Part shown: positions 1 through 64,000 of the stretch, in pieces
Layout: every line of letters starts with the position of its first letter
Position numbering within the stretch: position 1 is the first letter of the stretch
Source of the DNA: Candidatus Pacebacteria bacterium UBA6180
GTDB taxonomy: Bacteria; Patescibacteriota; Microgenomatia; UBA1400; PJMF01
Length of the DNA stretch: 64,000 bases
NCBI GenBank assembly: GCA_002422165.1
Contig: DITQ01000002.1
Span: forward strand, 13,174-77,173
Reading direction: 5' to 3'
The notes under the pieces: generated by a model
The model's input: only the letters and a program-made list of their open reading frames with translations
Databases searched by the model: none
What the model was told of the DNA's origin: nothing
Translations under genes and position numbers: made by a program

Positions 1-288
1 AGTCGTACTAGCAGTATTGATCCAGAACTACGCGAATTGGCGAGGCCTTTTGTACCGCGCCTCGAATCTAAAGTTTTTGAAGAGATTCTGACAAAAAAGG
101 TTTTCGATGATGGCGAATTGAGTTATTTTCCCATCTATATTTTTGACAAAAATAGTTCGGCTGACGGTGGAGTTCTAATCAATATCGTAAGAGACCCATT
201 AATCTCTAATGGTAACTCTGCTTTTTCAGATTCAGATTTTTTGCCTGTTGAAACGGAGATTATTTTGGACGAGTCGATTGGGGAATGA
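1..288 (+). CDS. C-terminal fragment of an unknown protein; reading frame is open from nt 1, so the 5' part lies outside the window
   Basis: Frame 1 has no stop from position 1 to the TGA at 286-288; the ORF track starts it at a TTG at 37. No recognisable motifs. Confidence 0.3.
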   Translation, partial: SRTSSIDPELRELARPFVPRLESKVFEEILTKKVFDDGELSYFPIYIFDKNSSADGGVLINIVRDPLISNGNSAFSDSDFLPVETEIILDESIGE

Positions 289-366
289 GCCATGTGCTTC
301 TCCACTTGTTGCGCGGCTTCTAATCATGTAAATTTAATGTAAGGGCATTTTGTCCGTTTAGTTTTT

Positions 367-2154
367 ATGCAGGTACAAAACAATTCTTCAACCAGTCAAA
401 CCAGAAATTCGGGCAAGGTTGCCGCTCCTGCTGCCGTTAATTCTTCAGCTACTAGTAAAATTACCCCTCCATCAGTACTTAGTGGAGGCGGAGCTTTACC
501 AAATTCAAACGCCGCTCCTTCTCCTAGTTCAGTCTCTCCTGAAGAAATTGCACAGAAATTTGATCTAGTACCTAGCAAAAAGGTTAAAAGTCGTGCTGCC
601 AAAAAACAAATCCCCACAGCTATTGGCTTGTTGATTCTATTTGTTGCTTTAATTTCTGGAGTATTACTTTTCGGTCAAGGGACTGGTGTTTTTGCTCCGC
701 GCGCTACTCCAGAGACAACCCCTAAAAATATTCAAATTAGCAATGTTACCGACAAAACTTTTACCGTTTCTTTTTATACAGATGAAAGCACGGTTGGTTT
801 CGTCAAGTATGGTCTAGAAGCTAACTCTCTCAAGCAGCAAGCCAGCGACGACCGCGATCAGCTTTCTGGAATTGTCAAAGACTATCGTCTTCATCATGTG
901 ACGGTGCGCGGTCTTGAACCAGGAGTGACTTATTATTACGTCTTGGGAACTGGTTCGAACACTTTTGACAATCAAGGACAACCTTACTCAGTTACTACTG
1001 CTATCAAGCCTAGTCAATCACCGACAAGCAATCAAACCGTCTATGGAAATATTTATGGTCCAGATGGTGGGCCAGCGGAAGGAGCGATTGTCTACGTAAA
1101 CAATGAGAGTATTGGTGAGCTGTCAAGCATCGTCAAAGCCTCTGGGAGCTTTGGGATTTCTCTTGGCAATGCTTTTAGTCTTGATAAGACAACTTACGCC
1201 AATTTGAGTGATGACGCCACTCTCGAAATTAAGGTTCAGGGCATTGAACCAAACTTAGTTAGTAGTCTGCAAACTACAGTTGCTCTGTCTCAACCAGTTC
1301 AGGATTTAGTTTTGGGTAAAGGTGGCGTTGCCAATGTAGCTTCTACTGATCAGGTTATTGAAAATAGAGAGGAGTTATTAGCTAATCTCGACGAGTTGAC
1401 CAGCGATCAGGAAATGGCAGCAAGTGACGAAGCGCAGGTGGAAATGGCTGAGATAAACCAGGAGGCAGTGAGCTCAGCTGCTGGAGCTTTAGAAAATATG
1501 CTAGGTGAAGTTGATTCCACCCCTACAAAAGTAGAAGTACTGGATTTAGACGAGTTGAGTGAAAGCCAAGATGCTTCTATAGCAGTTGTCAACACTACTA
1601 CTCCGCAAATCAAGGCGACCTTGCCAGCCAACACTATTGTGAGAGTTACCGTTCACTCTGAAACTAAAATTGATCAGACGATACAAACTGACGCTGATGG
1701 CAACTTAATTTTGGACTTAGCCAGTTTGGGCGAAAGCTTGGAGCCAGGTGAACACACGGCTACTTACAGCTATATCGACCCGATAACAGGCCAAGAAGTA
1801 ACTAAAACATACAATTTTACTGTGGCGCCTGAAGTCACCAGGCAATTGGCTCAAGCTTCAACTCCTTCGCCAACACCAACGACAGTTATTCCAAGCATCC
1901 CTTATGGTTCAGGCAATCCCTATGTACCAGGAGAAAATGACTCTGAAATTGAACCAACTACTTCTCCAACTGCTGTCACATCACCCACTGTTACTAGTAG
2001 TGCTGGTGCGACTGTTGCCACCGACAGCGGACAATATAACTCTGGTTCTCTCGGCACGACTCTGACTTTACTTCTGGCTGGTTTATTCTTTGTTTCGATG
2101 GGTGTGTGGAGCTATGCGCTTAGCAATTCCTTTGAAGCTAAAAATAAAAACTGA
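367..2154 (+). CDS. Large surface/secreted protein: N-terminal low-complexity region and TM segment, Fn3-like (purple-acid-phosphatase N-domain-type) module, Ser/Thr/Pro-rich stalk, C-terminal hydrophobic anchor
   Basis: TM helix IPTAIGLLILFVALISGVLLFG; segment NVTDKTFTVSFYTDES..GFVKYG...HHVTVRGLEPGVTYYYVLGTG resembles the Fn3-like N-domain of purple acid phosphatases; S/T/P-rich C-terminus ending in hydrophobic stretch LLLAGLFFVSMGVW plus charged tail. Confidence 0.5.
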   Translation: MQVQNNSSTSQTRNSGKVAAPAAVNSSATSKITPPSVLSGGGALPNSNAAPSPSSVSPEEIAQKFDLVPSKKVKSRAAKKQIPTAIGLLILFVALISGVLLFGQGTGVFAPRATPETTPKNIQISNVTDKTFTVSFYTDESTVGFVKYGLEANSLKQQASDDRDQLSGIVKDYRLHHVTVRGLEPGVTYYYVLGTGSNTFDNQGQPYSVTTAIKPSQSPTSNQTVYGNIYGPDGGPAEGAIVYVNNESIGELSSIVKASGSFGISLGNAFSLDKTTYANLSDDATLEIKVQGIEPNLVSSLQTTVALSQPVQDLVLGKGGVANVASTDQVIENREELLANLDELTSDQEMAASDEAQVEMAEINQEAVSSAAGALENMLGEVDSTPTKVEVLDLDELSESQDASIAVVNTTTPQIKATLPANTIVRVTVHSETKIDQTIQTDADGNLILDLASLGESLEPGEHTATYSYIDPITGQEVTKTYNFTVAPEVTRQLAQASTPSPTPTTVIPSIPYGSGNPYVPGENDSEIEPTTSPTAVTSPTVTSSAGATVATDSGQYNSGSLGTTLTLLLAGLFFVSMGVWSYALSNSFEAKNKN

Positions 2155-2200
2155 TTTGTTTTAGCCACTGTTTTTTCTTTTGGTGAAATATGTGTCAAGA

Positions 2201-3433
2201 TCAGATGCCGTTCGCGATCACTTCCCAGAGTTCACGCTCCTGATCTTCGTATCCTAGTGCCCAGATGGCGATTCCAGCTAGATCAAGCTGACGAGCGTAT
2301 TCCAATTTATAGGCGATAGATTGAGGGTTTTCATAATAGATTGTGTAAAGGTGGTCATCTTGCTGGTAAGTGATGTAGGGCGAGAGAGCATCTTCATCGA
2401 AACCTTGCCTGATCTGACTAACGCCAACCCAAGTGTTGTCTTCTGAAGTCCCGCCACGACTAAGATTGAGTAATTCTTTGGCTTTTTTATAGCTGACGGT
2501 GAAACCGCTGTTTTCGTAAGTGTTGGCACGGGCGGTGCTTGCGTCAGTTTGCCAACCGTATCCATAAAAAGGAATTCCGAGGAGGATTTTTTCGCGAGGC
2601 ACTTGATCGAGAAATAACTTGAGGTGAGCGTTGATGTCGCTGCCCCACTTCTGGTCTTCACTAAAAAGCGGCGCCACTGGTCCAGCTTGGCCACTGCTTC
2701 TCTGGTGGAAGTCGTAGGCCATCACTACGATGTAGTCGACGTATTTGGCAAGCTCTGGCAAGTCCCACAGGCCTTTATTGTCGCTGGAGGCACTAGCGTA
2801 GACATCGATGCTCAGAGTAGTGCTCTGGTATTTGTTATCCAAGTGTTGACGTAGTTTTCGCATTAACTCCGTCATTCCTTGTCGCAGTTCTGGGCTTTTT
2901 TCGCCGCTGTACTCGATGTCGATGTTAATGCCAGTAATTGGGTAAGCGAGCAGGACAGAGTCAAGGCTAGTTAGAAACTTCTCCATGGCAGGCTCGTTCG
3001 CCAGAAAAGTAGCGATGTCGCGGCTATTGAATTGTTTGAGAACTAGCTCGACTTGTGTATTTTGTTTTTTTGCCTCTTCTGCGAGTTCCAAGAAGGCTTC
3101 ACTGCTGAGGTGGCGATAGCCAGGTTCAAGGTTGCCGTCGCTACTTCTACTTAGCAGTTGGCCGTCGCTCCCGATGTCCAAGCCAAAAAAAGCCAGGTGA
3201 GTCAATTCTTTCTCTAAGCTAAAAGTGTTAATGTTCCAGTATGGTAGGAAGCCATAGACGACCTTAGCCTCTTTTTTAGGAATAATTAATTCTTTGAAGT
3301 ATCGCAAGCGCGAATTATGGCTGATGGCGGAAGAGAGTGGTGCTTCGTAGAAGAAGCTAATCGAGAGTAGTGCTGTCAAGATCAGAAGTAGAAATAAAAA
3401 AACGCTGAAGAAAAATTTAGACATATTTAGCAC
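2201..3433 (-). CDS. Glycoside hydrolase family 18-like protein (chitinase/peptidoglycan-hydrolase-like), membrane anchored
   Basis: N-terminal TM/signal segment; GH18 catalytic-type motif GINIDIEYSG (DxDxE) and YGYGWQ near the C-terminus; TIM-barrel-like length. Confidence 0.55.
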   Translation of the reverse strand: MLNMSKFFFSVFLFLLLILTALLSISFFYEAPLSSAISHNSRLRYFKELIIPKKEAKVVYGFLPYWNINTFSLEKELTHLAFFGLDIGSDGQLLSRSSDGNLEPGYRHLSSEAFLELAEEAKKQNTQVELVLKQFNSRDIATFLANEPAMEKFLTSLDSVLLAYPITGINIDIEYSGEKSPELRQGMTELMRKLRQHLDNKYQSTTLSIDVYASASSDNKGLWDLPELAKYVDYIVVMAYDFHQRSSGQAGPVAPLFSEDQKWGSDINAHLKLFLDQVPREKILLGIPFYGYGWQTDASTARANTYENSGFTVSYKKAKELLNLSRGGTSEDNTWVGVSQIRQGFDEDALSPYITYQQDDHLYTIYYENPQSIAYKLEYARQLDLAGIAIWALGYEDQERELWEVIANGI

Positions 3434-3438
3434 ACGCT

Positions 3439-5808
3439 TTAGTTACGGTTGCCGTAGTTCACCAAATTTGGCTCGTAAATTACTTTACCCTCTTCATCTT
3501 GAGGACGGTTGCAGTCAGCGCAGTAAAGCTTGGTTAGCGGATCGTAGTAGAAACTGTGCTCCTCAAGCTGTAGATCATCAGCTTCTTCACCTTCTTGAGG
3601 TGGTAAGCCGGTCGAAGCTCTGATCCAGTATTCTTTACGAAAAGTTCCAGAATAGCTAGGCAGTGAGGCTTCCCAGTAGAGTTCTTGGCGAGTGTCAGCG
3701 CAGCTTGCTGCCGGATCAGTTTCAGTGTTGAAAAAGTCAGTGGTATTGTCTCCATCGCCAATGACTAGCTTTCCCAAGCCCGCCTGCGCTGGCATGCCAG
3801 TTAGGCAAACGCTGGCGATTTTGACATCGCTTGGGCGCTCTGGCCAGACGGTTTCCTGGTCTTGGAGCACATAGCTCATTATGTCGTTCCAGATCGGCGC
3901 TGCTCCAGTGATGCCAGATGCTAGATAGCTCATCGAGGTGCTATCATTGTTGCCCACCCAAGTCATAGTTAAGAACTCAGGGGTGTATCCGATGGTCCAG
4001 TTATCGCGCAAATCATTGGTGGTGCCAGTTTTGGCCGAGACGATTTTATTTCGAATAACCAAGCTAGAATTGCTGCCAAAGGCTGCTTGGCGCGCGCTGT
4101 TATCTTGGAGGATGTGATTAGTGAGGTAGGCTGGCGCGCGCGCCATCACTCTCCGCAGCGAGCCGAGTTCGTTGATGGCTTCATCCTCGCTCATTGTAGC
4201 TAGGTTTTGAGTCGTGGCTTGACTGTCATAACTCTCGAGAACTTCGCCGCGGAAATTACTAATCTCCAAGATGCCAGTCAAAGGCACATGCACACCTTGG
4301 TTGGCAAGAACGCCAAAAGCCTCTGCCAATTCGACCATTCTGATCTCACCGCCTCCAAGGGTGAGGGAGAGACCGTAATTAGCTGGATTGGTCCAAGTAT
4401 TTATACCCATGGCCCGAGCTTGATTGATGAATTTCTCGACGCCAATTGTTGCCAAGGCTTTGACAGCGGGAATATTGAGCGAGTTGCCAAGCGACTGGCG
4501 AATAGTGACGGGACCAGAGAAGCCACCGGTGTAATTTTTCGGACAATAATCGCGTTGACCGGCGACGCGGAAACATGTAGGAATATCGAGTAAAATGGTT
4601 CCTGGATTGATGGTTTTTTCGGCCATAGCAGTGGCGTACATTATTGGTTTAATTGAAGAACCTGGTTGGCGTAGCGCCAGGGTGACATTGACCTGACCAT
4701 CGCTTTGGCTATCGAAGTAATCTTTGGAGCCAATCATGGCCAGAATTTCGCCGGTGTTAGGTTTGGTAACGAGAGCTGCACCATTACTAACCTTCAGTCG
4801 CTCCAAAGTTTTGAGTTCTGCTGCCAGTGAGGCTTGAGCGGTTTCCTGTAGGTCTAGGTCTAGAGTGGTGGTGACCCGTAAACCGCCAGTTTCGACCATT
4901 TCTTCGCCATATTTTTCGTAGAGTAAATCGCGGATGTAGAAGACGAAATGAGGGGCTCTGATGTCAGTGCGAGAAATGGCATATTCTAGTACTTCTGCTT
5001 CAGCGCGCTCGGCTGTGGCTTCATCAATATATTTATCTTCAACCATGCGGCGCAAAACTTCTTTTTGACGATTTTTAGCCCGTTCAGGATTAGAGCCAAA
5101 CGGTGAGTAAGTAGTGGGAGATTGTGGTAAGCCAGCCAGCAAAGCCGCTTCGGCTAGGTCAAGTTCGCTAGCGGACTTGGCGAAATATTTGTTGGCAGCG
5201 GCTTCGATGCCGACCGCAGTGCCTCCATAAGAAATGTAATTGAGGTACATTTCCAGAATTTCCTCTTTACTGTAAAGCACTTCTGTCATCACCGCCAAAA
5301 CTGCTTCTTTGATTTTGCGCTGGAGAGTTTTTTCCTTGCTGAGCAGGGCGTTTTTGACGAGTTGCTGAGTGATGGTTGAGCCGCCCTGGACTGTGTTCCC
5401 GCTGAAGTTTTTGAAACCAGCTCGCAGTAAACCGCGCAAGTCTAGGCCATGATGGCGGTAGAAACTTTTGTCTTCGATGGCAATGGTGGCTTGCAAAACG
5501 TGCTCTGGTAGATCGCCAATTTTGATGGGGATGCGGTTTTCTTGACCATAAATTTCGTAGAGTAATTGGCCATGGCGGTCAAAAATCTGCGTACTGACGG
5601 GAAAATTTTCAGTTGAAGTTAAATTGCTTGGAGAGGGTAATTGTTTGTAGAGGTAGATAATAAAAATGATCAAGCTTAGGCCAAGTAAACCTAGTCCAGT
5701 TTGGAGCGAGCGACTTCTGCGTAGTCTGGCCCAAAAAAATTTTCGACTGCGATTGCGAATTCGCCTTGATTTAAGTTGCTTTTTGGTGGCGAGACGAAAA
5801 GGGTTCAT
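3439..5808 (-). CDS. Class A penicillin-binding protein (PBP1A-type bifunctional transglycosylase/transpeptidase)
   Basis: Basic N-terminus + TM helix; GT51 motifs (EDKSFYRHHG, QGGSTITQQLVKN); transpeptidase SxxK-type region (GSSIKP), KTGT motif. Confidence 0.85.
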   Translation of the reverse strand: MNPFRLATKKQLKSRRIRNRSRKFFWARLRRSRSLQTGLGLLGLSLIIFIIYLYKQLPSPSNLTSTENFPVSTQIFDRHGQLLYEIYGQENRIPIKIGDLPEHVLQATIAIEDKSFYRHHGLDLRGLLRAGFKNFSGNTVQGGSTITQQLVKNALLSKEKTLQRKIKEAVLAVMTEVLYSKEEILEMYLNYISYGGTAVGIEAAANKYFAKSASELDLAEAALLAGLPQSPTTYSPFGSNPERAKNRQKEVLRRMVEDKYIDEATAERAEAEVLEYAISRTDIRAPHFVFYIRDLLYEKYGEEMVETGGLRVTTTLDLDLQETAQASLAAELKTLERLKVSNGAALVTKPNTGEILAMIGSKDYFDSQSDGQVNVTLALRQPGSSIKPIMYATAMAEKTINPGTILLDIPTCFRVAGQRDYCPKNYTGGFSGPVTIRQSLGNSLNIPAVKALATIGVEKFINQARAMGINTWTNPANYGLSLTLGGGEIRMVELAEAFGVLANQGVHVPLTGILEISNFRGEVLESYDSQATTQNLATMSEDEAINELGSLRRVMARAPAYLTNHILQDNSARQAAFGSNSSLVIRNKIVSAKTGTTNDLRDNWTIGYTPEFLTMTWVGNNDSTSMSYLASGITGAAPIWNDIMSYVLQDQETVWPERPSDVKIASVCLTGMPAQAGLGKLVIGDGDNTTDFFNTETDPAASCADTRQELYWEASLPSYSGTFRKEYWIRASTGLPPQEGEEADDLQLEEHSFYYDPLTKLYCADCNRPQDEEGKVIYEPNLVNYGNRN

Positions 5809-6011
5809 ATGTTCAAATAAGTGACCTCTATTCTACTACACCTCTACACTTTAGACTGTTTCTTTTGGAAAATTTATTGGTTAAAAGACATTTTTCCACT
5901 TTTTCGATACTTTTTCTCTTGCAATTCTCATTTTGGTTGCAAGGGGACTTTCATCCAGTTTTCACACCCATTACTGCAGGTGATAATATCACAAAAGCTT
6001 TTGCCAATAAA

Positions 6012-6040
6012 TTGCAAAAAGGCATGGTCTCTAATACAAT
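6012..6040 (+). promoter_or_regulatory. Sigma70-like promoter TTGCAA-17nt-TACAAT ending 6 nt before the ATG of the 6047 gene (predicts a leaderless transcript)
   Basis: TTGCAA at 6012-6017, 17-nt spacer, TACAAT at 6035-6040; ATG at 6047 with no Shine-Dalgarno. Confidence 0.4.
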
Positions 6041-6046
6041 CATTGC

Positions 6047-6532
6047 ATGGAACTTCAAAAAGACTCTCCCTGGTACCAATATTTAGACGACTGCCAGAGG
6101 GCTCTGGCTGAGACTAGTTTTGCCCTTTTGGACAAGGCCAAAGAGCTTCATGATCTCAAAGACTATTCTTTTATTGTTTTTCCCATGGCTAAAGCCTACG
6201 AAGGTTTTCTCAAAAAAGTATTATTTGATCGAAACCTAATTGACAAAAATACCTATGAAGGGCGAAAATTTCGCATCGGTCGTGCTCTCAATCCAGATGT
6301 TCGCAATCACCAGCGCGATGAGGACTGGTTTTATGATGATATGGCTGAGATTTTTGGAAATGAGGTCGCTCGAGAGATGTGGAATGCTTGGCTAATGTGC
6401 CGCAACCACGTTTTTCACTATTGGCCAGATTGCGAGCAGTTTTTGACGATTGCTGAAGTTAAAGAGCGTTTACAAATGATGACTGAGGTGATGAATAAAA
6501 TTACTAATGAAAAGGAAGACTATGTCAGCTAA
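6047..6532 (+). CDS. Hypothetical protein with HEPN-like RNxxxH motif at the start of the C-terminal helix (candidate HEPN RNase fold)
   Basis: 161 aa, predicted all-alpha; motif CRNHVFHYW (R-N-x-x-x-H) near C-terminus as in HEPN/KEN RNase domains; 3' end overlaps next gene by 11 nt taking the 6522 start (26 nt to the upstream 6507 ATG) (translational coupling). Confidence 0.4.
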   Translation: MELQKDSPWYQYLDDCQRALAETSFALLDKAKELHDLKDYSFIVFPMAKAYEGFLKKVLFDRNLIDKNTYEGRKFRIGRALNPDVRNHQRDEDWFYDDMAEIFGNEVAREMWNAWLMCRNHVFHYWPDCEQFLTIAEVKERLQMMTEVMNKITNEKEDYVS

Positions 6533-7145
6533 ATATAAATACCAAAATATCACTATTTCCGGTTTGCCAGGCTGTGGCTCGACGACTTTACTTAGTTTGC
6601 TCAAAGAAGAGTTGGAGCCAGATGGTTGGGTGGGTTTCTCTGGTGGCGAATTTATGCGCTCTTACGCTATCGAGAAAGGTTTGTTTAACCCTAGCCAATC
6701 AACCCATCATTTGGCGACGGCTTATGACGATGATTTTGATCGTCAAGTGGATTATGGAATGCGAGAAAAAGTCTCGACTTCTGATAAATGGATTTTAGAA
6801 TCTTGGCTATCTGGCTTCATGACTCAGAATGTCCCTGGGACACTGCGAGTACTCATGGTTTGTAGTGACGATGCGGTTCGCATCGATCGTATTGTTAATC
6901 GCGATGAGGTGGACGTAACCGATGCCAAGAAAAGTATCCACGAACGCTATGAGGCTAATCTAGCCAAGTGGCGCCGCATGTACGCCAAAGAGTGGCAGGA
7001 ATGGGTGGTGCAGACCGGCAAGTTGCCAAAGGAAGCAGAGATTGATTTTTGGGCTTCAGAGCTCTACGATTTAGTTATTGATACTTATTCTCATAATAAA
7101 GAAAAAACTTTAGAACTAGTCTTGAATGCCATCAAAAAAACTTAA
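6522..7145 (+). CDS. Cytidylate-kinase-like protein, archaeal/type-2 family (Cytidylate_kin2/AAA_17-like), with atypical Walker A (GLPGCGSTT: lysine replaced by serine)
   Basis: ITISGLPGCGSTTLL P-loop-like segment; KWILESWLSGFM matches the type-2 CMP kinase (I/V)LE(G/S)RL(A/S)GW motif; C-terminal R/K-rich lid-like region. Start chosen at MSAKYK (GGAAG 5 nt upstream); the ORF track offers an earlier ATG at 6507. Confidence 0.55.
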   Translation: MSAKYKYQNITISGLPGCGSTTLLSLLKEELEPDGWVGFSGGEFMRSYAIEKGLFNPSQSTHHLATAYDDDFDRQVDYGMREKVSTSDKWILESWLSGFMTQNVPGTLRVLMVCSDDAVRIDRIVNRDEVDVTDAKKSIHERYEANLAKWRRMYAKEWQEWVVQTGKLPKEAEIDFWASELYDLVIDTYSHNKEKTLELVLNAIKKT

Positions 7146-7785
7146 ATCTGAGTCAAGCCGTGCTTTTTTACCTCTCTTGAGTCTGACCTTTTTGTTGTGG
7201 TTGTTTTATCGTAGTGTTTTTCATTTTCCAGTTTGGTTTGATGAAACCGTTGGCAAATTAGTTTTTTTTGCCTTGCCAGTTCTGCTTTATGTGACTATTA
7301 CTGGCAATAGGAAAATTTTCGCGACTTTTAGCTTAACCAAACTCAAGCCCGGATTGTTGCTCGGTCTTGCCATCGGTGGTCTTTTTGGTTTTGCGGGGGT
7401 GTCTTTAGGAGTTCTTAGTCGAGGTGGAGCGCTAACTTTGGCACCTTACTATATGGCGAATTGGTTTTGGTGGGAATTATTTTTGGCACTTTTGACAGGT
7501 TTTTGGGAAACCTTGTTTTTTTATAGTTTTGTGATGGTAGCGGTTGATGAGCGTTTTGCTCATTTCTCTCTTTTTCAGAGAGTGCTCTTGGTGGCTAGCG
7601 TCTTTCTTCTTTTTCATTTGCCCAATATTTTTGCTCGTTTTGACTTATCTCAAGTTATATTCCAAATTCTTCTTTTGTTTGCTTTTGCCTGTGGTCAGGC
7701 ATTAATTTTTCACCAGAGGCGCAATGCTTACGTTTTGGTTTTAGTGCAAGCGATTTGGGGGATGGTTTTACTGGTGAATTTTTAG
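7126..7785 (+). CDS. CPBP-family (CAAX/Abi-type) intramembrane metalloprotease-like protein
   Basis: Polytopic membrane protein; CPBP motif 2 FLLFH (FxxxH) and motif 3 HQRRN (HxxxN) present; motif 1 partly degenerate (WETLFFY instead of EExxxR). Overlaps upstream gene by 20 nt. Confidence 0.5.
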   Translation: MPSKKLKSESSRAFLPLLSLTFLLWLFYRSVFHFPVWFDETVGKLVFFALPVLLYVTITGNRKIFATFSLTKLKPGLLLGLAIGGLFGFAGVSLGVLSRGGALTLAPYYMANWFWWELFLALLTGFWETLFFYSFVMVAVDERFAHFSLFQRVLLVASVFLLFHLPNIFARFDLSQVIFQILLLFAFACGQALIFHQRRNAYVLVLVQAIWGMVLLVNF

Positions 7786-7800
7786 AAGTTTGCGCTCTCT

Positions 7801-8370
7801 ATGCAAAAGTTCAACTACATTTTTTTTATCTTGGCCTCTTTACTGGCAGTTGCAGTTTTATTAATCTCTCTACAATCAGCCAACAGTCAACGCTCTTTGG
7901 GCAATGGTCAGAGTAAACTGCTAGTTGGCAAAATTTACGTAGCTCGAGAAATTTTACCAGATCACACTTTATATCCAGTCTTGATGATGATCGATCGCCT
8001 GAGACTGGAACTAGCAGCGCCAGAGAAACGCAGCTCTTTAATGCTTGCTTATGGCAAAAGACGTTTGTTTTATAGTGCTCGTTTGTTAGAAAATGGTCAA
8101 CGCGAACTATCTTTTATTACTTTGAGTAAGGCGATTAAGTATTACCAACAAGCTTTGACAGTTAGCATTGGAAGTTTCAACGAGCGACTTTTAAGTTACC
8201 GGCTCAATCAAGAGCTAGCCTTCATGGTTTTGGAAGCTTTACCAGAATTGCAGACTTTTATTGTTGAGCACAAAAACGAATATAGTGATAGTGAACGCGT
8301 ACTTTTGGATTTACTTGTCGAGCAGACCGAAATTTTGGCACTTGATCTACAAATCGTTCTCTATAAATAG
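7801..8370 (+). CDS. Hypothetical membrane-anchored protein (single N-terminal TM helix)
   Basis: 189 aa ORF 15 nt after the CPBP gene; N-terminal hydrophobic helix IFFILASLLAVAVLLISL; no known motifs. Confidence 0.4.
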   Translation: MQKFNYIFFILASLLAVAVLLISLQSANSQRSLGNGQSKLLVGKIYVAREILPDHTLYPVLMMIDRLRLELAAPEKRSSLMLAYGKRRLFYSARLLENGQRELSFITLSKAIKYYQQALTVSIGSFNERLLSYRLNQELAFMVLEALPELQTFIVEHKNEYSDSERVLLDLLVEQTEILALDLQIVLYK

Positions 8371-8386
8371 ATCTACTTTGTCATAG

Positions 8387-8416
8387 TTGACAGCTACCCG
8401 TTCCCCGTGAGATATT
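8387..8416 (+). promoter_or_regulatory. Candidate nrdR promoter (TTGACA, 18-nt spacer, TGaGATATT extended -10-like)
   Basis: TTGACA at 8387-8392; TG at 8408-8409 and GATATT at 8411-8416. Weak -10. Confidence 0.3.
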
Positions 8417-8436
8417 TTTAGTCCTCGTCTTTTCAA

Positions 8437-8452
8437 GCACAATATTTTGTGC
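8437..8452. promoter_or_regulatory. NrdR box 1 (GCACAATATTTTGTGC)
   Basis: 16-bp palindrome matching the NrdR-box consensus acaCwAtATaTwGtgt; 56 nt upstream of nrdR ATG. Confidence 0.55.
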
Positions 8453-8468
8453 CAAAAGACGAGGGAAA

Positions 8469-8484
8469 ACACTACAGGTAGTAT
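8469..8484. promoter_or_regulatory. NrdR box 2 (ACACTACAGGTAGTAT)
   Basis: Quasi-palindrome; centre is 32 bp from box 1 centre, the spacing expected for tandem NrdR boxes. Confidence 0.45.
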
Positions 8485-8507
8485 TAGCTCGTTATAAGGT
8501 AATTTTT

Positions 8508-8960
8508 ATGCAGTGCCCCTTTTGTAAAGGCAGCGAAACGGCAGTAATCGACTCACGAGGCAGCGAAAATGGTGACAGCGTTAGACGTCGCCGCACTTGC
8601 GAAGCGTGTCAGAAGCGCTTCACCACATACGAGCGAGTTGAGGGAGTAGACCTCAAGGTCATTAAAAAAGACGGTCAACAAGAAAACTTCGATCGCGACA
8701 AGATCAAGCGTGGCCTGATCAAGGCGACTTGGAAACGTCCCGTTAGCATGCTTCAAATTGAGCTACTGATTGAGGATGTTGAAGCTAAGTTGCGTCAGCG
8801 AGAGGTTTTCGAAGTCAAGAGCTGGGAAATTGGCAACCTAGTTCTCAACCGTCTCAAGAAACTTGACCCTTTGTCCTACTTGCTCTTTGCCAGCGTCTAC
8901 CGTGACTTCGGTGAGCTGGCGGATTTTGAGGAAGAGATTAAAAAGTTGAAAACTAATTAA
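8508..8960 (+). CDS. nrdR: Transcriptional repressor NrdR (zinc ribbon + ATP-cone)
   Basis: MQCPFCKGSETAVIDSRGSENGDSVRRRRTCEACQKRFTTYERVE: canonical NrdR N-terminus with CxxC..CxxC zinc ribbon; 150 aa. Confidence 0.9.
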   Translation: MQCPFCKGSETAVIDSRGSENGDSVRRRRTCEACQKRFTTYERVEGVDLKVIKKDGQQENFDRDKIKRGLIKATWKRPVSMLQIELLIEDVEAKLRQREVFEVKSWEIGNLVLNRLKKLDPLSYLLFASVYRDFGELADFEEEIKKLKTN

Positions 8961-9003
8961 AGAGTTAGTTTTCACCAAATATATTTAGAAAAGGAAAATT
9001 ATT

Positions 9004-11196
9004 ATGATCACTGCGAAAGTTGCCGCTAACCAGCTGCCCAAGAAAAAAATGAAATTCATCGATCGAAAATTGACCAAGGGTTTGGGTGAAGCGGTGGCTA
9101 AGCGCACAATTTTGCGCACTAAGGCCAATGGCCATTTAGAAACTTGGGCGGATGTGGCGCACCGCGTGGCTTTAGGCAACTCGTCTCTCTTGCCGGACAA
9201 ATTCAAAAAAGATCGCCAAACTGAATATGAGCTGCTGCGCAAACACATCTCCAACGCTTCACTGCTAATGAGCGGTCGCCATCTCCAGCATGGTGACGAG
9301 ACTCAGCCAGGTCGCAACATGGAGGTTTTTACTAACTGTAGCACCGCCTCTTCGTCATTTTTACTCTTTTACTTGCTACTCAATGGTTCAGGCGTCGGTC
9401 GAGCTTATGATGATGCTCTGATGGTCGTTGATTGGGACCGAATGCCGATCGTTCGTTGTGTGCTTAGTGACACTCATCCAGATTTCGTCTGGGGAGATGA
9501 TGAGAGCACCAGAGAAGCTCGCCACAAGTACAATAATGCCCACTGGTTCGAGATTCCCGACACTCGCGAGGGTTGGGCACAGGCGGTCGAAAAGATCGAG
9601 GTCATGGCCTACGAGCGTAAGTTCAAGGATGACACGCTCATTTTGGATTTCAGCAAAGTGCGCCCCAAAGGTTCACCGATCGCTGGCATGCAGGACAGAC
9701 CAGCTTCTGGACCAAGGCCACTGATCAAGGCGATTCAGAAACTTGCTACCATCAAAGGTTCTGGCATGCGCCCTTGGAAACAAGCGCTTTATGCTGATCA
9801 CTATTTATCCGAATGTGTGTTGGTTGGAGGTGCTCGTCGCGCTGCCCGCATTGCAGTTAAAGTTTGGACTGATCCAGATATTTTTGACTTCATTAGTATT
9901 AAGAAAGGCGGCTTCCTCTGGTCAGCTAACAACAGCGTGGCTGTCGATGAGAAGTTTTGGAAACAACGCAGTCAGCATTCAATCAAAGTTCTAGATGCGG
10001 TGATGCGTGCTTCCTACTTCGATAAAACTGGCGAACCAGGGTTCGTCAATCAGCATAAGTTGGTCCAAAATGATGATGGATTTGACGGTTACTTGGATGG
10101 TGGCTATGCTCGCAGCAAGAAATTTATTCCCATGAAGAAGACAGTCAAGATGCTAGCTGAGGTCGCCCGTCATGCAGGGGCGAAGTACTACACCCAAATT
10201 CCAAACCCTTGTGGTGAGATCACTCTCAACATGCTTGGTGGTTACTGCGTGATTGCCGATGTGGTGCCTTACCATGCTCCAGATGTTGAAGCGGCTGAAG
10301 AATCTTTCCGAGTGGCCACTCGCGCTTTGATGAGAGTTAACACCTATATGGATAGTTTGTATTCTCGCGAAGTCAAACGCACCAACCGCATTGGTGTCGG
10401 CATGACGGGGATTCACGAATATGCTTGGAACGCTTTTGGTTTAGCTTTCCGTGATTTAATCAACGAAGACAAGGCCAAGGACTTTTGGATGACCATTGCT
10501 CGTTTCAAGCGGGCAGTAGAAGATGAGTCGATTAGTTATGCTAAGAAATTAGGCGTCAACGTGCCACACACCAATACCACTATCAAGCCAGCCGGCACTA
10601 CTTCCAAGCTTTTTAGCTTGTCAGAGGGAGCTCATTTGCCAGCTATGCGCGAATATATTCGCTGGGTTCAGTTCAGCACTGATGATCCGCTAGTCAAAAA
10701 ATATCAGAAGATGGGCTATCCCAACAAACAGCTCAAAAGCTACCAAGGGACGACAGTGATCGGCTTTCCCACCCAGCCAGAGATTTGTAGTCTGGGCATG
10801 AATAGTCACCTGGTGACGGCTAGCGAAGCCACTCCCGAAGAACAGTACAAATGGCTGATGTTGATCGAAAAGTACTGGATCGTCGGTGTCGATGAAGATG
10901 GCAAGCCGCTAAGCGAAGACAAAGGTAACCAGGTGTCTTACACTCTCAAGTATGATCCGGACAAAGTTTCGTACCGCAAGTTCTCTAGTATGATTCGCAA
11001 ATATCAACCGCTGATCAAAACTTGCTCAGTCATGCCGCGCATCGACGTCACAGCTTACGAGTATCAGCCTGAGGAGGCAGTTACTATAGGTCAGTTCATG
11101 CAGGTCATCAAAGAAATCACCGATGACGAGCTAGAAGTGACTGAGGACATTAACTTGGAGCAGCTGAAGTGTGACACAGGGGCTTGCCCGATATAG
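9004..11196 (+). CDS. nrdJ: Class II (adenosylcobalamin-dependent) ribonucleotide reductase, monomeric RTPR-like
   Basis: Active-site thiyl-radical motif NPCGEITL followed by GGYCVIAD (class I/II C..E..L......C pattern); C-terminal redox pair KCDTGACPI; no glycyl-radical motif; 730 aa with no separate beta subunit; immediately downstream of nrdR with AGGA-type RBS. Confidence 0.65.
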   Translation: MITAKVAANQLPKKKMKFIDRKLTKGLGEAVAKRTILRTKANGHLETWADVAHRVALGNSSLLPDKFKKDRQTEYELLRKHISNASLLMSGRHLQHGDETQPGRNMEVFTNCSTASSSFLLFYLLLNGSGVGRAYDDALMVVDWDRMPIVRCVLSDTHPDFVWGDDESTREARHKYNNAHWFEIPDTREGWAQAVEKIEVMAYERKFKDDTLILDFSKVRPKGSPIAGMQDRPASGPRPLIKAIQKLATIKGSGMRPWKQALYADHYLSECVLVGGARRAARIAVKVWTDPDIFDFISIKKGGFLWSANNSVAVDEKFWKQRSQHSIKVLDAVMRASYFDKTGEPGFVNQHKLVQNDDGFDGYLDGGYARSKKFIPMKKTVKMLAEVARHAGAKYYTQIPNPCGEITLNMLGGYCVIADVVPYHAPDVEAAEESFRVATRALMRVNTYMDSLYSREVKRTNRIGVGMTGIHEYAWNAFGLAFRDLINEDKAKDFWMTIARFKRAVEDESISYAKKLGVNVPHTNTTIKPAGTTSKLFSLSEGAHLPAMREYIRWVQFSTDDPLVKKYQKMGYPNKQLKSYQGTTVIGFPTQPEICSLGMNSHLVTASEATPEEQYKWLMLIEKYWIVGVDEDGKPLSEDKGNQVSYTLKYDPDKVSYRKFSSMIRKYQPLIKTCSVMPRIDVTAYEYQPEEAVTIGQFMQVIKEITDDELEVTEDINLEQLKCDTGACPI

Positions 11197-11210
11197 TATA
11201 ATTATGCACT

Positions 11211-11573
11211 ATGGTGCAATCGGTAGAGGCAACTACAAAACAGATGAGTCATGAACTAATGGCTTATGTTATTAAAAAAGAGTTAACTGATAAATTTGGC
11301 AGTATTGGAGGAGCTTCTGCCGCTAATTCTATGGCTCGTGCATTAGAGCTATATATAAGTGCTCGTACATTAGAGAGGCAATTGGCTGATGTACCTGAAG
11401 ATGAACGCCCAGATCCTTCTGGGAAAAAATCTAAAGCCGAATTGCTAAAAGAGCTAAAAGCTGGCATTGTTGAAACAGGTTACGACTTTAATGGTTTAAA
11501 TAAAAAATTTGGACAGTACATTGACGGTGACTTGACAAAAATTGGCAGAATTATTTCTGGCATAGCCGAATAA
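11211..11573 (+). CDS. Hypothetical small protein, AT-rich gene (about 38% GC)
   Basis: 120-aa ORF between nrdJ and PBP gene; no motifs; composition differs from flanking genes. Confidence 0.35.
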   Translation: MVQSVEATTKQMSHELMAYVIKKELTDKFGSIGGASAANSMARALELYISARTLERQLADVPEDERPDPSGKKSKAELLKELKAGIVETGYDFNGLNKKFGQYIDGDLTKIGRIISGIAE

Positions 11574-11606
11574 TATTTTCTCAATTCATGCTAAAATAGC
11601 CTTGAC

Positions 11607-14063
11607 ATGGCAGTCAAGAAAAATTCTTCTAGTCCCAAAAAAATTCGAGGCAAACTGCAAAAAAATGTTTTGGTCGCTACCAAAGTTACTAAAGAAGCGC
11701 CAAAATTTAAGCGCGGTCGGCCCAAGTTGCCACTAAGAATTAGATTGGCTCGCAGCTTCAAAAAAAAATTAACTAAGCTTCATAAAAAATCCAAAAAAAC
11801 ACAAAAAAAATGGCTAGAGCAATATTTTATTCTCTTGCGAGTGTTGCAGATTAAGAGAGGGCGAGGTCGACCGACTTTGCCAGCTACAACTAAACTGAAG
11901 CGTTTTTTTTCTGCCGTCAGCAGTAGCGTCAGCAAAAGCAAACAAAAATTTAACCGTCGCCGATTGTCAGCGGCGCTGTTTCTGCAACGTTTCTTCCGCT
12001 TGCGCAGGAAAGTTGGCCGGCCCAAGAAAAAAGGTTCGTGGTTACCTTTGGCAAGCTCCTTACTTTTCACCATTTTATTTTTGGCTTTTGCTTATTTGGT
12101 TTACGATGTTGGCATCAAAGATCTACCACAAGCCACTGATTTGTCTAGCAAGGCCCAAAACGTCACCACTCGCATTTTGGACCGCAATGGCAAACTTTTG
12201 TTTCGCATCTATGAAGACGAAAATCGCACCCTCATTCCGCTAGCTGAGGTTTCCACCTACCTGCGGGATGCGACCGTCGCCATCGAAGACCAAAATTTTT
12301 ATAAACACCACGGCTTTTCCTTGCGGGGGATTTTTCGCGCTGCCTGGAAGAATTTCTCTAACCAAACTGTTCAGGGCGGCTCAACCATCACTCAGCAGTT
12401 AGTCAAAAATCGCTTACTTAACAATGAAAAAACCTACCGTCGCAAATTACGCGAGTTGCTCCTATCGCTTCTAGTGGAGCGTATTTACACAAAAGAGCAA
12501 ATTTTGGAAATGTACCTTAACACCGTCGCTTACGGTGGTTCGACTTACGGTATCGAAGAAACATCTTGGCGTTATTTCAATAAATCAGCCAGCGATCTGA
12601 GCCTAGCAGAAGCAGCCTTAATTGCTGGCTTGCCACAAGCGCCCTCGACCTACACGCCTTTTGGTGCTAATCCAGAATTAGCTTACGCACGTCAGGCAGA
12701 AGTTCTGCGCCGCATGGTGGAAGATGGCTATATCAGTCAGCTCCAGGCTGATCAAGCCAAGCAAGAGAAGTTGATTTTCAACCAAGATCGCATCGACATC
12801 CAAGCTCCCCACTTCGTCATGTACGTGCGCAAAATTTTAGCTGAGCGCTACGGTGAAGATGTCCTCGCTAAGGGCGGCCTGGAAGTGCGGACCACTCTGG
12901 ACCTAGATTTGCAAAACTTGGCTCAGGAAATTGTCAGTACTGAAATCGCCAAGCTTGCTAACTTCAAAATCACTAATGGTGCAGCCTTGGTAACCAATCC
13001 TAAAACGGGAGAAATTCTTGCCATGGTCGGTGGAGCCAATTATTTCGATTTTGCCCATGATGGTCAGGTTAACGTTACCACTCGACCACGCCAACCAGGT
13101 TCGTCAATCAAGCCGTTGACTTACGCTTTGGCTCTAGAGCGGGGCAAAACAACTGCTTCAGTTATTGACGATTCGCCAGTGGTTTACCAGATTGCTGGCA
13201 GCAAACCCTATGCTCCAGTGAATTATGATGGGCGTTTCCGTGGATCCGTGACTTTGCGTGAGGCTTTGGCTTCATCCTACAATATTCCCGCGGTCAAACT
13301 GCTCGCCGAACTGGGAGTTAACGATCTTATCGATCAAGGTGAAGCAATGGGTATTACCACTTGGCAAGATCGGCGCCGCTTCGGTTTATCCCTGACTCTA
13401 GGTGGCGGCGAGGTTTTGATGACTGACATGGCCAAGCTTTACAGCACTTTTGCCAATTTAGGCTATCCAGTCGGCGTCAATCCTTTTTTGGAAGTAACTA
13501 ATTACAAAGGGGAAGTGCTTTATCGCAATCACTGTGCTCTCGATCAAACTAATTGTTACGAGGAGCCAGCACTCAGTCCAAAGACTGCTTATCTAATCAC
13601 TGATATCCTAGCTGACAATCGCGCCCGCACGCCGGCTTTTGGGGCTTTTTCTGTCCTTAATATTCCAGGGCAAGAGGTAGCGGTCAAAACTGGCACTACT
13701 AACAGTATGAAAGACAATTGGACGATTGGTTACACTACTAACCGTTTGGTTGCTACTTGGGTTGGAAATAACGATAACACGCCGATGAGTTACGTTGCTT
13801 CTGGTATTACTGGTGCTTCTCCAATTTGGAACAAAATTATGCTATCCATGTTAGACGCTGATAACCCACACCTGTTTACGGTGCCAGCCAACATGATTAA
13901 GGTTAAGATCTGTGCCACAACGGGGACCTTGCCTTGCAGTGATTGTCCAAGTGTGGTCGAAGAATTGTTTGTAGAGGGGACAGAGCCGACTAAGGCTTGC
14001 AGTGAGGTTAATTTTGTGCCCCTCCCTGATACGGCCGAACCAAGGAGAGGGCAAGTTTTGTAG
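11607..14063 (+). CDS. Class A penicillin-binding protein (PBP1A-type) with ~150-aa lysine/arginine-rich cytoplasmic N-terminal tail carrying three AT-hook-like GRP motifs
   Basis: GT51 motifs (EDQNFYKHHG, QGGSTITQQLVKN), transpeptidase motifs (GSSIKP, KTGT); N-terminal tail contains KRGRPKLP, KRGRGRPTLP, KVGRPKKKG before the TM helix. Confidence 0.85.
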   Translation: MAVKKNSSSPKKIRGKLQKNVLVATKVTKEAPKFKRGRPKLPLRIRLARSFKKKLTKLHKKSKKTQKKWLEQYFILLRVLQIKRGRGRPTLPATTKLKRFFSAVSSSVSKSKQKFNRRRLSAALFLQRFFRLRRKVGRPKKKGSWLPLASSLLFTILFLAFAYLVYDVGIKDLPQATDLSSKAQNVTTRILDRNGKLLFRIYEDENRTLIPLAEVSTYLRDATVAIEDQNFYKHHGFSLRGIFRAAWKNFSNQTVQGGSTITQQLVKNRLLNNEKTYRRKLRELLLSLLVERIYTKEQILEMYLNTVAYGGSTYGIEETSWRYFNKSASDLSLAEAALIAGLPQAPSTYTPFGANPELAYARQAEVLRRMVEDGYISQLQADQAKQEKLIFNQDRIDIQAPHFVMYVRKILAERYGEDVLAKGGLEVRTTLDLDLQNLAQEIVSTEIAKLANFKITNGAALVTNPKTGEILAMVGGANYFDFAHDGQVNVTTRPRQPGSSIKPLTYALALERGKTTASVIDDSPVVYQIAGSKPYAPVNYDGRFRGSVTLREALASSYNIPAVKLLAELGVNDLIDQGEAMGITTWQDRRRFGLSLTLGGGEVLMTDMAKLYSTFANLGYPVGVNPFLEVTNYKGEVLYRNHCALDQTNCYEEPALSPKTAYLITDILADNRARTPAFGAFSVLNIPGQEVAVKTGTTNSMKDNWTIGYTTNRLVATWVGNNDNTPMSYVASGITGASPIWNKIMLSMLDADNPHLFTVPANMIKVKICATTGTLPCSDCPSVVEELFVEGTEPTKACSEVNFVPLPDTAEPRRGQVL

Positions 14064-14109
14064 ATTAAATAATGATGCGTTTTGACATATTTATTGTAGA
14101 ATATCTAGC

Positions 14110-14970
14110 ATGTCAAAAGAATCTTTAGAAGGATGGAGACGTTTTAATGTAAATGAAAGCTCACTTTCAGCCAGAGTTATGCATAGAGTTGTAGCTATGG
14201 TGCATCCTGACAGATATCCACAATTCCAGCGACTAATGCTTCTAATGCGAGCTATAGACAACCTCGTTGACGAAGGCAATAGTTTTGAAGAAGCAAAAAA
14301 ACTAATTAAAGAACAATGGATAGCGTTGAGTAAAATGTCGAAATTCGAAAATTTGTCTTCCGACCTTAGTTTTTTAGGAACAGAACTTAATGCCTTGGTA
14401 AATGGGATTCACGACAAAGATTTAAAATTGAATTTTATAAAGCACTACCAAAAATTACTTTTTTATTACTATCTAGATTTGCTTCATCGGAAACACGCTA
14501 AACCTTATAGAGAGGATCGTTTAACTAAGCACAGGGAAGGAGGCTTTTACCACCTTTTTGGTGCTATCAAAATTCTCTTGCGAGATAGTGACTTGGAGAA
14601 GTCGAACTTTAAGGATTTAATGGATGCATGGGCAGAAGCGGAGCCACTAGATGATATAGAGGAAGATTTGCCCGTTGGACTAGTTCTGTACAGCCCTAAA
14701 GATGGGGCTGATTGGGTAAAAAATCTTAAAAAACATGAAGCAGTAAATATTAAGGAGATTGATGCATTCGTCAGGAAAATTCGTTGGCAATTGTCAAGAG
14801 GATTGTTGAATAGTTTTATGGCTGGTTACCAAGAATTTGGTGGGATAGTAGGTTTACTTATGTCACTTGATTTTGCAAAAAGAGGAGTATTTCTTCTTAC
14901 AAAAAGATTCCAGCCAAAAGAAGAAGTTGTTTTTGCTAGTAAAAGTTTTAGCAATAATCTAGAAAATTAG
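14110..14970 (+). CDS. Squalene/phytoene synthase-like (trans-isoprenyl diphosphate synthase, head-to-head) family protein, AT-rich gene
   Basis: Two Asp-rich motifs in the positions expected for SQS/PSY fold: MRAIDNLVDEG (DxxxD) and DDIEEDLPVG..Y.P (cf. DVGED..GR.YLP); about 38% GC versus about 50% in neighbours; -10-like TAGAAT 7 nt before ATG. Confidence 0.35.
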   Translation: MSKESLEGWRRFNVNESSLSARVMHRVVAMVHPDRYPQFQRLMLLMRAIDNLVDEGNSFEEAKKLIKEQWIALSKMSKFENLSSDLSFLGTELNALVNGIHDKDLKLNFIKHYQKLLFYYYLDLLHRKHAKPYREDRLTKHREGGFYHLFGAIKILLRDSDLEKSNFKDLMDAWAEAEPLDDIEEDLPVGLVLYSPKDGADWVKNLKKHEAVNIKEIDAFVRKIRWQLSRGLLNSFMAGYQEFGGIVGLLMSLDFAKRGVFLLTKRFQPKEEVVFASKSFSNNLEN

Positions 14971-15162
14971 TTTTATAATCCAGCCAATCAGCAACACTAT
15001 AACTAGCAACACCGGTGCCACCCAGCGCTGAGTTAGCTCCTCTTTTTCCGTTTTTCGCTGGCGCTTTTTGGCCTGTTTAGCTAAGTAGGCCTGCTCGATC
15101 TTGTCAGTTTTTTTGGCGACATCACGAATTAGCTCAGGATCGGTTTGATAAGTTGGTTTCAT
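14959..15162 (-). CDS. Small membrane protein (hypothetical)
   Basis: 67-aa ORF with basic N-terminus and C-terminal TM helix VAPVLLVIVLLIGWIIKLIF, immediately downstream of cmk on the minus strand. Confidence 0.3.
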   Translation of the reverse strand: MKPTYQTDPELIRDVAKKTDKIEQAYLAKQAKKRQRKTEKEELTQRWVAPVLLVIVLLIGWIIKLIF

Positions 15163-15167
15163 TTTTG

Positions 15168-15860
15168 CTAGTGAACTTTTTTGACTTTGGCCGCGATTAG
15201 CTCCACTACTTCTTCAATGTCTAAGTTGCTGGTGTCAAGCACCCAAGCATCCTTAGCAACGTGCAAGGGATCAGCGTCGCGCTTGGTGTCGCGCTCGTCG
15301 CGTTCTTTGATCTCAGCGATGACCTCTTCCAAGCTGATGTCGACACCTTTGCCCAAATACTGGGCGTGTCTTCGCTCTGCGCGGCTCTCCACACTAGCAG
15401 TTAGGAAAATCTTGATTTGTGCCTCAGGAAGGACGCGAAAAGTGATGTCGCGGCCCTCCATGACTACATTTTGACTGGCCGCGATTTTTTGCTGTTTCTG
15501 CACAAGCACTCGGCGCAGTTTGGGTAGCACGGCGACTTTGGAAGCGCCTTCGCTGCACTTTTGGGTGCGGATGGCCCAGGAGACATCCTCTCCGTCGAGA
15601 ATAACTGTGGTTAAGCGGCCATCAGTTTCCTTAGGAGGTTTTGGATTACGCATTTGTAGCTCGCTTTTTTCAAGTAGGGCGACGACCTGATCTTCATCAC
15701 CCAGTTTAACTTTGGCGCGAATGGCCAAAAGGGCTGTGGCGCGATACATGGCGCCAGTGTCGACGTAAAGAAAACCCAATTTCTGTGCCAAGAGGCGAGA
15801 AACAGTGCCTTTGCCAGCGGCTACAGGGCCATCGATGGCAATTTGAAAAGATTGGTGCAT
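15168..15860 (-). CDS. cmk: Cytidylate kinase (bacterial type)
   Basis: IAIDGPVAAGKGTVSRLLAQKLGFLYVDTGAMYRA: canonical Cmk N-terminus and P-loop. Confidence 0.85.
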   Translation of the reverse strand: MHQSFQIAIDGPVAAGKGTVSRLLAQKLGFLYVDTGAMYRATALLAIRAKVKLGDEDQVVALLEKSELQMRNPKPPKETDGRLTTVILDGEDVSWAIRTQKCSEGASKVAVLPKLRRVLVQKQQKIAASQNVVMEGRDITFRVLPEAQIKIFLTASVESRAERRHAQYLGKGVDISLEEVIAEIKERDERDTKRDADPLHVAKDAWVLDTSNLDIEEVVELIAAKVKKVH

Positions 15861-15863
15861 GCC

Positions 15864-16103
15864 TTATTTTTTTCTAGATTTAGCTTTGGCAGGCTTTTTG
15901 CTTGAGGATTTCTTGGTGCTTGATTTCTTGGGGGTGATCATCCACTCTTCTCGGTCAGAAGTGATGAGCCCACCAAGTCCAACGATCACCAGAATCAGGG
16001 GCCAGAGGTTCCAGAAAGCTCTAGGCAAGTAACCTAGGTTGGAAGCCATGAAAATGAGTCCCATAATTACCAAAGTGATTGGCCAAAAAGTGCGTTTGGG
16101 CAT
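15864..16103 (-). CDS. Small membrane protein with lysine-rich C-terminal tail (hypothetical)
   Basis: Two predicted TM helices followed by KKSSTKKSSSKKPAKAKSRKK; 4 nt upstream of cmk. Confidence 0.35.
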   Translation of the reverse strand: MPKRTFWPITLVIMGLIFMASNLGYLPRAFWNLWPLILVIVGLGGLITSDREEWMITPKKSSTKKSSSKKPAKAKSRKK

Positions 16104-16139
16104 ATCTATTATTAAAGCCTAATTTTAAACTGGAAGCAA

Positions 16140-16460
16140 GTGTATTTTTCCTTGAGTAAATTTGTTTTTTTATTATATGATATCTCCAAGATGACGAAAT
16201 CTGCAAAAGAGTTGAAAGTTGCTGCTGAACGGGGAGCCGTCAGTACGATTGCTAGAGAAGCAAAAAAATCTAATCTTCCATGGGAGTTTTTCAAGCAGTT
16301 ACTTGTCAGGGCAATTGGCGTGCAGGCTCAATTGATAGACAGGCAAGTGACGTCTGACGGCAGCAATACTTCAGCTGTGCAAAAAATGGAAAGTCTTGCT
16401 GCGAAATTAACTTTTGGTGCAAATATAAAAAGATCAATTGACGAGTACCTAGAAGATTAA
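16140..16460 (+). CDS. Hypothetical protein (true start possibly at the internal ATG at 16191, MTKSAKEL...)
   Basis: ORF of 106 aa; no motifs; moderately AT-rich. Confidence 0.3.
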   Translation: MYFSLSKFVFLLYDISKMTKSAKELKVAAERGAVSTIAREAKKSNLPWEFFKQLLVRAIGVQAQLIDRQVTSDGSNTSAVQKMESLAAKLTFGANIKRSIDEYLED

Positions 16461-16464
16461 TTTT

Positions 16465-16905
16465 CTATCTCAATTTACTAATTTTCGCCAACTCTCGTTT
16501 TAAATCTCTCTTCTTAATCACTTCACGTTTTTCGTATTCTTTCTTGCCTTTGCCTAGAGCCAACTCAAGCTTAATGCGGTTGTGAGAGATGAAAAAAGCC
16601 AAGGGGACGATAGCGAAGCCTTTCTGGCGACTTGCCTCGATGAGGGCTTCTACCTCACCTCTTTTGAGTAAAAGCTTGCGAGAGCGCTTGGGGTCATAAT
16701 TTTCTTGTTTGGCAAAAGAGTAGGCGTTGATTTGAGCGCCAAGCAGAAACAACTCGCCGCTGATTTCCTTGATGTGGCTGCCGTTTAAGCTAGCTTGCTG
16801 GAGGCGCAAGCTTTTGACTTCTGCTCCGGTCAAAACTACTCCAGCGACAAATTTTTTGCCGAGAGTGTATTCGAAGCTCGCTTTTTTGTTGAAAACCAGT
16901 GACAC
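16465..16905 (-). CDS. smpB: SsrA-binding protein SmpB
   Basis: NKKASFEYTLGKKFVAGVVLTGAEVKSLR matches the SmpB core; 146 aa. Confidence 0.85.
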   Translation of the reverse strand: MSLVFNKKASFEYTLGKKFVAGVVLTGAEVKSLRLQQASLNGSHIKEISGELFLLGAQINAYSFAKQENYDPKRSRKLLLKRGEVEALIEASRQKGFAIVPLAFFISHNRIKLELALGKGKKEYEKREVIKKRDLKRELAKISKLR

Positions 16906-16909
16906 AAGC

Positions 16910-18685
16910 CTATTTTAACAGATCTATCTCATAAATCACGGAACCGCTCAGGGCATAGAGCTTTTGTCCATTTGCTTGGAAAGCCAGACTGGTCACCCCT
17001 GCTAGTTCGTTGCTTTTGATTTCGCTGATAAGTTGGCCTTCTTTGGTGAGCAGCAACAGGCGGCGCTGCTGTTTTTCTAGAGCTACTAGTTGGTTGTTAA
17101 CTTCATTTTGAGCTAGCAGCAAGCTGCTGCTGGGTAGACTGCTCAAGCCTGCGATTTGCCAATCAAGTTTGCTGCCGCGGCTGAATTTAAAAATTTGTCC
17201 GTTTTTGTCGCTTAGCCATAAGTCACCATCGATCAGCAGGTCGCTGATTTGGTCGAAACCAAGGCCTTGTTTGTCGATTAGCCAACCAATTGGTTCGCTT
17301 AGTTGACCTTTGTCGAAATGATAGCGATAAACATTTCTTTTTTCTGGGTTGAGCAGATAGAGGTAAGGGCCGAAGCTGGCGGCTAAATTGGCGGATTTGT
17401 CCGACTCTCCCTCTTCTTTGATGCGACTCCATTGACGCTCGTTGCTACTTAGGTCAAGCAGCCAAATTCCTTGACTAAGAACAAATAATTTGCCATCACT
17501 GATGGTGAAATCTCTGATCACGCCTCCTTCAGTCAGGCGCAAGTTTTCCTGACTTTGGTCAGCACTGAGCCATAAGATATCCTGCTGATTGTTTTCGAGG
17601 ATAAAAAGTCCTTCGCTACTGCTAATCATTTTTTGGCCTAGAAAGTCGCCGAGATTATAAGCAATCGCTAGTTGATCGAGGGAGTTTTCTGCGGAGATCG
17701 AAGAAATTAGTTTCTCTAGGGCAGCAATTTCTGCCTCAATGATTTGTAAACTGTCTTTGTTTTTGGTTTTTTCCTTGAGGGCTTGGAGTGCTTGGAGTTG
17801 TTGGTTAGCGCGCTCGCGGGCTTGCAGTGGTTGGCTAAGTAGCAATTGATTGAAGTCAGTGCTTGCGCCCTTGATTGCATTAACTTGCTCTTGTGCTGAA
17901 GCGGTAGCTTTGGCTTGCTGATAATTAACCAGCGAATTGATGCCGAGGATGAGCAAGCTGATTCCCAAAAGAATGCTGAGAATGGTCAAAATACGGCGTT
18001 TACCTTGTCTTTTGATGGCTAGATAGATTTTTTTTAGAATGTAACTGATTTTTTTCGCGAAACTGAGGGTTTTCTGGGCAATCTTCGACCAATTAATTTT
18101 TCTTTTGGTGGCGACAGTTTGTTCGGTTGTTTTCTCCACGTAGCTGACAAATACCAAGTTGTCACTTTGCAAGCCCTGCTTTTGACGTAATAAGGTCAGC
18201 TCACCCACTAACTTTTCCAGGCTAATATCGCTCTCTAGTAGACTACTCAGCGTGTTGACGGTTGGTGTTTGTAGCAAATTGCTGAGAATAATTTGGTCAC
18301 CCTCTTGCAATTTGCCGACGATCAGTTTGATTTCTCCTTGACTAGTCAAGATTTTTTTCGCTTGTCCACGGCGCTTAATAGTAACTTCACCAGCATAGGT
18401 GGCAAAGGTAATTTGCTCGCCCTGCAGATGACATAGAGCTAGTTCCAGGCTGAGATTTTTTTGGCGGACGTTGCTTAGTAAATCGAGTACGTGTTGGTGG
18501 AGCTGTTCGGGACTAGTGATCTGCCAGGTTTGACACTCTGTTTCCAGATCTTTAGCCTCACTTGTAGCGTTCTCGCCACGAAGGGTAAACAACATCGCCA
18601 GCTGGCGATCTTGACTGCGGATTGTTCCAGCACAGGCATCAAGGCGGGGTGGAGCCAGGATTGATATAGATTGAGCCTCTTGCAC
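16910..18685 (-). CDS. Hypothetical bitopic membrane protein (cytoplasmic ~200-aa N-domain, TM helix, coiled-coil and large extracytoplasmic C-domain)
   Basis: 591 aa; TM helix ILTILSILLGISLLILGINSLV; coiled-coil segment after TM; no catalytic motifs recognised. Confidence 0.5.
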   Translation of the reverse strand: MQEAQSISILAPPRLDACAGTIRSQDRQLAMLFTLRGENATSEAKDLETECQTWQITSPEQLHQHVLDLLSNVRQKNLSLELALCHLQGEQITFATYAGEVTIKRRGQAKKILTSQGEIKLIVGKLQEGDQIILSNLLQTPTVNTLSSLLESDISLEKLVGELTLLRQKQGLQSDNLVFVSYVEKTTEQTVATKRKINWSKIAQKTLSFAKKISYILKKIYLAIKRQGKRRILTILSILLGISLLILGINSLVNYQQAKATASAQEQVNAIKGASTDFNQLLLSQPLQARERANQQLQALQALKEKTKNKDSLQIIEAEIAALEKLISSISAENSLDQLAIAYNLGDFLGQKMISSSEGLFILENNQQDILWLSADQSQENLRLTEGGVIRDFTISDGKLFVLSQGIWLLDLSSNERQWSRIKEEGESDKSANLAASFGPYLYLLNPEKRNVYRYHFDKGQLSEPIGWLIDKQGLGFDQISDLLIDGDLWLSDKNGQIFKFSRGSKLDWQIAGLSSLPSSSLLLAQNEVNNQLVALEKQQRRLLLLTKEGQLISEIKSNELAGVTSLAFQANGQKLYALSGSVIYEIDLLK

Positions 18686-18690
18686 TGAGT

Positions 18691-19842
18691 TTAGTGTAAC
18701 ACATTTTTGGTGCTAATTTTCAAATTCGGTTGTCGGTCGGTCGATTCTAAGTCGGCCACTTCTCCTCGCTCTAGCTGATAGCCTGCCACCAAGCCAATCA
18801 TGGCGGCATTGTCAGCGCAGAGTTTCTTGCTGTAAGGCACGCGCAGGGGAATTTTTTTGCCACTTTGCTTGGCGTATTGGCGCAAGGTTTGGCGCAAAAT
18901 CTGGCGCAAATTGCTGTTGGCTGCTACTCCGCCGCCTAGCCAAACCTCGCTGATGGTCGTGACGGGTGCTTGGCCAGGTTGTAAATGGCGCAAGAAATTG
19001 CGACTGGGATAAACTCTCTTCTCCAAATTTGGACTAAGTAGGATTCGCTCGAGTTTGTAGGCGATTTGCTCGAAAACAGTTGCTTGTAGTGTGGCCGCTA
19101 GATCATAGGTAGCTTGTTGGTCTAGTTGGTCTTGGTTTTCTAGCTCGTTGATCAGGTTGCGTGCAGCTGTTTTGATCCCAGAGAAACTTAAGTCAAAGTT
19201 GGTTTGGGCGGTCATGGCTCTTGGCAGGGTGAAACGATCCTGGTTGCCTTTTTTGGCAAATTTCTCGATCAAAGCGCCTGCTGGATAGCCAAGGTTGAGC
19301 AGGCGACCGACTTTATCTAAGCATTCGCCAGCAGCATCGTCGATGGTGTGACCAAGTCGTTGGTAATAGCCAATTTTTTCAACCAAAATGAACTCGCTGT
19401 GGCCACCAGAAACGACGATTGCTAGCGCTGGCAGTTTGGGCGTTGGGAGGGCAGCCAGCGCTCTACCAGCCGGTACGGCCAAAGGCGATAAAGCGTGAGC
19501 TTCGATGTGATTGACGGAGATCAATGGCTTCTGGTGTTTCCTGGCCAATTCTTTGGCTTTGGCCAAACCCACTTCCAGAGCAGGTGCTAAGCCTGGACCG
19601 ACGGTGACGGCAATGGCTGCGATGTCCACCCAAGTCGCTCGGGCTTGCCGCAGAGCTAGAGCGATCGCTGGAGCGAGGTTTTCGCGGTGGGCTTGTTTGG
19701 CCAGAGTGGGAAAAACCCCACCGAACTGTCGGTGAATTTGGTTTTGCGAGGCGACGACGTTGCTTAGGACCTCTTGACCCATGACCACGGCGACGCTGGT
19801 GTCATCGCAGCTAGTGTCGATAGCGAGAATATTAACGCTCAT
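18691..19842 (-). CDS. tsaD: tRNA N6-adenosine threonylcarbamoyltransferase TsaD
   Basis: MSVNILAIDTSCDDTSVAVV N-terminus and HIEAH metal-binding motif; start placed at the internal ATG (19842), the 39 upstream codons of the ORF track look like non-coding read-through. Confidence 0.8.
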   Translation of the reverse strand: MSVNILAIDTSCDDTSVAVVMGQEVLSNVVASQNQIHRQFGGVFPTLAKQAHRENLAPAIALALRQARATWVDIAAIAVTVGPGLAPALEVGLAKAKELARKHQKPLISVNHIEAHALSPLAVPAGRALAALPTPKLPALAIVVSGGHSEFILVEKIGYYQRLGHTIDDAAGECLDKVGRLLNLGYPAGALIEKFAKKGNQDRFTLPRAMTAQTNFDLSFSGIKTAARNLINELENQDQLDQQATYDLAATLQATVFEQIAYKLERILLSPNLEKRVYPSRNFLRHLQPGQAPVTTISEVWLGGGVAANSNLRQILRQTLRQYAKQSGKKIPLRVPYSKKLCADNAAMIGLVAGYQLERGEVADLESTDRQPNLKISTKNVLH

Positions 19843-20929
19843 GGATGTGAATCTTTCTCCGGTTTTCTTCCTGGTTAAAGTCAAGAGTGACGATGGGGGT
19901 TTGTGGCGCGAAGCTGAGCCACTGAGCAATTTGCGAAAACCACTCGATGACCACGACATTGTTTGGTTGCACTAGACTTGGGATGTCAAGTAGATTCAAT
20001 TCCTCCTGACTTTCAATTTTCCAGACGTCGAGGTGATAAAATTTGCCGCTAGTTTGCAAACGAGTGTACTCGTACTCATTAAGGTAAGAATAGGTGGGCG
20101 AACTAATGGTTTCCTTGATATCCAAGAATTTGGCCACGCCTTTGGCGAAAATAGTTTTACCCATGCCTAGGTGGCCGTTGAGGGCGAAGACCAGACCACT
20201 TTTTTGTAGCTGATTGAGGTGATTGAGCATCAAGCGCCCAGCTAAATCGAGAGTTTCGTTTTCATTTTGACTCCAGAGAGTTTCTCCTTGGTTATCGTTG
20301 AGTGAGCCACGCAGGGCGATTGGCGTGGAGAGAGTGGTGTCAACGACCACCGAGGGTTCGTTTTGTGGCAATTCGCCAACATCGATAATCAGATCGATCA
20401 GGGATTGTTGTTTGGCAGATAAATTGTTCAAAACATCGTTGACAGTGTGTGGGCGTTTTTTGCCTGAGGCATTGGCCGAAGTGCTAGTGATGGCCCTTCC
20501 AAATTTGGAAACCAAATCGGTGATTAGTGGATAAGCAGGGATGCGAATACCCAGAGTGCCAAACTCAGAATTGACTCGTGGATCGACGAGGTTTTTGCTT
20601 CGTGAGACGACGGTGAAAGGTCCAGGCAGGAAATTTTGGTAAAATTTCTGTGCCTGGTCGTTGATTTCGACGTATTTGGCGGCCATAGCTTGGTCGCTGA
20701 CGGCGATCGACAGTGGTTTACCTTCACGTCGTCCTTTGTAGCGTAGTAATTTGTCGATGGCGGCGGCGCTCTCTGCATCTGCCCCGATGCCGTAGACGGT
20801 TTCAGTTGGATAGATCAGCAAGCCGCCTGCTTTCAGGCACGCCACCGCCTGTTCTAGCGCCAGCGCACACTGTTTCTGGTCATTGATGTCGAGTTTAATG
20901 ATTCGCATTTCCAAAACATATGTTACCAT
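19832..20929 (-). CDS. Fusion protein: threonylcarbamoyl-AMP synthase (TsaC/YrdC domain) + tRNA t6A ATPase TsaE (YjeE domain)
   Basis: N-terminal YrdC motifs (LIYPTETVYGIGADA, KGRREGKPLSIAV, TSANASG, PSVVVDTT); C-terminal TsaE motifs (NGHLGMGKTIFAKGVAKFL P-loop, SPTYSYLNEYEY, FYHLDVWKI, VVVIEWFSQ). Overlaps tsaD start by 11 nt. Confidence 0.7.
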   Translation of the reverse strand: MVTYVLEMRIIKLDINDQKQCALALEQAVACLKAGGLLIYPTETVYGIGADAESAAAIDKLLRYKGRREGKPLSIAVSDQAMAAKYVEINDQAQKFYQNFLPGPFTVVSRSKNLVDPRVNSEFGTLGIRIPAYPLITDLVSKFGRAITSTSANASGKKRPHTVNDVLNNLSAKQQSLIDLIIDVGELPQNEPSVVVDTTLSTPIALRGSLNDNQGETLWSQNENETLDLAGRLMLNHLNQLQKSGLVFALNGHLGMGKTIFAKGVAKFLDIKETISSPTYSYLNEYEYTRLQTSGKFYHLDVWKIESQEELNLLDIPSLVQPNNVVVIEWFSQIAQWLSFAPQTPIVTLDFNQEENRRKIHIHER

Positions 20930-20937
20930 AAGGATCT

Positions 20938-21258
20938 GTGTCCCAAACTCTATCAGAAAATGCAGCTGACATAAAATTCGACCTATTTGTTCGTTCGCGC
21001 GAGATGGAGCAGATTGCCATCTATTTGGAACAATTGATGTTCAAGCATCAGAAAGAGCGCGAGCTTTTTGTCGAAGAAAACCGCAGCTATTTGGAAAACT
21101 TGATGCCTCTTTTGGTCGAAAATTCTAACCTTAGTCTAGAAGGTATGCAGCTTGACCGCGAAGCTGCCGCTTTGTCGATGCAACTAGCCGTCAATTTGCG
21201 CAAATCTTTGTCGCTAATCAACGCCCTATTTTATGGAGTTGAAGGCTTGCGATCTTGA
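20938..21258 (+). CDS. Hypothetical protein
   Basis: 106-aa ORF divergent from the tsaCE gene; no motifs. Confidence 0.35.
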   Translation: MSQTLSENAADIKFDLFVRSREMEQIAIYLEQLMFKHQKERELFVEENRSYLENLMPLLVENSNLSLEGMQLDREAAALSMQLAVNLRKSLSLINALFYGVEGLRS

Positions 21259-21281
21259 GTAAATTTCACCAGTTGGTCAAA

Positions 21282-21308
21282 TTAGCAGTCCATAATGCTT
21301 ATTGCTAA
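21282..21308. promoter_or_regulatory. CIRCE-like operator (TTAGCAGTC-N9-TATTGCTAA) upstream of groES
   Basis: 15/18 match to TTAGCACTC-N9-GAGTGCTAA with perfect outer TTAGCA-N15-TGCTAA; a -10-like CATAAT lies inside the spacer; 72 nt upstream of groES ATG. Confidence 0.6.
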
Positions 21309-21379
21309 GTAATAATTTTTATGTTAAATTTCCTGCTACAAACTTAAATTACAAGTTAGTTTCAAAAAAAGGAGGTCTC

Positions 21380-21769
21380 ATGTCAGATCTAAACGTCAAG
21401 AAAATTCAGCCCACCAAGGGTTACGTCTTGGTTGAACCAAGCAAAGCAGAGGCCAAAACCAGCTCCGGCATTATTTTGCCAGAAAACGACAGCGAGAAGC
21501 CCCAGCATGGGGTAGTACTCGCGGTGGGTGAGGCAGGTGGCTGTTGCAGCGATGATGGTTGTTGTGAGCCCAAAGGTGACCACGGCTGTTGTGGCGGTGG
21601 TTGCGGTGACTGCGGTTGTGATGATGATAAGGGCGAGTCTTGTTGCGAAGCTCCAGTTAAAGTTGGTGACAAAGTTATCTACAAGAAATGGGGTGGCAAC
21701 GACTTCAAAATCGGCGAAACAGAATATCAATTCCTCAAGTTCGAGGACATTCTCGCCGTTATCAAATAG
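21380..21769 (+). CDS. groES: Co-chaperonin GroES with a 37-residue Cys/Gly/Asp-rich insertion replacing the roof hairpin
   Basis: AGGAGG RBS 5 nt upstream; GroES core (KGYVLVEP.., GIILPE.., VLAVGEAG / PVKVGDKVIY.., FLKFEDILAVI); insertion GCCSDDGCCEPKGDHGCCGGGCGDCGCDDDKGESCCE (14 Cys) at residues about 53-90. Confidence 0.8.
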   Translation: MSDLNVKKIQPTKGYVLVEPSKAEAKTSSGIILPENDSEKPQHGVVLAVGEAGGCCSDDGCCEPKGDHGCCGGGCGDCGCDDDKGESCCEAPVKVGDKVIYKKWGGNDFKIGETEYQFLKFEDILAVIK

Positions 21770-21807
21770 TAGTAAACAAATAAATTAGTAATTCAAAAAA
21801 GGAGTAA

Positions 21808-23442
<1,635 letters not shown>

Positions 23443-23454
23443 AAATCTTTTCAA

Positions 23455-23600
23455 GCTTGTCTTGCGACACGCTTGACTGAAACATTTGCTTGTTGAAGTT
23501 AACTGCCTTCTTCAAGCTCGGTGAGGCCGCTGTTTCTTGCTTGTTCAATTTTGAGCTAGCAGGCAGCGGCCTCAAACGGTCTTAGACGACTTAAAAAGAT
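23455..23600 (+). repeat. Intergenic conserved element, copy A (3' of groEL)
   Basis: Shares 5' motif (GCGACACGCTTGACTGAAAC), central motif CTCGGTGAGGCCGCTG and 3' motif ACGGTCTTAGACGACTTAAAAAG with copies at 31440-31596, 42250-42390 and 26540-26610; internal 10-bp inverted repeat GAGGCCGCTG/CAGCGGCCTC. Confidence 0.6.
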
Positions 23601-23658
23601 TATTTTTGAGAAAGAAAAAAAAGCGGCGGTTTCTAATGGTCTTTCGTCAAGAATTTTT

Positions 23659-24072
23659 TCACCATAACTTGTTTACTTTATTACCTATTTCAAGAGCTAG
23701 TTCAGGATTTATGCTGGCAACCATGCCTAGAAAAGTTTGCCATTCATAAATTTGAACCTCGAAACCTTCCTGGTCGAAAGTGGCTTTCTGGTGGAGTTTG
23801 AGGAAAAATAAGGGAAAGATAATCTGACCTAGGAACATATTACCTAAGAAAGTTAGGGAGTTTGTGTTCACCTCCAAACCAAGCTCTTCTCGACACTCCC
23901 TGATGGCTGTTTCTTGAGCAGATTCTAGAGATTTGCGACCGCCTCCAGGCAAGTTTAAGTATTGGTCGTTGGTTTTGAGTTCCTTAACCAAAATAATGTT
24001 GCCATTAGCGTCAATTAGCACCACGTGAGCGCCGGTAAATTCCTGCGGAAGACTTTCTTTCTTAAAAGACAA
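23659..24072 (-). CDS. NUDIX hydrolase
   Basis: Nudix box GGGRKSLESAQETAIRECREELGL. Confidence 0.7.
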   Translation of the reverse strand: MSFKKESLPQEFTGAHVVLIDANGNIILVKELKTNDQYLNLPGGGRKSLESAQETAIRECREELGLEVNTNSLTFLGNMFLGQIIFPLFFLKLHQKATFDQEGFEVQIYEWQTFLGMVASINPELALEIGNKVNKLW

Positions 24073-24146
24073 GTGAGCTAAATTGGGATTTAATAGAGAA
24101 TCTTTTGTTGACGTAGTCGTGTTTTTTTGCTGAATTTACTTGAAAG

Positions 24147-24220
24147 TAGCGGGACTGAGATTCGAACTCAGGACCTTCGGTTTATGAATCCGATGCTCTA
24201 ACCAGCTGAGCTATCCCGCC
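24147..24220 (-). tRNA. tRNA with CAT anticodon (elongator Met or lysidine-modified Ile2); CCA not encoded
   Basis: Reverse complement GGCGGGATAGCTCAGCTGGTTAGAGCATCGGATTCATAAACCGAAGGTCCTGAGTTCGAATCTCAGTCCCGCTA folds as cloverleaf (7-bp acceptor with G1-U72, GTTCGAATC T-arm, anticodon loop TTCATAA); one A-A mismatch at 31:39. Confidence 0.6.
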
Positions 24221-24309
24221 GTTTGCTTTGAATTCTTCTGCAAAAGAGTATTTTAGCGCAGGTTGCTTGATAATGCCAGATTGTTTTGTTACAATAGCCA
24301 CCTAACATA

Positions 24310-24378
24310 CGCGGGATAGTGTACGGTGCACGTGGGGCTCATAATCCTACAGGCTAGGTTCGACTCCTAGTCCCGCAA
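24310..24378 (+). tRNA. tRNA with CAT anticodon, candidate initiator tRNA-fMet (C1-A72 mismatch, CGCGGGA acceptor like E. coli tRNAfMet); short 3-bp D-stem; CCA not encoded
   Basis: CGCGGGATAGTGTACGGTGCACGTGGGGCTCATAATCCTACAGGCTAGGTTCGACTCCTAGTCCCGCAA; T-arm CTAGG-TTCGACT-CCTAG; anticodon loop CTCATAA. Confidence 0.55.
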
Positions 24379-24518
24379 CAATCAACCCATGATCAAATCA
24401 AAATTTAAATTCCTCGTGACTCACTCCACTTCTTCTTGCTCCTAAATTTGCTGGATGCCGTATTTTCCCAGCTGCACCACGTTTTTCAATAAATATTACC
24501 GTGAAGAAATAGGAAAAA

Positions 24519-25130
24519 ATGAACATTATATTTGATTTAGATTCAACGTTGACGACTATAGAAGGAATTGATGAGCTTGGAGTAATGAAAAATCTCCAAG
24601 AACGCATAACCACACTTACAAATAAAGCCATGAGTGGGAAAATTCCACTTAGTGAAGTTTTTGAAGAGCGATTGTCAATTTTAAAACCGACTCAAGATGA
24701 ATTGTCACTCATAAGTGAACTTTATTTAAAAAATATTACGCCATACGCAAGCGAATTAATAAGAATACTCAAAAAAAAGCATAGGGTTTTTATTGTTACT
24801 GGTGGTTATGAAACTTGCGTGCTCCCAGTAGCCAAATATTTAGAAGTTGATCGTATATATGCAAATAAAATTATTTTCAACCAAAAAGGGGAGTATGTTG
24901 GGCTAGATAAAACGATTCCACTGTGGAGAAATGGTGGAAAAGGAGAAATAGTGCAGCTGATCAAAAAAACTTATCCAGGGCAAAGTATGATGATAGGCGA
25001 TGGTTTCAGCGATCTTGAAGCTGGTGCCGACAAGTTTGTGTGTTTTGCAGGAGTAATGCAGCGAAAAGAAGTGATGAAAGAGGCGGATCACATCATCTAT
25101 GATTTACGAAAAGTTCTTAATTTTGTGTAG
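24519..25130 (+). CDS. HAD-superfamily hydrolase, phosphoserine-phosphatase (SerB)-like; AT-rich gene
   Basis: Motif I FDLDSTLT, SerB-like ERITTLTNKAMSGKIPLSEVFEERL, motif IV GDGFSD; AGGAAAA RBS; about 35% GC. Confidence 0.6.
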   Translation: MNIIFDLDSTLTTIEGIDELGVMKNLQERITTLTNKAMSGKIPLSEVFEERLSILKPTQDELSLISELYLKNITPYASELIRILKKKHRVFIVTGGYETCVLPVAKYLEVDRIYANKIIFNQKGEYVGLDKTIPLWRNGGKGEIVQLIKKTYPGQSMMIGDGFSDLEAGADKFVCFAGVMQRKEVMKEADHIIYDLRKVLNFV

Positions 25131-25149
25131 GCATAAAGCCAAGATAAAC

Positions 25150-25572
25150 TTATTCAAGCAGCAACCTCTTCCACTCCTCCAGCGGCCCATTTTTCACTTC
25201 GCTGTCCTCTTTGTTGTTTGGTAGAATCTCTTTTTCTGGAATCTGCAGGATAATTTCACCAGTCTTTTGTAGCAGCAATTCGTTGCGCTGGATTTTTTCT
25301 AGGGTGAGTTCGCTCTGGCCAGTAGTGGCGATTCGCGCTTGTTCTTGATCGGCATTTTCTAATTGTTTGACACTATCCTCTAATTGCTTGATGCTTTGCT
25401 TGGATATTTCAGCCTGGTCTTTGCTTTTTTCTAGTGAGAGAATGGCCAAAATGCATAGTAGTGTCAAGCCAAGGACGATCAGTGGGTGATTGAGCAATTG
25501 GCGACTTGACTGTTTTTTGGTAGTTTTGCTGAAGTTTTTGACCACTTTATATTTTTTAATCGAGTTTCCCAC
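25150..25572 (-). CDS. Hypothetical membrane protein with N-terminal TM helix and coiled-coil (FtsB/DivIC-like architecture, unproven)
   Basis: Basic N-terminus, TM helix LIVLGLTLLCILAILSL, then heptad-like Q/E/L-rich segment. Confidence 0.35.
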   Translation of the reverse strand: MGNSIKKYKVVKNFSKTTKKQSSRQLLNHPLIVLGLTLLCILAILSLEKSKDQAEISKQSIKQLEDSVKQLENADQEQARIATTGQSELTLEKIQRNELLLQKTGEIILQIPEKEILPNNKEDSEVKNGPLEEWKRLLLE

Positions 25573-25659
25573 TTGTTGATTGACCTATTTTATGATATTA
25601 TAAGACTTTGATATTCGTTAATTTAGAAAACCAACTGTCCTGGTTCAGGTGGATAAATT

Positions 25660-26526
25660 ATGCACACAAGTCTAATCGACGCGCAAGCGAGATTTACTGA
25701 AAGTTTAAAGACAGGCGGCAAAGCCCACGCCACGGTCATTGCGTACAGCAAAGACATTGAACAGTTGGCTGATTTTCTAAGTAAAAGATCCAAAACCCTA
25801 CTTAGCGAAGTGTTGACCGACGATGTCGAGGATTTCAAGGAGTTGTTGCGTAAACAACGCTACACCACTAAGTCCATTTCTCGCAAAATTAATTCTATCA
25901 AGGCTTTCTTTCGTTTTTGTTTGAGTGAAGGCTTGCTTAGTAGCAATCCAACCGAAGATATTTCTCAACCTAAATTTGATCAGTCTCCTCCTCGCATTTT
26001 GTCTCGCCTAGAATACCGCGCTTTGCGTGATTCTTGTCGGGCCGATGCTCGCATGCACGCCATCGTGGAGATTTTGCTCCAGACAGGGATGCGTATCAGC
26101 GAATTGGCTAATTTGCAAATTACTGACATCGATCTCGAGCGCGAGCTAATCTACATTCAAGCTCAAAATTCTCGGGAAGCCCGCCGCATTCCTCTTAACT
26201 CCGCAGCCAAGAAATCTGTTATGGATTATTTGCGTTTACGTCCTCGTACCAAAGAAAAAACTCTTTTTCTGACCAAAACTTGTCGCCCCTTCTTGGTGCG
26301 CAATATTCGCACCGCTATTGATCGTTACTTCCGTTTGGCTGGTATTAAAGATGCCAAGGTCAATGACCTGCGACATACTTTTGTCATCGAGCAGCTCAAG
26401 GCTGGCACACCCTTAGTTTACGTCTCGCAGTTAGTCGGGCACAAGCGCATTACCACCACCGAAAAATACCTCCACTTGATTGAGGCTCCAGACATGCAGC
26501 CGAATATTAAGATTGAAGAGTTGTAA
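25660..26526 (+). CDS. Tyrosine site-specific recombinase, XerC/XerD family
   Basis: 288 aa; C-terminal catalytic motifs LRHTF...HKRITTTEKYLHL (R..HxxR..Y); N-terminal core-binding domain; AGGTGG RBS. Confidence 0.7.
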   Translation: MHTSLIDAQARFTESLKTGGKAHATVIAYSKDIEQLADFLSKRSKTLLSEVLTDDVEDFKELLRKQRYTTKSISRKINSIKAFFRFCLSEGLLSSNPTEDISQPKFDQSPPRILSRLEYRALRDSCRADARMHAIVEILLQTGMRISELANLQITDIDLERELIYIQAQNSREARRIPLNSAAKKSVMDYLRLRPRTKEKTLFLTKTCRPFLVRNIRTAIDRYFRLAGIKDAKVNDLRHTFVIEQLKAGTPLVYVSQLVGHKRITTTEKYLHLIEAPDMQPNIKIEEL

Positions 26527-26539
26527 ATTTCAATAAACT

Positions 26540-26610
26540 TTTCAGAGTCGCGTTCGACGGAAATATTTTTTAATTAACGGCTTTATTTCTCACTCGTTGA
26601 AAGCGCTGCT
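26540..26610 (+). repeat. Intergenic conserved element, partial copy D (3' of recombinase gene)
   Basis: CAGAGTCGCGTTCGACGGAAAT and CTCGTTGAAAGCGCTG match the 5' and central motifs of copies A-C; 3' motif not evident (overlaps end of minus-strand ORF). Confidence 0.5.
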
Positions 26611-26612
26611 AA

Positions 26613-26873
26613 TCACCATCTTCTTTTTTGATCTTTTAAAGGGACATAATCTTTTTTTTCTGTCCTTTCCTCCTCTTCTTTTGTCAAAGCTAAAAAAAGA
26701 TTACGTACTCTGACTCCCCATTTAACAGTTTTTTGAGCTGTTTGCTCATGGCGCAGCAGTCGCAACAAGGTAGTTTTTTCTTTATCATCCATAAGTTTAA
26801 GATCTTCGAGCTCAGCATGTTTTAAAGCTGCTTCTGCTACTCTTTGGGTTGTGTCATTGATTTCGTTTGCCAT
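26613..26873 (-). CDS. Hypothetical small protein
   Basis: 86-aa ORF, charged/helical; no RBS seen; overlaps element D at its 3' end. Confidence 0.3.
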   Translation of the reverse strand: MANEINDTTQRVAEAALKHAELEDLKLMDDKEKTTLLRLLRHEQTAQKTVKWGVRVRNLFLALTKEEEERTEKKDYVPLKDQKRRW

Positions 26874-26982
26874 TGTTTCTATTTAATAATAGGTTTTAAA
26901 ATCTTGCAAGATATGACGTTGCTCTATTTTTTTAAGTACTTAAAATCTTGTTGGTGAGTGAATTATTTATGCTAAGATACCT

Positions 26983-27993
26983 ATGACTATGACACAGACA
27001 TCCAAGACTCGCGTTTTCTCCGGCACCCGTGCCACCGGCCGTCTCCACCTCGGTAATTATTTTGGTGCCGTCAAAGGCTATATCGATTTACAGAATGATT
27101 CGAAGTATGAGTGTATTTACATGGCGGTCGATGTTCATACCATTACCACGCCGTATGAGGCGGTGACCTTGGCGACTTCGACCAGAGAAATAATCATGGA
27201 CTACCTAGCAGCTGGACTCGATCCAGACAAAGCGATCGTTACCATCCAGTCATTGGTGCCCGAGCACGTGGAGTTAGCATTTTTGTTTTCCTCAGTAGTG
27301 TCGGTGGCCAAGATGCAGCATCTCCCGACTTTCAAAGACAAGGTTAAGCAGCACCCCGATAATGTCACTCTAGCGCTGCTCAACTATCCAACCCTGATGG
27401 CGGCGGATATTTTGTCTTACAAGACTGAGCTGGTCCCGGCTGGTCTTGATCAGGAGCCACACATCGAGGTTACTCGCGAGATTGCTCGGCGGATGAACGA
27501 TCTTTACGGCACAGATTTTCCAGAAACCAAGCGCTTTGCTACCCCAGCACAATATGTACCTTCACTTACCGGCGCTGGCAAGATGAGCAAGTCAGTCGAG
27601 GGCAGTTCGATCAACTTGACCGATGATTTGGCACTGATCAAGAAGCGGCTAGCCAGTTGTCCTACCGATGCTGGCACAGGGGAAGTGGTTCCAACTAGCG
27701 GTGGGGTCGCTAACTTGCTGACTTTTGTCGAAATTTTCCAAGGAACAGAGCGTAAAAAGGTCTACGAAGCCGACTATTTGAGCAAGGGTATTCGCTATGG
27801 CGATCTCAAGGCCGAATTGGCGGAGGCGATTTTCGCTCACTTGGCACCGATTCGAACCAAGCGTCTGGAATTAGAACAAAATCAAGCTTACGTCGATCAA
27901 ATTATTAAGGACGGGGCTATAAAAGCCCGCCAAATTGCCGCAGCCACGCTTCGTGAGACCAAAGCCAAGATGGGATTTTATGGCCAAAATTAA
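26983..27993 (+). CDS. trpS: Tryptophanyl-tRNA synthetase
   Basis: RVFSGTRATGRLHLGNYFGA (HIGH-type) and KMSKS motifs; 336 aa. Confidence 0.85.
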   Translation: MTMTQTSKTRVFSGTRATGRLHLGNYFGAVKGYIDLQNDSKYECIYMAVDVHTITTPYEAVTLATSTREIIMDYLAAGLDPDKAIVTIQSLVPEHVELAFLFSSVVSVAKMQHLPTFKDKVKQHPDNVTLALLNYPTLMAADILSYKTELVPAGLDQEPHIEVTREIARRMNDLYGTDFPETKRFATPAQYVPSLTGAGKMSKSVEGSSINLTDDLALIKKRLASCPTDAGTGEVVPTSGGVANLLTFVEIFQGTERKKVYEADYLSKGIRYGDLKAELAEAIFAHLAPIRTKRLELEQNQAYVDQIIKDGAIKARQIAAATLRETKAKMGFYGQN

Positions 27994-29104
27994 TCTTGCT
28001 GTCATATGTGGTGGGCGCAGCGTCGAACACGAAGTCTCGCTTGTGTCTGCCAAAAATATTTTGGCCGCAGTCGATCAGCAAAAGTACAACCTGCACTTAT
28101 TGGCGGTGGCCAAGGATGGCTCATTTCGCTATTACCGGAATTGGCAGAATTTTCTCAACCATCCAGATGACACCAATTTCGTCTCTCTTAAGCCAGAGGG
28201 TTTCACGCCTGTTGCTTTTTTGAGCGCTGATGCTCGTGGTCAAGTGTTGCTGCTTAGCGAGACACAAGAATTTTTGCAGCTCGACGTGGTTTTTCCGATC
28301 ATGCACGGCACTTTTGCTGAAGATGGCAAGATGCAGGGTTTCTTGGAGATGCTCAATTTGCCCTATGTTGGTCCAGATGTCTTAGCCTCGAGTATTTCGA
28401 TGGACAAGCAGGTCACCAAGCAGCTGACTGACCAGGCAGGTATCAAAAGCGCCAAGTATTTGACTTTCACTAGCGCCACTCGCGCGGAAATTACTCTGGA
28501 AAGCATTGAGGCTGCTTTGGGCTTGCCAGTTTTTGTCAAACCCGCTAACTCTGGTTCTTCGGTGGGCATCAGTCGCGCGACCGACGAACTCTCGCTCTAT
28601 CAGGCAGTCGAACAGGCTTTTAGCGTTGACCATAAAATTCTGATCGAAGAAGCCATCGTTGGCAGAGAGATCGAATGCTCGGTTCTTGGTAACCATGGTG
28701 CGCTGCAGGCTGGCGAGGTGGGTGAAATTATTCCAAGCAGCAAGCATGGTTTTTATTCTTATGATGCCAAATATCTCGATGAGGATGGGGCAGCTTTGCT
28801 GATTCCAGCACCGCTGTCTCCAGCCAAGAAAAAAGAAGTCCAAGAGTTGGCTAAGCAAATTTTTGTCACTCTCAACTGTGAAGGTATGGCGCGAGTTGAT
28901 TTTTTCCTTGACGGTAAGGACCAAGTTATTTTCAATGAAATCAACACCATCCCAGGTTTTACTAAAATTAGCATGTATCCTAAACTGATGATGGCTGAAA
29001 CAGGCCTGACTTACAGCGCCCTCATTGATCAGCTGATCGAGTTGGCAATCAAGCGTCATCAGCGTAACTCCGCCCTGCTCTTGGAAAAAAAGATGGTAGA
29101 ATAA
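27980..29104 (+). CDS. ddl: D-alanine--D-alanine ligase
   Basis: MAKINLAVICGGRSVEHEVSLVSAKNI N-terminus, ATP-grasp motifs; start at internal ATG 27980 (overlaps trpS end by 14 nt). Confidence 0.85.
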   Translation: MAKINLAVICGGRSVEHEVSLVSAKNILAAVDQQKYNLHLLAVAKDGSFRYYRNWQNFLNHPDDTNFVSLKPEGFTPVAFLSADARGQVLLLSETQEFLQLDVVFPIMHGTFAEDGKMQGFLEMLNLPYVGPDVLASSISMDKQVTKQLTDQAGIKSAKYLTFTSATRAEITLESIEAALGLPVFVKPANSGSSVGISRATDELSLYQAVEQAFSVDHKILIEEAIVGREIECSVLGNHGALQAGEVGEIIPSSKHGFYSYDAKYLDEDGAALLIPAPLSPAKKKEVQELAKQIFVTLNCEGMARVDFFLDGKDQVIFNEINTIPGFTKISMYPKLMMAETGLTYSALIDQLIELAIKRHQRNSALLLEKKMVE

Positions 29105-29132
29105 TTGCTCCTGTTATAAAATAGAACCTCCT

Positions 29133-29468
29133 ATGGCTGACACAATTCAATTCAGTGATTTCATTAAAGTAGAAATGCGCGTCGGGCTGGTGACGGCTGT
29201 TAGTGCACCAGAGTGGAGTGAAAAATTGCTAGAATTTACTGCAGATTTTGGTCCAGAAATCGGCACGCGCCGCGTCCTTTCTGGCGTGCGCCAGTGGTAT
29301 GGTGAATCTGACTTTTTGAACAAAAAATTTCCCTTCGTTGTCAATTTGGCTGAGCGCAAAATGGGCCCAAGCAGCAGTCAAGGCATGATGATGATGGTCG
29401 ATGGCCCAGACAAACCAATCCTAATTGAACTAAATGAACAAGCAAAAATAGGCGACCCTTTGGCCTAA
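29133..29468 (+). CDS. tRNA-binding domain protein (CsaA/Trbp111-like EMAP-fold)
   Basis: DFIKVEMRVGLVTAVSAPEWSEKLLEFTADFG...VVNLAERKM matches the Myf/EMAPII tRNA-binding domain. Confidence 0.65.
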   Translation: MADTIQFSDFIKVEMRVGLVTAVSAPEWSEKLLEFTADFGPEIGTRRVLSGVRQWYGESDFLNKKFPFVVNLAERKMGPSSSQGMMMMVDGPDKPILIELNEQAKIGDPLA

Positions 29469-29489
29469 ACTAAAAAAATAGAAAGATTT

Positions 29490-31430
29490 ATGACCGAAAA
29501 CGCAGCTGATCAAAAAAACCCAAACACTACTTCAAAGAAGCCTACAGCCAGCCAAAATTCTGGTGCGCCCAAGCAAAATCCTTCATACAAGCGCGTCGAA
29601 GTCAAAATTAATTTGAACAAATTTTTCAGCAAAACTTTGATTTACTTGTTGATCATTTTCCTATTTGTGCCTTCGCTGCTTGGCGCCTTTGGTGCTGGCA
29701 ATGCCCGCGAATCAATCACTATCAGTCAGATGGTTACTGATATTCGTGAGGATAAAGTCGCCAAAATGGAAGTTTACACTCAGGAGTTGCGCTTGACCTA
29801 CAAGGATGACTCCAAAAAAGTTGCCAAAAAAGAAGAAGGCCAACAAGCGCTGCAGATTTTAAACGCCGCTGGAATTGATCTGACCACTGTCGACACGGAA
29901 GTTCATGATGCCACTTTTTTGCAAATGATGTGGGAGTTGATTATCAATTTCTTGCCAATTATTTTGATGTTCGTTTTCCTGATGATCATGTTCCGCCAAG
30001 CACGTGGTGGGGCAGGTGGTGACATGATGTTTGGCATGGGCAAGAGCAAAGCTAAGGTTTTCGTCAAAGGCAAGCAAAACATTTCCTTCAAGGACGTCGG
30101 TGGCATGGATGAAGCCAAGAAAGAACTTGAGGAAATTGTTGACTTTTTGAAAAATCCCAAGAAATACACGCGTGTTGGTGCGCGTACGCCCAAGGGTGTG
30201 CTTTTGGTCGGGCCAGCAGGTACAGGTAAAACCCTGCTTGCTAGAGCAGTGGCTGGCGAAGCCAATGTGCAATTTCTTTCGATTGCTGGTAGTGAATTTA
30301 TGGAAATGCTGGTTGGCGTCGGCGCATCGAGGGTCAGAGATCTATTTGATACTGCCAAAAAAATTGCTCCATCCATTATTTTCATCGATGAAATTGATGC
30401 CATTGGTCGCACTCGTAGCCGCAACAGCATGTCTTCTCACGATGAGCGCGAGCAGACGCTAAACCAAATTTTGGTGGAAATGGACGGTTTTACTCAGAAC
30501 GACAACGTGATTGTTATGGCTGCCACCAATCGCGGCGATATGCTTGATCCAGCTTTGGTTCGTCCAGGTCGTTTCGATCGTCGCGTCCAAGTCAACTTGC
30601 CAGATCTCGAAGAGCGCAAATTTATCTTAAGTATTCACGCTAAAAACAAAGTTTTCACCAAAGACCTGAATTGGGATCGCGTTGCCAAGCGCACCGTCGG
30701 TTTTTCTGGAGCTGATCTCGAGAATATGCTCAATGAAGCTGCCATTGCTATCGCTCGCGAAAATCGTACTGAGGTAACTATGGAAGACATCGAAGAAGCC
30801 TCGCTTAAGACTAAGTATGGTCCGAGCAAAAAACGTCTTCAAGACGAGCTCGAGAAAAAGATGACCGCCTATCACGAAGCTGGTCACGCCGTCTTGGCTC
30901 ACGTTTTGCCTTATGCCGATCCGGTCCACCGTATTTCAATTGTTTCTCGCGGTCAAGCTCTCGGTTATACTTTTACTCCTCCAGAAAAAGACAAGTTGCA
31001 AATCCTCAAGTCAGAACTACTTGATGATATGGTTGTGATGTTTGGTGGGCGCGCGGCTGAAATGTTGATCTTCAACGAGCAAACCGCTGGCGCCAGCAAT
31101 GACATCGAGCGAGCTACCAGAATCGCTCGTAGCATGGTGGTGCGCTTCGGGATGAGTAGCTTAGGACCGATGAATTTCGGACCGATTTACGAAACTGAGG
31201 ACTACAATCGTGCTTGGGTTGAGCCAGACAAATTATCTCCTAAGATTCAGGAACAAGTTGATGCAGCCATGTTGTCTTACATCGGTGAAGCTGAAACCAA
31301 AGCCATGACTTTGCTCAAAAAATATCGTTCCAAGTTGGAGCTAGTAGCCACGGAGTTGCTTGAGCGTGAAACTTTGGACGCTGATGATTTTGCCAAACTG
31401 ATGGACATGCCCAAAGCCAAAGTCGTATAA
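29490..31430 (+). CDS. ftsH: ATP-dependent zinc metalloprotease FtsH (with ~40-aa low-complexity N-terminal extension)
   Basis: Walker A GPAGTGKT, Walker [13 protein letters not shown], zinc-binding HEAGH; two N-terminal TM segments. Confidence 0.9.
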
Positions 31431-31439
31431 TCGAATTAT

Positions 31440-31596
31440 AGTTTTGCTCTTTAATTCAGTCACGTGCGACGGAAAGGTTTGCTTCATTGAAGTTGACAAT
31501 CTTCTTCTTACTCGGTGAAGGCGCTGTTTAAAACATAAGTTATTTGTTTTTGTTACTGCCCATCGCCTTCAACGGACTGCCTTAAAGAGCAAAACT
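31440..31596 (+). repeat. Intergenic conserved element, copy B (3' of ftsH), flanked by a perfect 15-bp inverted repeat
   Basis: AGTTTTGCTCTTTAA (31440-31454) / TTAAAGAGCAAAACT (31582-31596); 5' motif CAGTCACGTGCGACGGAAAG, central CTCGGTGAAGGCGCTG, 3' ACGGACTGCCTTAAAGAGC; about 80% identical to copy A over the central 50 nt. Confidence 0.6.
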
Positions 31597-31638
31597 ATTA
31601 GAAATATTTAAAGGTAAGTTTTTTTAAAACACAACGCA

Positions 31639-32571
31639 GTGCCAAGTTCTCATAAATTTCTCCTTGTCGATGCTCACGCTTTGATCTATCGCGCTTACTA
31701 CGCGATTCCCAACCTAACCGATCCTCAGGGTAATTTAGTCAATGCGGTTTATGGTTTTAGTAAAATGCTGCTTAATGCCATTTCCTACTTCGAACCAGAG
31801 TACGCGGCGGTTTGTTTCGATCATCCCAAACCAACTTTTCGTCACAAGAAATTTGACGGCTACAAGGCACAGCGCGCCAAAATGCCCGATGATTTGATTC
31901 CGCAAATCCAGATCGTCAAAGATGTGGTCGCAGCACTCGGTGTGCCGAAGTTCGAGCTAGAAGGTTTCGAAGCCGACGATTTGATCGGCACAGTCAACTG
32001 CAAAGTCGAGGATTTAAATGACGGCTTGATGACGATCATCGTCACTGGTGATCAGGATTCTTTCCAACTGGTTGATGATGATACTCACATCTGGATGCCT
32101 GCTCGTGGTAAGCAGAAGGGCGACATCGAGTACGATGCTGGACTGGTGGAGAAAAAACTCGGCATCAAGCCAGCGCAAGTGATTGACCTCAAAGCCCTAA
32201 TGGGTGATAGCTCTGACAATATTCCAGGAGTGAAAGGGGTGGGTCCCAAGACCGCCGCTGCCCTAGTTCAGAAATTTGGCAGCGTCGAGCAAGTTTATGA
32301 TTTTTTGAGTAAAAACCCCACTGGCAACGAACTGATTAAAGGTGCACTTTTGACCAAACTGATAGATGGTCGAGAAGATGCCTTAATGAGTAAAGATTTG
32401 GCGACTATCAGCTGTAATGTGCCGCTAGATTTCGAACTCGAGCAGTGTCGAGTGACTGGTTACGACAAAAACCAAGTTATTAGTATTTTTCAAACTTTGG
32501 GCTTCAAGTCGTTAATTAGCTTGCTCCCACAAGACGCGTTTGAAAGTTCAGTTCAGGAGGCTTTGTTTTAA
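31639..32571 (+). CDS. Stand-alone 5'-3' exonuclease (FEN/Pol I N-terminal-domain-like)
   Basis: FLLVDAHALIYRAYYAIP, GYKAQR, acidic metal-binding clusters (TGDQD, DSSDNIPGV) and H3TH region; 310 aa, no polymerase domain. Confidence 0.75.
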   Translation: MPSSHKFLLVDAHALIYRAYYAIPNLTDPQGNLVNAVYGFSKMLLNAISYFEPEYAAVCFDHPKPTFRHKKFDGYKAQRAKMPDDLIPQIQIVKDVVAALGVPKFELEGFEADDLIGTVNCKVEDLNDGLMTIIVTGDQDSFQLVDDDTHIWMPARGKQKGDIEYDAGLVEKKLGIKPAQVIDLKALMGDSSDNIPGVKGVGPKTAAALVQKFGSVEQVYDFLSKNPTGNELIKGALLTKLIDGREDALMSKDLATISCNVPLDFELEQCRVTGYDKNQVISIFQTLGFKSLISLLPQDAFESSVQEALF

Positions 32572-32572
32572 T

Positions 32573-33718
32573 ATGTCAAAAAAACCCCAGCGTGTCGCTC
32601 TTGTTCATGATTATCTCCGCGAATATGGTGGGGCTGAGCGAGTGCTGGAGGCTTTACACCAGATTTGGCCAGAAGCGCCAGTTTATACAGCCTTTGCCGA
32701 TCCTCGAGCTATGGGGACTAACTGGGCGCGTTTTGCTACTTGGGATATCCGTCAGAGCAAGTTGACCTCTTTTCCTTTTTATCGTCAGCTTTTTTCGCCG
32801 CTGCGTATTTTTGCCAAGTGGGCCTTCGAGCAATTTGACCTTCGTGAATATGATTTGGTCATTAGCTCAAGTAATGCCTATTTTGCCAAAGCGGCTCGCG
32901 CTGTTTCTAGTCGCCATTTCTGCTACTGTCACACGCCACCAAGAGTTCTTTATGGCTATAGTGCGAAAAGCAACTGGCAAGCTAATCCATTAACTAAGGC
33001 AGCCGGAAATTTTCTCAACCATTTCGTGAGGCAAATGGATTTTATCGCTGCCCAGAACCCTGACCAGATGATTGCTAATTCTAGAGAAACTCAACTACGT
33101 ATCAAAAAATTTTATAAACGCTCTAGCGTAGTAATTAACCCACCGATTGCCATTTATGATGAGGCAGCAGAATTTTTTGCTAAGCTGAGTAAAAAAGAAC
33201 TTGCTGACCTGGCAGTTAAGAAACAAAACTCTTATTATCTCTACGTCAATCGTCTTGCCAAATCTAAACATCCCGACTTAGCAGTGCAGGTAGCCAGTGA
33301 ACTAGGTTTGCCTCTCAAGGTGGTGGGAACAGGAGCGATGCTTTCGTCACTTCGTGCCATGGCCAAGTCAAATGTGGAATTTCTAGGTTTCGTCGATGAT
33401 CAGCAATTGTCAGGGTTGTACAAGAATGCTCGTGCTTTGCTTTATCCAGCCGAAGATGAAGATTTCGGCATGGTGCCAGTAGAAGCGATGGCTTACGGCA
33501 CCCCAGTGATTGCCCACTCTTCAGGTGGACCACTAGAAACGATTGAGGACGGACGGACTGGTCTTTTCTTCGCGGAATTAAGTACTGCTAGTTTGCGTCA
33601 AGCAATCATCAAATTTGAGAAAAATTTTGTACTCAATCCTCTGATAATTCACCAAATTACTAAACAATATTCCTTCGCAGCATTTAAACAAAAACTACTC
33701 AAGTTAGTCTCAGATTAA
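32573..33718 (+). CDS. Glycosyltransferase family 4 (group 1) protein
   Basis: GT-B fold; C-terminal E(x7)E-type region EDFGMVPVEAMAYGTPVIA; AGGAGG RBS before ATG 32573. Confidence 0.65.
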   Translation: MSKKPQRVALVHDYLREYGGAERVLEALHQIWPEAPVYTAFADPRAMGTNWARFATWDIRQSKLTSFPFYRQLFSPLRIFAKWAFEQFDLREYDLVISSSNAYFAKAARAVSSRHFCYCHTPPRVLYGYSAKSNWQANPLTKAAGNFLNHFVRQMDFIAAQNPDQMIANSRETQLRIKKFYKRSSVVINPPIAIYDEAAEFFAKLSKKELADLAVKKQNSYYLYVNRLAKSKHPDLAVQVASELGLPLKVVGTGAMLSSLRAMAKSNVEFLGFVDDQQLSGLYKNARALLYPAEDEDFGMVPVEAMAYGTPVIAHSSGGPLETIEDGRTGLFFAELSTASLRQAIIKFEKNFVLNPLIIHQITKQYSFAAFKQKLLKLVSD

Positions 33719-35139
33719 TTGCGGATTAGTTTCAATTTAGCCACCTCGTTAATTGGCATAAAAACTTCAACTCGCAGCAGCGCGGCATCGGTGGCAACTT
33801 GTTGATTTTGTTTACTGCCACCCAAGAATTCTTGGTTTAGTGTGTAGCTGCCTGGCTCGATGTTGGTAAAAGTAATCGGTACCAGTTCGCTATTTCTTCC
33901 TTTAGGATCGAAGTTAGCGATAATTAATTCAACTTCTCCCAAATCATTACGAGCGGCCAATGCTTTGACAAAAGAACCAAGGCCAGTGATTTGTAATCGT
34001 TGGTCGGGGATGCTATCAAGCATGCGTAGGGCTTGATAGCGAGGTTTGGAATTGGCTCCGAAATCGTTATGTGTAAACATCCCCCACCTCCCCCAATGCT
34101 GTTTACCCTCTGGGTCTTTGCCATCTTGGATCTCAAAAGCAAAAGCTCGCTCAACACGATTGCTCATGGCGATTGCTCCTGCGACTGTGTGAGCAGCGCT
34201 GTATGCTGAATCATATCCAGCGTGATTGTTGCTGTCATGACCCCATTCGGTGATTTGGAATTCGAGAGTTGGCTCTAATTGGGGAAATTCCTGTACCCAC
34301 TGTCTCACCAGAGCCATGTCTTCGGCGAATTGTTCGATGTTGTTGCTGTAGCGATGCCAGGAGAAAAAATCACAACGCCAGTTGTTGGCAACGCAGCCCT
34401 TGGCCCAAGCAGTGAACCAGTTTTTATAGAGTGCGGTGATAGCGGGGCCACCAAGCTTGAAGGGCAAGACACTGCGGGCATTTTTGGCTCCAGCACTAGC
34501 GTAGGCGTACATGGTCAGGTAATTTTTGTCACCGTAATATTTGAAAGAGCCGAAGAGGTCTGGCTCATTCCAGACCTCATAGTAGACATCGCTAATTCTT
34601 CTAGTACCACTCAGGTGCTCGATGGTGCGCTGAACGACCAGTTGCCAATCTGACCAGTGGACAGGATAAGCTAAGATATCTCCAGAAGAAATTGCTGGTG
34701 GCATGTAGCTAAGGGCGATGTAAGGTTTGGCGCCTGTAGCTAAGATGTCATCAATGATTAAATCAAACTTAGTCCAATCAAAAGTAATGTTGCCAGGAGT
34801 GCCTTGGACAATGTCGTAGAAATCATAGATGTGGTCGAGGCGAATATACTCTGGCTTGAGCGTGGAAACTGGTCCTGTCAGGTTGGCAATGCGCCAGTTA
34901 TGATCTTCACCTCCCTGAGCAAGATTGCGCCAGGGTCGAGGCATAGGACCAAGAGCGGCAGTAGTGTTGACTATTAAATTGGCTGGAATACCGCTGGCTT
35001 GACCGAAAAATTCTCTGACTACTTGGATCTGCCAGGCCCCAGCCATGACACCGGTTAGAACAATCAATAAGCCAAGAAAAGACAACATGGCTTTACGCTT
35101 TTGCTTAAGTCTTGGGTTAATAGTGTAGTTTTGCCTCAT
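33715..35139 (-). CDS. Glycoside hydrolase, clan GH-A (GH5/GH39-like), N-terminal membrane anchor
   Basis: YEVWNEPD (acid/base Glu in NEP) and ITEWGHD (nucleophile Glu) motifs; TM helix near N-terminus; stop codon overlaps the stop of the convergent GT4 gene (TTAA at 33715-33718). Confidence 0.5.
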   Translation of the reverse strand: MRQNYTINPRLKQKRKAMLSFLGLLIVLTGVMAGAWQIQVVREFFGQASGIPANLIVNTTAALGPMPRPWRNLAQGGEDHNWRIANLTGPVSTLKPEYIRLDHIYDFYDIVQGTPGNITFDWTKFDLIIDDILATGAKPYIALSYMPPAISSGDILAYPVHWSDWQLVVQRTIEHLSGTRRISDVYYEVWNEPDLFGSFKYYGDKNYLTMYAYASAGAKNARSVLPFKLGGPAITALYKNWFTAWAKGCVANNWRCDFFSWHRYSNNIEQFAEDMALVRQWVQEFPQLEPTLEFQITEWGHDSNNHAGYDSAYSAAHTVAGAIAMSNRVERAFAFEIQDGKDPEGKQHWGRWGMFTHNDFGANSKPRYQALRMLDSIPDQRLQITGLGSFVKALAARNDLGEVELIIANFDPKGRNSELVPITFTNIEPGSYTLNQEFLGGSKQNQQVATDAALLRVEVFMPINEVAKLKLIRN

Positions 35140-35169
35140 GTAATTTTATGCTAGCAAAAAAATAGAGTC

Positions 35170-35198
35170 TTGTCTTATTGACTTTGTCTATTTATAAT
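35170..35198 (+). promoter_or_regulatory. Candidate atp operon promoter (TTGTCT-17nt-TATAAT)
   Basis: TTGTCT 35170-35175, TATAAT 35193-35198; a TTGACT at 35178-35183 is only 9 nt from the -10 and was not used. Confidence 0.3.
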
Positions 35199-35243
35199 CC
35201 AGCACGTAAATCGCTACGCTAATTTAATAGAAAGACATAAACC

Positions 35244-36122
35244 ATGGCCGCAGATAGCTTGCATGTTTCTATTTCCGCTGAGACAGTTGTTAACGTTTTT
35301 GGACTGCCAATCAGCAACTCTATTTTTACCAGTTTATTAGTCAGTTTCTTCCTAGTTGGTTTTGCAATTTATTTCAGATCAAAATTCAAAGAGACTGATC
35401 AGCCGAGTGGCTTACAAAATTTCGTCGAAATGGTGGTGGATGCTCTATACAATTTCGTTTATTCGATTACTGAGAATCACAAAAAATCTGCTCTTTTCTT
35501 TCCCATCATTGCTTCATTTTTCATTTTCATCATTATGAACAACTACGTGGGCTTGTTGCCTGGAGTAGGCCCAATTATGGTTGAGGAGGGTAAAATTGGC
35601 CAAAATGGTATTGTCACAGAAGTGCTTGCTTCATCTGAACCTGAAATAGAAGTGACAGAGGCTGCGGATTCGATTGCTGCGGAAGAACACAAGGAAGAGC
35701 ACAAGGCAGTTCCGCTACTTCGCGCTGCTACCGCTGATCTTAATACAACTTTGGCCTTGGCAATCATTTCTGTTTTCTTGACTCAAGTTTTTGGAGTGTC
35801 TCATTTAGGCTTGGCTTATTTCAAGAAATTTATTGATTTTTCCAACCCTATCAACTTTTTTGTAGGCATTTTAGAAATTATTTTAGAGGTAGCCAAAATT
35901 GTCTCTTTTGCTTTCAGGTTGTTTGGTAATATTTTTGCTGGCGAGGTCTTATTGGTTGTCATGACCTACTTGGTTGCAATTGCTGTGCCAGCGCCTTTCT
36001 ACGCTCTTGAGTTGTTTGTAGGCTTTATTCAGGCCTTAGTTTTCTCGATGTTGTCCTTAATATTCTTTAATTTGGCCACCAAAGGCCACCACGAAGAAGA
36101 GCATGAGACAGCTGCAGCTTAG
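35244..36122 (+). CDS. atpB: F-type ATP synthase Fo subunit a (with acidic insertion in a loop)
   Basis: FRLFGNIFAGEVLL conserved Arg motif; multiple TM helices. Confidence 0.85.
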   Translation: MAADSLHVSISAETVVNVFGLPISNSIFTSLLVSFFLVGFAIYFRSKFKETDQPSGLQNFVEMVVDALYNFVYSITENHKKSALFFPIIASFFIFIIMNNYVGLLPGVGPIMVEEGKIGQNGIVTEVLASSEPEIEVTEAADSIAAEEHKEEHKAVPLLRAATADLNTTLALAIISVFLTQVFGVSHLGLAYFKKFIDFSNPINFFVGILEIILEVAKIVSFAFRLFGNIFAGEVLLVVMTYLVAIAVPAPFYALELFVGFIQALVFSMLSLIFFNLATKGHHEEEHETAAA

Positions 36123-36154
36123 TATTTAGGTAATATAAAAATTAATAATAATAA

Positions 36155-36388
<234 letters not shown>

Positions 36389-36422
36389 ATCAAAGCAAAA
36401 AAAAGAAAAGGAGCTCTAAGCT

Positions 36423-36908
36423 ATGGATATACAATTAGCCCAAATTATCTTTCAGATTATCAACTTTGGTGTGGTCTTGGGTGCCCTCACTTATTTCATT
36501 TATAAGCCAGTCCTTAAGTTGCTCAATGATCGCCGCGAGCGAGTGGCCGCCGCCGCCGCTGCTGCTGGCGAAGTGATGCAGGACAAAGAGGATCTAGAAC
36601 GCTTGCGCGAAAAGACTTTATTAAAAGCCAGTCAAAAAGCCAAGAAAATGGAAAACGATATTCGCAGCGAAGCACAAGCACAAGCCAAGCTCATGCTTGA
36701 ACAAAGCAAAAAAGAAATAGCTGCTCGCGAAGCCAAGTTTTCAGCTGAACTCAGCAAAATGAAAAAAGAAGAAATGCGTTCTATGGAAGCTGTGATGAAA
36801 AAAGCGGCTCTCACTATGGCAGAAAAAGTTATTGGTGAGTCACTGGACAACAAGAAACATCAGAAATTACTTGACGAACAAATTGACCAAGTAATCAAAA
36901 GTCTATAA
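36423..36908 (+). CDS. atpF: F-type ATP synthase Fo subunit b
   Basis: N-terminal TM helix then long charged helix (A/E/K-rich); position between c and delta. Confidence 0.7.
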   Translation: MDIQLAQIIFQIINFGVVLGALTYFIYKPVLKLLNDRRERVAAAAAAAGEVMQDKEDLERLREKTLLKASQKAKKMENDIRSEAQAQAKLMLEQSKKEIAAREAKFSAELSKMKKEEMRSMEAVMKKAALTMAEKVIGESLDNKKHQKLLDEQIDQVIKSL

Positions 36909-36913
36909 AAAAT

Positions 36914-37129
36914 ATGTTGCAAATTAATGTCGCTAGCGCTGTGGCTCTAAGCAGCGCACAAAAAAATAAGTTAGAGGCTGCTTTGCAGAAGAAATACAGT
37001 CAAGAACAAGTAGTTTTTAATTATCAAGTCAAAGAAGAATTGATTGCCGGATTGAGTGTCAGCGTGGCGGGCAAATTGCATGATGCAAGTTTGCGTGCTC
37101 GTCTCAATCAGTTGGCTAGTAAGATCTAA
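36914..37129 (+). CDS. atpH: F-type ATP synthase delta (OSCP) subunit, C-terminal domain only (71 aa)
   Basis: LSSAQKNKLEAALQKKYSQEQVVFNYQVKEELIAGLSVSVAGKLHDASLRARLNQLASKI matches the C-terminal about 60 residues of delta; no room for the about 110-aa N-domain (5-nt gap after atpF). Confidence 0.55.
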   Translation: MLQINVASAVALSSAQKNKLEAALQKKYSQEQVVFNYQVKEELIAGLSVSVAGKLHDASLRARLNQLASKI

Positions 37130-37134
37130 CTTTT

Positions 37135-38652
37135 ATGTCAAAATCAGATATTTTTGCTAATTTGAGTTCAATTAAAACTGCCGATCTTCAAGTCAAAGAA
37201 GTTTCTGTGGGCAAAGTGATTTCCTTCGCCGACGGAATTGTTTTTACTGATCAGTTGCGAGACGTACAATCAGGCGAACTTGTTAGTTTCGGTGGGGAAG
37301 CTTATGGTCTAGCCCTTAATCTCGAGAGAGAAAAAGTTGGCATCATCGTTTTATCTGGCGCAGAACAAATCAGAGCCGGGGACTTCGTTTATCGTACTGG
37401 CAAAATTTTATCGATCAACGTCTCAGACGAAATTGTCGGCCGAGTAGTTGACCCAATGGGTCAAGCAGTTGATGGTAAATCTGCAATCGCTGCCGACAAA
37501 GAAATGTTTTTGGAAAAAATTGCTCCTGGTGTAATTGCTCGTGAGGGTGTCAATCAACCAATGCAAACTGGTATCAAGGCAGTCGACGCTTTGATTCCTA
37601 TTGGTCGTGGTCAGCGTGAGTTGATTATCGGCGATCGCAATACCGGCAAGTCTTCTGTGGCTTTGGCCAGCATTCTCAACCAAAAGGGTCAGGACATGAT
37701 TTGTATTTACGTCGCTATTGGTCAGAAAAAATCGACTTTGGCTCAATTCATCCAAGTTTTGGAAGATAAGGGCGCGATGGAATACACTACTGTCGTTTCT
37801 GCTTCTGCTTCTGAAGCTGCTTCATTGCAATTCTTGGCTCCTTACTCTGGTCAAGCTGTGGCAGAATACTTTTTAGCCAAAGGCAAGGATGTCTTGATTG
37901 TTTTTGATGATTTGAGTAAACATGCTCAGGCTTACCGTGAAATTTCTCTGTTGCTCAAGCGCCCTTCTGGCCGTGAAGCTTATCCAGGTGACGTTTTCTA
38001 CCTGCACTCTCGTTTGCTAGAGAGAGCTTGTAAACTCAACGTCGAAAATGGTGGCGGTTCGATTACCGCTTTGCCAATTATCGAAACCCAAGCTAACGAC
38101 GTCTCCGCCTACATTCCGACCAACGTCATTTCTATCACTGATGGTCAAATTTATCTGGAAACTGATTTGTTTAACTCTGGTATGAGGCCAGCTATCAACA
38201 TTGGCTTGTCAGTTTCTCGTGTCGGTTCTGCCGCCCAGCTCAAAGCCATGAAGCAAGTTGCTGGTAGCTTGAAGCTTGATCTGGCGCAATTTAGAGAATT
38301 GGAGGCTTTTGCTCAATTCAGTTCTGATCTGGACGCGACCACCAAGAAGCAACTCGAGCGAGGTAAGCGCGTCAGTGAAATTCTTAAGCAAGCTTGGGAT
38401 TTGCAGATGTCAGTCGCAGAGCAAGTCTTGATGATTCACGCTGCGGTTGGTGGTCATCTCGATGAAGTTGAAATCACCGATCTAGGTGAATGGGAAGCTA
38501 GTTATTTGGCTTTTGCCAAGAGTAACAATCCCAAGCTAGTTGAACACTTGAACAGCGGACCCAAGATCGCGACATCGGAAGAAGAAGCTTTGCAAAAACT
38601 TATTAAAGATTTTGCCAAAGCCTACCCTCGTTTTTATAAGAAAGAGGCCTAA
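37135..38652 (+). CDS. atpA: F-type ATP synthase F1 alpha subunit
   Basis: Canonical alpha sequence incl. Walker A GDRNTGKS. Confidence 0.95.
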   Translation: MSKSDIFANLSSIKTADLQVKEVSVGKVISFADGIVFTDQLRDVQSGELVSFGGEAYGLALNLEREKVGIIVLSGAEQIRAGDFVYRTGKILSINVSDEIVGRVVDPMGQAVDGKSAIAADKEMFLEKIAPGVIAREGVNQPMQTGIKAVDALIPIGRGQRELIIGDRNTGKSSVALASILNQKGQDMICIYVAIGQKKSTLAQFIQVLEDKGAMEYTTVVSASASEAASLQFLAPYSGQAVAEYFLAKGKDVLIVFDDLSKHAQAYREISLLLKRPSGREAYPGDVFYLHSRLLERACKLNVENGGGSITALPIIETQANDVSAYIPTNVISITDGQIYLETDLFNSGMRPAINIGLSVSRVGSAAQLKAMKQVAGSLKLDLAQFRELEAFAQFSSDLDATTKKQLERGKRVSEILKQAWDLQMSVAEQVLMIHAAVGGHLDEVEITDLGEWEASYLAFAKSNNPKLVEHLNSGPKIATSEEEALQKLIKDFAKAYPRFYKKEA

Positions 38653-38657
38653 GTTTT

Positions 38658-39569
38658 ATGGCTAACGCTAGAATCATCAAACGCCGCGTCAATTCTGTGC
38701 AGAATATCGCCAAAATTACCAAGGCGATGCAAATGGTGTCGGCCAGCAAAACTCGCTACTCTCAGAGGATGGCCACCAGTTCTTTGCCTTACATTAAGTC
38801 TTTGCTCGAATCTCTAGAAACAGTTGCTGGCTCAGTTGATCAGGAGGCTCATCCTTTTCTCAATCGTGATCGTTCTGGAGCTGATTTGTTGATTATCATT
38901 TCTACCAACAAGGGTCTGTGTGGCTCGCTCAATACTAATTTGTTTAAAAAACTAATCTTGTGGGCCAAGAATCGCCCCAACGCCCAATACATTGCTGTGG
39001 GTCAAAAAGCCGTCAATTTCTTGCGTATGCACGACTTTGACTTGCTTGCTGGCTTTACTGATTGGCCAGAAAAAACCAAGCTAAGCGATATTTTGCCATT
39101 GATGGATATGGTTAAAGAACGTTATCTGGAAGGGAAAATTAACCGCGTCGACGTCTTGTTTACCGATTACATTAATAATCTTTCGCAGCGCAGTTTGATT
39201 TTTCGCCTGTTGCCAATCGAAGACTTGGAAATTCAGCAGCTCGGTAGCGAATTTCAAAATAAAATCATTAAAGTGCCAACCAAAGAGGCGACAAAAGAAC
39301 AAGTCAAAACTACCCCAGTTAATTATTTGCTTGAGCCAAGTCCAAAAGAATTGCTAGACTTTTTGCTCAACTACTATCTGGAATTGAGCTTCTATCACTT
39401 AGTTTTGGAAGCTCTAGCTAGCGAACATTCGGCGAGAATGATTGCTATGAAGAGTGCCAGCGACAACGCCAAGGATTTAGTCGAAGTTCTGAAACTTGAC
39501 TTTAATAAATCTCGCCAGACTATGATTACTAATGAACTCTTAGATATTAGCAGCGCCAAAATGCGTTAA
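38658..39569 (+). CDS. atpG: F-type ATP synthase F1 gamma subunit
   Basis: N-terminal IKRRVNSVQNIAKITKAMQMVSASK and C-terminal helix consistent with gamma. Confidence 0.85.
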   Translation: MANARIIKRRVNSVQNIAKITKAMQMVSASKTRYSQRMATSSLPYIKSLLESLETVAGSVDQEAHPFLNRDRSGADLLIIISTNKGLCGSLNTNLFKKLILWAKNRPNAQYIAVGQKAVNFLRMHDFDLLAGFTDWPEKTKLSDILPLMDMVKERYLEGKINRVDVLFTDYINNLSQRSLIFRLLPIEDLEIQQLGSEFQNKIIKVPTKEATKEQVKTTPVNYLLEPSPKELLDFLLNYYLELSFYHLVLEALASEHSARMIAMKSASDNAKDLVEVLKLDFNKSRQTMITNELLDISSAKMR

Positions 39570-39588
39570 GGAATCAATAAAGGAATAA

Positions 39589-40989
<1,401 letters not shown>

Positions 40990-41006
40990 AAGGCAAAAAT
41001 TAAGAA

Positions 41007-41417
41007 ATGAGCAACAAACTAAGGCTTACCATCGTTTCCCAAGAAGAGCAGTTACTTGATCAAGAAGTTGACTCTGTGACTTTGTCGACCAAAGACGGCA
41101 TCATTACTTTGTTGCGCGATCATCAACCTTTGATTAGTAAATTAGAATTTGGTGAATTAGATTACCAAGTTGGCAATCAACGCCACACAATGTTGTTGAC
41201 TCAGGGTTTTGTCAATAAAAAGCCAGACAACCAAGTTTTAGTTGTCGTTGATTCCGCGTTTAGCGCGCGCGAGCTCAATAATGAAAAAATCAAAGCGGCT
41301 GTCGCGCGCGCCAAAGAAGCCTACAAGATGTCGGCTGACAAGCAAGACCTGCTGATGATCGAAGCTTCGCTTAAACAACTTTTCTGGGAAGTACAGTTGG
41401 CCAACAAAAAGAAGTAG
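41007..41417 (+). CDS. atpC: F-type ATP synthase F1 epsilon subunit
   Basis: 136 aa, beta-sandwich + helical C-terminus, operon position after beta. Confidence 0.8.
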   Translation: MSNKLRLTIVSQEEQLLDQEVDSVTLSTKDGIITLLRDHQPLISKLEFGELDYQVGNQRHTMLLTQGFVNKKPDNQVLVVVDSAFSARELNNEKIKAAVARAKEAYKMSADKQDLLMIEASLKQLFWEVQLANKKK

Positions 41418-41441
41418 GGCTTCTCCTAAGTAATAAATTGC

Positions 41442-41476
41442 TTGACAACTTAGCAAACTCTCGATATGATTGCTAA
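41442..41476 (+). promoter_or_regulatory. hrcA promoter (TTGACA-17nt-TATGAT) overlapping a CIRCE-like operator (TTAGCAAAC-N9-GATTGCTAA at 41450-41476)
   Basis: TTGACA 41442-41447, TATGAT 41465-41470; inverted repeat TTAGCA-N15-TGCTAA, 15/18 match to CIRCE consensus. Confidence 0.6.
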
Positions 41477-41513
41477 TAGACTTGTGGCAAAATAAGTCTA
41501 GGAGTTAATCATT

Positions 41514-42230
41514 ATGATCGATTTAGTTGCCCGTCAAATCCAAATTTTACGCGCCATCATCGAAGAATTCATCGAGACTGGCATGCCGGTTGGTTCAGAA
41601 AAGATTGATAAGAAGTTCAACATCGGTGTTTCCCCAGCGACCATTCGTAATGAAATGGTTTATCTGACCAAACAAGGCTACTTGATAAAATCTCACATCA
41701 GTGCCGGCCGCGTGCCTACTGCCCTGGCGATGCGCCTCTACATCAACGAATTAGTCAAGGAAAAGGAGCTCTCTGTTGCCGATGAAGTGGGCGTCAAAGA
41801 AAAAATTTGGCGCTATCGCCACCAGATGGAGGACTTGCTTTACGAGACTTCACGAGTTTTGGCAGAAAAATCGCACGCACTTGGTATCGCCATGAACGCT
41901 GAGGGCAGGATGTTTCACTCTGGCTACGCCAATTTATTGCAGATGCCGGAATTTTACGACATCAATTTGACCAGACAGGTGCTGCAGATGATCGAGGAAG
42001 ACCGAATTATGGATCAGATTTTTGACAGCAATCGCAGCGAAAACACGGTCAAGGTTGTTTTTGGTCAAGAACTTGGCAATCGTGATCTGGATCAGATCAG
42101 TATCATGTTTGTCGAGTTGCCAAATAGTAATTGCCGCTTTGGCGTTTTGGGTTCGACGCGCTTTGATTATTCTTACGTTTTGCCAATAATGAAATATTTC
42201 AAAGGGTTGATTGAGAGCATGGAGGAATAA
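41514..42230 (+). CDS. hrcA: Heat-inducible transcription repressor HrcA (short form, 238 aa)
   Basis: IIEEFIETGMPVGSEKI...SPATIRNEMVYLTKQGYLIKSHISAGRVPT matches HrcA N-terminal wHTH; AGGAG RBS. Confidence 0.8.
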   Translation: MIDLVARQIQILRAIIEEFIETGMPVGSEKIDKKFNIGVSPATIRNEMVYLTKQGYLIKSHISAGRVPTALAMRLYINELVKEKELSVADEVGVKEKIWRYRHQMEDLLYETSRVLAEKSHALGIAMNAEGRMFHSGYANLLQMPEFYDINLTRQVLQMIEEDRIMDQIFDSNRSENTVKVVFGQELGNRDLDQISIMFVELPNSNCRFGVLGSTRFDYSYVLPIMKYFKGLIESMEE

Positions 42231-42249
42231 GTTTTTAATATTTAAACTT

Positions 42250-42390
42250 CAATACAGACACGCTCGACTAAAACTTATGCCTATTTTAGTTAGCCATCTT
42301 TGTCTCGTTCAAAGAAAGAGCTGTCTACAAACAAATTAAATTATTTAAGATTCTGCCCAGCTCTTTCTATGGTCTGTCTTAAAGTCTAAA
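42250..42390 (+). repeat. Intergenic conserved element, copy C (between hrcA and grpE)
   Basis: CAGACACGCTCGACTAAAAC, CTCGTTCAAAGAAAGAGCTG and TGGTCTGTCTTAAAGTC correspond to the 5', central and 3' motifs of copies A/B; 11-bp inverted repeat AGAAAGAGCTG/CAGCTCTTTCT. Confidence 0.5.
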
Positions 42391-42417
42391 TATTAAAAAT
42401 TAATAAAAAAATTAAGA

Positions 42418-42894
42418 ATGCATAAACCAAAAACCAACCAACAAGGTCAGACGCAGCAGCCAGCTGAATCCGTCAGTGATGAGCAGCGTCAAATCCAAGA
42501 ATTGCAGTTATTGCTCGCCAGTTCTCTGGAGAGGGAAAAGCGCGCACTTGCTGACTATCAGAACTTGCAGCGTCGCAGTCAAGAAGATCGCCACAACTTG
42601 ATCAAAATGGCCAACAAAGATCTTTGCCAGGCGCTTTTGCAGCCCTTAGAGCATTTGTCTCTAGCCGCGCTTAATTTGCACGACAAGGGACTCGACATGG
42701 TTTTGGAGCAATTTTGGAAGGAATTGAGTAACTTTGGTCTGCAAGAGATTTCTGTTTTGGGACAAGCTTTTGATCTAAACACCATGGAAGTGGTCGACAA
42801 AAAAGAGCGTGGTGAGAAGGTAATCGAGGTGGTGCGCAAAGGCTACTATTTGAATGATGAAGTCATCCAGCACGCCCAGGTAATTCTTGACTAG
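42418..42894 (+). CDS. grpE: Nucleotide exchange factor GrpE
   Basis: Coiled-coil N-half and C-terminal beta-domain with typical GrpE residues; position before dnaK. Confidence 0.85.
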   Translation: MHKPKTNQQGQTQQPAESVSDEQRQIQELQLLLASSLEREKRALADYQNLQRRSQEDRHNLIKMANKDLCQALLQPLEHLSLAALNLHDKGLDMVLEQFWKELSNFGLQEISVLGQAFDLNTMEVVDKKERGEKVIEVVRKGYYLNDEVIQHAQVILD

Positions 42895-43002
42895 ATTGAA
42901 TTATCAAGCTAAATTGACTCTAGCAGTCGCAAGCTTGGTCTGCTAAAATAACTCACATTAACTTACAAAAACGGCAACAAACAGTCACAGAAAGGACAAA
43001 TT

Positions 43003-44919
43003 ATGTCGAAAATTATCGGTATTGATCTAGGCACCACCAACTCCGCCATTGCGGTCATGCAGGGTGGCTCACCAGTAATTATTCCTACCAGCGAAGGTCG
43101 CAACACCTTCCCATCGATCGTTGGCTTCAAAAATGACGATGTCATCGTCGGTGATCCAGCCAAGCGTCAAATGGTGCTCAACGCCAAAAAGACCGTTAAT
43201 TCAGTCAAGCGTTTTATGGGGCGCAAGCTAAACGACAGCGCTGTCAAACCGGCCATCAAACATGTTTCCTATGAGGTCACTGAAGGTAAAGACGGTATGG
43301 CCGTGGTTAGTATTGACGGCAAGAAATTCACTCCGCAGGAGATTTCTGCCAAAATTCTTGCCAAAGCTAAGGCTGATGCTGAGGGTTTCCTTGGGGAAAA
43401 AGTCGATCGCGCAGTTATTACTGTTCCAGCCTATTTCAATGATGCCCAACGCCAAGCCACCAAGCAAGCTGGCGAGATCGCTGGTTTGAAGGTCGAGCGC
43501 ATCGTCAACGAACCCACCGCTGCCGCTCTAGCTTACGGTCTAGACAAAAAAGGTTCCAAAACTATTGCCGTCTACGATTTAGGTGGAGGCACTTTTGACA
43601 TTTCTATCCTTGAGATTGGCGACGGCGTCTTCGAGGTCAAATCGACCAATGGTGACACTTTTCTAGGTGGTGACGACTTTGATAGCGCCATCATCGAGTG
43701 GATTGTCGCAGAATTTAAGAAAGACCAAGGCAAAGACCTCAATAAAGATCCTCAAGCCATGCAGCGCGTCAAAGATGCTGCGGAAAAAGCCAAGATCGAG
43801 CTCTCTGCTTCCGCCAGCACTGAAATCAACCAGCCTTTTATCACTCAAGGTGAAGATGGCCAACCTCTGCATCTGACTTTGACTCTAACAAGAGCTAAGT
43901 TAGAAGAATTGGTTGATGATTTAATCAAAAAATCCATTGAACCAGTCAAAAAAGCTTTGGCCGACGCCAAATTGACCGCCAAAGATATTGATGAAGTGGT
44001 TTTGGTCGGCGGTATGACTCGTATGCCTAAAGTCCAGCAAGTCGTCAAAGAATTTTTTGGCAAAGATCCTCACAAGGGAGTCAACCCAGACGAAGTGGTC
44101 GCCATCGGTGCTGCAGTGCAGGCCGGAGTCATCTCTGGTGACGTTAACGACGTGGTTTTGCTTGATGTAACACCTTTGACTCTCGGTATCGAGACTTTGG
44201 GTGGCATTCGCACTCCATTGATCGATCGCAACACCACCATCCCAACCAGTAAATCGCAGGTTTTCTCGACGGCTGCTGACAATCAGACTCAAGTAGAGAT
44301 CAACGTTCTGCAAGGTGAGCGTGAAATGGCAGTCGACAATAAGAGTTTGGGACGCTTTATCCTCGATGGTATTCCCGCTGCGATGCGCGGTATGCCACAA
44401 ATCGAAGTCACTTTTGACATCGATAGCAACGGAATTTTGCACGTTACTGCCAAGGATAAAACTTCAGGTAAAGAGCAGAAGATCACCATTCAGAATTCCA
44501 CGAACCTCTCTGAAGAGGAAGTGGAGAAGATGAAAGCTGACGCCGAGAAATATGCTGAAGCAGACAAAGCCAAGAAAGCGTTGATCGAGGCCAAAAACAA
44601 AGCCACTAGTGTCGCTTTTGAGATGGAGAAACAGCTCAAAGAATATGGTGAACATCTCGAGACAGCGGATAAAAGCAAGATCGAGGAAGATGTCAAGAAG
44701 CTCCAAGAATTGGCTGCTAAGGAGGACGTTAGTCTAGAAGAACTCGAAAAAGCCATCGAAGCCACCATGACTTCCGCCCAAAAAATCGGCGAAGCCATGC
44801 AAAAAGCCCAGGCTAAGACTGCTGGCGCTGCAACTGATGGCGCCAAAGAGGGTCAAAAAGATGAAAAAGCCGAAGCTGACAAAAAAGAAGCTGAGGAAGG
44901 CGAGGTAGTCAAAGAGTAA
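43003..44919 (+). CDS. dnaK: Molecular chaperone DnaK (Hsp70)
   Basis: [28 protein letters not shown] and other Hsp70 signatures. Confidence 0.95.
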
Positions 44920-44933
44920 AAATTAGTGGTTGA

Positions 44934-44967
44934 GGCAGCGCTCGAGCCTGATGGCCCGAGCGCTGCC
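44934..44967 (+). terminator. GC-rich hairpin (11-bp stem) between dnaK and dnaJ; possible attenuator/terminator
   Basis: GGCAGCGCTCG...CGAGCGCTGCC; only a weak U-tract (CATTATTT) follows. Confidence 0.35.
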
Positions 44968-44986
44968 CATTATTTAGTCAATTTAT

Positions 44987-45868
44987 ATGTCAGCCAAGCG
45001 TGATTATTATGAAGTTTTGGGAGTGAGCAAGTCTGCTAGTGCTGCGGAAATCAAAGCCGCTTATCGCAAGTTGGCGCTCAAGTTTCACCCCGATCGCAAC
45101 AAAGAATCCGGCAGCGAAGCGAAATTCAAAGAAATCAACGAAGCTTACCAAATCCTTTCCGACGCCAAAAAAAAACAAACCTACGATCAGTTTGGTCATG
45201 CTGCTTTTGACCCATCCTCTGGTATGGGAGGCGGCCAAGGGCCTTTTGGCGGTGGTTTCGGTGGTTTTGGGGCCGGTCAGGCTGGCGGCTTCAACTGGTC
45301 TTCTTATTCTAGTGCTGCTGGCGGAGAAAACATTGATTTTGGTGATCCTTTTGAAATTTTTGAACAATTTTTTGGTGGTGGTTTTGGCGGCGGTGGCTCA
45401 AGACGCCGCCGCCCACACTACTCGATGAAAGTTGATTTCATGGAAGCTATCGAGGGGGTTGAAAAAGAAGTTGAGATCGAGGGCAAAAGACAAAAAATCA
45501 AAGTGCCCGCTGGTGCCAACGATGGCACCCGCTTGCGCTTCACTGATTTCGATGTCTCGATTGATGTCGGCACTCACCCCAAATTCAAGCGCGATGGCTA
45601 TGATATTTTTATCGATCAATTAGTCGACTTTAGTACTGCTGCCCTGGGTGGCCAGATCGAAGTTGAGACTTTGACCGGCCAGATCAAGCTCAAAGTTCGC
45701 CCCGGTACTCCCTCGCATTCTCTAGTGCGTCTCCGCGGCGAAGGTGTCACTCACTTGCAGCGTCGTGGTAAAGGTGATCTCTATGTACGCTTAATCGTTA
45801 GCGTTCCTGAAAAATTGACGAGGGAGCAGAGGCAAGCCTTACAGAATTTGACTGAGACGGGGCTATAA
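44987..45868 (+). CDS. dnaJ: J-domain co-chaperone, DnaJ/CbpA-like (J domain + G/F-rich region + C-terminal substrate-binding domains; no CxxCxGxG zinc-finger repeats)
   Basis: [33 protein letters not shown] (HPD); Gly/Phe-rich linker; no Cys repeats. Confidence 0.75.
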
Positions 45869-45919
45869 TCGCCACTAATTCTTGCCAAAAATGGTACTTT
45901 ATGCCATAATTCATACATT

Positions 45920-46174
45920 ATGCATACAATAAACGTATCTTTACCTTCCAAACTGAAATCTCAAGCTGACGATATGGTCAAGGCTGGCTATTACGCTTCA
46001 TTCAGCGATCTGGTTAGAACTGCCCTTCGTCAGACCTTATCAGAAATCAACCTCGAAGCTCTGGCTGGTCAAGCCGTCAGAGAACATCAGTCTGGTCAGG
46101 CTTTGATTTTACATGATAGTCAAGATGTCGACACCTACTTGGATGAAGTTTTTGATAAGGATAAAAATAAATGA
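45920..46174 (+). CDS. Type II antitoxin, ParD-like ribbon-helix-helix protein
   Basis: INVSLPSKLKSQADDMVKAGYYASFSDLVRTALRQ resembles ParD (..V.SG.Y.SASEVIR.ALR..). Stop overlaps toxin start (ATGA). Confidence 0.6.
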   Translation: MHTINVSLPSKLKSQADDMVKAGYYASFSDLVRTALRQTLSEINLEALAGQAVREHQSGQALILHDSQDVDTYLDEVFDKDKNK

Positions 46175-46428
46175 AGTTGGTTGTTTCTGCACATTTCCAT
46201 AAATCCTTAATCAAGCTATCTGTCAAAAATTCCAAATTAAAAAAACAAATTTCTAAAACCTTAAAATTACTGACGACTTCTCCGCACCATCCCTCTTTGC
46301 GTCTTCATAAATTATCAAGCAAAAATGATTACTCTGTCTCGGTCAATATGAGTATCAGAATAATTTTGCGTTTCGTCGGAGAAGATATCTATTTACTTGA
46401 AATTGGTTCTCATGACGAAGTCTACTGA
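46171..46428 (+). CDS. Type II toxin, ParE/RelE-family
   Basis: 85 aa, basic; C-terminal IRIILRFVGEDIYLLEIGSHDEVY matches the RelE/ParE C-terminal signature; about 35% GC. Confidence 0.6.
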   Translation: MKLVVSAHFHKSLIKLSVKNSKLKKQISKTLKLLTTSPHHPSLRLHKLSSKNDYSVSVNMSIRIILRFVGEDIYLLEIGSHDEVY

Positions 46429-46486
46429 AGGTGCATATTTACATTTTTTCTGCTATAATAACCCTTAGCTTGTTTAGTTAGGGAGA

Positions 46487-46516
46487 AGGACTGTTGAGAG
46501 ACAAGTCCTTTTTTTC
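46487..46516 (+). terminator. Rho-independent terminator after the toxin-antitoxin pair
   Basis: AGGACT-loop-AGTCCT followed by TTTTTTT. Confidence 0.45.
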
Positions 46517-46558
46517 TTAGCAAAAGCGTTTTTTAATAAAATTAGAGAAAGAAATCTT

Positions 46559-47806
46559 ATGGCTACCGTGCAAAATGCCAACCTAGTTAGAACTGAATTC
46601 GCTGCTGCGATCACCCAGATTGCAACCGAGCGCAAAATCGATCCAGCCGACATTTACGAAGCGATCCGCCAGGCTTTGGTCTCGGCTTACCGCAAGCAAA
46701 TGGGCGACCTCGATGAGGCTTTCCACTACTACGTCAAACTCGACGAGAGTAATGGTTCGGCCCGAATTCTCAAGGCGCCTGTCACCAAGATGGACGAGGA
46801 AACCCTCGAACCGCTCGAGTGGGATGAGAAAAAAGAAGAGGATGTCACTCCCGCTGGTTTTGGTCGCATCGCCGCCCAAACTGCCAAGCAGGTTATCCTG
46901 CAACGCATCCGTCGCTCCGAGCGCGACACCATTATCGCTGCTTACCGCGACCGCATTGGAGAAGTCGTCACGGGTCAAGTGCTGCGCATGCAAGGCCGCG
47001 CCGTCATCATCGACATTGGTCGTGGTCAAGCTTTCATGCCCCCAGAAGAGCAGATGCGCGGGGAATTTTACCGCCTCAACCAACGTTTAGCTGTTTTGAT
47101 CAAGGAAATTAGCGAAACAGTTCGCGGTGAGCAAATTATCGTGACCAGAGCCGCCGCTGAGTTAGTCAGCAAGCTTTTCGAACGTGAAGTGCCTGAGGTT
47201 TCCTCTGGAGCAGTCGAAATTGTCGCTATCGCCCGCGAAGCTGGCGTGCGCACCAAATTGACCGTTAAATCCACCCAAGAAGGTGTGGATCCAGTCGGCT
47301 CTTGTGTCGGTCAGCGCGGTGTCCGCGTCCAGAAAGTCATCGAAGAATTAAACAACGAAAAAGTCGACATCATTCCTTACTCGGCTGATGATCGTTTGCT
47401 GCTCCAGGGAGCTCTAGCTCCGGCTGAGGGCTTGCAAATCGAAGTAGACCAAACTAGGCGTCAAGTGGTCGTCACCGCTCCCGACGACCAGCTTTCGCTG
47501 GCCATCGGTCGCGGCGGTCAAAATGTCCGCCTCGCTGCCAAACTGACTGGTTACCAAATCACTGTCAAGTCCGCTTCGGGTCAGGTGCAATCATCCGTGA
47601 CGGGTAAGGAAGATTACGAAATCGATACCTTCGGTTTGACTGATGACACTCGAGAAGTTTTGATCCAGCACAAGTTGACCACCTTGGCTGACCTGGTGCG
47701 TTTCCGCGATAAATGGGTTAATATGAATGAAGTCGTCGAGGCTGACCAGAAGATTTTGTTAGCCAAAGTGGCCGAATATCTCGAGGCCGAAAGTGCTCGC
47801 GAATAA
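46559..47806 (+). CDS. nusA: Transcription termination/antitermination factor NusA
   Basis: N-terminal RNAP-binding domain, S1 and two KH domains; 415 aa. Confidence 0.9.
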   Translation: MATVQNANLVRTEFAAAITQIATERKIDPADIYEAIRQALVSAYRKQMGDLDEAFHYYVKLDESNGSARILKAPVTKMDEETLEPLEWDEKKEEDVTPAGFGRIAAQTAKQVILQRIRRSERDTIIAAYRDRIGEVVTGQVLRMQGRAVIIDIGRGQAFMPPEEQMRGEFYRLNQRLAVLIKEISETVRGEQIIVTRAAAELVSKLFEREVPEVSSGAVEIVAIAREAGVRTKLTVKSTQEGVDPVGSCVGQRGVRVQKVIEELNNEKVDIIPYSADDRLLLQGALAPAEGLQIEVDQTRRQVVVTAPDDQLSLAIGRGGQNVRLAAKLTGYQITVKSASGQVQSSVTGKEDYEIDTFGLTDDTREVLIQHKLTTLADLVRFRDKWVNMNEVVEADQKILLAKVAEYLEAESARE

Positions 47807-47824
47807 CGGATAAGAACATAAAAA

Positions 47825-49309
47825 ATGCTACAAAAAAGAGCGCCAATCATCACCATCATGGGTCACGTCGATCACGGCAAGACTTCGCTCTTGGATTTTA
47901 TCCGCAGCAGCAAGCTGGCTGCGCGTGAAGCTGGTGGTATCACTCAGCACATCGGGGCTTATCAGGTCGAGTTTGCTGCCCAAAAAATCACTTTCATCGA
48001 CACTCCTGGTCACGCTGCCTTCAACAAAATGCGTCAGCGTGGCGCCCAGATTACTGATCTGGTGATTTTAGTGGTGGCCGCCAATGACGGTGTTAAACCC
48101 CAGACCCTCGAATCGATTCGTTTCATCAAAGAGAGTCAAGTGCCTTTCATCGTGGCGATCAACAAAGTTGATTTGCCTGATCTTCACCTAGAAGTGGTTA
48201 AAGGTCAGCTGGCCGAAGCTGGCGTGCTACTGCAAGAATATGGCGGCGATGTCGAAGCGGTGGAAATTTCTGCCAAAACTGGTCTAGGTGTCGACAAGCT
48301 GCTCGAAACAATTGTCGTCATGGCTGACCTACTTGAGCTGCAGGCTGATCCAGCCGCTCCTCTCGAAGCAGTGGTGATTGAATCTAGCAAAGAAAAGAAT
48401 AAAGGTTCGGTGGCCCGCGTCATCGTGCGCTCTGGCACCCTGCAAGTGCGCCAAGAGCTCATTGTCGATGAGATTACTGGCCGCGTGCGCTTGCTGGAAA
48501 ATGAACTTGGTCAAGCGCTGACGCAAGTTTTGCCAGGTGAGCCAGCGCAAATCATCGGTCTGGACGAAGCCCCTGAAGTAGGCAGCGTCATTCGTGACAA
48601 GAATGCCAGCTACGAGGCTGATCTGACCGCCGAATTTAGTCGCACTGGTGAACTAGAAAAATCTTTCCGCCTAAGTGAGGAAATTAATTGGGAAAATGTC
48701 GATCTCGACGTCATGCTCGGGGATCGTGAGAAAATCAAGCTGATCGTCAAAGCTGACGTCAAGGGCACTCTCGAAGCGATTTTACAGAGTTTGGACCGCG
48801 ACAGCGTCGATGTCATCGCTTGTGGGGTCGGTCAAATCACCGAACAGGACATGGAATTGGCTCGCGATGGTAAAGTTTTATTGATCGCTTTTAACCTCAA
48901 AGTTAGCTCTACCCAGAAGAAACAAGCCAAAAACTTGGGGGTCAAAATCAAAGAATACAACATCATTTATCACTTGATTGAAGATTTGCAGCAGAGCATG
49001 CTCAAGCTGATGGATGCCACTTTTGACGAAGTGGTCACCGGCGAGGCGGAAATCCTGCAAATTTTCGACATGAAGGGCGAGACCATTGCTGGCGTGCGAG
49101 TGCGCACCGGCGAGCTGAAGAAAGCTGATCTTCTCCACCTCAAGCGCGGCGACGACATCATCGCCAACCCCGTTCTCAAATCCATGAAGCACGGCAAAGA
49201 AGACATCGACCGCATCGGCCCCAAAAACGAAGGCGGCCTGACTTTCAAGAACCGCAAGCTCGATTTCCAAGTTGGCGACGTGATTGTGGCGTATAAAAAG
49301 GAAAGTTAA
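47825..49309 (+). CDS. infB: Translation initiation factor IF-2, short form starting directly at the G domain (494 aa)
   Basis: RAPIITIMGHVDHGKTSLLD G1 motif at residues 5-24; DTPGH, NKVD; C-terminal beta-barrel domains. Confidence 0.9.
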   Translation: MLQKRAPIITIMGHVDHGKTSLLDFIRSSKLAAREAGGITQHIGAYQVEFAAQKITFIDTPGHAAFNKMRQRGAQITDLVILVVAANDGVKPQTLESIRFIKESQVPFIVAINKVDLPDLHLEVVKGQLAEAGVLLQEYGGDVEAVEISAKTGLGVDKLLETIVVMADLLELQADPAAPLEAVVIESSKEKNKGSVARVIVRSGTLQVRQELIVDEITGRVRLLENELGQALTQVLPGEPAQIIGLDEAPEVGSVIRDKNASYEADLTAEFSRTGELEKSFRLSEEINWENVDLDVMLGDREKIKLIVKADVKGTLEAILQSLDRDSVDVIACGVGQITEQDMELARDGKVLLIAFNLKVSSTQKKQAKNLGVKIKEYNIIYHLIEDLQQSMLKLMDATFDEVVTGEAEILQIFDMKGETIAGVRVRTGELKKADLLHLKRGDDIIANPVLKSMKHGKEDIDRIGPKNEGGLTFKNRKLDFQVGDVIVAYKKES

Positions 49310-49457
49310 GTTTTTAGTTCTTTGTTCGAGCCTCTGTTTTTAGTTTTTAGCTGAATTTTTTTTGGAGAAGCTTCTCCCCCCCACAAACATAACAAAGTAT
49401 CTCAAAAAGATTCATTTGCAATTCTGCTGTTTGACTCGACGGGGATATTGTTTTTAA

Positions 49458-52124
49458 ATGGAGATAGGTAGTTTAATTTGGAAAGAAATTATGTCAGAAA
49501 TTCAAGCTTCGCAAACACAGGTAGATGAAATAAAAACATCCATAAAAAATGCTTTACCGAATACGGGGGCATTAGGAATGAATGATCGTTTACAAGGATT
49601 GGTTGCTAGCAATGAGCGTGCTTTTGCTTTGGGTAGATTTAATAAATCAGAAAAAATTGGCGTGGTTGGAGACATGGAGGACTCCTTGAATTTCTGGGCT
49701 ACCGAGCTTGGTTTGACTCAAGACAGTAAAGAATTAAAAGCTTTTTCTAAATTTTTAAAACAAAAAGGAGCTAAAGAAGCATTTAAGTTAGTTACTGATC
49801 GCGAAATGACTGGTAAAAGCAAAGAAGATCAAGCTGAATTTATGTCTGCTGGTATGGAAAGTCTCAAAGAAATGGTGTCAACTCTGATGGAGATTAAAAG
49901 TGAGTCTAATAGTTCTCCTGAAATGGAACAAGAACTTGCTGAACTATGGCAAAACTTCTTAAATGGCAGTGAAGCTGATCGCAAGGCAATTCGTGGTTTC
50001 ATTAAAGAAGCTAGTAAGGCTAAGAGAGAAGCTTGGACCAATCTTAAAGAATTGCATAAGAGTCAGGAAGATTTGGATAAAGCTAATAAATTTAGATCTA
50101 GAGCTGATCGTGTTAAATCATCCAAAGATCCAGATAAGTATCGATTTACTTCTATGGCTGGAGGTCCAGTCCGCAAACTTTTATCTATTATGAGCCGTTT
50201 GCCTGGAGCAGTTCCAAGGAGATTTGTGGAGATGTTTAGCAGTTCAGATAAAAATGATGAGAATTACGAAATGAATTTGTCAGTTGAGTTGAGAGCAAAG
50301 ATTTTATCTTCCGGTGACACTGCGAGAGTTTTAAGTATGTGGAGAGATGGTGTTTTAAGCACTAATGAATTAGGAGATTTAAGAAAAAAAATGATTGCTG
50401 AAATGGCTACAGATAGTATGTCCAATCCTTTAACTCCAGAGGAAAAAACTGCTTTGGAAAATAACGAAGAACTAGGTAGATATCAAAAAGAGGGTGTTTT
50501 TATAAGTGTAAGTAGAGATGTGCAGGCAAAACACTTTCAAGAATATTTCCAGGAGAAGCAAGACGTCGCTTTGGAACAATACACCAAGGCTCAAGATAGA
50601 TATCTTGGCTTTAGTTTTGATAATGCTTCAAATTGGCAGAAAATTTTAGCTGCTGGCGCAGTGGAAATCGATCTTGTTTTACCAGAGTGGTTTAAAGAAC
50701 TTACCGTACCCATGGCTGATACTCTTGGAAAAGGAGTTTTAACTTTGGGAGAAGATATCGGTAAAGAAGTCGGATTTATTGTCGATAATATGGAAGGCAT
50801 GATTGCAGGAAGTGCTTTGGAAGATTTGAGTTCTACCACAGTAGCCAGAGAAATGGCGGTAGAAAATCTTCTTGCTTTACTTAATTCTGTAGATGGAGAG
50901 AATGATCCAAAAGAGGTTGCTAAAGCAGCTGAAATTTTACGTGGGGCTGAGGCTGCAATGGCCAGAACAGCCATGATGGTGGCGAGAGCTGTTGATACCG
51001 TGTCGATTACTGAAGGTAAAGGTTTGGCTTTATCAGCGGTTCTTTCTCCAATCGAATTAGCTGAAGCTGGTTTAGATGCTGCCACTGGCGGAATTATGTT
51101 CAGAGAAAACGCCTTAAAAATCCTTAAAGAGCTCAAAGATAGAACTAAGAAATTATTGGATGGAGATGGCGCACTTAAAGATGCTGCTGTTGGACTAGCT
51201 AGTGAGGGCAACATTAAAAAGAAAGAGTTAGCCGAAAAAGCGCACAAAACTGAAGCCAACTGGTTTGATGGTAAGGTTGTGGAGGTTGGTGTTCCAGAAC
51301 AGTATATGGATAGAGACACCATGAACGAACACATAAATAAAACCATTTTTTCTAGAATGGCTGAAAAATTAAGAAGTGCTATGGGTCCTGAAACTACTCT
51401 GGCTAAAAAGAGTCAAGTTTGGAGAACTCTAACAATAGGAAGCAAGAGGCAATCTGTTGAAGAAGTTTCTGAAGCAACTTCTACTAGACGTCAAGAAGCT
51501 ACAGTCGGTGTTGAGTATCTGAAAGAAAAATTGAAAGAAGTTGTTGCTGGAGCTGAGAGAGCTAATCTAGCTGCCCAGGAAGCTACATTAATTTCTCTAA
51601 GAGAAGCACAGAGAAAATTTACTGGTAGTGAGCTTAAACAAATTTCTGAAAGAGCAAAATTAGATAAGATGTGGAGAGATGTTTTTGCTCTTGGAGCAGG
51701 AGCAGCCGCTGTGGCTTTAGCTGCTACTGCCGCGGCTGGTTTAGATGCTGTGGCTGGCAATTGGGTAGATGTTGCCGGATCACATTTAAGTAAAGTATCA
51801 GAACAATTAAAAGTAATGAAAGAAGGCATGGTTGAGATTGCAAAAATTGCTAAAGAAGCTGGTTTGCCATCAGCAGAAGCTGGTGGTAATTGGGATGTTT
51901 GGTTGAAGCAAGTATTTGGAGTTGAGCTTGGAACACTCAATTTAAATGCGGCAGAAGCAGCTAGAGATTATGCTCCTGGTGTCAAAACAGTTTTAGTAGG
52001 AGTCTTAAAAGCTGTTCCAATTTTGGCGGCATTGAGAAGTTCATGGAACTTAATTCCTGGTAAAGCTAGAGCATTCACTGACTTTATGGGTGCTAGCAAA
52101 GTTGAAGGTGTTAACGTAGTATAA
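49458..52124 (+). CDS. Large (888 aa) predicted all-alpha-helical hypothetical protein with two Ala/Gly-rich hydrophobic segments near the C-terminus; AT-rich gene
   Basis: K/E-rich helical sequence without recognisable catalytic motifs; hydrophobic hairpin-like segments VFALGAGAAAVALAATAAAGLDAVAG and VKTVLVGVLKAVPILAAL; about 36% GC versus about 52% in infB. Start could also be the ATG at 49491. Confidence 0.5.
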   Translation: MEIGSLIWKEIMSEIQASQTQVDEIKTSIKNALPNTGALGMNDRLQGLVASNERAFALGRFNKSEKIGVVGDMEDSLNFWATELGLTQDSKELKAFSKFLKQKGAKEAFKLVTDREMTGKSKEDQAEFMSAGMESLKEMVSTLMEIKSESNSSPEMEQELAELWQNFLNGSEADRKAIRGFIKEASKAKREAWTNLKELHKSQEDLDKANKFRSRADRVKSSKDPDKYRFTSMAGGPVRKLLSIMSRLPGAVPRRFVEMFSSSDKNDENYEMNLSVELRAKILSSGDTARVLSMWRDGVLSTNELGDLRKKMIAEMATDSMSNPLTPEEKTALENNEELGRYQKEGVFISVSRDVQAKHFQEYFQEKQDVALEQYTKAQDRYLGFSFDNASNWQKILAAGAVEIDLVLPEWFKELTVPMADTLGKGVLTLGEDIGKEVGFIVDNMEGMIAGSALEDLSSTTVAREMAVENLLALLNSVDGENDPKEVAKAAEILRGAEAAMARTAMMVARAVDTVSITEGKGLALSAVLSPIELAEAGLDAATGGIMFRENALKILKELKDRTKKLLDGDGALKDAAVGLASEGNIKKKELAEKAHKTEANWFDGKVVEVGVPEQYMDRDTMNEHINKTIFSRMAEKLRSAMGPETTLAKKSQVWRTLTIGSKRQSVEEVSEATSTRRQEATVGVEYLKEKLKEVVAGAERANLAAQEATLISLREAQRKFTGSELKQISERAKLDKMWRDVFALGAGAAAVALAATAAAGLDAVAGNWVDVAGSHLSKVSEQLKVMKEGMVEIAKIAKEAGLPSAEAGGNWDVWLKQVFGVELGTLNLNAAEAARDYAPGVKTVLVGVLKAVPILAALRSSWNLIPGKARAFTDFMGASKVEGVNVV

Positions 52125-52142
52125 AAATATTTAGGAAAAATT

Positions 52143-52535
52143 ATGAATAATCAAGATTCCAGCTCTTTTTTGTCTTTGCTACATGAAGTACTTAGGCACT
52201 CTTCCGCTCCAGAGGAAAAATTAAATCACTTTTTTACTTTGTTAGATCAGGGAGATTATTCTGCTATTTCTCAGGAGGAGGCTGCGGAGATGACTGAATA
52301 TTTAGAAGAAGCAGGCAGTAAACTTGATCAAATGGTTTTGGAAAGTAGAGATATAGAAAAAATTAATAATCTAACTGATTTAAAAGAATTTACTAATAAT
52401 TTACTAAATGAGTCTGAAAGAGGAGCATTGGAATTTGTTTTGAATAGTGCTAGTTCCAACACTCGATCTTCATCAGCTAGAGATGGCAAGTGGCTTTTGG
52501 ACAAACTTGCTGGCCTTATAGAAGACGAGGAATAG
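52143..52535 (+). CDS. Small (130 aa) highly acidic hypothetical protein, AT-rich gene
   Basis: AGGAAAA RBS; D/E-rich (predicted pI about 4); no motifs; 18 nt downstream of the 888-aa gene. Confidence 0.45.
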   Translation: MNNQDSSSFLSLLHEVLRHSSAPEEKLNHFFTLLDQGDYSAISQEEAAEMTEYLEEAGSKLDQMVLESRDIEKINNLTDLKEFTNNLLNESERGALEFVLNSASSNTRSSSARDGKWLLDKLAGLIEDEE

Positions 52536-52643
52536 CTCCTCTGGCTTTTTTCTATTATAGGTTCTATAATACCCACCTATATCAATTAATGCTTACTTTA
52601 CTCATCCGGTAGAAGCACTGGGGAGTCAAAGGCGAAAGGAATT

Positions 52644-52913
52644 ATGGCATTAGCAAAACAAAGTAAGGCTTCAATCATCAAGGATTTCGCGCTTTTTGAA
52701 GGCGACACTGGATCTCCAGAGGTACAGGTTGCTCTTTTGACTGCGTCGATCGAGCAGTTGACTGAACATCTCAAGCTCCACAAGAAAGACAACCACTCGC
52801 GCAAAGGCTTGCTCAAGCAAGTTTCCAAGCGCCGTCGTTTGCTCAATTTCTTGCTCAGCCGTAGCGAAGACCGCTACCGCAAGTTGATTGAGAAGTTGGG
52901 GTTGAGCAAATAA
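52644..52913 (+). CDS. rpsO: 30S ribosomal protein S15
   Basis: Canonical S15 sequence (..[23 protein letters not shown]..). Confidence 0.9.
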
Positions 52914-52937
52914 GCTTTGCAAAATCAAAGAAATTGA

Positions 52938-52967
52938 AAAGGCAGGTTTTAGAACCTGCCTTTTTTT
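52938..52967 (+). terminator. Rho-independent terminator after rpsO
   Basis: GGCAGGTT-TTAG-AACCTGCC followed by TTTTTTT. Confidence 0.6.
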
Positions 52968-53180
52968 GTGCTATAATATCCCCATATCAATTAAGAAACT
53001 CCAAGGAGGAGATCCTAGAGGATTCCAAAAAGACGAGAAATTTGCCGCAGTCTGGCCAAAAAAGCGCCAAGCAAGCAGAGCAAACCGCTTCTCTTCTTTT
53101 CAGAATACTCGGCTCTCCACTTAAGTTTCAGCAATCGCCCCGCGCTTCAAAAGTAGCAGCAGGGCAAAGAAAGTACAAAT

Positions 53181-55517
53181 ATGTCTTATCCCAAGTATGG
53201 AAATACTTATAAGAAAGATCTCGTCGTGGGCGATAAAGTCATCCAGATCGAGGTTGGCAAATTTAGTGAGCAGGTTTCCGCTGCAGTCCTCGCCACTTGT
53301 GGCGAAACAGTGGTTCATACCACCGTCGCTCTCGGCCGCAAAGTCAACCTCGGCTACTTCCCCCTCTCGGTGGAATTTGCTGAAAAACTCTATGCCGGTG
53401 GCATTATCAAAGGTTCACGCTGGGTCAAGCGCGATGGTCGTCCGACTGATAACTCCATCCTGCGTGGTCGCGTGATCGATCGCACCATGCGCCCGCTGTT
53501 TCCTGACGGCATCACCAATGAAGTCCAGATCATCAGCACTGTTTTCTCCTACGATGGTGAAAATGAGCCTGATATGATCGCCCTGGTCAGCGCCGCTCTG
53601 GCCTTGCAAATTTCTGACATTCCTTTTGACGGTCCAGTCGCTGGCATGCGCCTGGGTCTTGACGAAAAAGGTGAGTTTTTGATCAATCCTACCCGCAGTC
53701 AAATCGAGAGCAACGATCTCGACCTGATCGTGTCGGCTTCCAAAAATTCGATCGTCATGGTCGAAGCTGGCGCCAAAGAAGTCGCCGAAGAGGTAATGAT
53801 CGAGGCTCTGCTCCGCGCTCAAGCAGAAGGCGCCAAGGTCTGTGAGCAGATCGAAAAAATTGCCGCTGAAATCGGCAAAGCCAAGGTTGAATTAGTCGAT
53901 GCCGTTGACCCAGAAGTCGCTGCCAAGAAGCAAGTTCTAGTTGCACGTCTCGCCAGTACTTACCAAAAAGAAATCAGCGATATGGTCAATAAGCAAGGCC
54001 GTCTCGAGCCTTTCGGCTTGGACGAGTTGATTGCCAAGATTTTAGAGGAAGATAAAGCCAAACTCGCTGAAGGCGAGGAAAGCGAACTCAGCGAAGGCAT
54101 GCTCCACAGCATTTTCCACGACTTGATGAAAGACGAAGCTCGCCGCATGATCATCGAAGACGAAGTTCGTCCTGATGGTCGCAAGACTACCGAAATCAGA
54201 CCGATTTGGTGCGAAGTTGACTTGCTGCCTCGCGTCCATGGTTCGGCCATGTTCAAGCGCGGAGCCACTCAAGCTCTAACAGTGGTGACTCTAGGTGACC
54301 CATCTCTTGGTCAGCTAATCGAAGACATGGCGGGTGAGAAAACCCACCACTACTTCCATCACTACAACATGCCGCCTTACGCTTCTGGTGAAGCTGGTCG
54401 CTTCGGTTTCCCCAAGCGCCGCGAAATCGGTCACGGGGCGCTCGCTCAGCGCGCTATCGAGCCGATGTTGCCTAGCCAAGAAGAGTTTCCTTACACTATC
54501 CACGCGGTGAGCGAAATCATGAGCTCCAATGGCTCGACTTCCCAGGCTTCGGTTTGTGGTTCGACCATGGCCTTGATGGCTGCCGGTGTCCCACTCAAGA
54601 AGCCAGTGGCTGGTATCGCCATGGGCCTGATGTCGGATGGTGAGAAATTTGTCATCCTTTCAGATATCCAGGGCTTGGAAGATCACGTCGGTGACATGGA
54701 CTTCAAAGTCGCGGGTACTAAAGAAGGCATTACCGCTATCCAGATGGACATCAAGCTCAAAGGCATTCCCAAGGAAGTCTTAGTTAAGGCTCTTGGTCAG
54801 GCTCGCGAAGGCCGTTTACACATCATGGCAGAAATGATGAAGTGCATCAGCGAACCTCGTACTTCCCTGAGTCCTTATGCGCCAAAGGTTGCTCAGATGA
54901 CTATTCCTGCTGAGAAAATCGGCGGCGTCATCGGCTCTGGTGGCAGCGTGATCAAGGACATCATCGAGAAGTCAGGTGCTGAAGTCAACGTCGACGAAGA
55001 CAAAGAGAAAAAGATCGGCATCATCAACGTTTCTTCGCCAGACCAAGCCGCGATCGATAAGGCTATGCAGATGATCGAAAACATCGTCCGCGAAGTCGAG
55101 ATCGACGATGAGTTTGACGGCATCGTCACTCGCGTCGAAGGCTACGGCATGTTTGTCGAATTCCTACCAGGCCGCGAAGGTTTGGTCCACGTCTCCAACA
55201 TGTCCAGCGACTACGTCAAGGACGCCAATGACCTCTACAAGGTCGGCGACAGCGTTCACGTCCGCGTCAAAGAATACAATCCAGAAGGCAAAATTGCCCT
55301 AACCATGCTTAGTAGTGAGCAAGAGGCTGAGCAAAAAGCCGCCCGAGCTTCTCGCGGCGAAAGCGACGATAATGGTCGTGGTGGCCGCGGCGGTGATCGC
55401 GGTGGCTACGGCGGCGGCAGACCTTCCTACGGTGGCCGCGGAGGCAGTCGTGGTGGAGACCGCAATGAGCGACGCCCCTTTGGTGGACGCGGTAATGGTG
55501 GAGGAAGAAGGTTTTAA
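53181..55517 (+). CDS. pnp: Polynucleotide phosphorylase with about 60-aa Arg/Gly-rich (RGG/GGR/YGG) C-terminal tail
   Basis: Two RNase PH domains, KH and S1 domains; tail RGESDDNGRGGRGGDRGGYGGGRPSYGGRGGSRGGDRNERRPFGGRGNGGGRRF. Confidence 0.95.
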   Translation: MSYPKYGNTYKKDLVVGDKVIQIEVGKFSEQVSAAVLATCGETVVHTTVALGRKVNLGYFPLSVEFAEKLYAGGIIKGSRWVKRDGRPTDNSILRGRVIDRTMRPLFPDGITNEVQIISTVFSYDGENEPDMIALVSAALALQISDIPFDGPVAGMRLGLDEKGEFLINPTRSQIESNDLDLIVSASKNSIVMVEAGAKEVAEEVMIEALLRAQAEGAKVCEQIEKIAAEIGKAKVELVDAVDPEVAAKKQVLVARLASTYQKEISDMVNKQGRLEPFGLDELIAKILEEDKAKLAEGEESELSEGMLHSIFHDLMKDEARRMIIEDEVRPDGRKTTEIRPIWCEVDLLPRVHGSAMFKRGATQALTVVTLGDPSLGQLIEDMAGEKTHHYFHHYNMPPYASGEAGRFGFPKRREIGHGALAQRAIEPMLPSQEEFPYTIHAVSEIMSSNGSTSQASVCGSTMALMAAGVPLKKPVAGIAMGLMSDGEKFVILSDIQGLEDHVGDMDFKVAGTKEGITAIQMDIKLKGIPKEVLVKALGQAREGRLHIMAEMMKCISEPRTSLSPYAPKVAQMTIPAEKIGGVIGSGGSVIKDIIEKSGAEVNVDEDKEKKIGIINVSSPDQAAIDKAMQMIENIVREVEIDDEFDGIVTRVEGYGMFVEFLPGREGLVHVSNMSSDYVKDANDLYKVGDSVHVRVKEYNPEGKIALTMLSSEQEAEQKAARASRGESDDNGRGGRGGDRGGYGGGRPSYGGRGGSRGGDRNERRPFGGRGNGGGRRF

Positions 55518-55546
55518 TCCACCAAGTAATCATTAGAAGTTAAGAA

Positions 55547-55573
55547 CTCCAGCTGAAAGGCTGGAGTTTTTTG
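55547..55573 (+). terminator. Rho-independent terminator after pnp
   Basis: CTCCAGC-TGAAAG-GCTGGAG followed by TTTTTT. Confidence 0.7.
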
Positions 55574-55602
55574 TATAAATTCGATTATACTTAAAAGATA
55601 AT

Positions 55603-56424
55603 ATGCGCACTGCCCACCTGCACAACGAAGCTGGTTTGTTTGCCATTCTCGAGCTAGATCGCAATCGCGAGCTGGCGGAGAGCGTGGGTCTAGACTTGTC
55701 GCTGCCAGATAACCTGGCTATTCTCGACGCCATCAATCGCCAGCTCTTGACTCTCAGTCAAGAAGTGACGGGGGTGATTTTTGATCCGATTTACACACAT
55801 CAGCTGTTGGCTGACAAAGCCGCTACGGCTGGGGCGCTACTGCGCCTCGAGCAGGACAAGCTGCTAGCACCAGAAGAATTGCCAGCGCTTTTTCCCAACT
55901 TCAGCCTGGAGGAAATCGCCAACAACTACGCCCTTGCCAAACTCGAACTGCATTATCAGCTCGGTGAAGCCAAAGCGATCGAGAAGCGCCAGCTTTTGGC
56001 GGAAATTAGGGAGTACTCCAAGGTGTTGGGGATTGATTTTCTGCTCTCACTGCGTACGGCCGCGGCTGAGAATGATCAACTGCTTGCCATCCAAGAATTG
56101 CGTGGTCTCGCTGACCTTCTAGTCATCCAAAATCCCGCCGACCCTTTGGCGATGGCGACTATTGTCAGCGAGCTGGACATCCCTTGTTTGGTGACCAATG
56201 ATGCGGCCGACAGCTACGAGCAATTTAAGGAAAAATTTCGCATGGCTATGGAAAATGGCGCCCGCGGCTATTGTCTAGGCGCGGTGCTCTGGCGCGAACT
56301 GGGTGATTTTCGCGGTGAGGATCAAAGCCTTGACTTGGCAGGCATCTGCAAGTATTTGGCGACTACCGTTCGGGATCGGATTTTGGAGCTTAACCGCATC
56401 GCCGCCGAGAGTTTGCAGATTTAG
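55603..56424 (+). CDS. Hypothetical protein, possibly class I aldolase of the LacD/tagatose-bisphosphate-aldolase-like (DeoC/LacD) family
   Basis: N-terminal GLFAILELDRNRELAESVG resembles the LacD-family (..ALAFDQRG.L..) opening strand; otherwise weak. Confidence 0.3.
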   Translation: MRTAHLHNEAGLFAILELDRNRELAESVGLDLSLPDNLAILDAINRQLLTLSQEVTGVIFDPIYTHQLLADKAATAGALLRLEQDKLLAPEELPALFPNFSLEEIANNYALAKLELHYQLGEAKAIEKRQLLAEIREYSKVLGIDFLLSLRTAAAENDQLLAIQELRGLADLLVIQNPADPLAMATIVSELDIPCLVTNDAADSYEQFKEKFRMAMENGARGYCLGAVLWRELGDFRGEDQSLDLAGICKYLATTVRDRILELNRIAAESLQI

Positions 56425-56502
56425 TGTCCCTTTAGCTTGCTTTTTGCCAACTTTTCATATAGATTGGGATCTATATTATTGTTTTAGTTTGAAAGGATCC
56501 AT

Positions 56503-57129
56503 ATGTACACTTTGCCAAATTTGCCCTACGCCTACGAAGCCCTCGAGCCGCACATTGATGCTGAAACGATGAAGATTCATCACGACAAGCACCATCAAGC
56601 TTATCTCGACAAGCTCAACGCAGCTCTGGAGAGCCAAGTAGAGTTGGCCAGTTTACCAGTTGAGGATTTGCTGTGGCAATTCGAGGAGCATCAAGCGAAA
56701 TTGCCAGCTGAGGTTGCGACAGCACTGCGCAATCATGGTGGTGGCTACGCTAACCACAACCTCTTCTGGGAAATTATGTCGCCAGAGGGTCCGCGCCAAG
56801 CGGTCGGCGAGCTAACCAAGGCTTTAGATGCCACTTTTGGCTCTTTTGCTGATTTTCAGGCCAAATTTGTCGATGTTGCCACCAAGCACTTCGGTTCTGG
56901 CTGGGCTTGGCTAGCAATCGATCAAACCGGCAAACTAGCAGTTTATTCCACCTCCAACCAAGATTCTCCCCTGATGCAGCAGCACCGACCTTTACTTGGT
57001 GTCGATGTCTGGGAGCACGCCTATTACCTCAAGTACCAAAACCGTCGCCCTGACTATTTGGCCGCCATTTGGCAGGTCTTGGATTGGCAGAAGATTGAGG
57101 AGCGGTATTTGCAGGCAGTTGGCAAATAA
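56503..57129 (+). CDS. Fe/Mn-family superoxide dismutase
   Basis: [32 protein letters not shown] and C-terminal DVWEHAYY motif. Confidence 0.9.
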
Positions 57130-57181
57130 TTTTGAGGTTAGACTTTACCAATAAATTAGTCTAGTATTTTCTTCTGTAATC

Positions 57182-57766
57182 ATGCTCGAAGTTATTCTTG
57201 ATGTAGAAACCAAACAAATTTTTGACGACGTGGGCGGCTATTTTCCAGAGAAGTTAGGTATTTCTTTTGTCGGTGTTTGCGTGCGTGATAGTCGCTTTGC
57301 TAAGGGAGAGATGCAGTCTTACTTCGAGAAGGATCTGCCCAAGCTTTTTCCGCTGCTAGAGCGCGCCGACGTGGTCATCGGTTTCAATATCGACGGCTTC
57401 GATATGCCTACCTTAATTCCTTATTACCAGGCTGACATTAGCCGCATTCCAACTCTCGACGTCATGGATCGTATCAAAAAAAGCGTCGGCCACCGCATCG
57501 GTCTAGATGCTGTCGCCAAGGAAACTCTGGGGATTGGCAAAACTGGTGATGGTCTGGACGCTATCAAGTACTATAAATCTGGCAACTATGAAGCTCTAGA
57601 AAAATATTGTCTGCAAGACGTGGCGGTCACCCGAGATGTCTATGATTATGGTCTCAAAAATGGGCAAATTAAATTTCGCAACAAATGGAACCGCTTAATT
57701 GAGGCGCCAGTCGATTTCTCGTTTCAGAGCGCCAAGGCAAGTGGGATACAAATGAGTTTGATATGA
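57182..57766 (+). CDS. DEDDy-type 3'-5' exonuclease (RNase H-like fold) family protein
   Basis: Exo I-like ILDVETK, Exo II-like VIGFNIDGFDMP, Exo III-like YCLQDVAVTRDVYDY. Confidence 0.5.
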   Translation: MLEVILDVETKQIFDDVGGYFPEKLGISFVGVCVRDSRFAKGEMQSYFEKDLPKLFPLLERADVVIGFNIDGFDMPTLIPYYQADISRIPTLDVMDRIKKSVGHRIGLDAVAKETLGIGKTGDGLDAIKYYKSGNYEALEKYCLQDVAVTRDVYDYGLKNGQIKFRNKWNRLIEAPVDFSFQSAKASGIQMSLI

Positions 57767-58314
57767 AACCTAAAATTTGCTACACAGCCGCTGCTCACCT
57801 TGTCCACCAAGGCAAGATTCTTCTTATCAAACATAAAAAATTTAAGCAGTGGCTCGGTCCAGGTGGTCATATCGACGAGAATGAACTAGCTCATGAAACG
57901 GCAGTTCGTGAATTCATGGAAGAAACTGGTTTGCAGGTCAAAATAGTTAGTGCTTATGATGATCTTAGTGGTCAAGCAACTGGGGCTGATGATTTGTTTC
58001 ACCCCATGCCTTTTGCCGTCAACGAGCATTGGGTTTGTCGGGCCAATTATGAAGAACGTCAGAAGGCAGTCGAGCAAAATCTCCCTTTTATTCCTGACAA
58101 ACAGTGGAGTAAGGGTTGTGAAAAGCACTTTAATTTTTCTTATTTAGCGAAATTAGTTGGTCCGCTGGAGATCAAGCCGGCAGCTGGGGAATCCAAGGAA
58201 GTGCGCTTTTTTACCCTTGAGGAATTGGAGGGTTCTTACCGCAGCGAACTAGCTAGTTCGATTTTTGCCGAAGTAAAGCAGGCTTTTGAGCTTGCTAAAT
58301 CCTTTCATTCTTGA
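57763..58314 (+). CDS. NUDIX hydrolase
   Basis: Nudix box GGHIDENELAHETAVREFMEETGL; start overlaps previous stop (ATGA). Confidence 0.65.
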   Translation: MKPKICYTAAAHLVHQGKILLIKHKKFKQWLGPGGHIDENELAHETAVREFMEETGLQVKIVSAYDDLSGQATGADDLFHPMPFAVNEHWVCRANYEERQKAVEQNLPFIPDKQWSKGCEKHFNFSYLAKLVGPLEIKPAAGESKEVRFFTLEELEGSYRSELASSIFAEVKQAFELAKSFHS

Positions 58315-58325
58315 GAAAATGACCT

Positions 58326-58856
58326 TTGAGAGGTCTAATTATGTTTCCCAAACACCAACTCACTGACAAGGTTAAACTTCTGCAAAAAGTCGCTATCATT
58401 CGGTCTAACCAGCAAGGCGCTGGTTTAGAAGTACTGTTGTTGCAGCGAAGCAGTGAGGCCAAATCGCGCCCTAGTGCTTGGGATTTGCCCGGCGGCAACA
58501 GCGAGTGGCCGAAGGGTCAGACTTCAGTCGCCAATTTGCACTTGGCGGATCTAAGTCGAGAAATTGCTGAAGAAACTGGCCTAGTTGTGACCGACAATGC
58601 CTTTTCCATGAAGTTGCCAGTGCATTTTTCGACCTATTTCGACAGCGGCAAGCAAATTTTTACTATTATTGCCGGCTGGTCATTGAATTTTTCAGACACA
58701 AGCCAAGCACTTATCCAGATCTCTAACGAACATCAGACTTACTCTTGGGTGCCTGGAATTGAGTTGGCCAATTACGATTTTGGCGGTGACAAGGGCACTT
58801 TTATTTTGGATATCATCCAAAAAGCGCTGCTTTCGTTTCAAAATAGCCAGTTTTGA
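58326..58856 (+). CDS. NUDIX-like hydrolase (atypical spacing in Nudix box)
   Basis: GGNSEWPKGQTSVANLHLADLSREIAEETGL contains REIAEETG core with longer upstream spacing. Confidence 0.45.
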   Translation: MRGLIMFPKHQLTDKVKLLQKVAIIRSNQQGAGLEVLLLQRSSEAKSRPSAWDLPGGNSEWPKGQTSVANLHLADLSREIAEETGLVVTDNAFSMKLPVHFSTYFDSGKQIFTIIAGWSLNFSDTSQALIQISNEHQTYSWVPGIELANYDFGGDKGTFILDIIQKALLSFQNSQF

Positions 58857-58997
58857 TATAAAATTCTTCGTTGCTTCTCAGAACCCAGTTAAGATCGTTA
58901 TTGGCCTCTGTTATGACTCGCAAAATAACTAGGGCACAAGCAACAATACTTGACAAACTTAATTTTCCCGGGCATGATGGGATCATAGTAATACTAA

Positions 58998-59543
58998 GTG
59001 CGAGGAAATATGTCAAAACCAACAACTCAACCGTCCGATCTCCAAAATAAAATCCAAGTTTTCATGCCTTATCTTTTCCCCTTAATAGCCGTTATCTTCG
59101 TGGTAGTAATGTTTGCTCGTTGGTACCAGAGCAAAACTGCTGACGCTCCAGTTAGCTTGCTAGATCCGCAGTTCCAGGTTGAAACCCTGCCGAGTCAAGT
59201 TGAAAATGACATCCTCAAGGGGGCAGTAGATTACCAAACAGCCGAAATGCAGGGTGAAGGTAAAGTTGCCGGTGAAGTTCGTTACCAGATTGTTGATGAC
59301 AAACTGAGTTTTACTGTGACTGCCAACTTACCATCTTCAGAGGAAGATTATGTTGTCTGGTTAACTGATGGTAATAACGAAGCCAAGAAACGAGTTTTTA
59401 ACTTAATTTATTCCAAAGCTGGCTACATGGGTAGCGCCATGGTTGCCGCCGAGGTTTTACCGGTCAGAGTTGTTATCGTCAAGGCCTCAGATTTGCTGCT
59501 GCAAGACGTTTTATTGGAAACTGACTTGAGTAAAACAGAGTAA
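58998..59543 (+). CDS. Hypothetical membrane-anchored protein
   Basis: 181 aa, N-terminal TM helix YLFPLIAVIFVVVMFA; no motifs. Confidence 0.4.
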   Translation: MRGNMSKPTTQPSDLQNKIQVFMPYLFPLIAVIFVVVMFARWYQSKTADAPVSLLDPQFQVETLPSQVENDILKGAVDYQTAEMQGEGKVAGEVRYQIVDDKLSFTVTANLPSSEEDYVVWLTDGNNEAKKRVFNLIYSKAGYMGSAMVAAEVLPVRVVIVKASDLLLQDVLLETDLSKTE

Positions 59544-59639
59544 AAGAAGCAAATTGCTTCTTGATTAGCTACTCAAGTGTGCTAGGCTAAGTTAATAAAA
59601 ATTATTCTCTGCTAAGCACAGAGAAAGAAGGGTGAACAT

Positions 59640-59843
59640 ATGGCAACCGCCTATAGTTACACAAATTCTAAGGGTCAAACCTACTACCTTCACACCAGAG
59701 ATGTGACCTTGAAGAATGGTAGAGTTCAAACCATTTACTTTTTCGCTCGTGATGTCCGCGAGGGCTCTTTGAGCGCCGTACCAGCTGCCTACCAGGTAGT
59801 TGAGACCAGCCGTACTGGCATGCCAGTCTTGAAGAAGAAATAA
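59640..59843 (+). CDS. Hypothetical small protein (67 aa)
   Basis: ORF with GAAGGG upstream and its own strong terminator downstream. Confidence 0.4.
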   Translation: MATAYSYTNSKGQTYYLHTRDVTLKNGRVQTIYFFARDVREGSLSAVPAAYQVVETSRTGMPVLKKK

Positions 59844-59940
59844 GAATTCCTCGATTCTAACGATCGGGACATTCTTGTTTCGCTTATTAGAACGTCGATC
59901 TCTTGAAATAATTCTCTTCAATCACTTTTTGTGAAAAGAT

Positions 59941-59971
59941 AAACCCCGCGCCAAAAGGCGCGGGGTTTTTT
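59941..59971 (+). terminator. Rho-independent terminator
   Basis: CCCCGCGCC-AAAA-GGCGCGGGG followed by TTTTTT. Confidence 0.7.
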
Positions 59972-60064
59972 CGACTGAGCTTATGCGAAGAAGTGTCTGG
60001 AACATAGGCGGAAGACGGACCGAGCTTCGCGAGGGAATGTCCGAAGTGGAGGCGGAAGACGGAC
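59972..60064 (+). repeat. Two tandem imperfect direct repeats (about 44 nt each, about 70% identical) each ending in AGGCGGAAGACGGAC
   Basis: Unit 1 59977-60020 GAGCTTATGCGAAGAAGTGTCTGGAACATAGGCGGAAGACGGAC; unit 2 60022-60064 GAGCTTCGCGAGGGAATGTCCGAAGTGGAGGCGGAAGACGGAC; upstream of rpiB. Confidence 0.55.
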
Positions 60065-60128
60065 TATGTCTTGTTGCCTTGTCAACCTTTAAAAATTCTT
60101 CAATTTATGAGAAACTGACAGCAGAAAT

Positions 60129-60584
60129 ATGAAAATCTTTATTGGCAGTGATCACGGTGGTTTTGCCTTCAAAGCAGAACTGCAAAATTATCTAGCGGAC
60201 AGGCACCCGGAATTTGAAGTGCAGGACTGTGGAGCTTTTCTGCTCGACCCAAGTGATGATTATCCGCCAGTTGCTTTACAGGTGGCACAGAAAGTGGTTG
60301 TATCAGCAGGTAGTTTGGGTATTTTGCTTTGCCGCTCTGGTTCAGGGATGGTGATTGCCGCCAACAAAGTCAAAGGCGTGCGCGCCGTGGAGCTTTATGA
60401 CATTCGCGTCGCCAAGCAAGCCAAAAGCCATAATCACGCTAATGTAATTGCTCTTGGTGGTGATTATTTGACTCTAGAGAAGATAATTGAGATCTTGGAG
60501 GTTTTTTTGCAGACTGATCTCGACCAAGATGCGCGCCACAAGCGTCGATTAAGTCAGATTAGCGATTACGAAAATAATAATTAA
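60129..60584 (+). CDS. rpiB: Ribose-5-phosphate isomerase B (RpiB/LacAB family)
   Basis: MKIFIGSDHGGFAFKAELQNYL..., catalytic Cys region LLCRSGSGMVIAANK. Confidence 0.8.
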   Translation: MKIFIGSDHGGFAFKAELQNYLADRHPEFEVQDCGAFLLDPSDDYPPVALQVAQKVVVSAGSLGILLCRSGSGMVIAANKVKGVRAVELYDIRVAKQAKSHNHANVIALGGDYLTLEKIIEILEVFLQTDLDQDARHKRRLSQISDYENNN

Positions 60585-60608
60585 CTTGAAGAAAAGAAAA
60601 AGGAAATC

Positions 60609-61295
60609 ATGCAGTTAGATGTAACCGCCAATGTTTTGACTGGTGATTTGAATTTAGCGCGTCGCCAGATCGAATTGGCCAGAGAGAGCAAGCTTCTGCC
60701 AGCGATTCAGATCGACATCGTCGATGGGGTTTTTGCCGACACTCATACCTTTACCCCTCAGGATTTAGTTGACATTGATTTCGGCGAGTTGCAAATCGAT
60801 TTTCACTTGATGACCGAAGAACCGATGGATTACGTCTGGGAAATGGAAGAGTATTGTCGCCATTTGCCGATTCGCTCCGTTTTTGGTCAGATCGAGAAGA
60901 TGTCCTATCAGGAGGCCTTTCTAGAGGAAGTCAAAAAACAAGATTGGCGGGCTGGCTTAGCACTCGACTTGTACACTCCTCTCGAGGCTATTGATGATAA
61001 TAGTTGGGACTGGATGGATGCGCTGCTGCTGCTTGGGGCCCCAGCTGGCGAGTCAGGTCAAGAATTGAATCCGCTCATCTTTGAAAAAATCCAAGCTGCC
61101 AGAGAAAAAATCCTCAAAGGTGAGCCAATGCGTATTTTCGTAGACTGTGGAGTTAATAAAGATAATGTTGCCAAACTGCAGCGCGCTGGTGTCGACAGTG
61201 TTACGGCCAATTCAGCTTTTAATCAAGCCCCCAATTACAAGCAAGCAGTCGAGGAATTTCTCAGTAAACTTCTTCCAACACAAGAAATGAGTTAA
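60609..61295 (+). CDS. rpe: Ribulose-phosphate 3-epimerase-like protein (diverged)
   Basis: IQIDIVDGVFADTHTFTPQ (cf. HxDVMDGHFVPNxTxG), DFHLMTEEPMDYV (cf. DVHLMVxxP), C-terminal RIFVDCGVN...VTANSAF (cf. DGGV...GA..VaGSA.F). Confidence 0.65.
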   Translation: MQLDVTANVLTGDLNLARRQIELARESKLLPAIQIDIVDGVFADTHTFTPQDLVDIDFGELQIDFHLMTEEPMDYVWEMEEYCRHLPIRSVFGQIEKMSYQEAFLEEVKKQDWRAGLALDLYTPLEAIDDNSWDWMDALLLLGAPAGESGQELNPLIFEKIQAAREKILKGEPMRIFVDCGVNKDNVAKLQRAGVDSVTANSAFNQAPNYKQAVEEFLSKLLPTQEMS

Positions 61296-61431
61296 TTTTG
61301 CTTAGATTTTGTGGCATTTTAACAGTTTCTGATGACGATAGTAGCTGTGACTACTTGAGGAAGAAGAAACATGTTAAAATGACGGAAAAGAAAGTAAAAG
61401 TAGCCATTTCTTGTGTTGGAAGAAGTCTATT

Positions 61432-62055
61432 ATGTCAAAAGATAAAAAAGTTCTCATCCCTAGGTCTAATCGTTTGTGCAAAATCGATAACATCGCCTTT
61501 TATGGTAGTGCCGATTTGGAACAAGATGATCCAGCTTACCACGAAGCCTACGAAGCAGCTAAGCACGTCGCCAAGCGCGGCAAAGTGGTTATCAACGGTG
61601 GCGGACCCGGCATCATGGAGGCCGCTACTAGAGGAGCTAAGGCTGGGGGAGGCAAAACTCTGGTGGTGACTTTTTATCCAGAAAATCTGCCAGAATTTGA
61701 GGGTCGTGATGACAACAATATCGCTGATAAGGAAATCAAAACCGCCAATTACATCGAGCGGATGTTTGGTTTGATGGATAATGCCGATCTCTTCGTCTGT
61801 TTCAAAGGTGGAACTGGTACTCTTAGCGAGTGGGCGACTGCTTGGCTTTTGGCTCATCTCTATTATGGCAATCATAAGCCTTTGATTCTTTATGGGTCTT
61901 TTTGGCGGGAGGTGGTGGACACTATTCACAAGCATTTCATGATTGGCTATAAAGAGGCGCAGGTTTATCGCATTGTCGAAAACCTCGAAGAATTTAAGGT
62001 AGCTTTGCGAATTTTTGATGAAGAGATGGCGGCGCGCCGCCTCAAAAATGGTTAA
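61432..62055 (+). CDS. LOG-family (TIGR00730, lysine-decarboxylase-like) nucleotide phosphoribohydrolase
   Basis: VINGGGPGIMEAATRGAKAGGG and FKGGTGTLSEWATAW (PGGxGTxxE) motifs; start at internal ATG 61432 (MSKDKK). Confidence 0.7.
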   Translation: MSKDKKVLIPRSNRLCKIDNIAFYGSADLEQDDPAYHEAYEAAKHVAKRGKVVINGGGPGIMEAATRGAKAGGGKTLVVTFYPENLPEFEGRDDNNIADKEIKTANYIERMFGLMDNADLFVCFKGGTGTLSEWATAWLLAHLYYGNHKPLILYGSFWREVVDTIHKHFMIGYKEAQVYRIVENLEEFKVALRIFDEEMAARRLKNG

Positions 62056-62132
62056 AAATAGTTGTAGTGGCAAGCGCCGCCACGCAACTCGTGTTAAGAT
62101 AAATACAATAAACAGAAAACATAACTGCCCTT

Positions 62133-63074
62133 ATGAGTTCCTACGACATTATTTCTATCGGTTCATCTCTTTTGGATATTTTTATCAAGTCTGATAATTT
62201 GGAAGCGAAGCGTGATGGTGATCGTCAAATTCTGACCTACGGAGAGAAGCATGAACTATCAGATTTTCAGATCTATACTGGCGGTGGCGCTAGTAACACT
62301 GCAGTAGCTTTTGCCAGACTTGGTTTGCATACAGCAGTGATTTCCGAGACTGGACGTGATGATTTTGCCAGTCTGATCACCGCCGACTTTCAGAAAGAAG
62401 GTGTAGCGACCAATTTGTTGATCCAGGAGAAATTGGAGCAAACCGGCGGCTCAGTGATTTTGGTTGGTAAAAATTCAGAGCGAGCTATTATGGTGCACCG
62501 CGGAGCGGCTTCAATGCTTGATCCTTTTGACATCCCAGCTTTTTGGTTGACCAAAAGCAAGTGGGTTCACCTTTCAAGTATTGGCGGACGCCTTGAGACT
62601 TTGCAGAAAATTTTCAAGGTTCTTGCTAACAACCAAGAAACCAAACTGTCTTGGAATCCTGGCAAGCGGGAATTGGAGCTTCTAGTCAATGAAAAATTTT
62701 CTATTGAAGATGTGCCTTGTGAAGTTTTTTTCGTCAATCAGGAAGAGTGGGCCGTGGTGGAGCCCTTACATGAAGAAATTCTGCTTAACTTCCCTCAAGT
62801 GATTATTACCAAAGGCAAGGCTGGCGGTGAGGTTCATCTCTTTGGTAAAAAGAAATTTGAATTTGTTGGTCAATCAGCTGTTTCAGTAGATAACACTGGA
62901 GCAGGTGATGCTTTTGCGGCTGGTTATGTCGCCGCTTTACTCAATGGTTACGAGGTGACGCAAGCTATCGCTTGGGGAGTTAAAAATGCAGCCAACGTGG
63001 TGGCTTATTTTGGCGGCAAGCTAGGCTTGTTGCGTAATTCGCAAATGTTGGAGTTAACAAAAAAGAAAAATTAG
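62133..63074 (+). CDS. PfkB-family carbohydrate/nucleoside kinase (ribokinase-like)
   Basis: N-terminal IISIGSSLLDIF, TGGGASNTAVAFARLG, C-terminal DNTGAGDAFAAGYV (anion hole/GAGD motif). Confidence 0.75.
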   Translation: MSSYDIISIGSSLLDIFIKSDNLEAKRDGDRQILTYGEKHELSDFQIYTGGGASNTAVAFARLGLHTAVISETGRDDFASLITADFQKEGVATNLLIQEKLEQTGGSVILVGKNSERAIMVHRGAASMLDPFDIPAFWLTKSKWVHLSSIGGRLETLQKIFKVLANNQETKLSWNPGKRELELLVNEKFSIEDVPCEVFFVNQEEWAVVEPLHEEILLNFPQVIITKGKAGGEVHLFGKKKFEFVGQSAVSVDNTGAGDAFAAGYVAALLNGYEVTQAIAWGVKNAANVVAYFGGKLGLLRNSQMLELTKKKN

Positions 63075-63112
63075 TGTTTAATTAGTAATTAGATTTGTAG
63101 TGGAATAAACGT

Positions 63113-63634
63113 ATGAAAAAATTTCTGTCCTATCTCCTCGCTGTGCTATTTTTCGCGAGTTCAGCTAGCGCAGCTCAAGCTGTTTTAGAATTAACTCAAA
63201 TTGGCACCACCGATCTAACGGGTCAAGGTATTGGTTCCACTGTTTCTGCTTATACTTACACGTTGCGTTCATTTAGTTTGTACGGTAATTCTACTGCCTC
63301 CAGTTCAGTATCGATCAAAATCGATGACGTCACCTATTCTGCCACTGCCAATGAAACTGGTGCTTGGTCGACTTATCTTTCCAATTTGACCTACGATGAT
63401 CATGCTGTCGAGGTTAGTTCTGCTGGTCAGACCAGTCTAAATTTTACCTTGAAGATTAGTTCTGCCTCAGCCACCCCCACAGCTACTCCTACCGCTGTGC
63501 CGTCAACAGAAACCAAGGGTGGCACGACCTCTTCGACTCTTCCTCAAGCTGGCGCACTAGAAAACACTTTTATTTTGGCTGCGATCTCGATGTTGTTAAT
63601 TGGTTTGGGTGTGACGATTAAATATCGCGCTTAG
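63113..63634 (+). CDS. Secreted surface protein with signal peptide, T/P-rich linker and sortase-like C-terminal sorting signal (LPQAG + hydrophobic helix + KYRA)
   Basis: Signal peptide MKKFLSYLLAVLFFASSASAAQA; ATPTATPTAVPS linker; TLPQAGALENTFILAAISMLLIGLGVTIKYRA. Confidence 0.5.
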   Translation: MKKFLSYLLAVLFFASSASAAQAVLELTQIGTTDLTGQGIGSTVSAYTYTLRSFSLYGNSTASSSVSIKIDDVTYSATANETGAWSTYLSNLTYDDHAVEVSSAGQTSLNFTLKISSASATPTATPTAVPSTETKGGTTSSTLPQAGALENTFILAAISMLLIGLGVTIKYRA

Positions 63635-63672
63635 ACCTTGCTTAGACTTTTAGACAGCGAGTTTTTTGACCT

Positions 63673-64000
63673 ATGTCCGACTACAAAGAGATTCTCAACC
63701 AAGAAATTGCTGCATTGGCCGCCAAAGTTGAACAAGGTGAATTGCCTGATGAGATGCGCTACCAGCTCAAAAAAGAGATTGTTGCTCTGGAGCGCAGTGT
63801 CGAGTTGGGCAGTTACGACGAGAAATACGAAAAAGTTTCCAAGTATGTTGACTGGTGCCTGCGCATTCCTTTTGGCAAAAAAAGCGATGACGTCTTGGAC
63901 CTGCAAAAAGCCAAGGAAGTTTTCGATCAACACCACTTCGGCATGCAGGAAGTCAAGGATCGCTTCCTCGAGTATTTGGCCGTCCTCAACTTGCAAAAAA
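63673..64000 (+). CDS. lon: ATP-dependent protease Lon, 5' part (continues beyond window); appears to lack the about 200-aa N-terminal LON domain
   Basis: YVDWCLRIPFGKKSDDVLDLQKAKEVFDQHHFGMQEVKDRFLEYLAVLNL matches the Lon region immediately preceding the AAA+ module (Y.DWL..LPW......D...A...L...HYGL..VKERILEYLAV); only about 50 residues precede it. Open to window end. Confidence 0.55.
   Translation, partial: MSDYKEILNQEIAALAAKVEQGELPDEMRYQLKKEIVALERSVELGSYDEKYEKVSKYVDWCLRIPFGKKSDDVLDLQKAKEVFDQHHFGMQEVKDRFLEYLAVLNLQK

Follow-up and report, generated by a model that had tools for sequence, protein, structure and literature searches.

A compact run of four genes on the forward strand of the Candidatus Pacebacteria bacterium UBA6180 chromosome raises the question of what a protein with a HEPN-like RNxxxH motif does next to a cytidylate-kinase-like protein and two membrane proteins. 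The original prediction, made from the 64,000-nucleotide stretch of contig DITQ01000002.1 that we call the window, proposed a toxin/defence module, in which a HEPN toxin would be restrained by a kinase-like pseudo-enzyme, in the manner of RNase L/Ire1 or the HEPN-MNT pairs, with a CPBP protein as the immunity or abortive-infection component. To address this question, we analysed the sequences of the four proteins, their phyletic distribution and their gene neighborhoods.

Gene 1 (6047..6532) encodes a soluble protein of 161 aa that consists of a HEPN domain alone, of the RNase LS (RnlA/LsoA) type; gene 2 (6522..7145, with an upstream ATG at 6507) a P-loop protein of the cytidylate-kinase fold with 207 aa from 6522; gene 3 (7126..7785) a CPBP-family (Rce1-like) protein that spans the membrane several times and whose catalytic motifs are degenerate; and gene 4 (7801..8370), the last in the unit, a DUF5667 protein with a single TM helix at its N-terminus. 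On the opposite strand, divergent from gene 1, lies a class A penicillin-binding protein of the PBP1a type (3439..5808), whose orthologues display the Transgly and Transpeptidase Pfam domains. The predicted reading frames and their overlaps proved correct: gene 1 overlaps gene 2 by 11 nt if gene 2 starts at 6522 and by 26 nt if it starts at the 6507 ATG, and gene 2 overlaps gene 3 by 20 nt. The 6522 start is backed by the N-termini of the orthologues and by an AAGGAAG just 5' of it. The overlap of genes 1 and 2 is specific to the source genome, its relatives showing a median gap of ~72 nt; that of genes 2 and 3 recurs in 34 of the 45 measurable loci.

The sigma-70-like promoter TTGCAA-17-TACAAT (6012..6040, forward strand) was likewise recovered by a consensus scan, and because its -10 box stops 6 nt short of the gene 1 ATG, the gene 1 mRNA is predicted to be leaderless. 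The scan by itself is weak (10 sites vs 5.7 +/- 2.4 expected), though the spacing is conserved within the source genome's clade: a TATAAT box 6-7 nt from the ATG is kept in loci L001, L003 and L010-L018, where the flanks have diverged. In farther clades the boxes lie 20-36 nt 5' of the gene 1 ATG. Genes 1-4 are probably read as a single transcript, leaderless in the clade of the source genome. Downstream, a boundary region (8387..8451, forward strand) precedes nrdR and the ribonucleotide reductase (RNR) gene, with a promoter-like TTGACA-18-GATATT (8387-8416) and an NrdR box, CACAATATTTTGTG (8438-8451), which is the sole match within the window and is found upstream of nrdR in 65 of 74 related loci. 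Because nrdR-RNR has this promoter-like site and NrdR box of its own, we regard it as a unit apart from genes 1-4.

Profile searches with gene 1 against Pfam and the PDB recovered only the RnlA/LsoA type of HEPN domain, that of the RNase LS toxins of E. coli. PF18869 and PF19034 are matched by 33/34 and 31/34 members of the family, the 33/34 at E < 0.01; the protein of the source genome itself stays under the Pfam gathering cutoffs (21.1 and 21.5 bits vs 29 and 27), and a few distant relatives attain 27.8 bits. LsoA is the sole PDB profile match, and both catalytic blocks are aligned in it, AKAYEGF with LsoA ALRAIEGF and the RNHVFH region with LsoA ENRHGLFH. A single-sequence phmmer search of the PDB gave no match, and Foldseek against the PDB no significant one. 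The protein is all-alpha, as is typical of the HEPN fold, and carries the Rx4-6H signature in its last core helix, as R119-N-H-V-F-H124 (6401..6418, forward strand), corresponding to R318 and H323 of RnlA. The second catalytic pair of the fold, RxxE, is present as K49-x-x-E52 in the AKAYEGFLK block (residues 48-56; 6188..6214, forward strand), corresponding to R255 and E258 of RnlA, at a spacing between the two pairs identical to that in RnlA/LsoA; the Glu is invariant, and Lys stands for the Arg at the first catalytic position. The four RnlA residues are essential for its RNase activity (PMC8266594).

Across 34 aligned sequences K49, Y51, E52, G53 and F54 are invariant, as are R119, N120, F123 and H124; in a wider set of homologues, [CS]RNxxxH is kept in 119/120, and the AKAYEGFLK block is likewise found in 119/120. 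The HEPN reading of RNxxxH is hence upheld by both the profile match and the conservation of its R and H, the lack of which in orthologues had been named as grounds for abandoning it. The motif CRNHVFHYW is present as described; however, the protein does not finish there, as ~35 residues follow, including a helix at 135-154. To judge from these alignments, gene 1 is an RnlA/LsoA-type HEPN domain with all four catalytic positions (K49, E52, R119 and H124), and its family a divergent subfamily of RNase LS HEPN domains. It differs from RnlA and LsoA in standing alone, without their two N-terminal TBP-like domains, and in an additional invariant FRIGRxLNPD block. No RnlB/Dmd-type antitoxin gene occurs at the locus, where the neighbors of gene 1 are PBP1a and the kinase-fold protein.

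The gene 2 product adopts a CMK-like P-loop NMP-kinase fold, which it shares with the archaeal (d)CMP kinases (TIGR02173), Cytidylate_kin2 (PF13189) and the Methanococcus adenylate kinases. TIGR02173 is matched with E 8e-19 and 68.2 bits, under the equivalog cutoff of 102.1, and a canonical bacterial cmk is present in the same genome (15168-15860; TIGR00017 245.8 bits vs a cutoff of 135.55). As the genome has this canonical Cmk, gene 2 is an additional paralogue and not the housekeeping enzyme; it differs from the (d)CMP kinases also in being translationally coupled to a membrane protein. The gene 2 profile found nothing significant in the PDB; its closest structures are 3HDT and 3FDI, uncharacterised "putative kinases". 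A match to pVip-kinase reported by PADLOC was discarded as generic nucleotide-kinase homology.

That this paralogue lacks the Walker A lysine is borne out: its P-loop reads GLPGCGSTT (6561..6587, forward strand), and Ser or Thr takes the place of the Lys in 120/120 orthologues. Its description as a "dead" Walker A and a pseudo-kinase was interpretation only, and a pseudo-kinase cannot be concluded from it because the Methanococcus adenylate kinases 1KHT, 6PJW and 1KI9 have a loop of the same type, GVPGVG(S/G)TT, with the G-x-P-G-x-G-S-T-T of the M. voltae enzyme nearly identical to that of gene 2; these kinases surfaced in the PDB profile search only at E up to 10. Lysine-less methanococcal adenylate kinases are reportedly active; we located no text giving that activity in the open literature. 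The LID-like RxDRxxNR and the NMP-site SGGEFMR blocks are conserved in gene 2, and E93 is also kept. In this kinase clade, then, a Walker A without its lysine does not prove an enzyme dead; the comparison corrects an easy mistake.

The CPBP assignment of gene 3 rests on its orthologues, many of which (45-60% identity) match PF02517 and bear the NCBI name CPBP protease, and on its alignment to the canonical CPBP domains of fusion proteins (see below); the source-genome protein itself has no Pfam match, and its profile found nothing significant in the PDB. It has ~7 hydrophobic segments, consistent with the multi-pass TM layout of the CPBP/Rce1-like intramembrane glutamic proteases, a family that includes non-catalytic members. 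Family membership, an intact motif 2 and a degenerate motif 1 were all correctly foreseen; motif 3, predicted to be intact, is not. Motif 2 (FxxxH) reads FLLFH (7603..7617) with an invariant H164, and FxxFHxP is seen in 112/120 orthologues. At motif 1, WETLFFY (7504..7524) stands for the canonical EExxxR, as seen in the alignment to the fused domains (EETLFRG/EEVVFRG), and all 120 of 120 orthologues read [WF]ExxxF[FY], with one Glu and the Arg gone. Motif 3, canonically HxxxN, falls at QAIWG (7747..7761; all three on the forward strand), aligned to WHFLWN/MHLFWS; the source genome has thus exchanged the His for Gln and the Asn for Gly. Orthologues read QAxWG (67/120) or HAxWG (47/120) here, the Asn being gone in 114/120 and the His lost in the source genome's clade. 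HQRRN, considered as motif 3, was rejected, since its His varies among orthologues and the canonical domains place motif 3 elsewhere in the alignment. With motifs 1 and 3 decayed, protease activity of gene 3 is doubtful, and the protein likely has an altered role or one that involves no proteolysis. Gene 4 matches PF18915 (28.3 bits; cutoff 27) and has one TM segment at residues 6-24; no paper in the searchable literature mentions DUF5667.

Gene 1 occurs in at least 494 species-representative genomes. Gene order was assessed in the 80 loci that are the best matches among these, so that divergent arrangements are under-sampled: the kinase-like gene accompanies gene 1 in 73 of 77 evaluable loci, the CPBP gene in 67 of 71 and PBP1a in 70 of 73. 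The gene trio is therefore a conserved unit among relatives, as had been anticipated, and genes 1 and 2 are conserved like core genes. The most persistent neighbor of gene 1 is PBP1a, adjacent and divergent. PADLOC gave no match for genes 1, 3 and 4, and only generic nucleotide-kinase similarity for gene 2. No relatives of the genes were found in phage, plasmid and IMG/VR collections, a weak negative because these hold few Patescibacteria elements. Given the at least 494 genomes, the fixed gene order and the lack of a specific match in the defence and mobile-element collections, the cluster is not a mobile one, and it lacks the patchy distribution of a toxin-antitoxin or anti-phage system. Rather, it is a single-locus, vertically inherited cluster of Microgenomates-type Patescibacteria. 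Its synteny stretches farther, from PBP1a/GH18 through RNR to a second PBP; since this whole region is syntenic and the genomes are small, adjacency alone cannot tell functional linkage from inherited order.

Evidence beyond adjacency comes from gene fusions. The proteins P0140 and P0154 are HEPN::CPBP fusions, in which the CPBP domain is canonical (EExxxR, FxxxH, HxxxN/S); such fusions were seen in two 50%-identity clusters only. The fusion genes are still divergent from PBP1a (loci L089 and L090/L091), and no kinase gene adjoins them. In the distant relatives P0217, P0236 and P0248, the same HEPN domain lies behind multi-TM N-termini. Together, the fusions and these multi-TM relatives point to a link of the HEPN domain with CPBP-family proteins and the membrane; we found no paper tying HEPN to CPBP or CAAX proteases in the searchable literature. 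The separate CPBP-like genes are always degenerate and the fused CPBP domains canonical. Genes 2 and 3, for their part, appear to form a sub-unit, given their conserved overlap, the nearly invariant MPS(K) N-terminus of gene 3 and their joint absence from L087, where gene 4 is retained. L087, along with L066 and L075, has an intact-motif HEPN gene with no kinase gene adjacent at the locus.

From the HEPN identity, the vertical inheritance at a single locus and the CPBP link, we therefore favor, at about even confidence, a chromosomal RNase module tied to the envelope and serving a housekeeping or regulatory function, with the HEPN and CPBP proteins as partners, and not a toxin-antitoxin or phage-defence cassette. 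Gene 1 would most likely be a metal-independent endoribonuclease, active as a HEPN dimer and, though soluble in itself, acting at the membrane alongside the CPBP-family protein. In most lineages this partner would be a separate 7-TM CPBP-like protein with decayed protease motifs 1 and 3, translationally coupled to the lysine-less cytidylate/adenylate-kinase-like P-loop protein; at least two lineages instead have the HEPN domain joined straight to a canonical CPBP protease, with no kinase gene adjoining. The kinase-like protein may then be an accessory nucleotide-binding or phosphotransfer subunit physically associated with the membrane partner, and not an obligatory antidote.

Possible, if rather unlikely, is that the four genes have no joint function and are unrelated housekeeping genes that inheritance has left together in a compact genome, with gene 1 serving independently in RNA processing, gene 2 as a working nucleotide kinase for the deoxynucleotide pathway of the nearby NrdR-RNR and genes 3 and 4 in the envelope. 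The extension of synteny well past the cluster agrees with this, and overlaps are common in small genomes; gene 2, ~1.4 kb upstream of nrdR, also retains its LID arginines, SGGEFMR and E93 along with a Methanococcus-type P-loop. However, the HEPN::CPBP fusions tie genes 1 and 3 directly, while genes 2 and 3 are bound by the overlap and MPS(K) start in 34/45 loci and by their joint loss. As for the supply of RNR, the idea that gene 2 is the only Cmk of the genome was ruled out by the canonical cmk 8 kb off and by the separate promoter-like site and NrdR box of nrdR.

The toxin/defence module of the original prediction is improbable. The characterised RnlA/LsoA-type HEPN proteins are indeed anti-phage toxins, the genes are closely packed and overlapping in the source genome, all gene 2 orthologues have lost the Walker A lysine, and divergence is faster in the HEPN protein than in its neighbors (median identity of 49% vs 63% for gene 2). 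Nevertheless, a block fixed at one place between PBP1a and NrdR-RNR in at least 494 species genomes, with no specific counterpart in PADLOC or among phages, plasmids and IMG/VR, speaks against it, as do the non-conserved overlap of genes 1 and 2 and the presence of the lysine-less P-loop in Methanococcus adenylate kinases. Nor does the kinase-like protein fare well as a neutralising partner, as intact HEPN genes exist without it alongside, including the kinase-less CPBP fusions. Least probable of all is a pair akin to Las1-Grc3, the established HEPN-kinase machine (PMC10942766) of pre-rRNA ITS2 processing, in which the HEPN protein would cut precursor RNA (e.g., rRNA spacers or insertions) to leave a 5'-OH for the P-loop protein to phosphorylate: the adjacency in 73/77 loci and the core-like conservation of both genes recall that system, likewise a HEPN nuclease with a P-loop kinase-fold protein serving a conserved core function and not conflict, but Grc3 belongs to the Clp1 family of polynucleotide kinases and its Walker A is canonical, whereas gene 2 is CMK-like, lysine-less and coupled to the membrane protein gene instead of the HEPN gene, which several lineages have without an adjacent kinase gene.

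Returning to the envelope-tied RNase module, in its combination of a membrane part, a kinase-like part for nucleotide binding and a HEPN RNase it resembles Ire1, itself membrane-anchored, and RNase L, where a kinase or pseudokinase domain regulates a KEN/HEPN RNase. The differences are that the fold of gene 2 is that of P-loop NMP kinases and not of protein kinases, that the parts are separate polypeptides, that the HEPN domain belongs to the RNase LS and not the KEN type, and that several lineages retain the HEPN gene without an adjacent kinase-like gene. As a highly speculative extension, the module might be a bacterial analogue of Ire1, with a CPBP-derived sensor of the envelope state by PBP1a and, bound to it, a lysine-less P-loop reader of nucleotide status jointly gating the dimerisation, and with it the activation, of the small RnlA-type HEPN RNase and so reshaping the transcriptome; the HEPN::CPBP fusions would then be the ancestral one-piece version. 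If true, a whole bacterial lineage would be using a HEPN RNase for a core purpose other than defence.

The characterised bacterial RnlA/LsoA HEPN RNases are mobile anti-phage toxins, whereas here the same domain is small, stand-alone, chromosomal and vertically inherited in hundreds of Patescibacteria species, and is linked to a cell-wall synthase gene and, at times by fusion, to a membrane protein of the CPBP family. The products of the four genes are all small and should be easy to express, leaving these hypotheses open to direct tests. Should gene 1 be an active RNase, the CPBP-family proteins would gain a new kind of partner, and the family would represent a HEPN enzyme domesticated for a core role, in organisms about whose RNA metabolism next to nothing is known.

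The first gene of the cluster (gene 1; 6047-6532, 161 aa) encodes a HEPN domain of the RNase LS (RnlA/LsoA) type, an identification that we regard as solid. The window protein shows sub-threshold matches to two Pfam models only, HEPN_RnaseLS and RnlA-toxin_DBD, and the same two models, with no others, are matched by 33 and 31 of 34 family members, respectively. A profile of the family searched against the PDB retrieved one sequence alone, that of LsoA, pairing the family's AKAYEGF and WLxCRNxVFH with ALRAIEGF and WHENRHGLFH. Across 34 diverse homologs, K49, E52, R119, N120, F123 and H124 are invariant, and the AKAYEGF and RNxxxH blocks are both kept in 119 of 120 homologs. These profile matches and conserved catalytic positions bear out the original prediction of a HEPN protein, including the conservation of the R and H in orthologs; the RNxxxH motif, which it had placed at the end of the protein, spans residues 119-124 rather than the C-terminal end. 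K49, E52, R119 and H124 are spaced identically to R255, E258, R318 and H323 of RnlA, each of which is needed for RNase activity and toxicity (PMC8266594). An AlphaFold model of the protein is all-helical and confident (pLDDT 92.4, pTM 0.88). Unlike RnlA, gene 1 codes for a solo domain without TBP-like domains, and its family possesses an additional invariant block, FRIGRxLNPD. The family is narrow, with 204 representatives in 1.84 billion proteins. In distant relatives the domain lies behind multi-TM N-termini or within an RNase HII/HIII-type protein; for instance, P0253 (595 aa) has a HEPN-like domain between DUF3378 (the TBP-like N-terminal domain of RNase HIII) and an RNase HII catalytic domain. 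Such a "two-headed" HEPN and RNase HII/HIII nuclease architecture is already known in the RNase LS family (PMC3710099).

The HEPN family occurs in 494 or more species-representative genomes, apparently all from Pacebacteria-, Woesebacteria-, Amesbacteria- or Cerribacteria-type Patescibacteria. Many metagenome-assembled genomes with the Patescibacteria-type locus (L016, L018-L022, L042, L059, L075 and others) are deposited under the titles "uncultured Pseudomonadales", "Vitreimonas sp.", "Limisphaerales" or "candidate division TM6", and look like mislabelled submissions. Among the evaluable loci of the best 80 of these at least 494, a kinase-like gene directly follows the HEPN gene in 73 of 77, a CPBP-like gene comes next in 67 of 71, PBP1a is divergently oriented upstream in 70 of 73, and NrdR lies within 4 kb in 62 of 68. 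The trio is hence a conserved unit, and that the four genes form a conserved cluster is solid. The downstream nrdR and class II RNR genes are a unit apart, as they are preceded by their own promoter-like site (TTGACA-18-GATATT, within 8387-8466) and a NrdR box, CACAATATTTTGTG (8438-8451), inside a hairpin with an 11-bp stem. This box is the sole copy in the 64-kb window and is found upstream of nrdR in 65 of 74 related loci. Cell-wall genes abound around the cluster: in addition to PBP1a, the conserved block has a GH18 glycosyl hydrolase on its upstream side (2201-3433, minus strand) and, downstream of the RNR, another class A PBP (11607-14063, plus strand).

The remaining genes lie at 6507/6522-7145 (gene 2), 7126-7785 (gene 3) and 7801-8370 (gene 4), as originally called; genes 1 and 2 overlap by 11 nt (26 nt if the upstream ATG is used), and genes 2 and 3 by 20 nt. 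The true start of gene 2 is 6522, since the N-termini of orthologs align from there and AAGGAAG stands directly 5' of it. The first overlap is specific to the window genome, the median gap elsewhere being about 72 nt; the second recurs in 34 of 45 measurable loci (among the best 80 of at least 494), and the MPS(K) start of gene 3 is almost invariant among orthologs. The predicted promoter, TTGCAA-17-TACAAT, is located at 6012-6040, with 6 nt between its end and the ATG. By itself the promoter scan carries little weight: the region has 10 sites, and shuffles give 5.7 +/- 2.4. A TATAAT box is, however, fixed 6-7 nt 5' of the ATG in the window's clade (L001, L003 and L010-L018) despite divergence of the other upstream DNA; this constancy gives good comparative support for a probably leaderless gene 1 mRNA in that clade. 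In more distant clades the boxes are 20-36 nt upstream of the ATG.

Gene 2 is, on solid grounds, a paralog with the cytidylate-kinase fold, matching the archaeal (d)CMP kinase model with an E-value of 8e-19, below the cutoff (68 vs 102 bits). It is an extra copy, since the genome also encodes a canonical bacterial-type cytidylate kinase (Cmk; 15168-15860, minus strand; TIGR00017, 245.8 bits, cutoff 135.55) with about 44% identity to the E. coli and B. subtilis enzymes; two very different proteins of this fold thus lie less than 9 kb apart. The Walker A lysine is indeed replaced, the position being Ser or Thr in 120 of 120 orthologs, which also conserve a LID-like RxDRxxNR, SGGEFMR and E93. Its best-matching sequences in the PDB belong to adenylate kinases of Methanococcus with the P-loops GVPGVGSTT or GVPGVGGTT, and these lysine-less-loop enzymes are probably active. 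The substitution is therefore a clade trait and no proof of inactivity; the loop called "dead" in the original prediction was an interpretation rather than an observation, and gene 2 is not demonstrably dead.

Gene 3 is a CPBP homolog, again a solid assignment: the window protein lacks a Pfam match, and many orthologs carry PF02517 and the NCBI name CPBP protease. We located its motifs by mapping against the canonical CPBP domains of HEPN::CPBP fusion proteins. Motif 2 (FxxxH) is intact and motif 1 (EExxxR) degenerate (WETLFFY), as first proposed; motif 3 (HxxxN), then thought intact, reads QAIWG. The HQRRN earlier taken for it is a separate site with a non-conserved His. In 120 of 120 orthologs motif 1 is [WF]ExxxF[FY], and motif 3 is QAxWG in 67/120 and HAxWG in 47/120; judged by these residues, the protease motifs are decayed. 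Gene 3 has about seven hydrophobic segments, and gene 4 (DUF5667) a single N-terminal TM.

Genes 1-4 would together constitute a chromosomal, membrane-associated HEPN endoribonuclease module with a link to the envelope. The principal alternative, clearly less probable though deserving weight, is that these are independent housekeeping genes lying side by side through synteny. The exceptional loci bear on both. The L087 locus lacks the kinase and CPBP genes together, with HEPN, DUF5667 and NrdR retained. L066 and L075 have an intact HEPN gene adjoining PBP1a with no kinase gene nearby. The fusion proteins P0140 and P0154 (two 50%-identity clusters) join HEPN to a CPBP domain with canonical EExxxR, FxxxH and HxxxN/S; their genes remain divergent from PBP1a and have no adjoining kinase gene. 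Thus, an adjacent kinase gene is not obligatory for retention of the HEPN gene, the kinase and degenerate CPBP behave as a single sub-unit, and the fusions and multi-TM relatives indicate that the HEPN domain has been repeatedly tied to the membrane and CPBP. The searchable literature yielded no HEPN-CPBP link. Other arrangements were also seen. In the related genomes of L066 and L075 (6710-10330 and 6502-12381, minus strand) a convergent giant repeat protein (1,200-1,960 aa) after the HEPN gene occupies the place of the kinase, CPBP and DUF5667 genes. Between the HEPN and kinase-like genes, L059 (6548-10231) has a 1,227-aa protein with the YkuD-type L,D-transpeptidase signature GSHGCVNLP, a further cell-wall enzyme at the locus, and one lineage (L004, 6524-7234) an unannotated 236-aa protein with a hydrophobic N-terminal region, whose ORF overlaps the HEPN gene end. 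A 45-aa ORF lies between PBP1a and the fusion gene in L090 (5859-5996) and L091 (2615-2752).

The toxin or defence module with a pseudokinase regulator, as originally proposed, we consider unlikely. The lysine replacement is real, but the intact HEPN genes without an adjacent kinase (L066, L075, L087 and the fusions) speak against the kinase as an obligatory neutralising partner. PADLOC returned nothing for genes 1, 3 and 4, and its signal for gene 2 reflected generic kinase similarity only; searches of phage, plasmid and IMG/VR collections, which contain few Patescibacteria elements, found no relatives. The occurrence in single copy, at one fixed locus and between housekeeping genes, likewise argues against a mobile toxin-antitoxin or defence cassette. 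Slightly less probable still, by analogy, is an Ire1-like device that would signal from the envelope to RNA. A processing pair resembling Las1-Grc3 would fit a HEPN gene followed by a kinase-like one, but with HEPN genes also occurring apart from any adjacent kinase gene it is the least probable of all. For the cluster's products we infer an RNase activity, dimerisation, contacts between the proteins and their localisation; on an even-handed reading, the likeliest function of the cluster in these Patescibacteria may be that of a chromosomal, membrane-associated and envelope-linked HEPN endoribonuclease module.

Follow-up and report, generated by a model that had tools for sequence, protein, structure and literature searches.

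A conserved cytoplasmic repeat module with three AT-hook-like motifs on a class A PBP of the 'Pacebacteria'-type lineage

The tailed class A PBP and its locus

The window, i.e. the whole stretch of DNA that was analysed, comprises 64 kb at a GC content of 45%; the genome is not especially AT-rich. The following features belong to the PBP under study and to a paralogue that served for internal comparison:

11607..14063, plus strand: class A PBP bearing the tail, 818 aa (Transgly and Transpeptidase matches, TIGR02074 score)
11607..12050, plus strand: cytoplasmic N-terminal tail, aa 1-148, net charge +48 (composition; start MAVKKN... conserved in orthologues)
12039..12116, plus strand: TM anchor helix, aa 145-170 (AF2 helix and hydrophobic sequence WLPLASSLLFTILFLAFAYLVY)
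12189..12716, plus strand: Transgly (PF00912) glycosyltransferase domain, aa 195-370 (E 6.9e-63)
12978..13841, plus strand: Transpeptidase (PF00905) domain, aa 458-745 (E 1.8e-24)
3439..5808, minus strand: paralogous class A PBP, 789 aa (short basic tail, no GRP)

The product of the 818-aa ORF is a class A PBP of the PBP1A family. Its TIGR02074 PBP_1a score of 522.6 bits exceeds the curated cut-off of 508.75, the SxxK-type string GSSIKP fits an acyl-serine transpeptidase, and a single N-terminal membrane anchor (approximately aa 145-170, a predicted helix) precedes the glycosyltransferase domain. A Pfam scan of the protein returned no domains beyond Transgly and Transpeptidase and no other DNA-binding domain. 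The initial annotation had described a paralogous class A PBP whose cytoplasmic extension is long and rich in K and R, and the domains, the TIGR02074 score and the 148-aa tail bear this out. The tail contains 31 K, 19 R, 0 D and 2 E, and the three GRP strings previously quoted from it are all present: KRGRPKLP at aa 35-42, KRGRGRPTLP at aa 83-92 and KVGRPKKKG at aa 135-143.

From the TM helix onward the paralogue is 49% identical to the tailed PBP. It had been noted for a shorter basic tail without GRP, and this tail indeed comprises only about 40 aa; the GRP module is absent here and in the orthologues of the paralogue from six related genomes (seven genomes in total). The two ORFs that flank the tailed PBP (120 aa and 286 aa) had no Pfam match and were not conserved at syntenic loci, and the neighbours were therefore dropped as an operon clue. 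The synteny of RNR and cmk around the locus is conserved and is uninformative on the tail.

When the tail was shuffled 200,000 times with its composition preserved, at least one GRP tripeptide arose by chance with P = 0.04 and at least three with P = 5e-6. The latter value, together with the conservation described below, rules out a chance or compositional origin of the hooks. Among stop-to-stop ORFs of at least 80 aa in all six frames of the 64 kb, two other GRP tripeptides were found in real genes, both in a 778-aa ORF (53181..55517), and antisense artefacts added two more. The codon strings GGTCGACC and GGCCGGCC, which encode G-R-P, are self-complementary, and a spurious antisense ORF results from this; the self-complementarity explains nothing more. 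A palindrome at the DNA level was ruled out by synonymous codon variation among the orthologues.

Repeat architecture and conservation of the tail

The tail is laid out as hook 1, a 37-residue helix, hook 2, a second 37-residue helix, hook 3 and the TM helix, with these features:

11703..11852, plus strand: repeat unit 1 (hook 1 and helix 1), aa 33-82 (profile comparison with unit 2)
11703..11729, plus strand: hook 1, KFKRGRPKL, aa 33-41 (R36, G37, R38 and P39 invariant in 35 orthologues; AF2 coil)
11733..11843, plus strand: helix 1, predicted 37-residue cationic amphipathic helix, aa 43-79 (AF2 pLDDT >90; hydrophobic stripe)
11853..12002, plus strand: repeat unit 2 (hook 2 and helix 2), aa 83-132 (profile comparison with unit 1)
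11850..11879, plus strand: hook 2, IKRGRGRPTL, aa 82-91 (G87 and R88 invariant in 35 orthologues)
11883..11993, plus strand: helix 2, predicted 37-residue cationic amphipathic helix, aa 93-129 (AF2 and conserved stripe)
12003..12035, plus strand: hook 3, RRKVGRPKKKG, aa 133-143, adjoining the membrane (G137, R138 and P139 invariant)

The hooks sit at residues 37, 87 and 137, in exact steps of 50 residues. Comparison of the profiles of units 1 and 2 by hhalign covered all 50 columns with a probability of 98.4% and an E value of 8.6e-15, and by this measure the two units are homologous 50-aa repeats; hook 3 has only its hook of about 11 aa in common with them. The tail goes beyond the picture given in the initial annotation in that it is not a simple disordered basic region but a tandem 50-aa repeat composed of hooks and predicted 37-residue amphipathic helices. 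A Tat or signal-peptide reading of hook 3 was dropped, as the pattern S/T-R-R-x-F-L-K is absent.

AF2 placed all three hooks in coil (approximately aa 20-42, 80-92 and 130-144) between confidently predicted helices, the pLDDT of the coils being below that of the helices. Both helices carry a conserved hydrophobic stripe with a periodicity peak at 100 degrees. In 18-residue windows the hydrophobic moment reaches 0.4-0.57 at approximately aa 43-66, 94-102 and 121-126 and falls to 0.1-0.25 near the ends of the helices; aromatic residues are abundant on the hydrophobic faces. The conservation of the stripe indicates that a hydrophobic partner is needed, which would be the membrane surface or another helix. 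Tertiary packing in the AF2 tail model is not confident (pTM 0.35), and a Foldseek search of this model against the PDB gave no match. Designed helical-repeat proteins (7rmx_A, E 9.5e-5), in which L-G-D-P loops join the helices, gave a weak match to the tail profile.

Comparison of the GRP repeats among orthologues, which had been named as a test that could overturn the initial annotation, was carried out and the motifs proved to be kept. Three hooks are present in 65 of 116 analysable homologues, and the distance from hook 1 to hook 2 is 50 aa in all 65 three-unit proteins (65/65). In 35 orthologues with 21-59% identity over the aligned N-terminal region (the tail, the TM helix and about 15 residues past it) R36/G37/R38/P39, G87/R88 and G137/R138/P139 are invariant. 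None of the invariant hook arginines is replaced by Lys in any orthologue (0/35); elsewhere in the tail K and R swap freely, and the positions flanking the hooks are K or R in mostly 70-100% of the orthologues. Position 89 of hook 2 is P in 18/35 orthologues and K or R in the rest (e.g. RGRKK), and in hook 3 V often replaces the first R of RGRP. This strict conservation of the motifs rules out unconserved low complexity.

The codons of the hook arginines differ synonymously between orthologues; since the third positions vary, it is the protein sequence, not the DNA, that is under selection. In more than 60 homologues the amino-acid sequence of the N-terminus and of the entire repeat architecture is likewise conserved while the codons change synonymously. 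With the invariant Arg-Gly-Arg(-Pro) cores, the Arg never exchanged for Lys, the fixed spacing of hooks 1 and 2 and the retained hydrophobic stripe, the tail module is shown to be under protein-level purifying selection. A further 51 related PBPs contain [KR]GRP 22 times in their tails against 0.3 expected (approximately 70-fold enriched), and GRP in related tails was observed 36 times against 1.35 expected from composition (approximately 27-fold). In more distant orthologues the tail is also long and K/R-rich but lacks GRP.

Crude ORF calling in related genomes gave about 280,000 aa, the PBPs among them, and no basic-GRP-basic motif was found in any ORF other than the PBPs. In a search of 1.84 billion representatives with the tail profile, the short matches were N-terminal fragments of the same PBPs only; of the longer matches five of nine were inspected and were multi-copy KRGRPRK repeat proteins that resemble eukaryotic AT-hook proteins and aligned via the hook. 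A word-indexed profile search with the tail yielded two matches, with K-rich sequences swamping the result. Judged from these searches, the module is confined to the 'Pacebacteria'-type PBP lineage.

Possible functions of the tail

An AT-hook is defined by a G-R-P core that is flanked by basic residues (PMC4615771), and KRGRPKL, KRGRGRPTL and KVGRPKKK all have this core and basic flanks. They also resemble the Reeves consensus TPKRPRGRPKK (PMC11354804) and the validated bacterial hook of WhiB7, KRPRGRPRK (PMC6282962). Agreement with the definition, the predicted coil and the strict conservation support the AT-hook-like character that the initial annotation had assigned to the motifs, but the Pfam model AT_hook (PF02178) did not match the tail or 24-aa hook peptides at E<=10. 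This model is insensitive and does not settle the matter, as the HMGA1 sequence used as a positive control also remained below the cut-off, at 16.2 versus 17.4 bits. In view of K for P in hook 2 and V for R in hook 3, some hooks are not fully canonical. DNA binding by the hooks is what we infer from these sequence features. AT-hook hosts are DNA- or chromatin-associated and often possess a second DNA-binding domain; the host here is an enzyme of the membrane, for which AT-hooks have no known precedent.

Our tentative proposal, plausible though far from secure, is that this conserved, lineage-specific tail module represents a membrane-anchored AT-hook array that would tether one of the class A PBPs to the nucleoid. 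The three hooks would act as canonical AT-hooks, the extended RGR(P) segments of which insert into the minor groove of DNA; structured RNA is a possible alternative ligand. The cationic amphipathic helices would rest on the anionic inner leaflet or pair with each other and, like a ruler, space the hooks by approximately 5.5 nm. The outcome would be a multivalent, membrane-anchored nucleic-acid tether of low specificity that holds the tailed PBP, one of two, near the nucleoid. Its function would be akin to DNA-membrane bridging of the Noc type, but located inside the synthase itself, and it could bias the place or the timing of peptidoglycan synthesis by this PBP in an ultra-small cell. The hydrophobic stripe, which DNA binding does not require and which suggests that the partner is a membrane or a protein, speaks against such a tether. 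The GC content of the window, the membrane-enzyme host, the missing match to the insensitive AT_hook model, the lack of a second DNA-binding domain, the rigid predicted linkers and the departure of some hooks from the canonical form are also counted against it. Whether a tether via three AT-hooks at fixed distance amounts to a new, direct nucleoid-synthase coupling, possibly in place of spatial control of the Noc, SlmA or Min type, is more doubtful.

The RGRP cores could instead be short linear motifs that a cytoskeletal protein or an adaptor in the cytoplasm recognises (DivIVA/GpsB-like, FtsA, MreB, FtsZ), a reading that we regard as rather unlikely but serious. Three copies on rigid helices would then provide multivalent docking to a polymer or oligomer and localise the PBP to the division or elongation site. 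A direct precedent is given by Firmicutes, in which class A PBPs have cytoplasmic mini-domains for GpsB binding, whose conserved arginines near the membrane enter an acidic groove (PMC6335420), and an arginine-specific protein motif explains the same invariance. The strict conservation of Arg, not Lys, would fit a specific pocket and the exact 50-aa spacing a periodic partner, and the restriction of the tail to one of two paralogues is as in GpsB-regulated PBPs. However, K/R-R-G-R-P-K/R differs from the motif by which PBP tails bind GpsB, SRxxR(R/K) (PMC6335420), and the 148-aa tail is devoid of any [ST]R; no partner was identified, the flanking genes are not conserved, and a net charge of +48 far exceeds the need of a docking motif.

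The hydrophobic stripe with its helical periodicity would equally be expected if the helices formed a folded or self-associating element, either an antiparallel hairpin of helix 1 and helix 2 or a bundle between PBPs, with GRP mainly as cap or loop connector. Gly and Pro are classic residues of helix C-caps and N1 positions; the weak profile match to designed helical repeats points in the same direction. That the module serves oligomerisation or as a rigid stalk, and not DNA binding, nevertheless appears improbable to us. A loop role leaves the invariant arginines that flank the Gly and the basic flanks unexplained, and with about 13 residues the predicted coils are no tight loops of 3 residues. 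The periodicity peak lies at 100 degrees instead of the 103 degrees of coiled coils, and neither the pTM of the AF2 model nor the Foldseek search favours a defined packing.

Net charge, the hydrophobic moments across much of the helices, the aromatic-rich faces and the long K/R-rich tails without GRP in more distant orthologues would all be compatible with a generic polycationic binder of the membrane surface. The helices would lie on anionic lipids and GRP would act as helix breaker without a specific ligand, the tail as a whole serving as a positive-inside anchor or as a sensor of curvature or lipid domains. We consider this improbable, too: electrostatics would allow K/R exchange and indels, but the hook arginines are invariant, the spacing is exact, and GRP exceeds its compositional expectation in related tails approximately 27-fold. 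A chance or annotation artefact, with the upstream region untranslated and the true start near the TM helix, is hardly credible, as nothing more than the low-complexity look of the sequence suggests it, whereas an internal Met before the TM helix is absent and the conservation with synonymous changes in more than 60 homologues and the shuffle P value contradict it.

The three-hook tail has not been described previously for class A PBPs, and a literature search for a link of AT-hooks with PBPs or Patescibacteria gave no relevant result. The cytoplasmic tail of class A PBPs is increasingly recognised as a handle for positioning wall synthesis, e.g. by GpsB in Firmicutes, and the organisation of growth and division in Patescibacteria/CPR is almost unknown and cultivation is difficult. 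A conserved, multivalent AT-hook-like array on one class A PBP paralogue leads to the testable hypothesis that wall synthesis is coupled to the chromosome or to a scaffold or other partner in the cytoplasm. In the first case the AT-hook would be extended to the context of an integral-membrane enzyme; if the hooks bind protein instead, the module would be a new PBP-localisation motif.

Comparison with known systems

The tailed PBP has in common with the GpsB-binding class A PBPs of Firmicutes (PMC6335420) a conserved arginine motif in a membrane-near N-terminal tail of one paralogue, plausibly for localisation. The GpsB-binding motif, SRxxR(R/K), is helical and occurs in a single copy in tails of approximately 20-30 aa, whereas three RGRP hooks in predicted coil are found here in a 148-aa repeat. 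A membrane-proximal (S/T)RxxR(R/K) does not occur in this tail, as S or T is nowhere followed by R.

The nucleoid occlusion protein Noc recruits DNA to the membrane (PMC4331003, PMC8429893). In concept the two systems are alike, as each combines one or more membrane amphipathic helices with a DNA-binding element, here a putative one, and would influence envelope synthesis. Noc, however, is a soluble ParB-family CTPase with a sequence-specific HTH, while the tailed PBP has a TM anchor, is itself the synthase and would bind DNA non-specifically. The Pfam scan revealed no ParB-like HTH or CTPase domain in the tailed PBP, and the resemblance to Noc is functional only.

The string GRGRPRK, found in orthologues of the tailed PBP, is also present in hook 1 of HMGA1. 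Like HMGA1 (PF02178/SM00384) and WhiB7/WblC, the tail shows an R-G-R-P core, K/R flanks and several copies per protein, and its hooks are predicted to be extended and non-helical as in canonical AT-hooks. Unlike canonical AT-hook proteins, the PBP is a membrane-anchored extracytoplasmic enzyme without another DNA-binding domain, and hook 2 of its orthologues often reads RGRKK. The flexible linkers of HMGA are replaced by predicted rigid 37-residue amphipathic helices that part the hooks at a 50-aa spacing. In the extended AT-hook, basic residues are located 12-15 residues from the core, in contrast to the PBP tail, where they directly flank it as in the canonical type. With the extended, RNA-binding AT-hooks (PMC4615771) the tail shares a GRP core in a very basic context, and RNA rather than DNA could therefore be its ligand.

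The two class A PBPs and the composition of the tail

The tailed PBP is a class A penicillin-binding protein, and every defining feature was present when checked. It scores 522.6 bits against the NCBIfam model TIGR02074 ('PBP1A family'), above the curated cut-off of 508.75, and its named homologues are Patescibacteria carrying the labels 'Candidatus Pacebacteria', Paceibacterota and Microgenomates. The GC content of the window is 45%.

11607..14063 (+): tailed PBP, 818 aa (ORF call)
aa 195-370: GT51 transglycosylase domain of the tailed PBP (E 6.9e-63)
aa 458-745: transpeptidase domain of the tailed PBP (E 1.8e-24)
3439..5808 (-): paralogue, second class A PBP
aa 35-42: hook 1, KRGRPKLP
aa 83-92: hook 2, KRGRGRPTLP
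aa 135-143: hook 3, KVGRPKKKG, followed by the hydrophobic anchor

From the membrane anchor on, the two PBPs are 49% identical; their tails are without similarity. The initial annotation had described three basic GRP strings in a K/R-rich cytoplasmic extension, all of which match its quotation exactly, and a shorter basic tail without GRP on the other PBP1A. The latter likewise holds: the paralogue has ~40 basic residues ahead of its TM helix and no GRP, and GRP is absent from the second PBP in all six genomes that yielded both paralogues (loci L063, L065, L070, L071, L073 and L077).

The tail of 148 aa contains 31 K, 19 R, 2 E and no D (net charge +48). The glycines of its G-R-P cores are located at residues 37, 87 and 137, a spacing of exactly 50. 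Composition-preserving shuffling of the tail, repeated 200,000 times, gave P = 5e-6 for three GRP and P = 0.04 for a single one. As background, ORFs were called crudely in the window and in 78 related genome loci (~280,000 aa, PBPs included); outside the PBPs this set held 30 GRP occurrences and no basic-GRP-basic string. In related PBP tails, GRP is ~27-fold more frequent than their composition predicts.

Since the G-R-P codons GGN-CGN-CCN are self-complementary, GRP can also be read in the antisense frame; GGTCGACC and GGCCGGCC are palindromes (11865-11873 and 12015-12023), and the antisense ORF 11780..12073 (-), 97 aa, with 'GRP' motifs of its own, is spurious. Another enzyme of housekeeping type in this genome also has an extension rich in arginine and glycine: the 778-aa ORF 53181..55517 (+), which by eye we take to resemble polynucleotide phosphorylase (PNPase), ends in an RGG/RG-rich tail of ~50 aa (GRGGRGGDRGGYGGGRPSYGGRGGSRGGDRNERRPFGGRGNGGGRRF).

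Repeat units and predicted helices

In a profile-profile comparison (hhalign probability 98.4%, E 8.6e-15), residues 33-82 and 83-132 are homologous units of 50 aa that align over all 50 columns. With the third unit they have only the hook of ~11 residues in common; beyond its hook, the third unit passes into the TM helix. An AlphaFold2 run on an alignment of 35 sequences (mean pLDDT 83, pTM 0.35) predicted the following elements.

aa ~20-42, 80-92 and 130-144: predicted coil, corresponding to the hook regions
aa 43-79 and 93-129: predicted single long helices, 37 residues each (pLDDT >90)
aa 145-170: predicted TM helix

At 1.5 Å per residue, a helix of 37 residues measures ~5.5 nm. In each helix, hydrophobic positions line up across orthologues as one unbroken stripe; F, W and Y are frequent on this face, and the others are K/R-rich. 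Hydrophobic periodicity has a sharp maximum at 100 degrees per residue, with values of 0.145 and 0.136 for the two helices; it is 0.10 at 103 degrees and does not exceed 0.06 at the remaining test angles (80-180 degrees). In 18-residue windows, the hydrophobic moment is 0.4-0.57 at roughly aa 43-66, 94-102 and 121-126 and falls to 0.1-0.25 near the helix ends; the charge of such helix windows is +3 to +10. Together, the homologous units and the striped helices give a predicted layout in which three hooks alternate with two rigid cationic amphipathic helices, the last hook leading into the TM helix, and they rule out a featureless disordered basic region. Tertiary packing cannot be claimed because pTM is low and Foldseek found no match to the predicted structure in the PDB.

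Conservation and distribution of the tail

The initial annotation had made its proposal dependent on conservation of the GRP repeats, and the repeats proved conserved in orthologues. Among 116 homologues analysed out of the best 120 (42-100% identity), 65 keep the three-unit layout; hooks 1 and 2 are 50 residues apart in all 65, and hooks 2 and 3 are separated by 50 residues in 49, 52 in 11 and 49 in 5. In an alignment of 35 orthologues, 21-59% identical to the query over the N-terminal region (tail, TM helix and ~15 residues beyond), there is no variation at R36-G37-R38-P39, G87-R88 and G137-R138-P139, and K/R accounts for 70-100% of residues at most flanking positions. Lysine never takes the place of a hook arginine; elsewhere in the tail K and R exchange freely. 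The proline of hook 2 often gives way to K or R (RGRKK/RGRRK), and V or R precedes the glycine of hook 3. Hook codons differ at third positions between orthologous loci (GGT/GGC/GGA/GGG, CGN/AGA, CCN), so it is the peptide that is under selection, and a DNA palindrome as the selected feature is ruled out.

The other 51 homologues have differently arranged tails (median 191 aa). [KR]GRP is present in 22 of them; the shuffling expectation is 0.3, and the highest count in 2,000 shuffles was 3. Many contain a variant unit, 'TRGRKKLPxxxRxQRW'. The motif is therefore recurrent and selected in this PBP lineage, which rules out drifting low complexity. At the protein level the tail is a strongly constrained module: its cores are specific for arginine, its geometry is fixed and its helices are amphipathic.

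Across the 78 loci, which come from species representatives in GTDB, only members of the closest clade have the three-unit tail (62-75% identity; L001-L009, L021, L036, L050 and L055, with L003 being the complete genome CP011212.1). In L011 of the same clade, which is truncated by the contig, two hooks are visible. Many GTDB-representative MAG records with this clearly patescibacterial locus (L006, L007, L010, L011 and others) are titled 'uncultured Pseudomonadales/Gammaproteobacteria bacterium', and CP011212.1 'candidate division TM6'; the titles are probably mislabelled taxonomy. More distant syntenic orthologues, also beside cmk, have long K/R-rich tails. These are of Microgenomates type and mostly without GRP; the tails of L012, L015, L019 and L020 and of the homologous proteins P0067, P0071, P0085 and P0094 measure ~130-330 aa and are unrelated in sequence. 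Long polycationic tails thus seem general in the PBP lineage, the hook repeat being one solution. The tail of L016 (BOKX01000001.1; P0119) has three RRGRP at residues 26, 33 and 61 and no 50-aa repeat, which suggests independent gain or rearrangement of the same motif.

Gene order is conserved, with RNR upstream and cmk downstream of the tailed PBP. Two further ORFs flank it.

11211..11573 (+): 120 aa, no Pfam match
14110..14970 (+): 286 aa, no Pfam match

Both are missing from related syntenic RNR-PBP-cmk loci; only in L001 does anything match the 120-aa ORF, and weakly. They look like lineage-specific insertions, so the neighbourhood provides no functional clue.

A HMMER search with the tail profile against 1.84 billion representative proteins, where representatives of 50%-identity clusters mask the clade's full-length PBPs, gave 14 matches, of which the ten shortest were read. 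Five of these ten were short N-terminal fragments of the tailed PBPs; the other five, matched via the hook itself, contain KRGRPRK/RGRGRPK repeated in multiple copies and resemble eukaryotic AT-hook proteins. The 50-aa unit was thus not seen on other protein families among the ten.

Relation to AT-hooks and possible function

AT-hooks are defined by basic residues flanking a G-R-P core, and some canonical ones also bind RNA (PMC4615771). The tail motif fits this definition. It also agrees with TPKRPRGRPKK, the consensus first drawn up for AT-hooks (PMC11354804), and with KRPRGRPRK of bacterial WhiB7, a validated hook that binds the AT-rich minor groove (PMC6282962); in sequence, the hook of the 50-aa unit is equivalent to bona fide AT-hooks. 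The tail had no match at E ≤10 to the Pfam AT-hook profile, a test of little power, as an HMGA1 control scored 16.2 bits, under the cut-off of 17.4. Definition, conservation and a predicted extended conformation agree with an AT-hook, but the usual DNA-associated protein context is absent from the tailed PBP; our term for the motifs is accordingly 'AT-hook-type by sequence', short of a demonstrated DNA-binding domain.

We tentatively favour a model in which the hooks would bind nucleic acid, by default the DNA minor groove, and the cationic amphipathic helices would lie on the anionic membrane surface or pair together, spacing the hooks. Hooks and helices would then form a multivalent tether of the tailed PBP to the nucleoid. 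It is rather unlikely that the hooks instead dock the PBP to a cytoplasmic adaptor or polymer in an arginine-specific manner. Conserved membrane-proximal arginines of Firmicutes aPBP tails, which bind GpsB (PMC6335420), are a precedent, but the motif here differs from the GpsB type, as [ST]R does not occur in the tail, and no partner was identified. A helical hairpin or bundle with G-x-P as loop or cap appears doubtful: such a stalk would agree with the hydrophobic stripe and with the weakly matching profiles of designed helical repeats that are joined by LGDP connectors, but leaves the invariant arginines and the 13-residue coils unexplained. Summed, adaptor docking and a structural stalk are about as likely as the AT-hook tether. 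We are as sceptical of a generic polycationic membrane-binding region as of the hairpin or bundle; it fits charge and amphipathicity and is at odds with the Arg-not-Lys invariance, the exact spacing and the GRP enrichment. An artefact or untranslated region can practically be dismissed, as amino-acid-level conservation alongside synonymous codon change excludes it.

The tail module is real, clade-wide and cleanly defined, in a poorly understood bacterial group. Known aPBP tail biology comprises GpsB motifs and extracytoplasmic disordered regions, and full-text literature searches that paired AT-hooks with penicillin-binding protein or Patescibacteria brought up no relevant paper. The tailed PBP is a known enzyme with a previously undescribed conserved cytoplasmic repeat, assembled from a known motif type. 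Without being homologous to it, the proposed AT-hook tether would be a functional analogue of Noc, which bridges DNA and membrane via an amphipathic helix (PMC4331003).

Follow-up and report, generated by a model that had tools for sequence, protein, structure and literature searches.

The window, a stretch of 64,000 nucleotides from the genome of a Candidatus Pacebacteria bacterium, contains three full copies, one decayed copy, and a fragment of a fifth copy of an intergenic element, all of them on the + strand. Copy A (23444–23601) lies directly after the stop codon of groEL (23442) and has an imperfect closing helix, which is followed by the sequence ATTTTTG. Copy B (31438–31598) is positioned between ftsH (stop 31430) and a 5′-3′ exonuclease gene (start 31639). 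Copy C (42230–42401) is positioned between hrcA (stop 42230) and grpE (start 42418), and its closing helix begins at the final base of the hrcA stop codon. Copy D (26536–26646) follows a XerC/D-type recombinase gene (stop 26526). It was described as partial in the first-pass annotation of the window, and is indeed an internally deleted, decaying copy, which keeps the 5′ arm, the start of the side hairpin P2, and the 5′ strand of the long hairpin P3, while the loop and 3′ strand of P3 are mostly deleted. The fragment at about 23623–23655, GCGGCGGTTTCTAATGGTCTTTCGTCAAGAAT, is what remains of the 3′ portion of another copy; it corresponds to the 3′ strand of P3 and the 3′ arm in the copy located after groEL in the related genome L117, and is also present in genome L134. 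Pfam domains identify the neighbouring genes as those of GroEL, FtsH, the 5′-3′ exonuclease, HrcA, GrpE, DnaK, and a XerC/D-type tyrosine recombinase, in agreement with the earlier naming of groEL, ftsH, hrcA-grpE, and the recombinase. The sites of the copies were also placed correctly in the annotation, but the length of about 150 nt assigned to them has to be increased to about 160–190 nt when the closing helix is included, and the start 15–30 nt past the stop codon has to be replaced by a gap of −1 to +7 nt for copies B and C. The window is locally rich in copies relative to the estimated genome-wide number.

The sequence blocks shared among the copies are present at all four sites when the sequence is read at the coordinates originally given for them. 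A gapped pattern derived from these blocks matches exactly four sites in the 64 kb, where none are expected from 100 shuffles. A covariance model based on the three full copies and run over the 64-kb window with filters off recovered copies B, C, and A (23455–23590) with scores of 153.1, 145.6, and 126.7 bits, respectively, and the recombinase copy D with 19.3 bits, and identified no further sites. A second model, built from 26 copies, scored copies B, C, and A (23454–23594) at 120.6, 120, and 96.7 bits, and copy D at 29.7 bits, with an E-value of about 1e-4. The E-values of the family range from 1e-28 to 1e-35. Since both the pattern and the covariance models recover the four sites, the original observation is real: the sites are true copies of one repeat family, with a length of 160–190 bp and a shared structure. 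No consistent open frame is present in the element on either strand, which argues against a small protein-coding gene. The window has no match at gathering thresholds in Rfam 15, which includes self-cleaving ribozymes and riboswitches. When copy A and a copy from genome L110 were searched with E-values of up to 10, only unrelated sub-threshold matches were obtained, the best of which was to the eukaryotic miRNA model mir-964, with 29 bits against a cutoff of 100 bits. The repeat family is previously undescribed in Rfam 15 and the searchable literature.

Each copy can be divided into a near-perfect closing helix P1 of 22–30 bp, a side hairpin P2, and a long hairpin P3, with P1 enclosing the two hairpins. 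The inner 13–17 bp of P1 are conserved, with a consensus of about GCACTTTAATACAGTC / GACTGTATTAAAGTGC. The sequence of the outer part of P1 varies from copy to copy with complementarity kept; the outer arms are AT-rich and traceable to a common consensus of about TAACTCTGCACTTTAATACAGTC. A three-way junction almost without unpaired bases is formed inside P1, with junction strands of 2, 1, and 0 nt: P2 is preceded by the dinucleotide AC, a single U separates P2 from P3, and P3 joins the 3′ arm of P1 directly. Junction strands of these lengths are too short for a hammerhead or another ribozyme, and no corresponding Rfam model matches. P2 contains the conserved sequences G(Y)UCGACUAAAAUUGUU ... 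AACAAUCUUUGUCUC(R)C. The base of P3 is formed by CUC(A/G)GUGAAGUCGCUG pairing with CAGCUCCUUCAAUGG, and its distal segment of about 35–45 nt is less conserved in sequence and nearly constant in length. In copy B, the 5′ arm of P1, ATAGTTTTGCTCTTTAATTCAGTC (31438–31461), pairs with the 3′ arm (31575–31598). P2 spans positions 31465–31510, as assigned from the consensus structure and pair counts, and includes the conserved CGAC.GAAA ... ATCTTCTTC; P3 spans positions 31511–31574, and its base CTCGGTGAAGGCGCTG pairs with CATCGCCTTCAACG, while the distal approximately 35 nt are less conserved. The perfect 15-bp inverted repeat previously noticed around copy B is part of this 24-nt closing arm. The predicted folds of copies B and C contain 25 and 27 closing pairs, respectively.

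The covariation is strong in all three helices, which agrees with the earlier proposal of a family of structured elements rather than a degenerate repeat. In the 26-copy alignment, standard base pairs occupy 87% of the cells, compared to 75% in column shuffles and 35–42% when the pairing partners are slid. Pairs that change on both sides number 28 out of 45, compared to 17 ± 2 in shuffles, and cells changed on both sides number 124, compared to 35 ± 5. In P3, seven of the 13 pairs change on both sides. The compensatory change in the closing helix pointed out in the annotation is real, with CAGTC/GACTG in one copy and CAGAC/GTCTG in another. RNAalifold applied to a MAFFT alignment that included flanking sequences recovered P3 alone, since the variable arms were misaligned, and arm pairing was therefore measured for each copy separately. 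The 5′ arm pairs with the 3′ arm of its own copy with a mean energy of −28.2 kcal/mol, compared to −7.8 kcal/mol for arms taken from other copies, and its own 3′ arm is the best-ranked partner in 19 of the 26 copies. The conservation within the element is uneven: the core blocks are nearly invariant, the loop has a mean identity of 44%, and the outer arms are specific to individual copies. However, arms that are near-perfect in their Watson-Crick pairing could also be kept by templated repair of DNA within a quasi-palindrome, with no selection on RNA, and the covariation of P1 alone is thus not proof of an RNA function.

The element usually occupies the entire spacer between two genes, so that P1 is located at or over the stop codon of the upstream gene and the 3′ end lies 7–40 nt before the next start codon. 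Where the flanking genes are co-directional, the element reads in the same direction as they do in 13–14 of 14–16 cases. The two antisense cases among these pairs both belong to one orthologous site, where the element is antisense to both neighbours. Four copies are located between divergent genes and several between convergent genes; the four copies with a divergent upstream gene thus precede the downstream gene, in its 5′ region. In total, six of about 25 copies lack a co-oriented gene on their upstream side. The earlier description of the copies as 3′ of genes and co-oriented with them is therefore correct for most copies, and incomplete as regards the four that follow a divergent gene and the one antisense site. 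A run of 4–6 T residues directly follows P1 in six of the 26 copies (copy A of the window, L117a, L117b, L134a, L134b, and L075), although the T-rich stretch of L134a is interrupted. These six copies have no closely following co-transcribed gene, whereas those ending 7–40 nt from the next start codon are mostly without a T-run. The orientation bias, the placement between stop codon and ribosome-binding site, the subset with T-runs, and some conserved + strand G:U pairs are signs of a sense RNA.

The predicted folding gives a different indication of the strand. For 19 of 24 copies, the more stable fold is that of the reverse complement, with a mean difference of about 4.5 kcal/mol and 84 G:U pairs against 60; considered on its own, P2 also favours the reverse complement in 19 of 24. 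On the + strand there are an A:C mismatch that is invariant and a tandem U.C/C.U mismatch that is common, and these correspond to a G:U pair and a tandem G.A, respectively, on the − strand. Furthermore, GTGACT-17-TATAAT on the − strand resembles a promoter directed outwards from the 5′ end of copy B. These features would be explained if the functional RNA were the reverse complement, antisense to the flanking genes. Nevertheless, such an RNA would be antisense to the operon in 14 of the 16 co-directional cases, and the room for its dedicated promoter would be available only inside the leader of the next gene. G40:U55 on the + strand is more frequent than any other pair at that position, as is a U:G in the alternative register of P2, and six of the 26 copies carry Watson-Crick pairs in place of the tandem mismatch. 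We consider a minus-strand function very unlikely. The strand could not be assigned from fold energies and from the numbers of G:U and A:C oppositions, as these signals conflict.

The positions of three of the four window copies, after groEL, ftsH, and hrcA, had suggested an association with chaperone and protease genes, as would be expected for a heat-shock-specific cis-regulatory RNA. The neighbours in eight other genomes are diverse. The genes upstream of the element there include greA, tmk, dnaX (at two orthologous sites), and those encoding HU, an epimerase and other enzymes of sugar metabolism, a glycosyltransferase, an ABC-2 permease, and a SufD-like protein, and one orthologous site has the element next to obg and on the opposite strand to it. 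In close relatives, groEL, ftsH, and the recombinase gene are not followed by a copy. The association with chaperones is therefore a coincidence of the window. In addition, the window contains separate CIRCE-like HrcA operators, TTAGCA-N15-TGCTAA, upstream of groES (21282–21308) and hrcA (41450–41476), so that a heat-shock regulator specific to these genes is hardly tenable. The element itself is not CIRCE (TTAGCACTC-N9-GAGTGCTAA), as it is located downstream of these genes and the CIRCE-like sites are elsewhere. The pentamer GCACT/AGTGC is common to some copies and to CIRCE.

The distribution of the family was determined by a scan of one genome per species, which returned at least 114 pattern matches, most of them chance or coding matches. 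At least 18 copies were verified with the covariance model, in eight genomes among the matches listed. Four further copies were obtained from syntenic relatives and one new copy from metagenomes; a covariance-model search, as originally suggested, thus found the four window copies as well as additional ones in relatives. The eight copy-bearing genomes are all low in GC and carry inconsistent taxonomic titles. GroEL proteins from CAZIBP and CP011212 share 94% and 91% identity, respectively, with that of the window. According to its GroEL, the window belongs to CPR/Patescibacteria, within the "Pacebacteria" group of Microgenomates. Among the matches listed, related copies are confined to close Pacebacteria relatives (Microgenomates, CPR). 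Apart from the one new copy, the metagenome scan returned duplicates of the CP011212 copies and nothing else, and a scan of viral contigs gave no true matches. Individual genomes contain at least 3–6 copies that match the pattern. However, the sensitivity of the pattern is low, as none of the four copies found by synteny match it, and one extra copy only, which is truncated, was detected in approximately 170 kb of sequence flanking the scanned copies. From these two observations, the copy number is roughly of the order of ten to a few tens per genome of approximately 0.85 Mb.

The loci of relatives, retrieved through their GroEL proteins and searched with both covariance models, provide evidence of turnover. 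The groEL site is filled in the window, L117, and L134, whereas L131, L132, and L133 have a canonical GC-rich hairpin with a T-run in place of the element. The recombinase site contains a full copy in L117 (14995–15136), a decayed copy in the window, and no copy in L132, L133, or L118. The ribonucleotide reductase (RNR) gene is followed by a copy in L134 only, with none in L117, L131, or L132; the groEL genes of L117 and L134 share 89% nucleotide identity. The ftsH site is also filled in some genomes and empty in others, and no copies were found in the loci fetched from the more distant genomes L118 and L119. Since copies have been gained or lost between close relatives, the family is or was mobile. 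The outer arms do not derive from insertion into terminator hairpins, as they are AT-rich and share a common consensus, whereas the terminators at the empty sites are GC-rich.

The same intergenic sites have been re-used by the element. Copy A and the orthologous copy L134a (L134:11647–11788), which have the loop sequence TGTTTCTTGCTTGTTCA in common, are both followed by the remnant of a second copy, the intact form of which is that of L117. In L110, a truncated inverted copy is located 35 nt from a full one. Two double substitutions in P3, both compensatory, distinguish copy A from L134a (GAGGCCGCTG/CAGCGGCCTC versus GAGACCGTTG/CAACGGTCTC). The similarity between copies is star-like, without clustering by genome or site, and the mean pairwise identity of 66% indicates that there was no recent burst. 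Both the window and L117 carry the element at the groEL and recombinase sites, despite an identity at 4-fold sites of only 38% between their groEL genes, a value that results partly from a shift in GC content. The element is therefore an old family with repeated turnover, whose retained copies are constrained in their core sequence and in the pairing of their helices. Copy D, which has decayed, is an example of a copy that was not maintained.

The gain and loss of copies between close relatives, the same site being struck twice, and the presence of a decayed copy are also features of a selfish palindrome. According to this explanation, the element would be a non-autonomous unit that moves in the form of a DNA single strand or cruciform. 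A transposase, recombinase, or nucleoid protein would bind to its core, and templated repair within a strand would maintain the complementarity of its arms, with no role for RNA. The star-like similarity of the copies is in line with it, as is the almost purely Watson-Crick character of the arms, in which there is no excess of G:U over A:C: single mismatches in P1, counted by eye, comprise five of the G:U type and 11 of the A:C type. The orientation bias could reflect the direction of replication, since the genes of the window are co-oriented with positive GC skew. However, no target-site duplication, either shared or specific to a copy, was found in the flanks of 24 copies, or in the comparison of the filled RNR site of L134 with the empty one of L117. 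The inverted arms are 22–30 bp long and their inner 13–17 bp are conserved, but the outermost bases differ between copies and are the least conserved, which is the opposite of what is seen in termini bound by a transposase. About 0.5 Mb of related loci contained no parent transposon, transposase gene, solo arm, arm carried by an insertion sequence, or pair of arms enclosing a gene. Moreover, the mean identity of 66% speaks against a recent burst, and copies are kept at orthologous sites in very compact genomes despite saturated synonymous divergence. We therefore regard a purely DNA-level element as unlikely, although it deserves serious consideration. The absence of duplications, the unconserved outer ends, and the lack of a parent or solo arm indicate that the element is not a clean cut-and-paste MITE. 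A pure MITE, which was considered in the first-pass annotation, is also not what the terminal inverted repeats with unconserved outer ends and the biased orientation suggest.

Promoter-like sequences are found next to some of the copies. The sequence TGGACA-18-TATAAT (31402–31431, + strand), within the last part of ftsH and 7 nt ahead of copy B, resembles a sigma-70 promoter at the level of the consensus alone. It is the best match (11/12) in the 21–32 kb region and a possible start of a transcript of the element itself or of the exonuclease gene. Hexamers resembling a −10 box are present just upstream of P1 in 13 of 24 copies, compared to seven of 24 on the other side, and the hexamer TGTTATAAT lies upstream of the closing helix at two independent sites. 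The enrichment is weak and the flanks of the copies are AT-rich on both sides, so that a promoter before each copy was rejected. The upstream hexamers are one of the arguments for a different explanation, in which the copies would be stable small RNAs, present in many versions, excised from operon transcripts at the closing duplex and acting in trans, or binding or titrating a protein through the junction, with the P3 tip providing copy specificity. The conservation of the core sequence next to a closing helix in which only pairing is required, as in processing stems, is compatible with such RNAs, and so is the distal segment of P3, with its nearly constant length and variable sequence. In contrast, no terminator or defined 3′ end is common to the copies, and the variation in the tip of P3, which goes back to one consensus, appears to reflect no more than weaker constraint. 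This makes trans-acting small RNAs improbable.

The best reading of the evidence on the kind of element is a familiar one: it belongs with the dispersed structured intergenic repeats of the Correia and ERIC type. The closest functional analogue is the Correia element (CREE/NEMIS) of Neisseria. Both are non-coding, multi-copy, intergenic, and approximately 100–160 bp long, and both have mostly fixed locations between strains, with some copies gained or lost (PMC2649163). The inverted repeats of the Correia element, of approximately 26 bp, surround a directional conserved core, similar to the arms and core described here (PMC2649163). Copies of it are often co-transcribed, so that the repeats fold into a hairpin in the mRNA, to which RNase III binds or which it cleaves; the ends of the element can also create promoters (PMC2649163). 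However, the published ends of the Correia core, CCGGTACGG and TCAGGACAA (PMC2649163), are absent from the alignment of our family, and there is no sequence similarity between the two. The hosts belong to different phyla, CPR and that of Neisseria. The termini of CREE are conserved and its TA target is duplicated, whereas, in the element described here, the outermost sequences differ between copies and covary, a search for duplications found none, and the core is a three-way junction with covariation.

ERIC or IRU sequences of enterobacteria are imperfect palindromes of about 127 bp that occur in transcribed intergenic regions, are conserved across species, vary in copy number, and have no known transposase. 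They have been reviewed previously and are similar in kind to the element (PMC2229807). However, ERIC is a single long hairpin found in both orientations, whereas the element contains a three-way junction and is biased in its orientation, and the sequences are not related. MITEs and the pneumococcal RUP, BOX, and SPRITE repeats are small, dispersed, non-coding, and foldable, differ in presence and absence between relatives, and can affect neighbouring genes (PMC10969869, PMC3049150). The termini of MITEs match those of a parent insertion sequence and are accompanied by target-site duplications, neither of which was seen for the element; in addition, copies of the element are old, with their mean identity of 66%, and evolve by compensatory change. 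REP sequences and BIMEs are extragenic palindromes located after genes, and REP sequences stabilize the upstream mRNA. REP sequences are simple hairpins of 20–40 nt, usually clustered, and mobilized by RAYT, whereas the element is five times larger and has a branched conserved core. An integron attC site was rejected, as the R″ and R′ boxes (RYYYAAC ... GTTRRRY) are absent from the consensus and the neighbours are core housekeeping genes. The XerC/D-type recombinase gene is syntenic and present in genomes without the element, which argues against an element linked to the recombinase, and there is no reverse transcriptase, as would be expected for a retron-like element. The defining features open to testing do not support placing the element in the Correia, ERIC, REP, MITE, or attC groups or in an Rfam family.

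Taken as a whole, the evidence leads us to favour, with moderate confidence, a lineage-specific, mobile, structured intergenic repeat family. It would probably be transcribed together with the flanking genes, mostly in their sense, and its long RNA duplex would act in cis. Among the candidates initially put forward, a stability or terminator element and a MITE-like repeat fit best, and both are probably partly true. The duplex could act in one of three ways. It may be a processing site for RNase III that separates cistrons, such as hrcA from grpE-dnaK. Judging by analogy and by its anatomy, a duplex of at least 22 bp would be a natural target of RNase III as well as a barrier to 3′ exonucleases. 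At the hrcA/grpE site, cleavage would give the repressor and chaperone parts of the transcript different stabilities; comparable processing is known from the dnaK operon of Bacillus. Alternatively, the element may form a hairpin at the 3′ end that protects the upstream mRNA, or, where a T-run follows, an intrinsic-type terminator that stands in for a conventional one, as at groEL. The conserved junction probably binds a protein. Against the cis-acting duplex in its plainest form, the conserved three-way core exceeds what simple RNase III or terminator action would need.

A more far-reaching version of the cis-acting repeat would be a domesticated mobile RNA, representing a new class of protein-binding or catalytic three-way junctions, excised at the duplex and serving ultra-small CPR genomes as portable "punctuation" for cistron boundaries, mRNA half-lives, and termination instead of the conventional signals, or else as trans-acting small RNAs with copy-specific P3 tips. 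This version is speculative, and we think it rather unlikely. Regardless of how the element acts, the presence of a structured repeat is well-supported, in a phylum that is poorly known. The genomes of CPR bacteria are tiny and tightly packed, and their non-coding RNAs and mobile repeats are almost uncharted; the covariance model can now be used in annotating them. The lead towards a heat-shock RNA regulator, tempting but false, has been removed. The mechanism is open to direct testing, by RNase III cleavage and end mapping, in a group of organisms that is hard to study. The retention of sites across species, the compensating changes in the stems, and the substitution of a terminator suggest that the element may be a portable module for punctuating operons and setting the stability of mRNA.

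The intergenic site downstream of groEL has been occupied twice by the repeat element. Downstream of copy A, the window contains a remnant of a second element copy, corresponding to its 3' part (23623–23655), and a counterpart of the remnant is located at about 11830–11860 of L134, a relative fetched via GroEL. The double occupation follows from the identity of the intact form of the remnant, which is the groEL copy of another relative, L117 (corresponding stretch at 11740–11775). A second element copy is also present in L110, a locus from another genome, where 35 nt separate a truncated copy on the plus strand (3988–4075, covariance-model score of 38.8 bits) from a full copy on the minus strand (4111–4251), and the two are in inverted orientations.

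In the relatives L132 and L133, the interval between ftsH and the 5'–3' exonuclease gene (20155–20594 and 20358–20851, respectively) contains a small ion-channel gene encoding 141 amino acids. The ion-channel gene is absent from the window, and copy B occupies the same place between ftsH and the exonuclease gene (31431–31638).

The GC content of the window is 43–49% (positions 20001–24000 and the whole window), whereas that of related element-bearing genomes is approximately 30–38%, and the element copies of the window are shifted in the same direction. In the alignment, the long hairpin P3 is fully Watson–Crick paired in all three window copies, whereas most other copies contain a tandem U·C/C·U mismatch. 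The record titles of several element-bearing loci are apparently wrong (L035/L061 from CP011212, L003, L014, L018, L033, L053, L068, L072, and L075). CP011212 is titled "TM6 GW2011_GWF2_28_16", and the GroEL from it is named Pacebacteria GW2011_GWF2_38_9. Several metagenome-assembled genomes with a GC content of about 31–38%, titled "uncultured Pseudomonadales", carry Pacebacteria-type genes, including one for a GroEL 94% identical to that of the window.

The HrcA of the window (41514–42230) is short, with 238 residues. Its Pfam match is confined to the C-terminal HrcA domain, and no N-terminal winged-helix part was detected using Pfam. CIRCE-like inverted repeats of the relaxed consensus TTAGCA-N15-TGCTAA are positioned upstream of groES (21282–21308) and hrcA (41450–41476), and are likely the HrcA operators of this organism. 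A single 365-residue protein, encoded on the minus strand next to TsaD (19832–20929), combines Sua5/YciO/YrdC (TsaC) and TsaE domains, and this fusion is kept in every relative fetched.

A divergent pair of tRNA-Met genes (24146–24220 on the minus strand and 24310–24379 on the plus strand) is retained downstream of groEL in L117, L133, and L134; in the window, an additional NUDIX gene separates groEL from the pair. In L134, an integrated element (12080–21632) that the relatives lack adjoins the tRNA-Met pair. Probably either a prophage or an integrative island of a CPR bacterium, it contains numerous small open reading frames and encodes a serine resolvase, HTH regulators, a Bro-N protein, and a Macro-domain protein.

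Follow-up and report, generated by a model that had tools for sequence, protein, structure and literature searches.

Type III translocators with their class II chaperones (IpaB/IpgC, YopB/SycD) combine a large helical protein, which lacks a signal peptide and carries a hydrophobic hairpin, with an adjacent small acidic partner; TPR is the defining feature of these chaperones. Pore-forming colicins (Ia, E1, A) are long helical proteins with an Ala-rich C-terminal hairpin, and a small adjacent immunity gene protects the producer. Colicin immunity proteins are integral membrane proteins, and colicin genes are plasmid-borne together with a lysis gene. Caulobacter TipN/PodJ and PopZ exemplify coiled-coil landmark or scaffold proteins that are anchored in the membrane and work with small acidic partners. 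In Proteus mirabilis, the large protein IdsD has a strain-variable region at paired membrane segments and an adjacent partner, IdsE; export of IdsD relies on a type VI system, IdsE resides in the membrane, and the variable segment is exchanged and defines types. Phage tail tape-measure proteins are 800-1000 aa long and nearly all helical, with Gly/Ala-rich hydrophobic stretches. Here we analyze a gene pair that resembles each of these systems in part.

The pair lies between infB and rpsO in a 64,000-nucleotide stretch of DNA, referred to as the window. We call the larger gene BIG, its downstream partner SMALL, and the copy in the window W. Mechanical ORF calling places BIG at 49458..52124 (+, 888 aa) and SMALL at 52143..52535 (+, 130 aa), and the initial annotation correctly described them as two real, co-oriented genes 18 nt apart. 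The features discussed below are as follows.

49388..49397, + strand: upstream box CATAACAAAG, in largely conserved columns of the infB-BIG spacer alignment of five lineages.
49431..49459, + strand: promoter-like element, TTGACT (49431-49436), a 17-nt spacer and TTAAAT (49454-49459).
49480..49493, + strand: RBS and start, GGAAAG (49480-49485) and ATG (49491-49493), read from the sequence.
49491..52124, + strand: BIG, an almost all-helical orphan protein of 877 aa from the conserved start (888 aa from the mechanical ORF start at 49458).
49758..51665, + strand: conserved body of BIG, aa 90-725, from alignments A1 and A2 and the conservation profile; highest AF2 model confidence.
51675..51761, + strand: hydrophobic segment 1, Ala/Gly-rich, aa 729-757, preceded by an invariant R-x-K-L-D-K-M-W motif.
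51762..51968, + strand: hypervariable, probably recombining loop, aa 758-826, between the hydrophobic segments.
51969..52046, + strand: hydrophobic segment 2, aa 827-852, followed by a basic stretch (R849, K858, R860).
52143..52535, + strand: SMALL, acidic partner of 130 aa, pI 4.39, net charge -16.
52491..52517, + strand: C-terminal motif W-L-L-D-K-L-A-G-L of SMALL, aa 117-125, with an acidic tail after it.
52527..52551, + strand: weak terminator-like hairpin from a consensus scan, GAGGA-ATAGC-TCCTC then TGGCTTTTTT, overlapping the SMALL stop codon.

The 888-aa frame first reported for BIG exists, but its size needs correction. Because the MSE N-terminus and ATGTCAGAA are kept in relatives, and because the ATG at 49458 overlaps the conserved -10 element, the true start is almost certainly the ATG at 49491, which gives 877 aa. 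The database homologue P0001 begins at the matching position. The initial annotation also noted that rbfA and truB are missing from their usual place between infB and rpsO, and we concur: E. coli queries found no truB, rbfA or rimP homologue in the window, and rpsO was detected as a positive control. SMALL itself was considered as a candidate RbfA and rejected. There was no Pfam RBFA match for SMALL (E ≤ 1) or for eight homologues (E ≤ 0.1), and phmmer with E. coli RbfA gave no match in the window.

BIG agreed with its first description as a helical orphan without a placeable motif. It is predicted to be almost entirely helical, with one beta hairpin, and Pfam and NCBIfam placed it in no family; a PDB sequence profile search gave no match either. 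SMALL found no family in Pfam or NCBIfam. Neither protein was placed by sequence or fold searches that included 350,000 solved chains, and screening the pair against Pfam, NCBIfam and PADLOC returned only scattered single-member hits (E at least 0.0003), none common to members. BIG-SMALL matches no known protein family or fold, and no function was assigned by search.

The differences from the described systems can be stated accordingly. The pair shows no sequence or fold similarity to type III translocators and their chaperones; here the partner is downstream and gives no TPR signal, the hairpin is C-terminal and marginally hydrophobic, and no type III secretion genes lie beside the pair. The Pfam colicin model did not match, SMALL is soluble and acidic, and the locus is chromosomal, fixed and without plasmid relatives. 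With TipN/PodJ/PopZ, compared by description only, the pair would share a large cytoplasmic domain, mainly helical and attached to the membrane, and a small acidic partner in which a flexible linker joins a folded part to a conserved terminal helix. However, no homology was detected, the Caulobacter genes are not adjacent, their anchors are elsewhere, and BIG is modelled as many short helices instead of long coiled coils. The likeness to IdsD/IdsE, also by description only, stops at the absence of type VI genes here and at a SMALL that is soluble and does not co-vary with the variable segment. Tape-measure proteins dominate the non-significant top of a viral (BFVD) fold search with BIG, but the best Foldseek E value was 0.08-0.2, TM-scores were at most 0.16, and PHROGs gave no match below E = 0.05. 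No phage genes occur in any BIG-SMALL locus, and neither tblastn against 50,697 phage genomes nor a viral contig scan found relatives.

Composition had been the argument for horizontal acquisition into a conserved operon. The deviation itself was reproduced by a windowed composition check, with GC3 of 0.26-0.27 in the pair versus 0.57-0.60 in the flanks. GC and GC3 are 0.391 and 0.261 in BIG, 0.354 and 0.267 in SMALL, 0.534 and 0.572 in nusA, 0.506 and 0.574 in infB, 0.478 and 0.600 in rpsO, and 0.532 and 0.580 in pnp. The pair lies about 2.3 sd below the window GC3 mean (0.46, sd 0.087, 59 genes) and, with the genes at 11211-11573, 14110-14970 and 24519-25130, makes up the five lowest values; its coding-strand GC skew (+0.19 to +0.28) is the strongest in the window. 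AGA, ATA and TTA codons are enriched relative to the flanks (AGA, 0.70 versus 0.06), and ATC is depleted (0.13 versus 0.67). The whole window averages about 45% GC and falls to about 40% in other places too, and the contrast of the pair with the genome is therefore smaller than that with its immediate flanks.

Strong contrast with the flanks, codons included, is what a recent genomic islet would predict, that is, a pair horizontally inserted into the nusA-infB/rpsO-pnp cluster. However, the identical infB/rpsO site is occupied in five lineages whose infB sequences are 85-90% identical (W, L001/L002/L003/L005, L004, L006 and L007), and no empty site was present among the five related lineages recovered. 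Synonymous divergence of the pair is saturated (pS 0.63-0.85) under purifying selection (dN/dS about 0.1-0.2), and the low GC3 is for this reason not a leftover of recent transfer. The borders also lack the marks of an islet: there are no flanking direct repeats, no integrase or transposase adjoins the pair, the only tRNAs in the window are about 25 kb away, and a plasmid collection held no relatives. Moreover, low GC3 and a C-poor coding strand form a family trait, the same offset recurring in every mid-GC lineage, while composition is native in low-GC ones such as L001. Syntenic conservation with native composition, the pattern the initial annotation had set against acquisition, was thus largely found: conserved synteny in five lineages, and native composition in low-GC L001. 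We consider a recent islet extremely improbable and are highly confident, from these comparative data, that BIG-SMALL is a conserved native module. The pair shows that unusual composition can persist as a trait of a gene family instead of signalling recent transfer, and GC-based island-calling needs caution accordingly.

The unrooted grouping ((W,L001),(L004,L006)) is the same for nusA, infB, BIG and SMALL by four-point sums on the identity table. BIG and SMALL diverge several-fold faster than neighbouring housekeeping genes and in parallel with each other. The order BIG then SMALL was kept in all 13 loci examined, with gaps of 7-21 nt and homologous SMALL proteins. Besides six close BIG homologues, relatives about 20-30% identical occur in other chromosomal contexts (L008, L010, L012, L013, L015, L017, L019 and L020), with neighbourhoods such as rplA...rplJ-rplL, trxB, AAA...UDG-RNase J-ftsK, mltG...rpoB and sodA-Fic. 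Among 1.84 billion representatives, the BIG family comprises 12 clusters (789-926 aa, except for one 374-aa fragment). The SMALL family has only 19 clusters (129-142 aa, plus a 98-aa truncated annotation of the window's own gene). We read the pair as an old lineage-specific two-gene operon, inherited in place at infB/rpsO in a rare group of uncultured lake bacteria.

Conservation extends to the 5' side of the operon. TTTGACT is invariant in W, L001, L004, L006 and L007 despite saturated synonymous sites in these lineages, and in 10 of 12 loci, other genomic contexts included, the start codon is preceded at 46-67 nt by a TTGAC hexamer. A generic scan missed this promoter because its -10 element has no A at position 2. 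The 5' leader of BIG is conserved along with the promoter, and the GAAAG-N-ATGTCAGAA layout is kept in five lineages. About 35 nt upstream of the -35 element sits the box CATAACAAAG, a possible regulator site or UP-like element. These elements mark BIG-SMALL as a self-contained unit with its own conserved, predicted sigma-70-like promoter. The pair has been kept with this promoter across deep divergence and has no detectable relative in curated families, the 350,000 solved chains, or the phage or plasmid collections. At the 3' end, the number of terminator-like sites was not above shuffled expectation, so the hairpin over the SMALL stop codon is a weak one. As a side observation, non-optimal codons coexist with a strong-looking promoter at this locus, which we counted against the model proposed below.

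BIG contains 12% Ala, 10% Glu and 9% Lys but no Cys, and hhalign found no internal repeats in its body. The best-conserved blocks lie around aa 281-300, 421-460, 481-560, 601-660 and 701-740, and invariant residues include R484-G485, G650-S651 and R721/L724/D725; the extreme C-terminus is conserved as well (NVV in the close clade). An AF2 model from 15 sequences (pLDDT 65, pTM 0.52) consists of many short helices and places segments 1 and 2 side by side in long antiparallel helices (688-790 and 793-854), with model confidence of only about 50 in aa 735-860. The membrane hairpin first suggested for this region fared unevenly. Both Ala/Gly-rich segments are present, but they are marginal as spans across the family. 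Segment 1 reaches a Kyte-Doolittle 19-residue maximum of 1.66-2.14 in six of six close homologues and is weaker in distant ones; segment 2 is hydrophobic only in W and P0002 (1.8-1.85) and weak on the family average. Rough insertion energies are +1.4 kcal/mol for segment 1 in W, +4 to +6 for this segment in distant members, and +4 to +10.5 for segment 2 nearly everywhere, and BIG may for this reason be a soluble protein in which the supposed membrane hairpin is two buried Ala-rich helices. Averaged over the family, the net charge is +1.3 ahead of segment 1 and +2.1 behind segment 2 (+2 in aa 841-860), and the loop is neutral to acidic.

We propose, with low confidence, that BIG is a helical scaffold in the cytoplasm that associates with the membrane and exposes a small, diversifying hairpin, and that SMALL is its acidic partner in the cytosol. 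The first approximately 725 residues of BIG would form a cytoplasmic helical body, since no signal peptide was found and positive charge flanks both segments on the body side. The two Ala/Gly-rich helices would fix BIG to the membrane as a hairpin, and the loop of about 70 residues would project outward as a short two-helix stalk. This topology and the scaffold-adaptor role remain tentative, possible but on the doubtful side. Alternatively, BIG could be a soluble cytoplasmic helical scaffold or enzyme tied to gene expression or RNA turnover, with SMALL as a regulatory or adaptor subunit and the Ala/Gly-rich helices as buried packing helices. Hydrophobic segments that are marginal across the family would suit a soluble protein, as would the location of the most conserved parts and of the invariant Arg, Gly, Ser and Asp in the body. 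In several lineages, genes of transcription, translation and RNA decay neighbour the pair (nusA-infB/rpsO-pnp, rplA...rplJ-rplL, rpoB-rpoC and UDG-RNase J), but chance alone would give such neighbours in genomes that look small and rich in housekeeping genes, the neighbours elsewhere have no relation to these functions (trxB, Fic, HEPN/NTase), and the module carries a promoter of its own. Searches detected no family of nucleic-acid-binding proteins or enzymes, and a hypervariable, recombining segment between hydrophobic helices, with positive charge towards the body, is a pattern that exposed loops show more typically. On balance, we judge a soluble scaffold unlikely, though it is the strongest of the competing readings.

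The case for an exposed hairpin draws on the loop, the far end of the long antiparallel helical hairpin in the AF2 model. Close homologues are 34-47% identical in the loop, apart from two pairs at 62% and 75%, and 54-85% identical in the body, and the most divergent part of BIG is a stretch of about 100 aa covering segment 1 and the loop. P0005 has a loop like that of P0003 (75%) and a remainder like that of P0006 (85%); informative sites divide 173:11 in the body and 7:36 in aa 726-826 (Fisher p = 4e-25). BIG distances (0.30-1.23) are also not proportional to infB distances (0.08-0.19). This segment near the C-terminus is hypervariable and has quite probably been swapped between lineages by recombination, as judged from the alignments. 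Horizontal exchange is thus retained as recombination inside BIG but not as insertion of the pair. Recombination is the part established here; fast loop evolution can also reflect weak constraint. A diversity-generating retroelement was not indicated, with no repeat of the variable segment within 48800-53200 and no RT-sized ORF adjoining the pair.

In the membrane-scaffold model, diversification would follow from the loop meeting an antagonist or partner (a phage, host or neighbouring cell). An exchanged segment of about 100 aa bounded by hydrophobic helices suggests an interaction surface under pressure in little-known cells. If the exposed-hairpin model holds, the locus would be a practical strain-typing marker and a lead to what these cells contact; as a single locus its weight is modest, orphan pairs being common in uncultured small-genome bacteria. 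A bolder and rather improbable extension is that BIG-SMALL represents a new kind of surface-type determinant of this rare lake lineage with small genomes, a conserved intracellular machine with a short exposed hairpin. Hairpin alleles would then be older than their carrier species, kept by frequency-dependent selection for phage, host or neighbour recognition and moved between lineages by recombination, and a shared allele pool would also explain why codon usage at the locus is AT-rich and C-poor whatever genome it resides in.

SMALL is strongly acidic, as first described, and its family spans pI 4.1-4.6. Its N-terminal part looks helical, a variable linker rich in Ser/Thr/Asn follows, and the C-terminal peptide is conserved, with L118, L119, A123, G124 and L125 invariant in nine sequences 29-79% identical. 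WLLDKLAGL is a putative docking peptide. In the proposed model, SMALL would be cytoplasmic and would bind the conserved BIG body, probably through this peptide. Produced together with BIG, it would serve as an adaptor, a regulator or a holding chaperone. Such a physical interaction is suggested by the order and spacing of the genes and by their parallel divergence. Between L004 and L006, identity is 77% for SMALL, 85% for the BIG body and 37% for the loop. SMALL appears to track the body and not the loop, which fits a cytoplasmic partner of the body.

A chaperone role also features in a reading raised by the initial annotation. BIG, secreted or translocated, would be a pore-forming or translocator-like effector whose C-terminal helical hairpin enters a target (host) membrane, and SMALL would be its cytosolic chaperone. 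A large helical protein without a signal peptide but with a marginally hydrophobic Ala/Gly-rich hairpin recalls amphitropic pore formers, and fast, non-clocklike divergence with mosaicism of the hairpin region would suit an interaction surface. The small acidic partner gene fits as well, as does a weak similarity (E = 0.004, 20 bits) between aa 9-63 of SMALL and a chain named 'STI1 domain-containing protein', since hydrophobic helices can be held by STI1 domains. This similarity, however, is below Pfam scan detection. Moreover, there was no match to colicin, ClyA/Hbl, type III translocator, LXG or any other toxin family or structure, secretion-system genes adjoin the module in none of 13 loci, the conserved part is the body of about 725 aa while the hairpin is weakly hydrophobic in most members, and an epibiotic lifestyle is not established for the lineage. 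Membership of BIG in a pore-forming toxin or translocator family was rejected because Pfam and NCBIfam showed no such domain in the W protein (E ≤ 1) or in six members (E ≤ 0.1), the PDB profile search gave no match, and BIG had no fold similarity to a solved member. An effector is quite unlikely.

The best explanation as a whole is still an old native operon encoding a membrane-attached BIG scaffold with an exposed hairpin and a cytosolic SMALL, to which we give somewhat less than even weight. A toxin-immunity or toxin-antitoxin pair, with BIG toxic and SMALL neutralising, would fit the adjacent large and small genes, acidic partner, tight gap and rapid parallel divergence. Like the effector-chaperone reading it is without positive support, and we regard it as very unlikely: BIG has no toxin domain or variable C-terminal toxin module and its extreme C-terminus is conserved, variation in SMALL does not follow the variable segment of BIG, no defence or toxin library hit is common to members, and the chromosomal position is fixed, with no mobility marks. 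The window does contain a real small TA-like cassette (45920-46428), but its appearance is quite different and its presence varies.

Two genes lie between infB and rpsO, encoding a large helical orphan protein (BIG) and its acidic partner (SMALL). The initial annotation had placed both there and described them as poorer in GC than their flanks, and ORF listing together with windowed GC bore this out. Both genes are real; the start of BIG had to be moved downstream. The features of the locus are as follows.

49458..52124, + strand: ORF of BIG as first called (888 aa)
49491..52124, + strand: BIG from the revised ATG start (877 aa)
52143..52535, + strand: SMALL (130 aa), after a gap of 18 nt
49388-49397, + strand: upstream box CATAACAAAG, from the five-lineage spacer alignment
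49431-49436, + strand: −35 element TTTGACT, invariant in five lineages
49454-49459, + strand: −10 element TTAAAT/TTTAAT, separated from the −35 element by a 17-nt spacer

Comparison with relatives indicates that the ATG at 49491 is almost certainly the true start, since they keep an MSE N-terminus and ATGTCAGAA, and the ATG at 49458 overlaps the conserved −10 element. When the infB-BIG spacer was aligned over five lineages, the BIG leader was also found to be conserved, ending in GAAAG-N-ATGTCAGAA. A TTGAC hexamer is located 46-67 nt 5' of the start in 10 of the 12 loci, unrelated contexts included, and a TA-rich hexamer usually follows it after ~15-17 nt. A generic promoter scan missed this site because its −10 element has no A at position 2. 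The terminator-like hairpin 3' of SMALL is weak. A transcription start is predicted near 49466. Judging by these sequence elements, the module appears to be transcribed independently of its neighbours.

GC content fell from 0.50-0.55 in nusA/infB to 0.35-0.42 over the pair and rose to 0.51-0.55 in pnp, within a window that is only ~45% GC as a whole and contains further dips. BIG has a GC of 0.391 and a GC3 of 0.261 (SMALL, 0.354 and 0.267); GC3 is 0.57-0.60 in the four neighbours nusA, infB, rpsO and pnp and averages 0.46 (sd 0.087) over 59 genes of the window. Third-position C is 0.10 in the pair versus 0.31-0.39 in dnaK, nusA, infB and pnp, and the coding strand is unusually C-poor, with a GC skew of +0.19 to +0.28. 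Synonymous codon preference is opposite to that of the flanks, as seen for Arg AGA (0.70 versus 0.06), Ile ATC (0.13 versus 0.67) and Leu TTA (0.42 versus 0.08). The same codon class recurs at 11211-11573, 14110-14970 and 24519-25130 (+), with GC3 of 0.26-0.30 and GC skew of about +0.20 to +0.23; one of these encodes a HAD hydrolase and two are without a Pfam family. Antisense ORFs run within BIG at 50591-51346 (−, 251 aa) and 51491-51940 (−, 149 aa), and a similar one occurs in a related locus (L005, 6369-7178, −). They are most likely not genes but by-products of a purine-rich coding strand with a stop-poor complement.

The pair had been read as a horizontally acquired insertion, and its composition could suggest a recently acquired island. 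The distribution of relatives speaks otherwise. Searching 5.8 billion proteins with a word index returned only six relatives of BIG (53-100% identity), and a repeat with a 15-sequence alignment yielded the same six proteins and no further ones. The contigs of all six are ordered nusA-infB-BIG-SMALL-rpsO-...-pnp-...-sodA. Scanning a single genome of each GTDB species added two lake metagenome bins (Loclat and LaPlata, per their sequence records) that share this order, and a homologue only 42% identical to BIG (P0007) again lies in infB-BIG-SMALL-rpsO; a metagenome scan with a narrower alignment re-found L007 and nothing else. Among lineages carrying the pair at this site, identity is 84-92% for infB, 86-93% for nusA, 42-75% for BIG and 45-79% for SMALL. 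With pS at 0.63-0.85, synonymous divergence has reached saturation, and a dN/dS of roughly 0.1-0.2 places the two genes under purifying selection. Direct repeats do not flank the pair, neither tRNA nor integrase genes adjoin it, and searches of 50,697 phage records, of 72,556 plasmids and of a viral contig collection returned no relatives. With the same infB|rpsO site occupied in related lineages, synonymous sites saturated and marks of mobility missing, the claim of horizontal acquisition was not upheld, and we regard a recent island as exceedingly improbable.

Transfer of the cassette from a low-GC donor was also considered, prompted by BIG of the window being 74% identical to that of low-GC relative L001 versus 54% to that of L004, though the flanks are closer to L004. 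It was rejected as the main story, as for each of nusA, infB, BIG and SMALL the four-point distance sums from the identity table yielded an identical unrooted grouping, with the window and L001 on one side and L004 and L006 on the other. The housekeeping distances of L001 are probably exaggerated by its AT shift. Some departure from clock-like evolution persists after this reading is dropped, and distances of BIG and SMALL (0.30-1.23) are not proportional to those of infB (0.08-0.19). The simplest reading of these comparisons is in-place inheritance with fast evolution of the pair. Cumulatively, the data firmly support a native, old two-gene module, apparently with transcription of its own, that contains a recombining hypervariable segment.

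A full HMM search over 1.84 billion cluster representatives extended the BIG family to 12 clusters of 789-926 aa, except for one 374-aa fragment, with identity down to ~20%; the SMALL family comprises 19 clusters only. At every readable locus, the gene 7-21 nt downstream of BIG encodes a homologous acidic protein, 126-157 aa long. The distant members occupy the following contexts.

L008: between rplA and rplJ-rplL
L010: after trxA-trxB
L015 (300-kb contig): between an AAA ATPase and UDG-RNase J-ftsK
L017/L018: between mltG and rpoB-rpoC
L019: before a HEPN/nucleotidyltransferase pair
L020: after sodA-Fic

All-against-all BLAST of neighbouring genes revealed no third gene travelling with the two. 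Housekeeping proteins that these loci share with the window have 39-55% identity, and the module therefore spans a deep, sparsely sampled clade. An rpiB-rpe-LOG-pfkB block with a Big_13-like protein (window 60129-63634) is syntenic with L015 3396-6779 at 34-55% identity; the module lies ~1.2 kb downstream of this block in L015 and ~8 kb upstream of it in the window. Two lineages carry a Fic-domain gene near the module, which may be coincidence: in L004 (7266-8309) it separates rpsO from pnp, and in L020 (3326-4411) it immediately precedes BIG.

Low GC3 turned out to be a trait of the family. In L001, whose locus has a GC of 37%, the pair matches its surroundings in composition (GC3 0.24-0.26; neighbours 0.20-0.34). 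By contrast, the pair lies under its neighbours in every mid-GC lineage.

GC3 of the pair and of neighbouring genes in relatives
L004: pair 0.31 / 0.35; neighbours 0.47-0.60
L006: pair 0.35 / 0.27; neighbours 0.37-0.49, adjacent TA-like cassette excluded
L007: pair 0.28 / 0.25; neighbours 0.42-0.46
L008: pair 0.33 / 0.32; neighbours 0.37-0.67, ribosomal-protein genes 0.58-0.67
L012: pair 0.40 / 0.39; neighbours 0.55-0.66
L017: pair 0.36 / 0.38; neighbours 0.47-0.61
L019: pair 0.36 / 0.32; upstream gene 0.56, downstream HEPN/NTase pair also low (0.36-0.40)

In L017, moreover, GC skew of the coding strand is positive for BIG and negative for its neighbours. Given the saturation at synonymous sites, the offset reflects an equilibrium that is being maintained rather than a leftover of transfer. 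Fast evolution alone is insufficient to explain it, since hyp273 and sodA evolve as fast and have GC3 of 0.57-0.62. These two fast-evolving neighbours also weaken low expression as the source, as does the conserved near-consensus −35 element. The offset might stem from a shared pool of alleles that recombine, from selection for slow translation, or from avoidance of C-rich Rho-loading sites.

Next, we asked whether either protein belongs to a described family. BIG contains no Cys, has a pI of 5.5 and is richest in Ala, Glu, Leu and Lys. Neither protein matched a curated family in Pfam, NCBIfam, PHROGs or PADLOC, with single sequences or with all members, and PDB searches with single sequences and profiles gave no family for either, one borderline hit for SMALL apart. 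AlphaFold2 reached a pLDDT of 34 for BIG with six close homologues and produced a usable model with 15 sequences (pLDDT 65, pTM 0.52). This model, of medium confidence, has a single beta hairpin (aa 416-432) among ~35 helices, the last two of which are very long and antiparallel (688-790 and 793-854). Foldseek found no match to it in PDB (best E = 0.44), and comparison with BFVD was likewise negative (best E = 0.08), tape-measure proteins being among the noise; hhalign detected no internal or domain-level repeat. Conservation peaks at aa 281-300, 421-460, 481-560, 601-660 and 701-740, with invariant residues that include R484-G485, G650-S651 and R721/L724/D725.

A membrane-inserting hairpin had been proposed near the C-terminus of BIG. 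Segment 1 (aa 729-757) is hydrophobic in 6/6 close members (Kyte-Doolittle peak over 19 residues, 1.66-2.14), and segment 2 (aa 827-852) only in the window protein and P0002. Judged by a crude, position-independent sum, the insertion energy of segment 1 is +1.4 kcal/mol in the window and +4 to +6 in distant members, and that of segment 2 is +4 to +10.5, so that, as membrane spans, both would be marginal at best. Averaged over the family, the residues immediately preceding segment 1 and those following segment 2 carry net positive charge, and the stretch that separates the segments is neutral to acidic. A signal peptide was not found in BIG. Together with the charge pattern and the side-by-side placement of the segments in the model (local confidence ~50), this would favour a hairpin anchor. 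A 24-nt direct repeat (88% identical; 51066-51089 and 51735-51758, +) encodes AGLDAATG in the conserved body (aa 526-533) and AGLDAVAG at the end of segment 1.

The loop between the segments (aa 758-826) is the most divergent part of BIG, at 34-47% identity in most pairs. Sliding identity between the proteins of L004 (P0005) and L006 (P0006) is 82-98% over most of the length and drops to 46% and 37% in alignment columns 751-850. With region boundaries fixed beforehand from the hydrophobicity analysis, P0005 is 85% identical to P0006 and 59% to P0003 in the body (aa 90-725), and 37% and 75%, respectively, in the loop; the stretch KMLEGLPKIIETAKEYGLPRAQAGAEKDI is identical between P0003 and P0005. 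Of the sites at which P0005 matches just one of these two proteins, 173 in the body agree with P0006 and 11 with P0003, against 7 and 36, respectively, in aa 726-826 (Fisher p = 4e-25), and three further triplets gave p values of 1e-7 to 1e-12. This mosaic pattern indicates that a block of ~100 aa moved between lineages by recombination. Neither a template repeat nor a reverse transcriptase lies near the pair, which rules against the loop as a target of a diversity-generating retroelement.

SMALL (pI 4.39, net charge −16) consists of a helical-looking N-terminal ~100 aa, a variable Ser/Thr/Asn-rich linker, and, close to the C-terminus, the invariant motif W-L-L-D-K-L-A-G-L with acidic residues after it. 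This arrangement would suggest a tethered docking peptide. In a PDB profile search, a 70-residue chain named 'STI1 domain-containing protein' aligned with aa 9-63 at borderline significance (E = 0.004, 20 bits); the match was absent from Pfam scans and may serve as a lead only. Pfam scans and phmmer with E. coli RbfA lent no support to SMALL being a divergent RbfA. Between L004 and L006, SMALL is 77% identical, tracking the body of BIG and not the loop, which argues against it as the partner of the variable part in specificity or immunity. A toxin-immunity system, as raised in the initial annotation, would fit two adjacent genes of this kind; we consider it very improbable. The pair might instead be a secreted pore-former or translocator with its chaperone, and its resemblance to translocator-chaperone pairs is one of analogy. 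This reading, too, seems quite improbable: like the toxin families, pore-formers and translocators gave no sequence or fold match in any test run.

As a best mechanistic guess, held tentatively, the helical body of BIG would be cytoplasmic and kept at the membrane by the Ala/Gly-rich hairpin, a short exposed stalk would be the variable part, and SMALL would act as a cytosolic acidic adaptor or chaperone. Alternatively, BIG could be a soluble scaffold linked to gene-expression or RNA-decay machinery; this reading rests on gene neighbourhoods that are perhaps due to chance, and we think it rather unlikely. Landmark scaffolds such as TipN/PodJ-PopZ and the IdsD/IdsE identity pair are likewise reminiscent of the module by analogy. 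In the tests run, BIG-SMALL failed membership of colicins, ClyA/Hbl, type III translocators, tape-measure proteins, TA/defence families, RbfA and retroelement targets, and is therefore placed outside known kinds. This is an orphan family that is not classifiable, rather than a demonstrated new mechanism, and orphan gene pairs are common in such genomes. Nevertheless, its stable family-specific codon usage, conserved promoter and mosaic hypervariable segment are concrete, testable features.

The absence of rbfA and truB between infB and rpsO was confirmed: phmmer with E. coli queries found neither in the 64 kb or in related loci, with rpsO recovered as positive control, although a small divergent RbfA could escape. 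Likewise, rimP was not found upstream of nusA (46300-46558) with an E. coli query, which a divergent RimP could escape. Between dnaJ and nusA, a cassette (45920-46428, +) encodes an 84-aa and then an 85-aa protein with a 4-nt start/stop overlap, at low GC (0.41 and 0.33). It is present in L006 (66-67% identity), where the homologue of the 84-aa protein has a weak hit to RHH_8 (antitoxin-like) in Pfam; L001, L003 and L005 carry two unrelated genes there, one CDP-alcohol phosphatidyltransferase-like and one for a 181-aa protein. Unlike the infB|rpsO site, this gap is a genuinely variable position.

Downstream of the pair, a 14-nt direct repeat, CC(T/C)ATATCAATTAA, occurs once each in the rpsO leader (52576-52589, +) and the pnp leader (52981-52994, +), and a 12-bp hairpin (52937-52964) follows rpsO at the expected place of its terminator and the pnp leader structure. 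PNPase carries a long C-terminal tail rich in Arg and Gly, ...GRGGRGGDRGGYGGGRPSYGGRGGSRGGDRNERRPFGGRGNGGGRRF, an RGG-like extension past the S1 domain (55300-55517, +). Two divergent tRNA-Met (CAT) genes lie 90 nt apart (24146-24220, −, and 24310-24379, +); no other RNA genes, rRNA and other marker RNA included, were detected in the 64 kb. The t6A genes (18691-20929, −) are fused or extended, with Sua5/YrdC and TsaE domains in one 365-aa ORF and an adjoining TsaD of 422 aa whose domain begins at residue 63; as listed, these ORFs overlap by ~130 nt.
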